DNA from: Basidiobolus meristosporus CBS 931.73
Lineage: Eukaryota; Fungi; Basidiobolomycota
Length of the DNA: 51,335 nucleotides
Assembly (NCBI GenBank): GCA_002104905.1
Contig: MCFE01000632.1
Location: forward strand, 1-51,335
Direction: 5' to 3'
Part shown: positions 1 to 51,335 of the stretch, one piece after another
Numbering within the stretch: position 1 is the first letter of the stretch
How the letters are laid out: each line of letters opens with the position of its first letter
Position numbers and translations under genes: made by a program
The notes under the pieces: generated by a model
What the model was told of the DNA's origin: nothing
What the model saw: the letters and a program-made list of their open reading frames with translations, nothing else
The model's database searches: none

Positions 1-1299
1 AAAGTTGTGGCACTACATACACACATATATGTAAAACCATTTCCCCTTTGGTTTGACTCACTTCCATATATATGCCACCAAAAAATAAAGCAAAATTTTC
101 TGGTTCACAACCAAACCATACTGTTGACAGCAGCAGAATAATAGTTAGACAACAGCTTGCATTGACATCCAGTGCAACAAGCAGGGCTACAACCAAATAA
201 GGCCCTGTGGGCTGTATGCCCACTGAAGGTAATAATGCAGATTTCTCAGGCTCTCAGTTAAGTAGGCAATTGGCAATCTCAGTGGTGTGGTGGTGTAGAG
301 ATACTTCTGGGAGAAGCTACACAACTCAAGGTATGTGAGGTGTCTGATGGGTGCAATAACCTCTGTGTCTAAACTGCTGGTGTCTTTGTCAATATATCAC
401 TATAGTAAAAGTTCCTGCTTCTCTAGCTTCCTAGGTGCTCCAAGTGTATCCAAAGGCCTCTGTGTGTCTTGTGCACTACCCTGATAAGCTCCTTGATGGC
501 AGGTCTGAGATGTACTGTTGAAGGCAGGTGCAGTGATCAACTGCTAATCAATAAGGTAGAAGTGTTACTGATAGAAGGGATCATTTATTGATGAGGGATT
601 GCTTTCCCTTAAATACTTTTCCTGATTGCCAAGTGATTACTAATGACAAGGCTCTAGAAGATTCTAGGTATCAGTGGAATTCTTGATGACATCACTATGA
701 GCCAAAAATATGCCAAGAATGTCCTGGAAGGTTTTAAAGGGCACAGCATATTCAACCAATCAGGAATCAGTAGTCTGAAACCTGTGCAACATAGAAATAC
801 CATATATGGTATTGAAATGGTAGGGAAGGTAACACAGACCTAGGTCATATGTTACGGGTACTGACGCGGGTACTTGCCTTATGTAGATACATATACTGAT
901 CACAAAGCTGAATAACATCTGGGATAACTAATTCTAATAACTAATCAGGGTAAACATCATATGGGGATAATACTGATATTATGGGCAAAAGAAGAATGGG
1001 ATAATACTGATCAGATAAAATATGAATAAGTATATCATAATGACTATAAGAATAAACTTGTCTGTGGGAAGTATGTTTACCCTACTACAGCGGAGCCTCA
1101 AACTGACCATAATACTGATGCAGTAGAGAATATAGTAAAAGCAGTATATTTAGTTGAAGACCAGCAAGTGGCTGTCACAACATTGCCACAACCAATATTA
1201 GCAAGTATGTGTCATCTCATACCAAAGTGTTAATGAGGCAATTAGGTGCAGTGGCTGAGGGGATACATGCAAAGACCCAGAGAAATCAGGTAAGAGTTC
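1..1299 (-). mobile_element. Degenerate CACTA-like element copy Y0, internal part. Interrupted by solo LTR 286-1089 and by Y1; resumes at 17391-17540 and ~21595-21847
   Basis: 1-285 and 1090-1299 are diverged reverse complements of Y1 ~13976-14272 and ~3270-3466. Sequence after 17390 continues the same alignment (rc of ~3130-3270). Confidence 0.8.
286..1089 (-). mobile_element. Solo LTR, family A (804 bp)
   Basis: Full-length reverse complement of LTR 4050-4853 with TG...CA ends. Flanks GTGG (282-285) and GCGG (1090-1093) form a 4-bp TSD with one CpG transition. Confidence 0.93.
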
Positions 1300-1629
1300 C
1301 CCTATGAAAATTTATTGCAATGATCCCGTCAAAAGGCTGTCACAAAGTTAAAGCCCCATGACTAAGAGGTACTGATCCCATCAGGGCACCATCCAGAGAC
1401 CGTTGAACAATAATTGCACCCCAGATTTCACAAAAAACTTGGTCAAAATGTTTCATCACAACAATATATAAGTGGCTTTTGATTGGTTCCCTGCCAATTT
1501 GCTCACTTTCTGATCCTGGATACTCTATCACCTCCTATGTTTGTGTGCATTGATTGGCTATTGCCTCTTTTCACACTCCTTACTTCCTGACTCAACAGTT
1601 TCACTAACTTTTCATGCATACAAATTGAT

Positions 1630-3207
1630 TTATTTCCATTGAAACTTCAGTTGAACCTCAATTGCCAATTGTATTGACCTATACAAGTCCCTATACCCTA
1701 CATTAACATTAGGCCTAACCCCACACTGAACAAGTAACTCCACCAAAATCCACCACTCAACAAGTATTTCTGCTGTAATGCTCTGGTTCCACAACTTTGG
1801 CAAGAACCCAACTGCTTTATGCCACTGTTCATTCACTGATTCCCATACATCCTGGTCTTCAGCCAGCACTGCAAGGTCTAGAACCTCATCTGCCAGTCTT
1901 TGCAATAAATACTTGCAATATTCAAGTGCATTTTCTTGAGCACTGCGCTTAAAGAAGTGCTGCAACCCCTTGGTGTGCACATTTATGTTACAAAATTTCA
2001 CTGAAGGCATTGTGATAGTGTTTCAAGTTCTTGATGTTGTAGCCTTGTCTGTCAGTAGGATCTCCACTCTGTCAACAATGGAAGATGTGGAGGCTGTGGT
2101 AGACAAATTGCCCTTTTCTACAAACTCATCTACCTTGCTGGAGTGTAACTCTACAGCCTGCACTTCCTACTCTTGCAAAAACAGCTGTTTTCTTGGTAAT
2201 TTTTTTGGCTATAAAGGGATTCAGTCTGTTCCAGGCTTGCAGCATTAATTGACATGAACTGCAGTATTTTTTACATGCCTCCCTATCTCAGGCTTGGGTG
2301 GACACTTTTCCCTTTACCTTTTCCTTTATCACTGCCAGGTCTTTCACTGCTACTTTGTCTGAGTGCTTCTTGTAATGAACTACATTTTCTCCTTGATAAA
2401 TTCTGCTCTGACGCATCTGTTTTGGCCTGCTTATCCCTTACAGGCACTCTCCTGGCTACCTGATGTTTTTTCTGCTTGTTTTGAGCTCTCAACTGTAGTT
2501 GTGACAGGCTCCTGTCAAAGCTGTTGGTATTTATCACTCCAAGGTCCTTCACTGCTACTTTGACTGAGTGCCTCTTGAGTGGTACAACATTGTTTCTGTG
2601 ATAAATGTTATGCTGGTGCATCTGTGTCCACCTGTCTGTCCCTAATTTGCACTCTTCCAGCTACCTGATGTCTCTTTGACCCTTGTCTGGAGCCTTTGGC
2701 CCTGCTTGTAACAGGCCCTTCAGGAAGCTGCTGGTTTTTAGCAATAGCACCCTTGTTCTTTTGCCTTTGATAGTTTTAGCTATTCTGAAGATACTTTTTT
2801 GGCCTACCAATGCTGGCCCAAAATCTGTTTGCCTGATTGAGTCCAGGATAACGCACATGGAATAAGTCAGGTGCATTCTGCTTGGCCTTGAGTTCCTGAT
2901 GGTCCCATGGTATTCCAGCCTTAAGGAGATGGCATGCTAGACTTCTGATGGCCTTTTGAATATTAGCCCACTCTTCATTATTGCACTCAACAGCTTCACA
3001 GATCTTCAATGTCTTCTGATTATGAGGCTTTGGTATTAACATTGCATTGTCTCCCTCCCATGCTGTGATAGGTTTTTCTGTGGGCTTTATCTTTGGGCAC
3101 TGTTGTTGTGCTTCAAGGACTGTATAGTGTTCCTTAGCTGTTAAATTGGGAAGCAGCTCAATTCTTAGCTGTGACATTGAGCTGCTTGAGTTCCTTCTTT
3201 GCAGCAA
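1630..3207 (-). pseudogene. Second (accessory) ORF of the CACTA-like element, unknown function, fragmented
   Basis: ORF pieces 1630-2010, 2283-2621 and 2776-3207. Paralogous pieces at 42462-43103 and 21542-21862 share peptides (e.g. LQRLADEV, WHKAVGFLPK, KRHSVKVAV). Confidence 0.6.
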
Positions 3208-4857
3208 AGATACTGCCTTCTCTACCTGGGATATTGATTGCTCTATACCTATTATCCGCTCATCCTGTTTCTAGACTATTTCCTGATTTCTCTTGGCCAT
3301 TGCATCTATCCTATCAGCCACTGCACCTAATTGCTTCATTAATGTTTTGGTATGAGCTGACAACATACTTGCTAATATGGGTTGTGATGATGTTATGATG
3401 GCTACTTGCTAGTCTTCAACTGAGGGTACTGCATTTGCTACATTCTCATCTGCCTGAGGATTACAGTGTGGTGGTGTATAAGTCCAAGGGAGAGATACAT
3501 CCAACACTTCTTAAGTGTTTTGTGTGTGGGGTGTCCACTGGGTGCAATAATCTCTGGCAAAAGCTTGCTAGGAATACTTGGGTTCTGTCTCTAACTCAAT
3601 GTGATCGGGAATAAAGCCACAAGCTTGTCAAGAGAAAACTATTGAGCTACAATCCCCAACTTTGTTGCCATCTTAACAAAAGTATGTGCTGGGTTCAGCA
3701 TCTTTTTAGATGACAATGTACCAAAGCTTCCAAAGTCAAAACAATTGTGAACTCCACCATCAGGGACTTGATAAGAATGCAGCTTTGGTCAACAGTTACA
3801 AAGACAGAAGAGTATCTTTGCCTGTACAAGGACAAACTTGGGAAAGAATCAATTATTACAAAAGATACCTACTCTGAGTATTCCTCTCAAGTGGTGCCTC
3901 CAAGGTCAGTTGGTATATTGATAAAAGGGCTGCTGATTTATTGTTGAGCAAGTGCCTCCCTTATATACTTTTCTCACTGGCTAAGCAATTACTAATCATG
4001 GTGTTCTTGTTATGAATAGACACAAGGCAGGAGGAAAAGCTAGGCACGGTGTGGTAGGGTAAACATACCTCCCACAGACAAGTTTATTCATATAGTCATT
4101 ATGATATACTTATCCATATTTTATCTTATCAGTATTATCCCATTCTTCTTTTGCCCATATTATCAGTATTATCCCCATATGATGTTTACCCTGATTAGTT
4201 ATTAGCATTAGTTATCCCAGATGTTATTCAGCTTTGTGATCAGTAGATGTATCTATATAAGGCAAGTACCCGCGTCAGTACCCGTGACACATGACCTAGG
4301 TCTGTGTTACCATCTCTACCATTTCAATACCATATATGGTATTTCTATGTTGCACAGGTTTCAGACTACTGATTCCTGATTGGTTGAGAGTGCTGTGCCT
4401 TTTAGAACCTTCCAGGACATTCTTGGCATATTTTTAGCTCATAGTGATGTCATCAAGAATTCCACTGATACCTAGAATCTTCTAGAACCTTGTCATTAGT
4501 AATCACTTGGCAATCAGGAAAAGTATTTAAGGGAAAGCAATCCCTCATCAATAAATGATCCCTTCTATCAGTAACACTTCTACCTTATTGATTAGCAGTT
4601 GATCACTGCACCTGCCTTCAACAGTACATCTCAGACCTGCCATCAAGGAGCTTTTCAGGGTAGTGCACAAGACACACAGAGGCCTTTGGAGACACTTGGA
4701 GCACCTAGGAAGCTAGAGAAGCAGGAGCTTTTACCATAGAGACATACTGACAAAGACACCAGCAGTTTAGACCCAGAGGTTATTGCACCCATCAGACACC
4801 TCACACACTTTGAGTTGTGTAGCTTCTCCCAGGAGTACCTCTACACCACCACATATT

Positions 4858-4874
4858 TGGCACCCAACGTGGGG
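4858..4874 (+). other. Primer-binding site of element A, tRNA-Lys(CUU)-type
   Basis: TGGCACCCAACGTGGGG, 4 nt after the 5' LTR. One CpG>CpA change from TGGCGCCCAACGTGGGG, the complement of the 3' end of the common eukaryotic tRNA-Lys(CUU). Confidence 0.8.
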
Positions 4875-4927
4875 GGTTTGACTGAACTGCCCCTAGAAGA
4901 CTTAAGAAAGAACAAATTATCAAGACC

Positions 4928-6784
4928 ATGGATCTACCTTTACCAGGAATGCAAGGAACTCCTTTCTTTGATGGAACCAAAGTTAAAGCTTTCATCAAGA
5001 GGTGGGAGCTTTTCTGCAGAGCCCACAAAATACCTGAGGCCATTATGGCTGAAGAGATGCCCCCCTACAGCACTGATGAGATCATGCTCTCATTATATGA
5101 AAGAAATGATCTGCTGACAAATTGGACCCTCTTGAAGAGCTACTTGATTGATGAATATGGAGAGAGACAAGTTGACTACACACTTCAAGACTTGGAGAAC
5201 TTTGCTTATAGCAAGTTTAAGCAGCTACCATTGAAAGAATACTTGAGTGGCCTTGAGCAAATTGGAGAGTCACTGAAAGCCCAAGGCATTATCACTGATC
5301 TGACTTTATCTGCCTATCTGCTCAGAGCACTACCAGAAGGCCTGGTGAGAAGGATTGAAAACAATCCTACTGTGAAAGCTATGAGTTCACTGCCTGCATT
5401 TCAGTTAGCTAAGCAGATTCTACTTGCCCCTGAAGAAACCTCACCAATCAGAAAGCTTCTTTCAAGCCCAGAACAAAACCAAGATAGCCAAGACATACTT
5501 AATCCCAGCAATCAAAGCACTCAGATTCAGGAGCTGACACAGCAACTAGAGAAACTCTCTTTGCTACTTGCCAGCAAAGCATATGGTCAGAAGCCAGTAG
5601 CAAAAGAAGTCAAATATACATGCATGTGGTGTGACTCTGCCAACCATTCCAAGAGAAATTGCCAAGAGCTTCAGTCATTACTATCCACAGGTGATGTCCT
5701 ATATAGTCCTCAGGGATACATAGTCAGTAAGCATGGTGACAAATTATCCACAGCATTTGGACAAGGAGGAATGAGAGTTCACTACAAGCAAGTCACCTCT
5801 CATACAAGAAAGGTTCACCTCCGTGGAGAAGAAGATCTTGGCTACTTTGATCCAGCTGAAGTTCTGAACTTTGACTATGAGGACCCCAGAGAGGCCCAAG
5901 ATCATATAGCTTCAGTTTATGCTTCAAAGAGACACCATTCTGAAAAAATGGCTAATCCAGGCCCACCAACAAAAGTACCAAGATGTGAGCCAGAAGTTGT
6001 GATTGAGAAGAAAGCATCACCCCCATTAATTTTACAAGAGTCTACCAAGGCCAACAACTACCACATGCAGCCTAGAGTAAAGTAAAATGGTACCCCAGAG
6101 GCTCTGAGAAGTCATATACTAGGAAGCAACATATCAATCAAGGTTGGAGAGCTACTCAGTGTATCACCATCTGTAAGAAAGACTCTGGATGAGCATATCA
6201 GAATAAGAAAGCATCCAATTGAATCAACTCAAGGCAACCAGGTCAGGACAGTTCAAGGAAGCCAAAATATCAGTAAGCTGCATCAAAGCCAGAAACACTA
6301 CTACTCAGTGGCAACTGCAACAACTACAGGAACTGTGCATAATCAAGAAATCCTATGTCATATAGACAGTGGATCTGAGATATGTATGATGCCTTTGGAG
6401 GCTTGGAAACAACTACCATGCAAAGACTTATTGCCCATAGACACCAATATCAATTGGAGCATGAAGGATGCCTACTCAGGGCAATCAAAGCTTTTAGGAA
6501 TTATTCACAGCTTCCCTCTCATCATTGAAGGAATACCCCATGAGATCCCAGTATTCATATATGCAAAGGCTAACTTTGAATTACTTCTCGGAAGACCATG
6601 GGAGGTAAAAGCAAGAGCAACTGCAGTGAACTACCCAGATGGTTCAGCATGGTATACTATATACTCAGAGAGCCCAGGACTAACAGCAACCTTCTGTGGT
6701 GTGGACTCAAACAATATCCGATCAATGACATCATGTAGATTTCTATCTCAAGAAAGGACAGGTGGCTTCATTGAGGAAGACTGA
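4928..6784 (+). pseudogene. gag: Gag (CCHC knuckle), DUF4100-like linker and aspartic protease ORF with one in-frame TAA at 6083-6085
   Basis: ORFs 4928-6085 and 6308-6784 are in the same frame. Motifs: CMWCDSANHSKRNC, VGELLSVSPSVR, HIDSGSEIC. The DUF4100 resemblance is recognised by eye only. Confidence 0.82.
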
Positions 6785-6848
6785 GAGAGCACTTTGTTCT
6801 CCAAACTTACAGTGGTTAGCTAAAAAGTTCCCTGAAACTTTTTAGCTC

Positions 6849-6862
6849 AAGTGGGGGGTGGA
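6849..6862 (+). other. Polypurine tract of element A
   Basis: AAGTGGGGGGTGGA immediately before the 3' LTR. Confidence 0.8.
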
Positions 6863-8149
6863 TGTGGTAGGGTAAACATATCTCCCACAGACAAGTTTAT
6901 TCATATAGTCATTATGATATACTTATCCATATTTTATCTTATCAGTATTATCCCATTCTTCTTTTGCCCATATTATCAGTATTATCCCCATATGATGTTT
7001 ACCCTGATTAGTTATTAGCATTAGTTATCCCAGAGGTTATTCAGCTTTGTGATCAGTAGATGTATCTATATAAGGCAAGTACCCGCGTCAGTACCCGTGA
7101 CACATGACCTAGGTCTGTGTTACCATCTCTACCATTTCGATACCATATATGGTATTTCTATGTTGCACAGGTTTCAGACTACTGATTCCTGATTGGTTGA
7201 GAGTGCTGTGCCTTTTAGAACCTTCCAGGACATTCTTGGCATATTTTTAGCTCATAGTGATGTCATCAAGAATTCCACTGATACCTAGAATCTTCTAGAA
7301 CCTTGTCATTAGTAATCACTTGGCAATCAGGAAAAGTATTTAAGGGAAAGCAATCCCTCATCAATAAATGATCCCTTCTATCAGTAACACTTCTACCTTA
7401 TTGATTAGCAGTTGATCACTGCACCTGCCTTCAACAGTACATCTCAGACCTGCCATCAAGGAGCTTTTCAGGGTAGTGCACAAGACACACAGAGGCCTTT
7501 GGAGACACTTGGAGCACCTAGGAAGCTAGAGAAGCAGGAGCTTTTACCATAGAGACATACTGACAAAGACACCAGCAGTTTAGACCCAGAGGTTATTGCA
7601 CCCATCAGACACCTCACACACCTTGAGTTGTGTAGCTTCTCCCAGGAGTACCTCTACACCACCACAACGGCAGGAAAGGACTTAGGTGTGGACCATCAAG
7701 GCAAGGCAGGATTCAAGGCAAGGCTGTTTATTCAAGACCTGTGTTTATCAGACTGAGGAATACTTAAGGGGGGATAGGACTCTATATACTTTTTGGCTAT
7801 ACTGATGCCAAGAGATATTAGCTAATACTAATGGGGTTGTGGGGTGAGGCACAGCAATGGTGCCGGGGATAATGACATAGATGACACGGCACTGAGACAG
7901 GATGGGGAAATGGATTGGGTCACCTGATCATGTGACTAAGTCATGTGACCTGGTATTTCCATATATAGTACTGGACTATAAAAAATACGATGGAAAGCTT
8001 CCATGGAATGTTCCATTGTGTAACAATGGTTTGGAATGGTCAGAAACTTTCTGGAAGGTGGTAGAAGGTTCCGGAAGGAATCTCTTAGAAATTGAGCTGG
8101 GAAGCTGAAACTTGGCATGGGTGTTCATGGTTGTCATGTGATCATGACA

Positions 8150-11100
8150 CTATTCTCCTCTTCCAGGCAGAGCTCTGTTTCCCTTTGGGGCAGGTTTTGC
8201 AGGATATTGTTGGTGGAACTGGGTAACTAGTTCTTGACAATTAGTGAGATGTGTAGCTGGTTCCCATGTTTGGTCACTTGGGCCATAACCAATCCAGTCT
8301 ACTAAGTAGTACAGCTTTGACCAGATATACTTGGAGTCTAGAATCTGTTTAACTTCAAATTCTTGATGTTGGTCAACCTGGATAGCTTGGGGCTTTGCTT
8401 CTTGCCGGTTTGGCAATGTGTTCCTATAATACGGCTCCAGGAGGGACACATGGAAAGTATCATGGATTTTCGTACTTGCTGGTAACTGTAGCTGATATAC
8501 TATAGGGCTAAGCTTCTTCTTGATCTTGAAGGGACCAAGTTTCTTGAAATCCAACTTGTCACAAGGGCGGTTGGTGCTGATGTTTCTTCTGAGCAACCAT
8601 ACAGAATCTCCTTCATTAAGATCAGGGCTGGGATGCCGTTTTAGATTGGCAAATTTCTTGTAGCTTTCCTGAGCTAAGGATAGCTCTTCCTTGAGGGTGC
8701 TCTGGATGTCCTGGATTGCTTGGGCATGTTCAGCCGCATGTGGGCTCATTGGGTTTGTTGGAATCTGGATATCAAACTGAGGGTGGAATCCATAGTTTGC
8801 ATAGAATGGTGTAAAACCGGTTGCACTATGACTTGAGTTGTTGTAGGCAAACTCAGCAACAGGGAGTAGGTCAACCCAACTGTCTTGCTGGTAATTGATA
8901 TAGCACCGGAGGTATTGCTCCAGAATCTGGTTGATTCATTCAGTCTGGCCATCAGACTGTGGATGGAAGGCAGTAGAGAGCTTGACTTGAACACCAAGGT
9001 ATTGCATGAAGTGTTTCCAAAACTTGGACACAAACTGTGGGCCTCTATCTGACACAATATCACTGGGGATACCATGAAGGCGGAAAATATTCTTCAGGAC
9101 TAAAGCAGCAGTTTCTTTTGTATCAGTGTTCTTACAGCAAGGGATGAAGTGAGCCATCTTGGTCAGCCGGTCAGCCACTACAAGTATAGCATTGAAGCCA
9201 CATGACTCATGGAGGTCAGTAATGAAGTCCATAGATATAGATCTCCATTGGTGTTCTGGGATAGGCAGGGGTTGAGGAAGTCCATAGGGCTGGTGTCTGG
9301 CTGGTTTTGCACGGTTGCAAATATCACAAGTCAGAATGTACTCTTTGATAAGAGTTATCATTCTAGGCCACCAGAAATCTCTTTTGATAGCATTCAAGGT
9401 TTTGGCAGTACCAAAGTGGCCTGCAGCCATTGAATCATGCCAAGACTTAATGATGTCTAGCTGGGTGGCAAGGTCTGGGACATAAAGCTGCTGCTTGTGG
9501 TAGATGAGGTTGTTTACCAAATGCAGGTTCTGGATGTTTGGGAACTTGGGAGGGGGCCCAACTGGGGATTCCAGATATTTCTTGATGGTGCTGGAAGTCA
9601 TATCAGAGGCTTGGGGTTCTGATATCCTTACTAGGAATGAAGGGATGACAAGACTTGAGGACTGGGTGGCAAGAACCTCAAAATGTATCTTGCTCAGCAA
9701 TGGGTGTTCCATTTGCTGACAGGCATCATCTCCCTCTTCCAGGGCATATTCCTTTTTTCTGGACAGGGCATCAGGCTTTCCTTGCTTTGCACCAGGTCTA
9801 TAGGTGATAGTAAAGTCAAAGCTGGACAGGAAGAGTGACCATCTGGCTTGTCTCCGGTTTAGTACTTTGGAAGTTGCAAAGTACTCAAGGTTCTTATGGT
9901 CACAGAAGACTTTGATTTTGTGTTTTGCACCGTCCAGGTAGTGTCTCCATTGCTCAAAGTCTACAATGATGGCAAGCAACTCCTTATCATAGATATCATA
10001 GTTGATCTCTGCAGGGGAAAACTTCTGAGAGTAGAATGCAATGGGGTGCAACACATTGTCCTCATCATACTGGGAGAGTATGGCACCAAGGGCAAAATCC
10101 AAAGCGTCAGTCTCCACCATGAATTGCTTCTCAAGGTCAGGGTGGGCAAGCAGGGGGGCCTTCAGGAAAGATTTCTTGAGTTGGTTGAATGAGCTGGATT
10201 GCTCCTCATTCCAGGCAAAAGGTGTGCTCTTCTGGGTAAGCTTTGTCAGAGGGGTGACTATCTTGGAGTAGTTGGCTATGAACCTGCGATAGAAGTTGGC
10301 AAATCCCAGGAAGGATTGTACTTCCTTGACTGAGCTTGGAGTTTTCCAGGATTGGACTGAATCAACTTTCTATGGGTCCATTCTTGTTCCCTCAGGGCTG
10401 ATGAGATAACCAAGAAATTCCACTTCTCTCTGGTCAAATTCATACTTCTCTAGCTTGGCATAGAGACCGGCAGAGTCTAGTTTTCTCAATACTTTCTTGA
10501 CATGTTCATCATGTTCATCTTGGCTCTTGGAGTATATGAGAATATCATAAAGGTAGATTACCACAAACTGGTCAAGGTATTCACGGAAAATGTCATTCAT
10601 GAGGTGTTGAAACACAGCAGGGGCATTGGTGAGGCCAAATGGCATTACTTTGTTTTCAAAGTGACCATATCTTGTGCGAAAGGCAGTTTTCCATTCATCA
10701 CCGGGCTTGATTCTGACAAGATTGTAAGCTCCTCTCAAGTCAATCTCGGTGAAGACTTGGGCAGCAGATAGCTGATCCAACAGTGTGTTGATCAGGGGCA
10801 GGGGGTAGCGGTTCTTGACTGTGATCTTATTCAAAGCACGGTAGTCCACACACATTCTGAGTGTGCCATCCTTCTTCTTGACAAAGAGGATTGGGGCTCC
10901 AGCAGGTGATTTGGAGTGCTGATTAAACCCTTCTGGAGGTTTTCTTCAATATAACCATGGAGTTCTTTCAACTCCGGCTGGGAGAGGTTATATATTGGGC
11001 CAAATGGAGGGACTTTTCCATCTTCAAGGTCAATAGGGCAGTCATAAGGTCGATGGTCAGGGAGGAGTTCTGCTTTCTTCTTGTCAAAGACATGGGCAAA

Positions 11101-11697
11101 CTCTTGGTACTTGGCTGGTATGTTTGCTGGGGGGGCTCCTTCAGCTGGCAAGGTATCTTGGGCTGTTGAACTGTTGGCAACAGTCTTTTCACAGTTATCA
11201 GGGTCTGGAGATTTCATGGAGTTGACTTGGTGGGATCTGGTGAATGACAGGATTTTGAATTTCCAATCAATACTTGGATTGTGGTAAATCAGCCATGAGC
11301 TTCCAAGCACAATAGGATAGTGTGGTGAGTTGATGATGTTGAAGGCAATTCTTTCTTGGTGGGCAGTACTGGACAGCTGGAGTAAGCATGTTTCATGGGT
11401 AACGGCACCAGAGGAGAGTGATCTTCCATCAATAACTTCTACTTGGACTGGACAGGATTTCAAGGTAACAGGAATAGAGTGCTTCTGGACAAAGGCTTGG
11501 TCAATGAAACAGGATGAAGCACCGGAATCAATCAGGGCTAGGGCTGGGACAGGACCGGAGTCAGGGATCTGGATTTTGACAGGCATTCTCAAGGACTGGA
11601 TAGATTTTGTGGCAAAGGAAGATTCTTGGATATGCTGGATTTTCATGGGTGGGTCCAGTTGCAAGCCTGTCAGTGCAACTGGACATTGAAGTTTCCC
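8150..11697 (-). pseudogene. pol: B1 pol (PR-RT-RNase H-integrase-chromodomain), with frameshifts and stops
   Basis: Motifs LIDSGAS, RT YLYD (YLDD in copy 2), [24 protein letters not shown] and chromodomain FEVKQILDS...YLVDWIGY...TWEP, split over several ORFs. Confidence 0.95.
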
Positions 11698-12602
11698 AAC
11701 AGATCTGGATCAGGTTGGTTGCTGGAGGACTGCATCAGCTTGAAGCTGGACTTCTTGTTGGGGCAGGACTTGGCAAAGTGACCTGGTTGGCCACAGTATA
11801 GACAGAGGTTGGCTTGTTGACGTCTGGACTTTTCACTCTTTGATAGTTTCTTGTATTTGGCACTATCAATCTGCATAGGATCTTCTGGAGTGACTTGGGG
11901 AGCAGGAGGGGCTGGGACTGCAACAGGAATATGTCTTTGACGGTTCTTTTGCTTCTTCTGGAATAGTCTGTTATCACACCGGATTGCTTGGTGCATAGCT
12001 TCAACCAATGTATATGGATCTGGGAGTGTGAGTAGCAGATCACAAACTTCATCATTGAGGCCATCTTGGAATTGGCTAATCAAGGCTGCTTGACCCCAGG
12101 AGCTGAGGTCACTGGAGAGTTGTCGGAATTCTGAGGCATAGACTGATGCTGGTTTGTTCCCTTGCTTGAGGGTCTTGATCTTGTTGGCAGCAGTTCTGGC
12201 TTGGTCAAGGTTACCAAATGTTAGCTCCATTTCAGTGAGGAAAGCTTGGTAGTCTCTGAGGAGGGGAGAGTTGGTCTCCACTAATGGGGAGAACCACTTG
12301 AGAGCTGTACCAGTAAGCAGGTTGGAGATGAAACCAACTTTGGCCTGGTCAGTGGGGTACCGGTTGGGCTGGAGTGCAAGATTGTTCTTCACCATGTTGA
12401 TGAAACCACGGAATTCATTCTGAGAGCCATTGAACTTGGTAGCAGGAGTATACTTGGGTTCTTGGTAGACTGGGACATGGCTAGTTTGCTGGACACTTTG
12501 GTTCTGGAACTGAGCAAGAGTGTATCTGAGGTCTGCATAGTCTTGCTGCAGTTGGGTAAAGGCAGCCATGAGCTGGGCAAAGTTCAGCTCTAGGTTGGAC
12601 AT
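11670..12602 (-). CDS. gag: B1 Gag, intact, 310 aa
   Basis: ATG in CTACCATG context. Retrotransposon gag core (KFNG...LLTGTALKW) and CLYCGQPGHFAKSC zinc knuckle. Confidence 0.92.
   Translation of the reverse strand: MSNLELNFAQLMAAFTQLQQDYADLRYTLAQFQNQSVQQTSHVPVYQEPKYTPATKFNGSQNEFRGFINMVKNNLALQPNRYPTDQAKVGFISNLLTGTALKWFSPLVETNSPLLRDYQAFLTEMELTFGNLDQARTAANKIKTLKQGNKPASVYASEFRQLSSDLSSWGQAALISQFQDGLNDEVCDLLLTLPDPYTLVEAMHQAIRCDNRLFQKKQKNRQRHIPVAVPAPPAPQVTPEDPMQIDSAKYKKLSKSEKSRRQQANLCLYCGQPGHFAKSCPNKKSSFKLMQSSSNQPDPDLLGNFNVQLH
11691..11697 (-). promoter_or_regulatory. -1 ribosomal frameshift heptamer G GGA AAC (B1)
   Basis: Lies in gag frame near the gag end; pol is in the -1 frame; followed by an 11-bp stem. 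Confidence 0.8.
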
Positions 12603-12995
12603 GGTAGCAGAGGAAGACGGATGAACTTGCAAGGAATACTGGAATATACTAAACTAGATTGTGGGTTTGTAAAGCCACTAGTATGTCAAGAATACAACTA
12701 TTGAGCCACAATCCCCAACTTAAATAAGTTAGCGTCACTTCAGAAGGTACTGGTTTCAACGTCCTTTGATAGAGTATTGTACTAAAGCTTCCAATACTGT
12801 AACAACTGTAAACTCCACCAGCAGGGTAATAAAGTGAATGCAGCTTTGACCAATAGTTTTACAAAGATAAAGTATCTTTGCCTTTATAGGACAAGACTAG
12901 GGAAAGATGATGGGTAATACTTACGGTGAGTATTCCTTTTACAAGTTTTCTTCAAACTTTGGGCAGAAGGCAGGGATCCACAGGTAAGTCAGGAG

Positions 12996-13006
12996 AGTCT
13001 GATAAA
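12996..13006 (-). other. Self-priming-type PBS of B1 (sense TTTATCAGACT)
   Basis: 2 nt after the 5' LTR. Perfectly complementary to LTR 13124-13134 (sense AGTCTGATAAA). No TGG tRNA-type PBS. Confidence 0.8.
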
Positions 13007-13160
13007 ACTGTTATGAATAGACACAAGGCAGGAGGAAAAGCTAGGCACGGCAGGAAAGGACTTAGGTGTGGACCATCAAGGCAAGGCAGGATTCAAGGCA
13101 AGGCTGTTTATTCAAGACCTGTGTTTATCAGACTGAGGAATACTTAAGGGGGGATAGGAC

Positions 13161-13168
13161 TATATATA
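13161..13168 (-). promoter_or_regulatory. TATA box in LTR B U3
   Basis: TATATATA about 27 nt upstream of the inferred start site at 13134. Confidence 0.6.
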
Positions 13169-14699
13169 CTTTTTGGCTATACTGATGCCAAGAGATATTA
13201 GCTAATACCAATGGGGTTGTGGGGTGAGGCACAGCAATGGTGCTGGGGATAATGACATAGATGACACGGCACTGAGACAGGATGGGGAAATGGATTGGGT
13301 CACCTGATCATGTGACTAAGTCATGTGACCTGGTATATCCATATATGGTACTGGACTATAAAAAATACGATGGAAAGCTTCCATGGAATGTTCCATTGTG
13401 TAACAATGGTTTGGAATGGTCAGGAACTTTCTGGAAGGTGGTAGAAGGTTCCGGAAGGAATCTCTTAGAAATTGAGCTGGGAAGCAGAAACTTGGCATGG
13501 GTGTTCATGGTTGTCATGTGATCATGACAGTTCTAGAAGGTTCTAAAGATCAATAGAAATCTTAATGATATCAGAATGAACAAAGAGTACTCTTAGCAGG
13601 TGCCAGAAGGTTCTAAGAGGCACAGCGCATGCAACCAATCAGCAATCAGTACTCTGAAACCTGTGTAACATAAGGATGCCATATATGGCATAGAAATGGT
13701 AGGGATGGTTACATGGGTGGACCATATGTCACAGGTACTGGTGTGGGTACTTGCCTAATATAGAAGCACTTACAGCTAGTAATCTTACATAAAGTGAGGG
13801 ATAACCTATGCAATGAGGTAAGCAGGTGTGATAGTCAGCCAGCTTATGGGATAGCATTGATCAAGTAAAACAAAGGTAATAAAACTAAAATAAGTGTAGT
13901 AAAGAAATAGGGAAGTAGAAAATATGCAAATGAGCACATCTGTCAGTGGGTGTCACTGTGACTCCACTACAATGGTCAGCTTGTGGCTGTGCAGAGGCTC
14001 TCAATTGCCTACTTGACTATGAGCCTAAGGAGTCTGCATTATTATCTTCAGTAGGCACAGTGTTAACATGGCCATTTTTAGATATAGCCCCACTTGTTGC
14101 ACTGAATGTCAAAGCAAGCTGTGGTCCAACCATTCTTCTGCTGCTGTCTGCAGTGGGGTTTGGTTGAGGACCAGACAGCTCTGCTCTATTTTTTGGCAGT
14201 ATATATAAGGAAGTGAGTCAAGCTAAAGGGGATGTAGTGTTACATATACATGTGTATGTGGTGCCACAACTTTATTTGTAATGCTTACTATGGCGGGTCA
14301 TGATTGAATTTTACATTCATGTAGGTGCAATGGCTCAAATACAAGACTCTCTTGAATTCATATCAGTATTGACCAAAAGTGATATCATAGTGTTACATTG
14401 TTGGAGGTCAAACTTTCTGTCCAATGGACAATACTACTTTGATTCAATGCCGTAAGAGAAGAGAAAAAAGACTATGTGGCATGTGTAGCAAGCCTCTCAG
14501 CTATGAAGCATGCAGAGTGCATAGAAAGTATTAGAAGGATCATGGCCAGTGTTTTGCCACACAAGTCATATTTGACCATTCATTGGTCAATATTGTACCA
14601 ACATTATCTTGCCAGCCAGTTGATACTTCTCCACTTGCACCTGGCTGTCTTTGTCACCTTGTGCAAACTGAGTCAGGTGAGTTTGTGATGCCTTGAGGC

Positions 14700-17150
14700 T
14701 CACCTCAGCCTTCTGAATGTGGCATGCAGAGTGATAGCTCTGACAAAGAAGGTTCACTGATGGATTGTGAGCCTACATCCTCTGACAACCATACCATATA
14801 CATGCCCGGTCAAATCCCAATATGCAATGAGACAATACCTGTGGAAGAATATGCTGTCAATAATTTAGACTTATTTGATTTTGCCATTGATTGGGTCATA
14901 TGCATGTCAATTTTTATCCCAAATTGGCACTCTATGGCACCATCTGGCACTCTGTAGCTTGATCAGGTACCATCTGGCATGCTATGGCACTATTGGGCAC
15001 TATGATCAGCTGGAATGATGGAACAAGTCCTTTATGTAGCCAAGTGAGCCCTGTAATCCATCTGCTGGTGAATGATTTAGTGCTGTGGCTAGAGAAGTGG
15101 CACATTCCCCTAACATTGGTAATGGGGGTTTTGAGAATTTATTACTACTTCTTGCCAAAATCATTCTGGGATGCAACTTATCTTGTACATGCTACCAGTG
15201 GACAACTGCCATGCTGCTGGCAACATATGATCCAGCAACTGTCTTGATTCCAGCATGTGCTAACAGTGCATGGCATTCACATCCAAAAATGCTACCATTG
15301 CAACATGTCCAACTTGTCAGAATCCACCACCGTTAAGGGAAAGCATTGTTCACACTCTGGATATATTCCAGTAATACCCCATTTAAAGCAGCTCATGCAG
15401 TACAACAAATATTGCAGAGCTAAACAGTACCGCACTCAGTATCAATCAAATGCAAACATATCCAATGTATCTGATGGCAAACATTACTAACAGGTAAGAA
15501 GAACAGGCTAATTTGAATGGATGTATGACCATGCCTTTGCCCTAGCATCTGATGGATTCTCATTAAACAAGTACTGTACCAGCAAATCCTGCTGGCTATT
15601 GATTCTCATCAATCTGAATCTGCCACCTGCCTTACAATATCAGAGCAATAATCTGATGGTAGTCTCACTGGTATCTGGGCCTATATCACCAAGGGTATCT
15701 GTTGGAGCAAAATTTTCCACTGGGAGCAATGCATTTGCTTTTCAACAATATCCCTATACTGATGACCAAGTTGTGCATGGGGCATTTCAAGCTAAATGAG
15801 CCCTTCAAGATACCAGAGATATTTGAGGGGATTGGCAAGAAAGTACTGAGTATCTGCTACCCTAAGTACTTCTCAAGGGCTCCAATCAATATTCATAAGC
15901 ATATGCAACAATACAAGTGCAAGAACCGGATGAACTGGATATGTATTTATTCAAGTGGTGTTCTGAAGCCATTCCTACCAAGAGTACATTGGAAGCATTG
16001 CAAGTCATATGTGGGCATTGTAGCAATATTTCTTCAGAAGTGGATCACCAATGCCTACTTGATGCATCTACAGCTGCTGTGCAAGGAGTTTATGACCAGA
16101 TTTGAACAGCAATGCTACAAACATAAAGCCAAATGCGTAGATCTCTGCCACTGCTGCATCCATTCTCTACTCCAACTTTCTTGGTGTGTGGAGATTATTA
16201 GGCCTTGCTTCACCTTTTGGGGGTTTCCTATGTAGCAAATGTGTGGGGAGATAGGAAGATAAGTCAAGTTGCAGGTACCACCATATTCCAATTTCATCAA
16301 GATTATTACCTCAGGTCTGTCATGGATGTGATGAGTTGGCCCCCTGGAGGACAGCCAGGAAGGGTTGAAAAATACTGAGCACAGATGTGTACATGCAGAC
16401 ACCTATGCCTATGACATTAAGAAGCTAAGGAGCCCCAATATGTGAGTAATCAGTTAAGTAATGTAAAGCTGGGTTGGGTGCAATAAGCAACTAATTCTTA
16501 TTAGTAAAACTCTACCAAGGTGTGCCAGATTCCTCTTGGTCACAAGCCAACTTCTACACCATTTGATACAGATTTCACACAAACCAGAGCCAGGGAGCAC
16601 CTACAAGGGGTACTAGAATCCAGAAGGGACAAGGAATAAATTGGCTAAATACCAAGAAGCTCTTTGCAGATATTCCGGGGGCTTTCATGACAGAAGTGGC
16701 AACAACCAAGCATATATTTGCAATATGCATATGTTACCAGCAGTACAAGGTACATGGGAACTTTGCCAGTATCATACTGAAAAGCCATAAAGTTGAGGTG
16801 ATAGTAGTACATAAATTGTGGCAGGTGTGCGCATTTGTAGAGGTCAGTAGCAGGAGGACATAGTTTTTTCTGATTCAAGCTATATGTGGAATACCCAAGG
16901 TAGTAGTGGGTAAGCAAATCAAGAGGGGTGTTTCTGCAGTGAAATATATGTACTGCACAAGGGGAGGTGAAAAAGGAAACACCATTTGGTAAATTGGTAT
17001 GATAGTATTATACAGAACTAGCTGTAGGCTGCCATACTGCTGTTATAATGTCATCAGAGTCTCACTGTGTGGCTGTTGGAATATCCTCATGTTTTTTGCC
17101 ATATACAGCAATTGGTTGTCCTGACTGGTTGGATCTATTCAAAATAATTG
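14700..17150 (+). pseudogene. Tnp2-family (CACTA/EnSpm) transposase of Y1, degenerate
   Basis: Motifs ALASDGF...SCWLLILINLNLPP...VSGP, MHLLFNN, FSRAPINI and IHSLLQL...RPCFTFWGFPM in broken frames. Boundaries approximate. Confidence 0.85.
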
Positions 17151-17540
17151 TAGAGCGCAATAAGACCACAACAATGCCATGTAATTACTGTCACTGCACC
17201 AATCAAATATGGTTGAGTTTTACAACTTTACTTGGCAGTAAAATTATCAAAATGCTGTCATGATCCAATCATGAGATTGTGAAGAGGATCACTAATTCTA
17301 AGCTGCTTGTATTATGATGGTCTCTAAGCAGGATCCTGATGGCTGATCTGGATTGGATCCACCCACAGGGCTAAATTAATTTTCTCAGGGCTCAGAGACA
17401 TAATGAGTTGAATATACATGTGGAGCAATCCATATCCCAGGTAGAGAAAGCAGCATCTTTGCTGCAAAGAAGGAATTCAAGTAGCTCAATGTCACAACCA
17501 AGAATTGATCCATTTCCTGATAAAACAGCAGAGAAACTGT

Positions 17541-20500
17541 TGTAGGAGTTTTGGGGACATTGGAGGTGAATGGAAGGGCCAGCAGAATATGTGATTTTCA
17601 CTTAACAATTTATTAAAGGTAAAAGTAGTATTTGTACTTTTACATGATCTTGACATAACAAACATGTAGAATAGGCTTAGGAAGATCCCAAGAGCATGTG
17701 TGCAAAGTTTGGGGCTGTTTGGACAACTTTGAGAATTTTCATGCTCTGGGTATATGATATTTTAGTAAAATATTCTTGGTCAGTCCCAACAGGAATGTGG
17801 TCAGTTTTCTTTAGGACCTGAAGGTAATGACCTAAGTGACCAAGTTAGGAGTATATTTAGGTAATTATTGAAGTGACTAAGCTTGGTGAATATTTAGGTG
17901 GATTTACATATTTTTCACAACATTACCACTCAGCTGAATGTTGATACCAACTAGTCCAATTTTGACCCAAGATATTCAAGCTTGACTCTAGCTAATGAAT
18001 TGGTAAATATGCCTGCCAGCATTTCATCCAAAGGACTAAGCTAAGCTGACTAAGTTATTCTCTATAGCTTAATATTTGAAATGATGTCTAATATCTATGT
18101 GCTTAGTTCTAGCATGAAAAGTTGGATTTATACCTAATTGTACACATCCTTGAGTATCTTGAAATAAAGTGATAGGCACTTTTTGACATGGGCCCAAATC
18201 TGTAAAAAGCTTTCTTAGCCACATTGCTTGTTTTGTAGCCTCATAGGATGCCATGTACTCTGTCTCTGTGGTGGAAAGTGTTATTGTGGGATGCTTTCTT
18301 GAATTCCATGATATTGCTCCTTGACAGTAAAGAAAGGTGTATCCTGTGGTGGATCTTCTGTCTTCTAAATCTTCTCCCCCTTGAGCATCAGAGAATCCCA
18401 TAAGATCCTGCTCTAAATCCTCATAAGTGTATCTTAAGCAGACATCAGCAGTTCCTTTCAGATATATTAATATCTACTCAACTTGTGTAATATAATCAGA
18501 TCCGTATTTTTATTATGCTGGCTCACAGCACCCACTGAATAAAAGATATCTAAGGTATTCCAAGCATGATATACATCAGACTGATGACCATAGATTGATA
18601 AGAGAAGTTAGGGCTTTCAGATGCCACCAAGCTCACTTGATTTGGTTGAGTTTGGACCAAATTAAGGTTTGTCTCCATAAGCATAGCTGCCAGTCTCCAA
18701 TCTTCCATTTGATACTTCTTTGGTAAATAATGTATATACTTGATTGGCTTAGGGTGATAGTCTGGGCACTTCTGTCTATGGAGAGCTTTATCCCTAAGTA
18801 GTAACTGAGTGCTCCAGGATTGAGCATCTTGAACTCTTTAGACAGACTGGATTTAGTCTGCTCTAATGTTTCTAGGTTATTGGTATCTGTAACAATATCA
18901 TCCACATATAGTGCTAATAGAGCTGGACTTCCTCTATCTGGCTTATAGTGTATACTATAGTTAGCATTACTCCTTTTGAAACTCAAAGTCTCCAAACAAG
19001 AATCTATCTTGCAATTCCAGGCTCTCAGTGATTATTTGAGACCATATATTGACTTTTTGAGCGTGCAAACCAAATGGGGGTTATCTTAGTCAACAAACCC
19101 ATCAGGCTAGTCTATATACACATCCTCATCAAGTTCTCCATTCAAAAATGCAGCTTTTACATTAATTTAATGAATAAAAAACTTATATTTGGCTGCAATA
19201 GCCAATATTAGTCTGATGGAAGTAAACTTGGCTACCATTGCAAGGGTCTCAGCACAGTCAAGTCCTTTTGTTTGAGAGTATCCTCTGGCCACAAATATTG
19301 CTTTTTATCTTTCATTTGTACTATCAGCCTTGCATTTTGTCTGAAGACCCATCTGCATTCAATGGATTTTTGGTTGGTTGGTGACTTGACTAAGTTTCAG
19401 GTTTAATTTTCTATCAGGGCCTGATATTCCTTAGTCATTGCAGATCTCCCAAACTTTGTCTGAGGGCTATCTAGGGCCTCTTTTACAGTCTGGGGTTTAT
19501 CAATATGGACTGAATTGGCATAGGCAAAGTTTGTACCCTCATTGATATGGTAATTTTGGCTATTTCTTGTCCAATTGGATCTCCAGGCATTGGATACTGG
19601 ATTGATCACTTCTGTAATATTCCAGGGCACTGATTCTGGCTGAACCATGGTTGTAGAGTCCTCTAGTGTGCAAAATTCTCATTGTTTTGCTCTGATTCAA
19701 TTCTGACAATTGGTGGACTTGAGATTGTATTTTTGTCATCATCTGGTGTCATTTTTAGTGAAAATTCTGAATTTTCATTAAACAACACATCCCTGGACTT
19801 GAATAGCTTCTTTGCTTTGGTATTGTAGAGTTTGTATGCTTTACACTCATTGCAGTAACCCAAAAATATGCATTTTACACTTTTTGGCTTATATTTTGAC
19901 TCATTTCCTGGCCATTTCTTGGCATATACTGTACACCCAAATATTCTTAGATGTTCTGCACTTGGTCTGTATCCATACCATGCTTGAAATGGAGTAAAAT
20001 CACAAAGTATTCTGTTGTAACTCCTATGCTTAAGGTAAACAGCTGTGGTAACAGATTCTGCCCAAGAATCATATGATAATTTTTGATTGCAGATCATAGA
20101 TCTTGCCGTATCAATTACTGATCTGTTTACATGTTCTAGTACTTCATTTTGCTATGAAGAGTATGTTACAGTAGTCTTTTGCTTTATCCCATGAATTTTG
20201 CAGAAGTGGATGAAGAGTTTTGAGGTATATTTAGCACCTTTCTCAGTATGTAGTTTCTTGATTTTTTGACCTGTTTCTCTCTCCACCATGGCTTTAAGCT
20301 CTCTGTGCTTTTACAGAGCTTCTTCCCTTCCCTCCATCAAGTAGACTCATGTGCATCTTGTATAACCATCCATAAAAGTGATTGAATACCTCATCCTGCC
20401 TAAGGCCAAATTTTGCATAGGTTATTGTAACCTATGAAAATCTTCTTAATTAGAATATCTTGATATTGGGTAAAAAGTGCTTTTTGGTGTGCAAAGTGTA

Positions 20501-21590
20501 GAGATGCTCCAGAGTCAATATACCACATCTAAGAATCCTTGCTTGTTGTCATATTTGGTGCAGATATGCATAGCTTATCTTCAGTTGTTGCAACATTTCC
20601 ATATCCAGGTGTTCTCTGCTGGCTGTCTCTCTTTTTGAAGCACCAGTCAGATGTCTGTCCTTTCCTTTTGCAGTAGTAACAAAACAGGTTGCTGTTGCCT
20701 TAGAAAGGTCTTGGGTATTTCATTTGTTGGTTATCATTGCTTATTAAAGCATTTTCTTCTTCCTTCTTATTGGTGCTTGATTTTCTTAATTCTTTGTCCA
20801 GAAGCCTTTCATATACATAATTTAAGGTCAAATCTTCAGCTCTGGACTCTAGGGCTGATACAAGGCCCTGCAACATGTCTGTCAGGCTATTCAGGATGGT
20901 AATTATCACATCCTCATCAGTAGCTGGTACACCCACAGATTCCATCTCATCTACCCACAGGGTAATTCTGTTAATTAGAATTCTCATCTTTTCTCCTGGC
21001 TGCATCTTTGTAGTAAAGAATATTTATCTCAGATACATTTTCTTAGAAGCTGATTATGACTGGTAGGTGTCTTCTAGTACCTTCCAGGCATTCTCTGCCA
21101 TTTTTGCTCTTGAGCATTGAATTTGCAATTTATCTTTAATATCAATGCATATGCAGTTAAAGGCACTTAGTTCTTTCTTTGGGTACTTTAGGGCTTCCTC
21201 TCCCACTCTTTTAGGAGGGCATTCTTCTCCCATGGCAATATTCCTAAGGCCTCTTTCTAGTAGCAGCACCTTGGTAGTCACCTTCCACACTTGGCAGTTA
21301 GATCCATCCAACCTTTGGGCAGAGGAAAAAATTCTAATAATAGCATAGTAGACAATGCAGAGAGTAACAGCTTGGCACTCATAGCCTGTTGTAAGAGTCT
21401 TGGAGACATTAGAAGTGATTGGGAGAATAAGTAGTTTATGCAGTTTTCACTTAATGATTCACTGAATGTAAAAGTAGTGTTTATACTTTTACATAGTTAT
21501 ATAAAGTAGTAGAACTCAGGGCCAAACATGATGTACTTGACTTGTTCCATAAGCATTGTCTTAGATTCAAGCATGCAAGCAGGTTTTGCA
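17541..21590 (-). mobile_element. Degenerate Ty1/Copia element D1 (3' LTR ~17541-17922; 5' LTR from 21390, truncated)
   Basis: gag DGSNCQVWK, protease WYIDSGAS, integrase KSVKCIFLGY, RT LYVDDI and RNase H STTETEY, in Copia order with many stops. Confidence 0.9.
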
Positions 21591-22523
21591 CCAGCATAGG
21601 TATGCTAAGAAAGTATCTCAAGAAAAACAGAAACTATCAAAAGCAGAAGAACAAGGGTGCAATGGCTAAAAATCAGCAGCTTCCTCAAGAGCCCATTACA
21701 AGCAGGGCCAAAAGCATCAGACAAGCATCAAAAAGACATCAGGTAGCTCCGAGAGTGCCAAAAAGGAACCAGCAGGCAGACACAGATGTGTCAACACAAC
21801 CCTTATCAAGGAAAAAGCTCAAGAGGCACTCAGTCAAAGTAGCAGTACTATATGAAGAATAATTTGGTCCTGCAGGTGGATCCAATCTGGATTGGCTGTC
21901 AAGATGCCATCAGGAGACTGCAGTAATAACAGCAGCTTGGAATAAATGACCATTGACACATTCCTTTGACAGAATCACAACAGTACTTTGCTAATTATAC
22001 AGCCAAATAAAGTTGATAAAATATGACAGTGTTTGTACAGTGTTTTGCCAAGGGCAGCATGGCATTGTTGTGGTGTCAGTATTTTCCAACTCTTCCTGGC
22101 TGTCCTTCATGTGCCAACTCATCACATCCATGATGGACTTGAGGGTGATATACTCAATGGATTGGAATATGGTGGTATCTGTAACTTGACTTTTCTTCCT
22201 ATCTCCCACACATATGCTCCATAGGAAACTTCCAAAACGTGAAGCAAGGCCCAATATTCTCCACCCATCAAGCAAGATGGAGTAGCAAATGGATACAGTA
22301 GCAGTAGAGATATACTTGTTCAGCTTTATGTCTGTGGTGTGGCCGCTCAAATCCCATCACAAACTCTCCGCACACAAGCTGTAAATGTGCCAAGTTAGCA
22401 TTTGTGATCCACTTCTGGATAAATAATCCTGCAATGTCCACATACAACTCCCAATGCTTCCAATGTACTCTTAGTAGAAATGACTTCAGAAGGCCACTTG
22501 AATAAACACATATTCAGTTCATC

Positions 22524-22891
22524 TGTTATGATCTGCCGCTTGAATGTTTAAGTTAGATCAGTTTTTAGTCAAATCAATTAGTATATGTTTAGGTTATCAG
22601 TATATCAGTATTATCTATGAAATCAGTAGCATTAGTCAGCAAATGAAGCAGCAGATCCTTATCAGACAGAAATAGATATATTAAGTAGGATCTTATTGGG
22701 TGATGATGATGCAATCAAATGAGTCATCAGCCACAACCTACATTAGGAAATACAATTAGTCAGCAATTGATCTGGCAAAATGTATATAAGGAGCTGCTGG
22801 AACCTCAATAAAAATCAGTTCAAGTTTTAGTGAATACAATACTAGCTAAACTCCCTATTCCTCTACAACTCTTATACCAAGACTTGTAACA
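22524..22891 (+). mobile_element. Solo LTR C (Gypsy family E), 368 bp
   Basis: TGTTA...TAACA termini; 4-bp TSD CATC. The same LTR follows a PPT at 35674. Confidence 0.9.
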
Positions 22892-23834
22892 CATCTAGTC
22901 CTTGCACTTGTATTGTTGCATATGCTTATGAATGCTGATTGAAGCCTGTAAGAAGTACCTAGGGTAGCAGATTCTCTTTGATATCTTGCCAATTCATTCA
23001 TATTTCCCCAGTATCTTAAAAGTCTCATTTAGCTTGAAATGCCCCATGTAAAATTTGTTCATCAATATAGGGATGTTACTGAAAAGCAAACACATTGCTC
23101 CCAGTGGAAAGCTTTTGCTCTAATATATACCCACAATCTTAAGTATCTCTAGTTTGCAAATAATTCCATATTCTGACCAACAGCTTATAGCTTCCCAACT
23201 TTGGTGTAATTGCATACTGACTTATATACATTCTCTCTGTGGAAAGATGTGTTCTAACTGTTACTGTTTAGTAATAACAATGTGTGTGAGCTGTAAGGTA
23301 AGTCCCTTGGATATCACACATCTGACTACAATACAGTCCATTGTGCCCAGAAAAGCCAGCTATCTTCCTGATGGCTGGGGTATCTCCAATGCAGATGATA
23401 ATATGTGCATTTACATGATGGACATTTACTGTTATCCTACTGGAAAGCATTAAAAACTCATCCAGAAATGGATACAGGTAGCTTGCCAGGTTGGATGGTG
23501 ATTTAGGCCCAGATACCATGAGACTACCATCAGATTTTGGCTCTGATACTGTAGGATGGGCAGCAGATACAAGTTGAGAGGGATCAGTGGCCAGCAGGAT
23601 TTGCTGGTAAAGAACTTGCTAAATGAGAACCCATCATGTGCCAAGGCAGAGGCATGGCAATACATACCTTCAAGGTAGCCCTTGCTTCTTAGCTGTTTTT
23701 AATATTTGCCATCAAATATATATGATATACTTTTGCTTGATTGATACTCTACATATCTTCAAACTTGCCCTTCCTCCTTAGCTGTTTGTAATGCTTGCCA
23801 TCAATTAAATTGGAGGTGTTTGTGCATGCTTGAT

Positions 23835-24177
23835 CCCTAAGAAAAAAAATTAAGAAAAGGCCAACAAAATACCATCAAAATATCAGCTGAATTCCAAGTT
23901 TCTCAAACTTGACAACTCTCAATATCTCCATTATTAGCTGATGGGCAGGCTAGCAAAGAGATTCTCCAGGAGATGACTAGGCCTACAAGCATCCATGGTA
24001 AATATGGTAATTAAGTGCCCATTACTTCTTTCAAAAGTTACAATAAAAATTCTGAGCCAAAAACACAAGCTGAATATCAGCCAAATACCATTAGAATACC
24101 AGCAGAATACCAGCGGAGTACCAGCAGAATATCCACCAAAAATCAGATGAATTCCCAATATGAGATTTTTCATAGGG
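23835..24177. mobile_element. 343-bp MITE with CCCTA-type TIRs
   Basis: CCCTAAGAAAA...TTTTCATAGGG termini, 3-bp TSD GAT/AAT, subterminal AATACCAGCAG repeats. Interrupts the transposase alignment to Y1. Confidence 0.8.
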
Positions 24178-24892
24178 AATGCTGAGCGCAGTACTTTATA
24201 GCTTTGCAGTATTTATTGGACTGCATGAGCTTCTTTAAACAAGGTATAACTGGAATTTATCAAGCATGTGAACAATGTCTTCCCCAAGTGGTGGTAGATT
24301 CCTGACAAGTTGGACACCTTGCAATGGAGGCATTTTCTAATGTGAGCTCCAGGTAACTGTTAACACATGCTGGAATCAGGACAGTCTCTAGTTCCTATGT
24401 TGCCAGCCACATGATGGCTTGCTATTTGTATAATGTAAATGGTAAGTTACATCCCAGGATAATTTTGGCAAGAAGTAGTAATAAATCCTCAAAGCCCCCA
24501 TCACCAATATCATTGGAAACACACCACTTCTGAAGCCATAACATCACATTATTCACCGGTAGATGGATTACTGGGCTCACTTTATTCCATAAAGTATCCT
24601 TGGCATTTTTTCCACAAGTGTTGTCTCATTACATAATGGGATTTTGTTGGGCTCATGCAGGGTATTGTTGTTAGGGAAGATAGGCTCACAATCTATCAAA
24701 GAGCCTGCTTCTTAAGAGCTATTACTCTGCATGCCATATATTGAAGGCAGGGCTGAGCATAGAGGCATCACAAATTTTCCTTACTCAGTATGCAGAAGGT
24801 GACAAGTACAGCCAGATGCTGTTATAGAAGTATCAAGTGACCAGCAAGATATTGTTGGTACAGCAGCCCTATAGAAGATAAGTTGGTCCTGC

Positions 24893-25590
24893 TGTAGCAG
24901 GGTCACAGTGACACCCACTGATAGAAGTGCTCATTCCCATATTTTCTACTACCCTAATATTAGCTTTATCCCATTTGTCTTACCTGATCAGTACTATCCC
25001 ATAAGCTGGCCGACTATCACTCCTGCTTACCTTATTGTATAAGTTATCTCTGACTTTACTTACAATTACTTGATGTGTGTGCTTCTTTATTAGGCAGGTG
25101 CCTGCGCCAGTGCCTGTAGCACATGACCAAGCCATGTCACCATCTCTACCATTCTCATACCATATATGGTATCCCTTTGTTACACCGGTTTCAGAATACT
25201 GATCCATGATTGGTTGGGTGTGCTGTGCCACTAGAAACCTTCTGGCACCTACTTGGAACATTCTTAGCTCATTTTGGTGCCATTAAGATTTCTATTAGAC
25301 CACTGGAACATACTGGAGCACCATGATCAGTAATCATTATGCCTGTGAGAAAAGTACATAAGGGAGGTAATCCCTCAACAATAAATCACCATCCCTTCTA
25401 TCAATATACCAACCTGTTAATTAGTATGATCACTGCTACCTGCTACTTCTGAACTTCCAATTTAGATCACAGGACACTCCCAGGAAACCATGCTGACAGT
25501 CAACTGACCTAGGAGGCACCATGTGCAGCATACTCAGAACAGGTATCTTTTATTTTATTTGATTCTTTCACAAGTTTGTTCTTGTACAAT
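24893..25590 (+). mobile_element. Partial LTR, subfamily A2 (3' end lost)
   Basis: Starts TGTAGCAGGGTCACAGTGACACCC; collinear with rc of 13971-13530 and 4007-3820. Confidence 0.8.
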
Positions 25591-26052
25591 TGATTCCTTA
25601 TTCCAGCTGATGGCTTATAGCTTGCCAACTTTGCGGCAACTGCATGTCAACTCTTGTACATTCTCTGTGGGAAGAAGATGTTCTTGGTGTTGGTGTTTGA
25701 GTAATAGTAATATGTGTGAGTTATGGAGTAAATCTCATGGATCTCACACATTTGACAGCAATACTGTTCATTGTGCCCAGAAAAGCTGGCTATCATGCGC
25801 ATGGCTGGGGTATCTTCAATGCAGATAACAATATGTGTGTTGTCATGATGGCCATTTGCTGTTATCCTGCTGGAAAACATACAAAACTCATCCAGCAATG
25901 GATGCAGGTGGTTATCCAGGTTAGACAGTGATTTAGGCCCAGAAATCAGTGACACTACCATCAGATTTTGGCGCTGATACTGTAGGATGGGCAGCAAATT
26001 CAGGTTGATGAGAATCAGTGGCCGACAAAATTTGCTGGTAGAGTACTTGTTG
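25590..26052 (-). pseudogene. Additional Tnp2 transposase fragment
   Basis: LPILQYQRQNLMVVSLISGPKS...GHNEQYCCQMC; paralog of ~23140-23610. Confidence 0.75.
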
Positions 26053-26099
26053 TGTTATGATCTGCCACTTGAATGCTTAGGTTAGATCAGTTTTAGTCT

Positions 26100-29000
26100 T
26101 TGGTTGCGGCAACTATTGTAAAAAGCCAGGACACTGAGCAAGAAAATGCATGAAGAAATAAGTAGACAAAAAGCAGAAACTAGAGCAGGCAAACCATAAA
26201 ACTACTAATGAACAGTTATTTGTAACTGTAAAAGAGAGTGCAAGTAACTAAAGTAATGAATGGTATATTGACTCTGGAGCCTCACGGCATATTTGTGGTA
26301 TAAAGGAGTGGCTTAGCAACTTGAAGACTATTCCCATAGGAAAGGTTTATCTGGGAGATAACTCTGCTCTAGAAGCTACTGCAAGTGGGTCTATACAACT
26401 AAATATAAGCAATTACTCAGGGGCAACAACAGCAAGACTCACTGAGGTACTATATGTACCTGGAATAGCTAAGAACCTACTCTCAGTCAGTCAATAACTG
26501 CTCAGGGGCTGAAAATTGTTTTTACTAAGATGAGCTGCTAAGTATTGAGTGAAAATGGACAAAAATTAGCTTTGGGAATCAGAGATCACAATATTTACAA
26601 GTTACACTGCAAGATCATTGTATCTGAGTATGTCATCATTGCAGAAATTGATGAAACCAACAGGGAGACATGGCATAGGAAGCTAGAGCACATTGGGGAA
26701 CAGAAAATTAGCCAATTGGTGAAAAATCAGCTTGTTTTGGGCCTAAAATACTCAATTCTGATCAAACTGAATGTCTGTAAGGGATATTCATATGGCAAAC
26801 AAGCTATGCAACATTTCAAGAGCTCAGAAAGCACCAATATCACAGAAATATTGGCTATTGTACACTCAGACATATGTGGCCCCATGAGAACACTGTCCTT
26901 TGGAGCCAAGAGATACTTTATGACATTTATTGATGACAAAACTAGATATACATGGGTGTACTTCCTCAAAACAAAGGATGAAGCTTGAGAGCTGTTTAAG
27001 CACTTCAAGAACATGGCAGAAACACAAACTGGGTGTATATTGAAGGTACTACAAAGTGCCAATTCAGGAGGATACTGTTCAAAGGAGTTTGCAAAATACT
27101 GCTTGACTACTGGTATACTTCAGCAGAATACAGTGCTTCATACTACACAGCAAAATGGAGTAGCGGAACATGCAAATTGAACAGTAGCAGAGATGGGAAG
27201 ATCTATGCTATACAACGAGGGAATTGACTACAGGTTTGGGCTGAATCTGTTGCTACTGCTGTATACATTAAAGCAGGTACCCAACAACAGGACTATGTGA
27301 TTCTACACCCTTTGTAGCATATATAGGCAAAAAACCAGATCTTTAGCATCTCAAGATCTTTGGCAGTGATGTTTTTTATCACATCCCTGAAAAAAACGCT
27401 CAAAGTTGGAATCAAAGAGTAGGAAAAGTATCTTTCTTGGGTATTGGAAAGATACCAAAGGGTATAGAGTGTATGATGGCATGATTCAGAAGCTGATCAA
27501 GAGCATGGATGTTGTATTGGAGGAGAATTCAGATCAGAAAGCCCCAGAAATCATTAGCCAGCTGCCCAATGATGATCAATGCTTATGAAGAAGACATGTA
27601 CCAAATTCAGCCAGATATGGAACATACTTCTGCCAGTCCCAGATTAAAACAGATTTTCCCAGTTAGGAGATCTACCAGAATGAGAAATGCCCCGGATCCT
27701 GGTGGCAAACATCCAATGATCAAGAAGAAGCTTATCTTGCCTTATGTGCCAAATCTCAGAATCTGGAACAGGCAATGCAAAGTCCAGATGCTACTTTGTG
27801 GCAACAAGCCATGCAGGAGGAGTACCAATAACTGATTAAGGCAAAAACATGGGAACTGGTAGATTCACCAAATGGGAGAAAGCCAACAGGATGTAGATGG
27901 GTCTAAAAGATCAAGATAACCTCAAATAGTGTCATTGATAAGTACAAGGCTAGATTGGTGGCTAAAGGCTATTCCCAAATCCAAGGACCGGACTTTAAGG
28001 AAACATTTGCCCTGGTTGCCAAGTTTAACTCCATTAGGACAGTTCAAGCCCTGGCAGCTGTAAACAGTCTAGATCTACACTAAATGAACGTCAAAACAGC
28101 CTTCCTAAATGGGGATTTGCAAGAAACTATATATATGGAGCAACCTGATGGTTTTACCAATATAAAAGACCCCCATAAGGTGTGCCAACATAGTAAATTG
28201 TTGTTTGGGCTTAAGCAGGCACCTAGAGCATGGTATAACAAGATTGACACATATCTAGAGAAAATTGGGTTCTCTCATAGCACTGCAGACCACAGTATAT
28301 ATGTAAAACAGCTCAAAAAGGGGATGATCATCCTAGTTCTTTATGTGCACGCCCTAATTATAGCTACAAGTGACAAAGAGGCACTTAAACAAACAAAATC
28401 AGATCTCTTCAGCAGGCTTGAGATGAAAGATCTTGGAAAATTGAGCTATTTTCTTGGAATTGAGGTCAAGTTTGACACACCTACGCAAAAAATTGTGCTG
28501 AATTAGATAAGTACAGTAGGAGCACTTTTAGATGCTTCAAAATGGAAAATTGTAAACCTGCAGCTACCCCTATGGACAATAATCCAAGATTAAGCAAATC
28601 TCTGCTAGTTATAGAGGAAAACAGCTCAAATATAGACCATAACTTTCCCTTTCAATCTATGGTTGGTAGCCTAATGTACTTGATGGTGTCTACATGTCCA
28701 GAAAATGCAGTGGCAGTTGCAATAGTCCATCAACTCAAGCAGAACTATGGATCAGATTGAATTGCACCAGTTAAGCAGATTTTCAATACCTACTAGGTAC
28801 CATAAATATGGTACTGAAATACTCTGGAGCAGCTAATTGGCAAAAATTTGATGGTTATAGTGATTTGGATTGGGGTAGGGATCTGATTGACAGATGCTCT
28901 ACCACAGGATATGTATTTCTTTATGCTGGTGCAGCTATTACTTGGAATTGCAAGAAACAACAAACTGTGGCCCTATCTACAACTGAAGCAGAATATATGG

Positions 29001-29607
29001 CTGCATGTCAAGCAACTAAGGAGGCTATATGGCTACATAATTATTCAAAGACTTAGGTTTTAATTCAGATGAACCAACATGTATTTACAAGGATAATCAA
29101 AGTTATATTTCATTAGCTAGAAATCCTATTAATCATGCCAGAACTAAGCACATTGATATACAGGATCACTTTGTGAGGGAAGTTGTAGAAAATAACTTGG
29201 TAGAGTTAGTGTACTGCCCAGCCCACAAAATGGTGGCAGATATATGGACAAAACCACTAGCTAGGCTAAAATTTGAGAATCATAGGGAGGTATTAGGATT
29301 AAGAAGTTATTTAGTTGAGGGGGAGTGTTGAAATATTGGATTATTTGGTATCATTCTGCCGCTAAAAACTTACTTAACATTCCTGGACTAGTCTTGGTCT
29401 CTGTGGGACTAGTTTACAGCTCTAACTTTGCCACTTTCTTCAGATCTATGATATTATAATTATTCCCCTATAGTCAGGATCAAATTAGCACTAACACTAA
29501 CTATTATGTACTAACCTTGAAACTGTTACAGAATGCTCCTGAATATTGAGAAACCCTATTACTTCTACAAAGGTATAAATACTGAGCTTCATTATTAATA
29601 AGCAACA
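26100..29607 (+). mobile_element. Degenerate Ty1/Copia element D2 (5' part missing; 3' LTR ~29326-29607)
   Basis: Motifs WYIDSGAS, WHRKLEHIG, HSDICGPM, NVKTAFLNG and STTEAEY. PPT GAGGGGGAG, then TGTTG...CAACA. Confidence 0.9.
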
Positions 29608-29639
29608 GTTCAGCTATCATCATTATTTCTTGATAAGTT

Positions 29640-31100
29640 CCTTATATGCCAATCACTTCTTGAATTGCAATAGCTTTATGGTAAGGTACCCAAGTGTGAA
29701 CTCTTCATGGAACATGTTGAATATCTGGGACATATAGCAACTAGCACAGGAGTTACCTTAGACCGTAAAAAGGTTGAAGTTATCAAGAATCTGAAGCAGC
29801 TCCATTGCATAGCGGAGCTCAGATTATTCCTTGGAATGCTCTTCTATTATTGGAGGTTGGTCAAGTCCTTTGCAAGTATTGCAGCTCCTTTAACTGATAT
29901 CCTCAAGTAAGAGAATACCTAAAAGTGGGACATAGCTTGTGAGACTGCCTTCCAGACACTCAAGAATGATCATGCTCAGCTACCAAGCTTAAGAATACTT
30001 GACTTCAGAAAAGAGTTTACTCTGTGCACATATGCATCCAATAATGCAATTAGTGGAGTGTTGAGCCAAGAACACAAGGGATAGGGCTACCCTGTTGCCT
30101 TTGAATCTAAGAAGCTGCACTCAGCAGAACAGAAGTATCCAGTGCATGAGAAGGAGACACTTGCTGTAATAAACTGTGTGAAGATATGGAAATGCTATAT
30201 TGAAGGAGTCAAATGAACTGTGAGAACTAATCATACCTCCCTCAAGTATATATTTACTCAGAAGGTACTCTCTAGAAGAATGGCAAAATGGAGGGAATAC
30301 ATTCAGCAATTTGATTTGGAGATTGTCTACTGCTCTGGAAAAAACAACATGGTTATTGACACCTTATCAAGATTAGAACAGGTTGCACAACTAAATCAGG
30401 GGCATGAATCAGATTGGCCTTGCCAATTACCAAAGTACTTGGAGGACCAAGTCATTCCTAATGAGGTGGATGAAGATATGAAGAAGATAATACAGGATGA
30501 AACCAGCAAATTTGTATTACAGGATGAAACACTCTACCAAATTGTTGATGGAAGCCGTATTGCCTGTTGCCCTTATGATGCTTGCCTGGATTTAATATAT
30601 AAGCTACACAATGCATATGGACATCTTGGAATTGAAGGAACCTATAGCCTTGTGAAAGTCAGAGCATGGTGGCCCAGAATGAAACATGACATTGAGAAGC
30701 TAGTGAAACATGCCCAAATTGCCAAATCAGCCAAGGGCAACAACAAAGGAAATACAACTGTTGCATCCTAGTAGCAATTGACTATGCCACTAAATGGCCA
30801 GTGGCTAAAGCTGTACCTATAGCCAGTGAACAAGAAGTTGTATGTTTCATCTACCAAGAGATGCTTATGAAGCTTGGATGCCCTGAAGAGATTCTATACA
30901 ATAGAGGAGCAAACTTTATGGCAAAGACATTGGAAGCTTACCTGGAAATGCAGGAGATCAAACACTTGAAAACCTCAGCATATCACCCCAGAACTAATGG
31001 AGTCACTGAACAGTTTAATGGATTATTTGGAAATATGCTGACCAAGTATGCAAAAGGGGTTGTCAGTAGATGGGATGAGTATATAAACCAGCTACTGATT
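29640..31100 (+). pseudogene. pol: Gypsy family E fragment 1 (RT C-terminus, RNase H, integrase N-part)
   Basis: VEYLGH, FASIAAPLT, RTNHTSLKY, RAWWPRMK and SAYHPRTNG. Confidence 0.85.
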
Positions 31101-31104
31101 TGAT

Positions 31105-34100
31105 AGATAACACTGATATACTTATAGACTAAACATATAACCAATTGATTTGACTAAAAACTGATATAACTTAAACATTCATGCAGGAGATCATAATATT
31201 CTCCCCTACTAAATTTAAGACGGTTCTCCTGAGCCTCCTTTCTTATGATACCTATACCTTGATGGTTCAGTATTATTTGGAAGCCTTACAAGCATCAGTC
31301 TGTCTCTATTAACTAAATCTTCCCATATATTCCCTGTATGTCCACTAATTGTTTATTTGCATATGGACATTCACTGATGATCTAGAAAGGTCCTGTCCAT
31401 TGTTGCTCAAACTTCTTCTGAGTCTTGTTTCTCAACAATATAAAGTTCCCAACTGTTACGGATTCTGGTGATATAGTCTTATCAAATCCCTGCTTCATCT
31501 TTTCTGTACTTTGAGATACTTTGGTCTGTGCCTCTTGACATCTTTTTTCCAGCTGCTGGTGTCTACTTGGTTGACTGAGTCCATCTTCTAAGGTGTCTGT
31601 AAGCTTTGGTTGCTTGAGATCTCCTGGAATTCTTGGTTCCCATCCATACACTAAGTAAAATGGCAATTGTTGGGTGGTGTTATGTACTCTTACTCTGCCT
31701 GCAAAAAGTGCTTGGTCTATATATTCATCCCATTTATTGACAGGTCCATTTACATACTTGGTCAGCATTGTTCCATATAATCCATTAAACCACTCGGTGA
31801 CTCCATTAGTTCTAGAGTGATACACCAAGGTTTTCAAGTGTCTTATTTGCTGCATTTCCAGGTAAGCTTCCAATGTCCTTGCCATAAAGTTTGCTCCTCT
31901 ATTGTATAGAATCTCTAGAGGGCATCCTAACTTCATAAGTATCTCATGGTAGATGAAACTTGCAACTTCTTGTTCACTGGCAACAGGTACTGATTTAACA
32001 ACTGGACATCTTGTGGCATGGGCAAATGCTACTAGGATCCAACAGTTGCATTTCCTGATAGCTGGCAGTCTTTCAATAAAGTCAATTCCCCATCTTTCAG
32101 ATGATCTTACTGGCTCCAAGGGAAAGAGCTTGGCTATTCTCTGTGGTTGGCCTTGGTTGATGTGGCAATTTGGGCATGTTTTCACTAGCTGCTGAATATC
32201 ATGCTTCATTCTTGGCCACTATGCTCTGGCCTTCACAATGCTATATGTTCCTTTGATTCCAAGATGTCCACATCCAGTTTATAGCTTGTTTGTTAAATCC
32301 AGGTAAGCAACATAAGGGCAACAGACAATACGACTTCCATCAATAATTTGCCATAGTGTTTCATCCTGTAATACAAATTTGCTGGCTTCATCCTGGATTA
32401 TCTTCTTGATCCCTTCATCCACCTCATTAGGATTGGCTTGGTCCTCCAAGTACTTTGGTAATAGGCTAGGCCAATCTGATTCATGCACCAAGTTGAGTTG
32501 TGCAACTTGTTATAATCTTAATAAGGCAGGGGCATTGGTGAGCCCAAAACTCATGACAAAGTGCTTGTAATGTCCATATCTGGTCCTGAAAGCCATCTAA
32601 GGGATGTCTTCTGACTTCACCCTAATCTTGTTGTATCCTGACATGAGGCCAATCTTACTGAATGTTATGGCTCCATTGAGTTGGTCCTAAAGCTCATCAA
32701 ACCAAGGTATGGGGTAATTATTCCTCACATCAACTGGGTTAAGGGATCTGTAGTCAATGCACATCCTGAGCATTTCATCATTCTTTTTCACAAAGAGTAC
32801 TGGTGCTCCCCAAGGTGACTTGCTGGGTCTGATATATCCTTGCTCCAGTAACTGATCTATTTGTCTCTTCATCTCTTTCAACTTCAATGGACTCATTCTG
32901 TAAGGTGTCTTACACACTGGAGGGCTATCTCCTGTGTCAATGACATGGTCCACATCTTTAACTGGTTGTAGTCTCATAAGTAGATCTAGAAATGCCTCTG
33001 AATATCCCTTGGAAAGAGTGTGGACCTTCTGGGGTACTGGAGTAGAGAAATTCTCCTGTAATAACACCATGAGGTACATCTGGATGCATTTTTTCAGTGC
33101 TTTACAGAAATGTATCTTGTTATGCTCACTTGTTTCACACACACTGGAATTGACCAAGTTGAAATTCAGTCTGGCAGGTAATTGTTTGTAGGTATGGTTG
33201 TTCTTCAGGATCTGAATAGCATGGGTTTTCCAGTATATTAGTGAATTACATCAAAATAGCCAGGTTTTTCCAAGAATATAGTCAAACTTGCAGTTCCCAA
33301 ATATGTAGGCCTGTAGGTTTTCTTTATAGTCATTATTCTTCATTCTTACTGGCAGAGTAATATGGTAGATTGTTTCAGAGCTCCCATCAGCTGTTGAGAC
33401 TTTAGTTGATTAGGTGAGTTCCTAGTATATTTCAGCTTTCAAGGCAAAATGCTCCAATTTGTGCTTCTGTGATGCTGCTGAGTCAATAATGATCTTGGCA
33501 GGTACTCCATTGATTACTCCTTCAAGTATAATGCTGTTTCTGAATTGGAAGGCATTTGGGATAGGGGGATGGTTCAAGAGTACATCTATGAGTGTAGATT
33601 TGTGGTAATGGAAAGTATTCCATTACTACAATATCTCAAAACCAGTATTGCACTCATTCTTTTATTTTGCTTTTTTGCTATTGTTGCACACAAGTGAAAG
33701 ATCAAGAAATTCTAACCCTGAAGAACAAATACTCCAGACCCTGAAAAGCAATCCACCCAAGAATATTATATCATACAGAACATGCAGTAGCACTACATGC
33801 TTCAAATTGCAACTCATTTGAATCAGTACTTGAAGAGTTATGACCAAAAGAGTCCAATTATCATATATACTAGGCCTCTATTGCTAGGATTACCATGATG
33901 ACTTTGATTGCATGTAACTTTTGACCCAGCCACTCAAATCACGTGAGATTCTTGCAGGTGCTGTGCCTATGTTCAATCTGTGCCACTGCAAAATATTAGC
34001 TTCATATCACATGCATTGCATGTGCAATTGCCCAAAACCTTGATCCTTCAGAAATTTCATATATATGACTTCCCCAGCTCAAAAATAAAGAGAGCCACTC

Positions 34101-34290
34101 TTTCCAGAATCCTCACACTACAATTGTAAGCTTAAAGGTTATCAGACTTCCCCTGCACCACTTGCACTGTTGAGTATTCTGACTTTGATTGGTACTACAT
34201 CAGTAAAGAAACTGCAAAGCTCACAACAATCCAATCTAAGTTCTAAAAGAAAACTACCACTTTTCCGTCAGAAAAGTCCCCTCTAAGAAA
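31105..34290 (-). mobile_element. Gypsy family E fragment 2 (PR, partial RT, integrase, PPT, start of 3' LTR C)
   Basis: PYRMSP...[12 protein letters not shown]...MCIDYR (32687-33157) and integrase ORF 31382-32209 ending WTGPF. PPT AGTAGGGGAGAA abuts LTR C sequence at 31198. Upstream boundary uncertain. Confidence 0.82.
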
Positions 34291-35870
34291 CCCCTTTACT
34301 AATTTGGAGATTGTCAACTGCCTTGGGAAAGACAACACATTTGCTGATGATTAATAACAACTGCAACAAGTTGCCTGACTCAATTTGGATCACAAAATGG
34401 ATTGGCCTAGCTTATTACCATGGTACTTGGGGGACCAAGCCATTCCTAACGGGGTGGATGCAGTGATCAAGAAGATAATAGAGGATGAAGCCAGTAAGCT
34501 TGTATTACAGGATGAAACACTCTGCCAAATTGTTGATGGAAGACCTATTGCCTATTGCCCTTATGTTACTTGACTGGATTTAATAAATAAGCTACATAAT
34601 GAATATGGATATCTTGGAACTGGAAGAACCTATGGCATTGTAAAGGCCAGAGCATGGTGGCCCAGAATGAAACAAGATATTTGGCAGCTAGTGAAAGCAT
34701 GCCCAGATTGCCCAATCAACCAGGGCCAGCCACAGAGAAATGCTGTACTCCTTGCATTAGAGCCTGTGGGACCATTTGCAAGATGGGAAATTGACTTTAT
34801 TGGAAGACTGACAACCACCAGGAAATGCAACTGTGGAATCCTGGTAGCAATTGACCATGCCATTGAATGGCCAGTGGCTAAAGTGCTACATGTAGTCAGT
34901 GAGCAAGAAGTTGCAAGTTGCATCTGCCATGAGATCCTTATAAAGTTAGGATGCCATATAGAGAATTTATCCAATACAGGAGTAAGCTTTATGGCAAAGA
35001 CATTGGAAACTTACCTTGGAATGCAGCAGATCAAACACTTGAAAACCTTGGCATGTCACCCTAGAAATAATGGAGTGACTGAGTGGCTGAATGGATTATT
35101 TGGAAAATGCTGACCTGCATGCAAATGGAGCTGTCAGTAGATGGATAAGTATATAGACCAAGCACTTTTTGCCTGCAGAGTTAGAATGCACAACACTACC
35201 CAACAATTTCCATTTTACTTAGTGTAAGGATGTGAACTAAGGATTCTAGGAGATCACACACAACCAAAGCTTACAGATGCCTTTGAAGATTTGCTTAGTC
35301 AGTCAAGTAGACACCAGCAGCTGGAACAACAATGTCAAGGCACATGCCAAAGTATCTCAAAGTGCAGAAAAGATGAAGCAGCAATTTGATACAACTATAT
35401 CATCAGAATCATTGACAGTGAGGAATTCTGTAATGCTGGGAAACAACACTCAAAAGAAGTATGGTCCACAGTAGACAGGATCATTCAGGAACATCAGAGA
35501 GTGTCCATCTGCAACTTACAAACTTACGGACAAATAAGAGAGTATCCGGGAAGATTTAGTTCATAGCAACAGACTCAAGCTTCAAAGACTTGCCAACAAT
35601 ACCAAACCATCAAGATATTGGTATCACAAGAAAAGAGATTCAGGAGAACCCTCTCAACTTTAGTAGGGGAGAATGTTATGTTCTACTGCTTAAATGTTGA
35701 AGTTAGATCAGTTTTAGTCAAATCCATTAGTTTTATGTTTAGCCCATCAGTATATCAGTGTTACCAATCAAATCAGTAGCTTTGGTCAGCAAATGAATCA
35801 GCAGATCCTTATCAGACAGCAATACATATATTGAGTAGGAGCTTATTGGGTGATGCTGATGCAATCAGAT

Positions 35871-38777
35871 AGACTTGTTTTGTTGGATAGTGCCACATAG
35901 TGCTAGCCTGTTTATAGTGCCAGGTTGATCTGGCAGTCTATGGCCCCATCTGGCACTAAAATCTCTACCATGATGCCAGTGGTAGGATATAGTTACTGAT
36001 GATTTTACTAAATCTTATTTATGTTGCTCAGAGTAGTGCTTTCCTTGTTTATTTACTGTTGATAATGCTGTAGACACATTTCTCACAGTGGATGTCTTTT
36101 TGTATGAATGTACTGTGCATTGATAAGTATCTTAACTATTTTACCTATTCTGCTGTTTTCTCCTATATATGACTTTCCACAGTATTTACCTGCCAATATG
36201 CTGAATCTCTTTAGATATCCAAATGTATGCTCTGCCCTCACTCTGAAATGATTAAATATCTGATTGTAGAGCTTCTGCTTCCTGCTAAGCACACCATTCC
36301 TTGGCTTCCTATAAGCTGTAAAACATCCTAATCTCTGACAATCCTTTCCTATAAAACCAGTTGATGTTACCCTAAATGTCAGACAATGCTTAAAACTTCA
36401 CACAGCACACCTTGTACTTGCCAGAATACAAGTGCCTCTGCCCTCTTGAATGTCTGTCAATCCTGACTGAGAAGGTATCCAAAATATTCCATATATGGAA
36501 CCTGTTGCTGAACACTCTGGGATATGGAAGTCTATTGGAGCTTCTGAAACTAGTACTACAAGCTTGCTCTAAGTGATATATACCCTCTGCAATGTGGTTC
36601 TCCATTGCTGTCAGCTAGGAAAGAAAGCTTCAAGGACTTTGCTCCCATGGATGGTAAGTTGAAGCCTTGTGGGGCAATAGTTCTCATGATATCAGTGGAG
36701 CTTAACAAGGGATTTCCACAAGTATATTGGGGTAGATGGTCCACAGTACTTGGTATAGGTCTCCTCTAGTGTGCCAAAAGGAAATCAGGTGGTAGTGATG
36801 GGACTGATGAGAAAAGACCATTCAGATGAGTAAGTCATATTAAAGTTGGTAGATGATTGGGCTGAGGTGAGTTGGATTGATTTGGCATGATCAGCATTAT
36901 TTATCTGATTTTCCATGCATTATGATTAAATCTCAATCAATTGCCATGTATCCCATCATTATGTTGCAAAAATCATCCTCAAACAATGACTTGGTATTTT
37001 TATTGATGTTTTACTTGCAGGTCTATAATCAAATAGGAAATCTGCAACTGATGTGATCTGATCTGTGTCAATGCAATTCAAAATGCATCATGCATAATAT
37101 AAGGAAAATTCAACAATAACATTAGTTTTCATATATAATTCATATATTACCAGGCTGTTGCCAATACTCTACTGTATAGTATCCAAATCTGTCACTATGG
37201 TCCCTATACCAAGTCTCAGCTCTTCTTTAGTATAGCCTGGACAAAACCCATTTCCCAGTTCACAAGCACAGTCTGGACTGGTAAAGCTGATGTTGGATTT
37301 GTTCAAGTTCTTGCCAAGCAATTTCAGTATGACCCAAGTGTCTATGATGAGCCTTCATGTAGATATTTGGGCACTACTCATTAATGTAGCATAACTAGAT
37401 ACCTCAGAGAGTTGACAGGGGTGGAAGAACCTGAGTAGAAAGCTGTGTCATGAGTTCTACATCAAGATAATAGCAGTTGTATGTAAGAAGATATATAATA
37501 AGACAAGTATTGAAATCAAGAATGAACTGAGAGTGAGGCAATTTGCTGAGGAAGCCATGCGGGAACATTGTGCACGCAGTTTGCTCAGTACAGGCTGGAT
37601 GTGTTTGTTTGTACATTGACTTTGGGAACCAAAGAGATTTTGAATGAGTTTTTGCCTCAAATGACCAGTATACTCGGTGATATATTAGTAGAGCTAAGTG
37701 GCTTCAATGAGCAAAATACACAGGACTCATCCAGGCAACAGTTCCAAAGTATCAGACAGAGGGTAAGTGAATACCTTAAGGAATCAGAAGGTGAACTCCA
37801 AGAGGAAGAGTACAGACTGTAAGCAACAGCTTCTAGATCATGCCAGCACATGTTGCTGGATTCCTAACCATCCCTTGCAACATCTGTGTGCCAGTGCATG
37901 TCAGTCCATACTATGCTAACACCCTTGACAAGAGCATTCTGCATTAAGTCAATACAGGTCAGGTCAATGCATGCACTTCAGAGCAAAACCACTAGAACTT
38001 GCTAAACTGCTCACTTGGACACAAGTCCATTGGAGTGGACTGAGTTGCATCAACAAGTGGCATCACATCAAACTCAGCCAAGGGCCATGCAAGAACATCA
38101 AGTTGCGTCTGCATGTGCCATTACACCTGACCATTAGCAAGTTTCTTCTGGTGAACTGACTGATGATGGCCCACATGAAGTGGCTCCACCACCAGAGCCT
38201 TTGGAAAGTAAAAGAATGCATCAGTGCAGCCATTTGATCTGATTTGCACCTACACAATTAGTTGCATGCTGGCTATGACACCTAGTCCAATCACTAGGAT
38301 CAGGGATTTACCTGCTTAATGGGCAAAATGGAATATTTGATGGCAACTCAGGTAGCTTGTGTACTGGTCAAAAAGCCAATTGGGGGCTGACAGCTTTGGG
38401 ATACTTTTGGACCAATTAACCACTGAGATACCATCCAATTGGAGTGATGGTAACCAAAATGGTAAGCACCAGTGTAGTTTATAATGTGATGGGCATTTAT
38501 TTCCATTTACATTAAAGAAACATATCCAAATACCTGATTTTACCAACCATATTAGCTGTATCCACTTGCACATGTGGTGCAAATATTACAAGTTGGTGCA
38601 ATCATGTGTGCCAACCTCATTGTGTCAGATTGTGCCATAGTGTGCAAGATTGTCTCACATGGTGCAAAATTGTCCAAGAGCAATCCTGCCTACTGGTAGC
38701 TACAATATTGCACTCAATTGCTCTTAGAGACTGTGGATTGTACTGCCTGCCCTAGCAACATACAATGGAACAAGTCT
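35871..38777 (-). mobile_element. PIF/Harbinger-ISL2EU (PHIS)-type DNA transposon, 2.9 kb
   Basis: TIRs AGACTTGTT.../...AACAAGTCT, 3-bp TSD GAT/AAT (empty paralog has AAT), and DDE_Tnp_4-like fragments. Confidence 0.8.
36083..36744 (-). pseudogene. DDE_Tnp_4-like transposase fragments
   Basis: LDTFSVRIDR...QRHLYSGKYK, AYRKPRNGVLSRKQKLYN and RVRAEHTFGYLKRF match the Harbinger/ISL2EU catalytic motifs. Confidence 0.75.
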
Positions 38778-38974
38778 AATGAGTCATCAGCCACAACCTA
38801 CATTAGGAAATACATTCAGTCAGCAATTGATCTGGCACAATGTCTATAAGCAGCTGCCAGAACCTCAATAAAGAGCTGTTCAAGTCTTGGTGGACACAAT
38901 ACTAGCTAACTCTTTATTCCACTGTAACTCTTGTATTAAGACTTGTAACACAAGTATCCCGTCATAATGTTTCA

Positions 38975-41900
38975 AATATCATCCACAAATAATGGCTTGT
39001 TGATTTTATTGATGATTCACTCACAAGTTTATAATCAAATCAGAAGTCTGTAGTTGTTGTAATCTGATACATGTCAATGAAGCCCAGATGCATCATGCAT
39101 AATATATAGAAAATTCCAGAATCATAGTAGCTTTCATATATATTTCATATAAAACTAGGTTGATTCCCATATACTACTGTATAAGTACTCAAATTCATCA
39201 CTGTGGTCCCTCTACCAAGTCTCAATGCATATTTAGTACAACTCATACAAAACCCATCCCCCTGCTCACAAGCATGGTCTGGACCAAAAAAGTTGATGTC
39301 AAATCAATTTGAGCTCTTGTCAAATAATTTTTGTATGGCCCAAGTGTCTATGATGAGCCTTCATACAGATATTTGGGTACTACTGATTAATATACCAGAA
39401 CTGAATACCTCACAGAGTCAACAGAGATGGTAGAATCTGAGTAGAAAGCTGTGGCATGAGGTCTACATCAAGAAGCCAGCAGGTGTATGTAAGAAGATAT
39501 ATAACAAGACAAATATTGAAATCAAGAATGAGCTTAGAGTGAGGGGATTTGATGAGGAAGCGGCATGCAAACAATTCCACATGCAATTTGCATAGCACAG
39601 GCTGGACATGTCTGCTTGTGCCTCTACTATCCCTATGAAAAATAATCTGGTCCCATGAGTGGATCCAACCTGGATCAGCTTTCAGGATCCTGTTTAGAGA
39701 CTGTCATAATACCAACAGTTTGGAATTAGTGACCCTCCCAACAATCTTATGACGCAATCACAACAGTGTTTTGCTAACTTTACAACCAAATAAAGGGATA
39801 AAACTTGACAAGATTTGATTGGTGATGTGACAATATTTGCACAATATTGTTGCAGTCTTTTAGTGCTCCATAACTATTTTGAGTGGATCCAATTGGCCAT
39901 GACATACAATTGCCTTATATGGCAAGAAACTTGACGGTATTCCAACAGCCTTATAGCAAGACTCTGCTGATTCTGTACAATGCTACTGTACCAATTTACC
40001 AAATGGTATTTCCTCTTTCTACCTCCCCTTGTGCAATTCATATATTCCACTGTAGAATTGCGTCTCTTTATTTGCTTACACACTATTACCTTGGGCACTC
40101 CACATATAGTTTGAATCAAAAAAAACTGTGGCCTGCTGCTTACTAACCTCTACAAGCAGGTACACCTGCCGCAATTGACATACATCTGTCATCTCAACTT
40201 TACAGCTTGTTAGCATGATACTTGCAAAGTTGCCATTTACCTTGTACTGGTGGTAATGTATACATCTTGCAAACATATGCTTGGTGGTTGCCACTTTTGC
40301 CTTGAATACCTCATGAATATCTGCAAATAACTTCTCAGTATTTAGCCAATATATTCCTTCTCCCTGCTAGATTCTAGTCCCCCTTATAGGTGCACTCTGG
40401 CACTTGTTTGTGTGAACTTCATATTGAATGATGTAGAATTGGCTTGTGACCAAGAAAAGTCTGGCATACTTTGGTAGAGTTTTCCTAATAAGAATTAGCT
40501 GCTTGTTGCACCCAACTCAACTTTGCATTTCTTTACTGATTACCCACACATTGGGGCTGCTTAGCCTCTTAGTGCCTCAAATCACTAATATACTACATGA
40601 TACATCAATAGAGCTAAGTAGCATTCAAGAGCAATATACACAGAACTCATCAAGGAGACAGTTTCAAAGTATCAGACACAAAGTAGGCTAATACCTTGAA
40701 AGTCAGATGGTGAGCTTCAAGAGGGAGAATACAGACCGCAAGCAACTTTGTCCAGATCATGCCAGCACACCTTGCTGGGCTACTTAACATCCTCTGCAAC
40801 ACCAGTGCACCAGTGCTCATCAGCCCAGTCTACAGCAAGACCCTTCACAAGAGTGTCCTGCATCAAGTTAACATGCATCAAATCAATGAGTGTGCTTCAG
40901 AGCAAAACTACCAGAACATGCCAAACAGCTCATTTAGACACAAGTCCATTGGAGGAGGTAGAGTTGCATCAATATGTAACATCACAATAAACTCAGCCAC
41001 AAGCTATGTTAATGCATCAAGTTTTGCCTGTGTGTGTAGTTTCACCTAACCATCAGCAAGTTACTTCTGGTAAATTGACTGACAATGACCCACATGAGGT
41101 GCCTCCACTGCCAGAGCCTTTGGCAGGTAAAAGAGTACATCAGTGCATGGCACTTCAGACTGGCTCCATTATATCATCTGGAGCAATTCAGGGCAGCCAG
41201 GCTCCATCATTGCACTCATCAACTAGACAACAACATACTGACTACAAGTACACAAGTAGCCAAGGTGATAGTCAACAAGAAAGTAGTTCAGGCATGCAAA
41301 GTGAATCACTACCAAATGCTACAGTAGCAATCCTGGAGAGAGAAAAACCTAGGAGAAGATGTTGCAGTTGCGTTTAACTGTTGCCATTCATCATGATCCA
41401 AATAATGCATTGTTTTTGCAATCCAAATTGAGCCACTGCATATCAGTGATCACTAAATTTCAGATATAGGTAATATCAGGGTCATCTCACATATGAAACA
41501 TAGCCCCTGTAGTAAGCACCCTGCATATAAATATATTATCTGTAACACTAGTGCAGCTATTTGATCTTATTTGCATCTATACAATCAGTTGTATGCTTGC
41601 TATGACCCCTTGTTCAATCACTAAGTTCAGGTATTTACTTGCTCCATGGGCAAAATGGGATATTTGGCAGCAAATCAGGTAGCTTGTGTTTTTGTCAATG
41701 AACTAATTGGGGGCTACAGCTTCCGGATACTTTTAGACCTAGTAACCATTGAAATACAGTCCAAATGGAGTGGTGGCTGCCAAAATTGTAAATATTAATG
41801 TTGTTTATTGTGTGATATGCAATCATTTCCATTTACATTAAAGAAACATATCCAAATACCAGATTTTACCAACCACAATAGTGGTATCCAATGCACATGT

Positions 41901-42100
41901 GATGCAAACATTACCAGTTGGTGCAATCTTCCTTGCCAACCTCACTGTGTCAGTTTGTGCCATAGTATTCAAGATTGTCCCACATAGTGTAATTGTACAA
42001 GAGCAATCCTTCCTACTAGTAGCCACAGTATCACACCCAATTGTTCTTTGCAACCACAGATTGTGCCATGGACCCTGTCATTGTACAATGGAACAAGTCT
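38975..42100 (-). mobile_element. Second, left-truncated copy of the PHIS-type element (no transposase part)
   Basis: Collinear with ~36990-38777. Ends in the same CAATGGAACAAGTCT, followed by AGT. Confidence 0.75.
39631..40573 (-). mobile_element. Right-end fragment of a CACTA-like element inside PHIS copy 2
   Basis: Begins CCCTATGAAAAAT; reverse complement of Y1 ~16410-17390. Confidence 0.8.
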
Positions 42101-42122
42101 AGTATACATTATAGGATACACT

Positions 42123-43335
42123 CCTTACAAAATATTGTTGTGATGATCCTGTTAAAAGGTCATCACCAGTTTAAAGTCCTGCAGCTAAGATGTATTGATC
42201 CCATCAGGACAATGTGTAAAAACTGTAAAAAATAATTGCATCCCAGATTTTGCAAAAAACTTGCTCAGAATTTTTCATCACCAGAATACACAAGTGGCTT
42301 TTGACTAGTTCTTGGCTAATCTTCTCACTTTCTGATCTTGGACACTCTATTGCTTCCTACATTTGTGTGCATTAATTAGCTATTACCTCTTTTTCACACT
42401 CCTTGCTTCCTGACTCAACCATTTATCATATTTTTCAGGCAGACAGGTTGACTTATTTCAATTAAAACTTCAGTTGTACCTCAATTACCAATTGTATTGA
42501 CCTATTCAAGTCCCTATAAACTATGTTAATATTAGGCCTAGTCCCACACTCATCAAGTAACTCCATTAAGATCCACCATATTATTAGTATTTCTGCCATA
42601 GCACTCTGTTTCCATGACTTTGGCAGGAACCCTACAGCTTTATGCCACTGTTCATTCACTGGTTCCCATACATCCTGTTCTTCAGCCAGCACTGCAAGGT
42701 CTTACACCTCATCTGCCAGTCGTTGCAATAAACCTTTGCAATATTCCAGAGGGTTTTCTTCAGCACTGCTCTTGAAGAAGTGCTGTAACCTCTTGGTATG
42801 CCTATTAATGTTCCAAAATTTTGCTGAAGGCATTGTAATAACCTTTTGAGTTCTAAATGTTGTTACTTTGTCTGCTGGTGGGATCTTCACTCTGTCAGCA
42901 ATGGAGGATGTGGGGGCTGTGGTAGACCAATTGTCTTTCTCTGCATGCTCATCTACATCACTGGAGTGTAGCTCAACTGGCTGCACTTCCAACTCTTGTG
43001 CAAACAGCTGTTTTCTTGATGGTAATACTTCTTGGCTATGATGGGATTCAGTTAGTTGTGGGCATATAGCATTGATTGGCAAGAACTGCAGAACATTTGT
43101 CACACTTACTTGTCTCTAGCCTGAGTGGACTATTTCCCTTTACCTCTTCCTTCATTCCTGCCAGGTCTTTCAACACTACTTTGTCTGAATGCTTCTTGAG
43201 TGCCACTACATTTTTTCCTAGTTATATGTTGTGCTGGTGCTGCTATGTCTGCCTGCATTTCCCTTATTGGCACTCTTCCAGTTACCTTATGTCTCTTTGA
43301 TACTTGCTTGGAGCTTTAGGCCCTGCTTGTAATGG
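42123..43335 (+). mobile_element. Left arm of CACTA-like copy Y2 with accessory-ORF remnant
   Basis: CCTTACAAAAT terminus; collinear with 1300-2714. Confidence 0.75.
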
Positions 43336-43905
43336 TGTAGTGGGGTCATAGTGATGCCTACTGATAGATGTGCTCATTCCCATATTTTCTACTTCCCTAT
43401 TTTTCCACTACTTCTGTATTAGCTTTATCTCATTTGTCTTACTTGATCAGCACTATCCCATAAGCCGGCTGACTATCACACCTGCTCACCTTAATGCATA
43501 AGTTATCCTGCACCTTATGTAAGATTACTTGATGTAAGTGCTTCAAATTAGGCAGGTACCTGTGTCAATATCCATAATGCATACCAAATCTGTGTCACCA
43601 TCCCTAGCATTTTGATACCATATATGGTATCCCTATGCTACACAGGTTTCAGAATACTGATTCCTGATTGGTTGGGTGTGCTATGCCTTTTACAACCTTT
43701 CAGCACCTACTTAGAGCATTCTTAGCTCATTCTGATTTCATTAAGATTTCTATTTGACCTCCAGAACCTTCTGGAACACCATGTTTACTAATCACTTTCC
43801 AGTGAGAAAGGTATTTAAGGAAGGTAACCCCTCAGCAATAGATCATCATCCCTTTCATCAACATACCAACTCGTTGATTAGTATCATCACTGCTACCTAC
43901 TGCTA
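43336..43905 (+). mobile_element. Partial LTR, subfamily A2
   Basis: Starts TGTAGTGGGGTC; homologous to the 24893 and 13971 copies; left flank ATGG. Confidence 0.8.
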
Positions 43906-44182
43906 ACCCACTACTATGACCCAAATTGCTACTACAAATTTGAATGAGAAATACAAGCTCAGTACAACCCAAATATTGTTGGACTACTAGCTGAACACCA
44001 GCTGAAAGTTAGATGAACTCCAAGTATGATATTTTTTTAGGAATCTAATAGGATTAGATATTGCCCAAGTTAATATATCAAGGAGGGTATAAGCTTACTC
44101 TATGCTATTCAGTCAAGTTTGATAAGCCCTAAACTGTAAAAGAGCCCCTAAACAGTCCCCAAATGAGTTTTGAAGATCTAAG

Positions 44183-44472
44183 ATGACTGATGAATATCAG
44201 GGCCTTATGGAAAATCAAATTTGGGACTTAATCAAATCACCAATTAACCTACAATTTATGGGATGCAGATGGGTCTTCAAGATGAAGTATAAGGCTGATG
44301 GTGAAATTGAGAGATTCAAAGCAATACTCATAGTGAAACTAAACCTTCAGGGAAAAGGGCTGGACTATGCTAGAGCATTTTCACTGGTGGTCAAGTCTAA
44401 TGCCTTCAGACTGTTGTTGGCATTTACAGCAAAATATCTGTCTTTTATGCAACATATAGATGTAGAAACTGC
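44183..44472 (+). pseudogene. Ty1/Copia RT fragment
   Basis: WDLIK...GCRWVFKMK...ERFKA...IDVETA. Confidence 0.8.
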
Positions 44473-46218
44473 TGTAAGAGTCATAGAGATATTGGAAGCA
44501 ATTGGAACATTAAATAAATTATGTGGCTTTCACTTAATGATCAGTTGAGTGTAAAGTAGTATTTGCATTTTTATATGATATTGGCATAGCAAAAGCATTG
44601 AATATGTTTGGGAAGGTCCAAAGTGCATGTGCGCAGAGTTTAAGGCTGTTTGGACAACCTAGCTAATTTTCATGTTCTGGATACCTGATGTATTGGTGCA
44701 AATATTTTAAGTTGATCATAGCAAGGAATTTGGCCAGTATTTTCTAGACATGAGGGTAAAAATGCAAGTTTTTACTACACCCCCACTCAACTAAATCTTC
44801 ATATAGACTAGTCCTATTTGTGACCTAAATATTCAGATTTGTCTTTAAGTAGTAGCTGGGTCAATATATCTGTAGTCATTTAATCTGTAGGACTGTAAAC
44901 TAAGTTGGCTAAGATATTCTCTATAGCTTTGCATATGAAATGGTGTCTTACATCAACTTGCTTAGTTCTTGCATGAAAAGTTGGATTTCTACCCAATTGT
45001 ATACATCCTTGATTTTCTTGAAATAAAGTAATACAAGCTTTTTGGTGTGTGTAAAAAGCTTCTCTTAGCCACACTGCCTCTTTTGTAGCATCACTGGAAT
45101 CTACATAGTCAGCATCTGTAGTGGAAAGTGCTACTGTTTGTTGATTTTGTAAATTCTACAAAATTGCTCCTTTGTAGCAAAGAAATATGTAACCTTTGGT
45201 GGATCATCTGACTTCTAAATTTTGTCTCTTATAAGCATCAGAATATGCCACAGAATCCTGTTTGGAATCCTTATAGGTGTACCTTAAGTAGATATCAGTA
45301 GTGCCTTTTAGATATCTAAAATTATGCTCAACTGCTGCAATATGATCAGATCATAGTTCCAATCATGCTGGTTGACAACTCTTACCAAATATAAAATATC
45401 TGGAGGTGTGCAATGTATTATACAGATCAGACTGTCTACTATAGATGGATAATGGAATTCAAGGCTTTCTGATGGCTTCAAGCTCTCTGGGTTTGGTAAA
45501 GTATTGACTAAGTTAAGGTTTGTCTCTATTAGTGCAGCTGCCAGCTTACAGTCTACCGTTTAGTACTTTTTAAGTATATCTTGTGTATAGTTGGACTGGC
45601 TTAGTATAATAGCCTGGTTACTTCTGACTATGGAGAAGTTTATCCCTAAGTAGTGTTTGAGCTCTCCCAGAATGGATATCTTGAGCTCCTAAGATAGACT
45701 GAATTCAGTCTCTTCCAATATTTTTTGGTTATTGGTGGCTGTAATAAGATCACCCACATTAAGAGTTAATAGAACTGGATTTGCTTTATCCAGCTTACAG
45801 TGGACACTATAGTCAGTAGTACTTCTTTTGGAGCGCAATGATTCTGCATATGAATCTATCTTGCAATACCAGGTGCCTGAGGATTATATAAAACCATATT
45901 TAGATTTTTTATGCTTGCAGACTAAACCATGAGTATCTTGGTCAGTAAACCCACCAGACTGGTCCATGTATATGTTGTAATCAAGTTCTTCATCCAAAAT
46001 GAGGTTGTAACATCCATTTGATGAGCATGAAATTGATATTTAGCTGCATTAGTCAATGTTAGTCTGATGAAATTACACTTAACTGCTGGGACAATTGTCT
46101 CAATACAATCAGTCCTTTTGTTTGAGTATCCTTTAGCCACAAGTCTTGCTTTGCATTTCTTTATTGTACCATTAGCAATGAATTTTTTCTTGAAGTCCCA
46201 TCTGCATACAGTTGATCT
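44473..46218 (-). mobile_element. Degenerate Ty1/Copia D3: 3' LTR 44473-44779, PPT, RT/RNase H; cut by B2
   Basis: CRWDFKKK...KARLVAKGY and GRNPTFHARTK...HHF. LTR homologous to 17541 and 21390. PPT GAGTGGGGG. Confidence 0.85.
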
Positions 46219-46735
46219 TGTTATGAATAGACACAAGGCAGGAGGAAAAGCTAGGCACGGCAGGAAAGGACTTAGGTGTGGACCATCAAGGCAAGGCAGG
46301 ATTCAAGGCAAGGCTGTTTATTCATAACAGTTTTATCAGACTCTCCTGACTTACCTGTGGATCCCTGCTTTCTGCCCAAAGTTTGAAGAAAACTTGTAAA
46401 AGGAATACTCACCGTAAGTATTACCCATCATCTTTCCCTAGTCTTGTCCTATAAAGGCAAAGATACTTTATCTTTGTAAAACTATTGGTCAAAGCTGCAT
46501 TCACTTTATTACCCTGCTGGTGGAGTTTACAGTTGTTACAGTATTGGAAGCTTTAGTACAATACTCTATCAAAGGACGTTGAAACCAGTACCTTCTGAAG
46601 TGACGCTAACTTATTTAAGTTGGGGATTGTGGCTCAATAGTTGTATTCTTGACATACTAGTGGCTTTACAAACCCACAATCTAGTTTAGTATATTCCAGT
46701 ATTCCTTGCAAGTTCATCCGTCTTCCTCTGCTACC

Positions 46736-47668
46736 ATGTCCAACCTAGAGCTGAACTTTGCCCAGCTCATGGCTGCCTTTAACCAACTGCAGCAAGACCA
46801 TGCAGACCTCAGAAACACTCTTGCTCAGTTCCAGAACCAAAGTGTCCAGCAAACTAGCCATGTCCCAGTCTACCAAGAACCCAAGTATACTCCTGCTACC
46901 AAGTTCAATGGCTCTCAGAATGAATTCCGTGGCTTCATCAACATGGTGAAGAACAATCTTGCACTCCAGCCCAACCGGTACCCCACTGACCAGGCCAAAG
47001 TTGGTTTCATCTCCAACCTGCTTACTGGTACAGCTCTCAAGTGGTTCTCCCCATTAGTGGAAACCAACTCTCCCCTCCTCAGAGACTACCAAGCTTTCCT
47101 CACTGAAATGGAGCTAACATTTGGTAACCTTGACCAAGCCAGAACTGCTGCCAACAAGATCAAGACCCTCAAGCAAGGGAACAAACCAGCATCAGTCTAT
47201 GCCTCAGAATTCCGACAACTCTCCAGTGACCTCAGCTCCTGGGGTCAAGCAGCCTTGATTAGCCAATTCCAAGATGGCCTCAATGATGAAGTTTGAGATC
47301 TGCTACTCACACTCCCAGACCCAGATACATTGGTTGAAGCTATGCACCAAGCAATCCGGTGTGATAACAGACTATTCCAGAAGAAGCAAAAGAACTGTCA
47401 AAGACACATTCCTGTTGCAGTCCCAGCCCCTCCTGCTCCCCAAGTCACTCCAGAAGATCCTATGCAGATTGATAGTGCCAAATACAAGAAACTATCAAAG
47501 AGTGAAAAGTCCAGATGTCAACAAGCCAACCTCTGTCTATACTGTGGCCAACCAGGTCACTTTGCCAAGTCCTGCCCCAACAAGAAGTCCAGCTTCAAGC
47601 TGATGCAGTCCTCCAGCAACCAACCTGATCCAGATCTGTCGGGAAACTCCAATGTCCAGTTGCACTGA
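46736..47668 (+). pseudogene. gag: B2 gag with one premature TGA (47294-47296)
   Basis: Matches B1 Gag except for point changes; codon is TGT in B1. Confidence 0.92.
47641..47647 (+). promoter_or_regulatory. -1 frameshift heptamer G GGA AAC (B2)
   Basis: In gag frame; the -1 frame is open into pol; 11-bp stem starts 6 nt downstream. Confidence 0.8.
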
Positions 47669-50600
47669 CAGGCTTGCAACTGGACCCACCCATGAAAATC
47701 CAGCATATCCAAGAATCTTCCTTTGCCACAAAATCTATCCAGTCCTTGAGAATGCCTGTCAAAATCCAGATCCCTGACTCTGGTCCTGTCCCAGCCCTAG
47801 CCCTGATTGATTCCGGTGCTTCATCCTGTTTCATTGACCAAGCCTTTGTCCAGAAGCACTCTATTCCTGTTACCTTGAAATCCTGTCCAGTCCAAGTAGA
47901 AGTTATTGATGGAAGATCACTCTCCTCTGGTGCCGTTACCCATGAAACATGCTTACTCCAGCTGTCCAGTACTGCCCACCAAGAAAGAATTGCCTTCAAC
48001 ATCATCAACTCACCACACTATCCTATTGTGCTTGGAAGCTCATGGCTGATTTACCACAATCCAAGTATTGATTGGAAATCCAAAATCCTGTCATTCACCA
48101 GATCCCACCAAGTCAACTCCATGAAATCTCCAGACCCTGATAACTGTGAAAAGACTGTTGCCAACAGTTCAACAGCCCAAGATACCTTGCCAGCTGAAGG
48201 AGCCCCCCCCCCAGCAAACATACCAGCCAAGTACCAAGAGTTTGCCCACGTCTTTGACAAGAAGAAAGCAGAACTCCTCCCTGACCATTGGCCTTATGAC
48301 TGCCCTATTGACCTTGAAGATAGAAAAGTCCCTCCATTTGGCCCAATATATAACCTCTCCCAGCCGGAGTTGAAAGAACCCCATGGTTATATTGAAGAAA
48401 ACCTCCAGAAGGGTTTTATTCAGCACTCCAAATCACCTGCTGGAGCCCCAATCCTCTTTGTCAAGAAGAAGGATGGCACCCTCAGAATGTGTGTGGACTA
48501 CCGTGCTTTGAATAAGATCACAGTCAAGAACCGCTACCCCCTGCCCCTGATCAACACACTGTTGGATCAGCTATCTGCTGCCCAAGTCTTCACCAAGATT
48601 GACTTGAGAGGAGCTTACAATCTTGTCAGAATCAAGCCCGGTGATGAATGGAAAACTGCCTTTCGCACAAGATACGGCCACTTTGAATACAAAGTAATGC
48701 CATTTGGCCTCACCAATGCCCCTGCTGTGTTTCAACACCTCATGAATGACATATTCCATGAATACCTTGACCACTTTGTGGTAATCTACCTTGATGATAT
48801 TCTCATATACTCCAAGAGCCAAGATGAACATGATGAACATGTCAAGAAAGTATTGAGAAAACTAGACTCTGCCGGTCTCTATGCCAAGCTAGAGAAGTGT
48901 GAATTTGACCAGAGAGAAGTGGAATTTCTTGGTTATCTCATCAGCCCTGAGGGAACAAGAATGGACCCAAAGAAAGTTGACTCAGTCCAATCCTGGAAAA
49001 CTCCAAGCTCAGTCAAGGAAGTACAATCCTTCCTGGGATTTGCCAACTTCTATTGCAGGTTCATAGCCAACTACTCCGAGATAGTCACCCCTCTGACAAA
49101 GCTTACCCAGAAGAGCACACCTTTTGCCTGGAATGAGGAGCAATCCAGCTCATTCAACCAACTCAAGAAATCTTTCCTGAAGGCCCCCCTGCTTGCCCAC
49201 CCTGACCTTGAGAAGCAATTCATAGTGGAGACTGATGCTTTGGATTTTGCCCTTGGTGCCATACTCTCCCAGTATGATGAGGACAATGTGTTGCACCCCA
49301 TTGCATTCTACTCTCGGAAGTTTTCCCCTGCAGAGATCAACTATGATATCTATGATAAGGAGTTGCTTGCCATCATTGTAGCCTTTGAGCAATGGAGACA
49401 CTACCTGGACGGTGCAAAACACAAAATCAAAGTCTTCTGTGACCATAAGAACCTTGAGTACTTTGCAACTTCCAAAGTACTAAACCGGAGACAAGCCAGA
49501 TGGTCACTCTTCCTGTCCAGCTTTGACTTTACTATCACCTATAGACCTGGTGCAAAGCAAGGAAAGCCTGATGCCCTGTCCAGAAAAAAGGAATATGCCC
49601 TGGAAGAGGGAGATGATGCCTGTTGGCAAATGGAACACTCATTACTGAGCAAGAAACATTTTGAGATTCTTGCCACCCAGTCCTCAAGTCTTGTCATCCC
49701 TTCATTCCTAGTAAGGATATCAGAATCCCAAGCCTCTGATATGACTTCCAGCACCATCAAGAAATATCTGGAATCCCCAGTTGGGCCCCCTCCCAAGTTC
49801 CCAAACATCCAGAACCTGCATTTGGTAAACAACCTCATCTACCACAAGCAGCAGCTTTATGTCCCAGACCTTGCCACCCAGCTAGACATCATTAAGTCTC
49901 GGCATGATTCAATGGCTGCAGGCCACTTTGGTACTGCCAAAACCTTGAATGCTATCAAAAGAGATTTCTGGTGGCCTAGAATGATAACTCTTATCAAAGA
50001 GTACATTCTGACTTGTGATATTTGCAACCGTGCAAAACCAGCCAGACACCAGCCCTATGGACTTCTTCAACCCCTGCCAATCCCAGAACACCTATGGAGA
50101 TCTATATCTATGGACTTCATTACTGACCTCCCTGAGTCATGTGGCTTCAATGCTATACTTGTAGTGGCTGACCGGCTGACCAAGATGGCTCACTTCATCC
50201 CTTGCTGTAAGAACACTGATGCAAAAGAAACTGCTGCTTTAGTCCTGAAGAATATTTTCCGCCTTCATGGTATCCCCAGTGATATTGTGTCAGATAGAGG
50301 CCCACAGTTTGTGTCCAAGTTTTGGAAACACTTCATGCAATACCTTGGTGTTTAAGTCAAGCTCTCTACTGCCTTCCATCCACAGTCTGATGGCCAGACT
50401 GAAAGAATCAACCAGATTGTGGAGCAATACCTCCGGTGCTATATCAATTACCAGCAAGACAATTGGGTTGACCTACTCCCTGTTGCTGAGTTTGCCTACA
50501 ACAACTCAAGTCATAGTGCAACCGGTTTTACACCATTCTATGCAAACTATGGATTCCACCCTCAGTTTGATATCCAGATTCCAACAAACCCAATGAGCCC

Positions 50601-51192
50601 ACATGCGGCTGAACATGCCCAAGCAATCCAGGACATCCAGAGCACCCTCAAGGAAGAGCTATCCATAGCTCAGGAAAGCTACAAGAAATTTGCCAATCTA
50701 AAACGGCACCCCAGCCCTGATCTTAATGAAGGAGATTCTGTATGGTTGCTCAGAAGAAACATCAGCACCAACCGCCATTGTGACAAGTTGGATTTCAAGA
50801 AACTTGGTCCCTTCAAGATCAAGAAGAAGCTTAGCCTTATAGTATATCAGCTACAGTTACCAGCAAGTATGAAAATCCATGATACTTTCCATGTGTCCCT
50901 CCTGGAGCCGTATTGTAGGAACACATTGCCAAACCGGCAAGAAGCAAAGCCCCAAGCTATCCAGGTTGACCAACATCAAGAATTTGAAGTTAAACAGATT
51001 CTAGACTCCAAGTATATCCGGTCAAAGCTGTACTACTTAGTAGACTGGATTGGTTATGGCCCAAGTGACCAAACATGGGAACCAGCTACACATCTCACTA
51101 ATTGTCAAGAACTAGTTACCCAGTTCCACCAACAATATCCTGCAAAACCTGCCCCAAAGGGAAACAGAGCTCCGCCTGGAAAAGGAGAATAG
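47641..51192 (+). pseudogene. pol: B2 pol (PR-RT-RH-INT-chromodomain) with a single premature TAA (50353-50355)
   Basis: ORFs 47674-50355 and 50419-51192 are in one frame. DSGA, YLDD and integrase H-H-C-C/DDE motifs are intact. The stop codon is CAA in B1. Confidence 0.95.
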
Positions 51193-51335
51193 TGTCATGA
51201 TCACATGACAACCATGAACACCCCATGCCAAGTTTCAGCTTCCCAGCTCAATTTCTAAAGAGATTCCTTCCGGAACCTTCTACCACCTTCCAGAAAGTTC
51301 CTGACCATTCCAAAACCATTGTTACACAATGGAAC

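Follow-up and report, generated by a model that had tools for sequence, protein, structure and literature searches.

A helix-closed RNA domain of chromovirus leaders recurs within an unrelated LTR family of Basidiobolus meristosporus

The stretch of DNA analysed here (the window) comprises 51,335 nt of Basidiobolus meristosporus CBS 931.73 (GCA_002104905.1, contig MCFE01000632.1, positions 1–51,335). It carries copies of chromovirus B (B1 and B2), element A and pieces of the LTR family A2 (A2a and A2b), with a module shared between the chromovirus leaders and A2:

4008..13529, minus strand: chromovirus B1, encoding gag and PR-RT-RH-IN-chromodomain; TSD GTTCT (5 bp, 4003–4007 and 13530–13534)
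4050..7666, plus strand: element A, non-autonomous and young, with a gag and a protease-like ORF; TSD ACGG (4 bp)
3467..4007, minus strand: LTR A2a, downstream half; TATA box 3967–3961, AATAAA 3942–3937
13530–13975, minus strand: LTR A2a, upstream half, separated from the downstream half by B1
46402..46705, plus strand: module in the 5′ leader of chromovirus B2, 58 nt past the PBS (46331–46343)
12633..12936, minus strand: module in the leader of chromovirus B1, the same as the B2 copy over 331 nt
3571..3884, minus strand: module copy within LTR A2a, about 50 nt past the inferred transcription start
25513..25588, plus strand: start of the module (about 62–75 nt) in LTR copy A2b, the remainder cut off by a rearrangement

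Element B is a chromovirus, with its pol domains in Ty3/gypsy order and an integrase that carries a C-terminal chromodomain (Pfam: RVP, RVT_1, RNase H, Integrase_H2C2, rve, SH3_Tf2-1 and Chromo); its gag contains a zf-CCHC domain, and an exact look-up of this gag found no such sequence on record. It has an 11-nt Tf1-like self-primer/PBS complement. Tf1 of fission yeast is itself a self-priming chromovirus; the likeness is limited to priming and is unrelated to the module, and we know of no comparable leader module in Tf1. B1 is inserted in LTR A2a, 123 bp from the A2a block, and its 3′ LTR hosts element A. The plus-strand ORFs of element A, a tRNA-type PBS after 4853 (TGG type) and a purine tract before 6863 give its sense as plus; its LTRs are 99.5 % alike and both lack the module, and a protein search with its gag for more A2 copies returned no homologue in the database. 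In LTR A2a, a 104-nt LTR tail comes after the module and ends in ...CACCACCACA at 3467. We infer the ‘U5’ placement of the block only from the TATA box and AATAAA upstream of it. A2a and A2b each adjoin copies of one degenerate tnp2 DNA transposon and are therefore duplicates of one larger unit rather than independent insertions.

A preliminary description of this DNA had reported a sense-oriented homology between the A2a block and the B leaders, a further start near 25520–25590, hosts that are otherwise unrelated, no conserved ORF, no block in the younger LTR A and a short interval to the gag ATG, and all of these observations were recovered here. Positions 3564–3892 align with 12626–12946 and 46392–46712 (69 % identity over 337 nt, E value 1.4e-38; plain self-BLAST: 75 % identity over 254 nt), and an nhmmer profile returned exactly four module copies in the window, namely B1, B2, A2a and a truncated copy at 25517–25588. 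Because element A is plus-sense and the A2 pieces run opposite to LTR A, A2a is minus-sense; B1 is also minus-sense, and the copies therefore share sense orientation. The host elements differ in their LTRs, priming mode and TSD length (B, 5 bp; A, 4 bp). The block contains at least two stops per frame, and an ORF-like stretch within it gave no match when used as a protein query. The corresponding 190 nt of LTR A show no significant similarity to the block; the idea that young LTR A retains block remnants was rejected, local alignment being no better than shuffles. The gag ATG of B (46736) follows 30 nt after the end of the block. B1 and B2 are the same over 413 nt around the module, with a longest-gap statistic that is not significant (about 0.15, an estimate).

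The block is an RNA domain of about 305 nt whose sense strand folds into a long branched rod, closed by a helix of 9+4 bp. The closing helix, described previously as an extendable 8-bp helix, is 9 bp long, pairing 46401..46409 (plus strand, AGGAATACT) with 46698–46706 (AGTATTCCT), and is extended by ACTTG/CAAGT; these block ends, plus CTTG and CAAG, are found in B, in a second chromovirus (L001, below) and in A2a. From the outside, the rod runs through the closing helix, a CCCUAGU/ACUAGUGG helix and the CAAAGA hairpin, and then through a AACUAUUG/CAAUAGUU helix, three inner helices and an apical hairpin. The CAAAGA/TCTTTG hairpin is present in every copy, with a longer loop in A2a, and the predicted AACTRTTG/CAATAGTT long-range pairing was confirmed and covaries in a third chromovirus (L025). 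Two internal-loop strands, GGAGUUUACAGUUGUU and AUCAAAGGACGUUGAA, are invariant. The features used below are as follows:

46480..46642, plus strand: core of 161–163 nt with 8 helices and 49 pairs, the basis of covariance model R1
12696–12858 (B1) and 3637–3797 (A2a), minus strand: equivalent cores, matching 46480..46642
46540..46565, plus strand: apical hairpin with a 7-bp stem and a 12-nt loop, GAAGCUUUAGUA

In L025, the sequence of the apical stem is fully rewritten and the stem is kept, at 10 bp. The apical loops of B, L001 and A2 (A2a and the majority form) contain an AAGCUU palindrome; a reading of this hairpin as a palindromic kissing loop is weakened by the L025 loop, GAAACCCUUUAGUA, which lacks AAGCUU.

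L001 and L025 are chromoviruses on public contigs that carry the module in their leaders. Their gag proteins are 80 % and 50 % identical to that of B, respectively, and the gag tree places B, L001 and L025 in a single clade (support 98/93). Model R1, for which L025 was not used, locates the core at L025:179–357 (68.7 bits, E value 2e-16), just 5′ of the gag. In all three lineages, the PBS lies directly after the LTR and complements the first 11 nt of the inferred transcript, and the module lies between the PBS and the gag ATG, its end 8–35 nt from the AUG; unlike in these leaders, the A2 module is upstream of the LTR end. The module is absent from seven other gag relatives (L022–24, L026 and L032–34), absence being scored only with at least 270 nt of upstream sequence (L027–31 and L035, with shorter upstream stretches, were left out). 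A scan of metagenome contigs with a module 18-mer gave 20 matches, all attributable to chance, and the same 18-mer had no match in viral contigs. The module is native to the leader of one chromovirus subclade (B, L001 and L025).

Covariation, the check called for in the preliminary description, supports selection on the RNA structure. Of the 49 pairs of the core, 14 differ at both positions; shuffles give 4.7, and none of 500 reaches 14; the alignment holds four distinct sequences, the only independent ones, and its L025 row was aligned by the model itself and so leans towards the structure. Paired cells make up 94.3 % of this alignment, slid controls yield 0–5 double-changed pairs, and three sequences give six such pairs against 2.0. 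Two runs of three stacked compensatory pairs are present, an arrangement seen in 1 of 400 shuffles, and the full-block consensus energy also departs from column shuffles (z=−5.1). The sense structure includes 24 G-U cells, and mirroring it to the antisense strand lowers pairing from 94 to 86 %. Between L001 and A2a, paired columns diverge by 17 % and unpaired columns by 38 %. B and L001 are 89.6 % identical in the block, against 65.5 % at gag third codon positions and 66.7 % in the spacer after the block. Single-sequence folding is not unusually stable (z: B, −1.4; A2a, −2.1; L025, 0.0), and in A2a and B the consensus structure is far from the minimum free energy. Low B–L001 divergence is seen across the LTR-leader stretch and could partly reflect a recent 5′-end swap rather than constraint.

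Given the covariation, the G-U asymmetry, the conserved paired columns and a divergence far below that of gag third positions, we read the block as an RNA domain of the sense strand; within the chromovirus subclade it evolves under purifying selection with compensatory changes. Rfam returned no match over the whole window at gathering thresholds and only chance snoRNA/lncRNA matches (E values 0.46–8) around both copies at E-value thresholds, so that no known family was recovered, ribozymes, IRES and retroviral Psi models included. What stands of the earlier proposal of a portable cis-acting domain is a conserved, helix-closed, multi-helix sense-strand RNA that was moved between otherwise unrelated LTR families; its ribozyme option found no Rfam counterpart. 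We regard the module as a candidate new RNA family.

The core of the A2 majority form is most similar to that of L001 (85 % identity), followed by B (78 %) and L025 (68 %); this core is approximate, 22 letters of the 314-nt A2a block having been set to the majority and 14 further variant places left unchanged. The A2 copy is nested inside the B/L001 lineage, which makes the chromovirus the donor and the A2 LTR the recipient; LTR A2 captured the module from an L001-like donor. The captured copy lies in sense in the putatively transcribed downstream part of an unrelated LTR family that went on to become very abundant. In the DNA sequencing runs of this genome, block-bearing A2 LTRs are covered by about 7,600 contig pieces in each run, and single contigs cover 3465–3913.

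The explanation that we favour, and consider on balance probable, combines a native chromovirus leader domain, a template-switch copy of it in A2 and a likely role as a Gag packaging/dimerisation site. Two template switches by reverse transcriptase at the base of the closing helix would have made the copy from two RNAs packed in the same particle. The domain would act in cis on genomic RNA, and its likeliest job, which we offer as a guess, is that of a putative Gag/nucleocapsid recognition site for dimerisation and packaging, with the invariant strands GGAGUUUACAGUUGUU and AUCAAAGGACGUUGAA as the putative Gag contact. The interval between PBS and gag is the classic site of such signals in retroelements (PMC3735527, PMC6844567).

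A conserved, structured leader domain could instead have another job, in gag translation, RNA stability or nuclear export of unspliced RNA, that A2 may or may not share. The structural evidence, covariation and consensus energy alike, is common to this possibility and to packaging, and the position of the module 8–35 nt before the gag AUG in three chromovirus lineages is in its favour. The sense leaders of B (405 nt) and L025 (396 nt) contain no AUG, with 5.6–6.2 expected, suggesting that ordinary scanning, rather than an IRES, is used and that ribosomes probably pass through the module. IRES leaders usually tolerate upstream AUGs. Furthermore, the module occurs at two positions relative to the PBS, like position-independent RNA elements, and some retroviruses carry portable RNA export elements. 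By analogy, however, the classic use of the PBS-to-gag interval speaks for packaging, and we hold a different job to be unlikely, if deserving of serious attention.

Less probable still is that the structure matters in the chromovirus while the A2 copy arose neutrally, as a side effect of recombination, and hitch-hiked on A2 amplification. The A2 majority core retains 41 of the 47 pairs of the structure derived from the chromovirus copies alone; the six consensus pairs broken in the A2 founder, against one to four in chromoviruses, would also suit a disused passenger. Block and LTR tail have decayed equally fast among A2 copies (about 17–19 %), and the younger relative LTR A manages without the module. 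On the other hand, A2 and L001 differ on both sides of a pair in three cases, and pairing is preserved every time; capture took in the entire module, bounded precisely by the base of the closing helix, in sense and within a putatively transcribed part of the LTR; and the highly abundant A2 form is the block-bearing one.

A spliceosomal intron of the 5′ UTR, its ends brought together by the closing helix, is very unlikely. In B, L001 and A2a, a GTAAGT or GTAGGT is found 13 nt in from the 5′ end, and at the 3′ end AG stands immediately before TATTCC; this reading is weakened by L025, which has neither GTAAGT nor AG at the homologous places. Moreover, the internal helices covary, for which an intron has no need, the depletion of sense-strand AUGs implies retention of the block in the scanned mRNA, a conserved branch-point motif is lacking, and the joint expected from block removal is not among the 15 of 34 joints listed for A2-type DNA copies. 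Finally, a MITE-like fold-back DNA transposon inserted separately in the chromovirus leader and the LTR, suggested by the 9-bp terminal inverted repeats and by halves that are complementary along their full length, is largely refuted and scarcely credible: no TSD flanks any copy, contrary to the separate small transposon with its own TSDs that the preliminary description had set against its proposal, homology extends a few bases beyond the repeats, the block is covered no more deeply than its LTR flanks, the best-supported loose ends do not include its edges, there is no sign of free-standing copies, inheritance in a chromovirus clade is vertical, and both the G-U asymmetry and the compensatory changes indicate selection acting on the RNA.

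If the module is the Gag site of the favoured explanation, A2 RNA could compete for chromovirus Gag. A bolder version, which we put forward tentatively and think unlikely as it stands, is that the module alone serves chromovirus Gag as a ‘pack me’ signal, whose capture let the unrelated and apparently non-autonomous A2 enter chromovirus particles, possibly heterodimerise, and expand to thousands of copies; if true, this would be natural cross-family parasitism via theft of one RNA domain. Mobilisation of A2 by B proteins is doubtful, as the LTR ends and PBS differ from those of B. Very few LTR retrotransposons have known packaging and dimerisation signals, and knowledge of these outside retroviruses is scant (PMC6844567). 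The present case offers a discrete, covariation-supported leader domain in three diverged natural versions, plus a natural transplant into a foreign LTR that was later among the genome's most abundant repeats, and makes testable what in an RNA is recognised by a fungal chromovirus Gag and whether another family can exploit that Gag with a single stolen RNA domain.

Like HIV-1/MLV Psi/DIS and the Ty1 5′ packaging region (PMC6844567, PMC5086612), the module is a multi-helix RNA situated between PBS and gag AUG, with compensatory changes, invariant unpaired strands and a zinc-knuckle Gag as possible binder; it differs in having no sequence or Rfam similarity to them, in a function that is here only predicted and in its host, a Tf1-like self-priming fungal chromovirus. 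In barley, BARE2 is a parasite that keeps the packaging/dimerisation signals of BARE1 and is packed into BARE1 particles (PMC3735527), and there, too, a second element shares a leader signal with an autonomous one and outnumbers it. BARE2 is, however, a sister of BARE1, sharing LTRs and PBS by descent (PMC3735527), whereas the A2 LTR, PBS and TSD are unrelated to those of B, only the domain of about 305 nt is common, and the A2 module is upstream (U5) instead of downstream of the PBS. Chimeric LTR retrotransposons arise by reverse transcriptase template switching between co-packaged RNAs, the reported cases being swaps of LTRs, or of large segments, between members of a family or of a partner pair (PMC1950507, PMC6894440). 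The A2 case differs in that one discrete folded domain was placed in a foreign LTR. Soybean SARE/SNRE are reportedly a case of recombination, or LTR swapping, between LTR retrotransposons. In Cassandra TRIM elements, the LTR carries a 5S rRNA module, a cellular gene with its own pol III promoter; A2 is likewise an LTR family with a conserved structured RNA module of foreign origin, but its donor was the leader of another retrotransposon.

Self-comparison of the window, reading of junctions and Pfam scans gave the following map.

Elements in the window that bear on the module, a helix-closed RNA domain of ~305 nt
4008-13529, minus strand: chromovirus B1, encoding gag with a zinc knuckle, then protease, reverse transcriptase (RT), RNase H, integrase and chromodomain
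46219 to window end, plus strand: chromovirus B2, 98.5% identical to B1
4050-7666, plus strand: element A (3.6 kb), nested in the B1 3' LTR, with a gag-like and a protease-like ORF
13975-13530, continuing at 4007-3467, minus strand: LTR A2a, an old LTR split by the B1 insertion
14476-16235, plus strand, and 21991-24173, minus strand: decayed Transposase_21 (tnp2, CACTA/KDZ-type) DNA transposon copies (Pfam E 1e-7 and 5e-4)

The preliminary description held that a block of A2a is homologous, in sense, to the 5' leader of chromovirus B, the elements being otherwise unrelated. This was borne out: A2a 3564-3892 aligned to the B1/B2 leader with 69% identity over 337 nt (E 1.4e-38), and the copies are mutually in sense orientation, since B1 is minus-sense at this place and so is A2a, which is homologous to LTR A (~75% identity) and inverted relative to it. 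A2a ends in ...CACCACCACA at 3467, as LTR A does, and loose ends of public contigs stacked exactly at 3467 confirm this terminus. A profile search of the window returned only the B1, B2 and A2a copies and, in another old LTR, A2b, the initial ~62-75 nt of the module (25513-25588). The block ends AGGAATACT and AGTATTCCT, the CAAAGA hairpin and the AACTRTTG/CAATAGTT pairing described earlier were all recovered, together with an outer CTTG/CAAG pairing, and no copy contains an open reading frame. The B and A families have unrelated LTRs, differ in PBS type and have target site duplications (TSDs) of 5 and 4 bp, respectively (GTTCT for B1, whose LTRs are 521 bp; ACGG for element A). As claimed, LTR A lacks the block: ~190 nt at the equivalent place show no significant similarity to it.

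Compared with LTR A, A2 carries the block as a clean insertion or replacement with LTR-A-like sequence on both sides. Upstream of it are a conserved TATA box and AATAAA, and from this position it is probably U5. Contigs from two runs of the same organism were placed on 3250-4049 at a likeness of at least 80%, giving ~7,600-8,600 matching pieces per run. Depth inside the block resembled that of the A2 LTR tail, and single contigs, ~82% identical to A2a, ran uninterrupted through 3465-3913; the block is thus a regular part of the A2 family. A2a itself has lost a segment of ~87 nt at 3908-3913, between the TATA/AATAAA region and the module, which most A2 copies and A2b (25414-25500) keep.

Outside the window, a single close relative of B gag, P0001 (80% identity), came up in the protein collection, and its contig, L001, carries an LTR end, the same PBS as B, the module (87-90% identical to that of B) and gag. 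A covariance model was built on the 161-nt core with B, L001 and A2a as its only sequences, and it matched a second contig, L025, at 179-357 (68.7 bits, E 2e-16). The match sits immediately ahead of gag P0002, which has just 50% identity to B gag, and follows an LTR end and a related PBS, GTTTGATCAGACT. No module match was obtained, with filters off as well, for seven further gag relatives whose available upstream sequence is 270 nt or longer. The maximum-likelihood gag tree groups B, P0001 and P0002 in a single clade (support 98/93), indicating that the module is an inherited trait of one chromovirus subclade. With the private changes of A2a swapped for the majority letters in reads, the identity of the A2 core was highest with L001 (85%), then B (78%) and L025 (68%). 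This nests the A2 copy inside the B/L001 branch, making the chromovirus the donor and A2 the recipient.

RNAalifold predicted 84 pairs on B, L001 and A2a, with two helices each containing three stacked pairs changed on both sides; the consensus energy lay at z = -5.1 relative to 400 column shuffles, of which one (1/400) gave two such runs. Across these three sequences, 6 of the 49 core pairs were changed on both sides (2.0 in shuffles; 0/500 reach 6). Adding L025, which was not used in deriving the structure, raised this to 14/49 (4.7 in shuffles; 0/500 reach 14), an outcome of the proposed covariation check that rests on four independent sequences, L025 being aligned by the model and so leaning toward the structure. 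With L025, 94.3% of cells were paired, and slid registers gave 0-5. Its apical stem is wholly rewritten and still forms 10 perfect pairs, and the AACUAUUG/CAAUAGUU helix noted previously becomes GAUAAAUUG/CGAUUAUC. The structure belongs to the sense strand, where it has 24 G-U cells; projected onto the antisense strand, the paired fraction drops from 94% to 86%. Folded singly, the sequences have unexceptional energies. B and L001 share 89.6% identity over the block, versus 65.5% at gag third codon positions and 66.7% in the 30-nt spacer after the block, and divergence at paired columns is half that at unpaired ones; as the whole LTR-leader stretch is ~90% identical, part of the low block divergence could stem from a recent exchange of 5' ends.

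An intron would be compatible with the GTAAGT...AG ends of B, L001 and A2a, which are missing from L025. Sense leaders contain no AUG in 405 nt (B) or 396 nt (L025), where 5.6-6.2 are expected, versus 4-8 on the antisense strands. This bias agrees with a structure read on the sense strand, and the lack of AUG suggests that the block stays in the scanned mRNA, which counts against an intron. A free-standing small transposon, named earlier as a competing possibility, finds little room: no copy has a TSD, homology between contexts runs a few bases past the inverted repeats, and the reads bear no sign of free copies. Nothing supports the IRES or ribozyme readings, and the suggested Rfam search matched no family to the module.

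The module occupies the stretch from PBS to gag AUG in all three chromovirus lineages, the position at which dimerisation/packaging signals sit in retroviruses and Ty1 (PMC6844567, PMC5086612). Although their gag identity is 50%, B and L025 have the same two internal-loop strands, GGAGUUUACAGUUGUU and AUCAAAGGACGUUGAA, which are the best candidates for protein contact. The capture unit appears to be exactly the helix-closed domain, which would fit two RT template switches at the hairpin foot, between co-packaged RNAs, a general process (PMC1950507, PMC6894440). Once captured, the module may give A2 RNA access to chromovirus particles. In the founder A2 sequence 41 of 47 pairs are intact, and each of the three double changes relative to L001 is compensated; against such entry, the A2 LTR ends and PBS differ from those of the chromovirus, and the younger LTR A dispenses with the module. 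The nearest functional analogue is BARE2, which retains the signals for packaging and dimerisation of BARE1 and travels in BARE1 particles (PMC3735527). BARE2, however, has its whole non-coding framework in common with BARE1 by descent, whereas in the present case only one folded domain passed between families whose LTRs, priming and TSD length are unrelated, and its place relative to the PBS shifted. We found no report of such a single-domain transfer between LTR families in the open-access papers searched.

Element B appears to self-prime as Tf1 does. The sequence AGTCTGATAAA (13134-13124, minus strand) has a TATA box (13162-13169) 28 nt upstream and shows 11 nt of complementarity to the PBS GTTTTATCAGACT (13008-12996, minus strand) directly after the LTR. 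Both self-primer and PBS are kept in L001 (67-78); L025 keeps the related PBS (33-45), but the contig starts inside U5, so that a primer would lie beyond its edge. B2 lacks a normal 5' LTR; at 46219-46345 the last ~110 nt of the LTR (R-U5) stand inverted directly before the PBS, as would be expected from an aberrant fold-back during self-primed reverse transcription. B1 and B2 differ at 75 of 5,021 aligned columns and at none of the 413 nt (46369-46782) spanning the module and gag start.

Element A is a young, non-autonomous, TR-GAG-like LTR element (compare PMC4350172), with two 804-bp LTRs of 99.5% mutual identity, a TGG-type PBS following the 5' LTR and a purine tract ahead of the 3' LTR. 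Its gag-like ORF (385 aa) had no Pfam match and 0 homologues among 5.8 billion proteins; the protease-like ORF is weak. Each decayed tnp2 copy adjoins an A2 LTR copy, so the LTR was duplicated along with the transposon. Pieces of another Ty3/gypsy element at 29674-35160 (pol 24-32% identical to B) form inverted and direct repeats (30362-32526 versus 34365-35781). Finally, a repeat, S (3275-3463, 1110-1297), adjoins the A2a end in one orientation and an LTR A copy (286-1092) in the other; S copies elsewhere in the genome lead into the sequence that flanks the A2a start (loose end at 3458).
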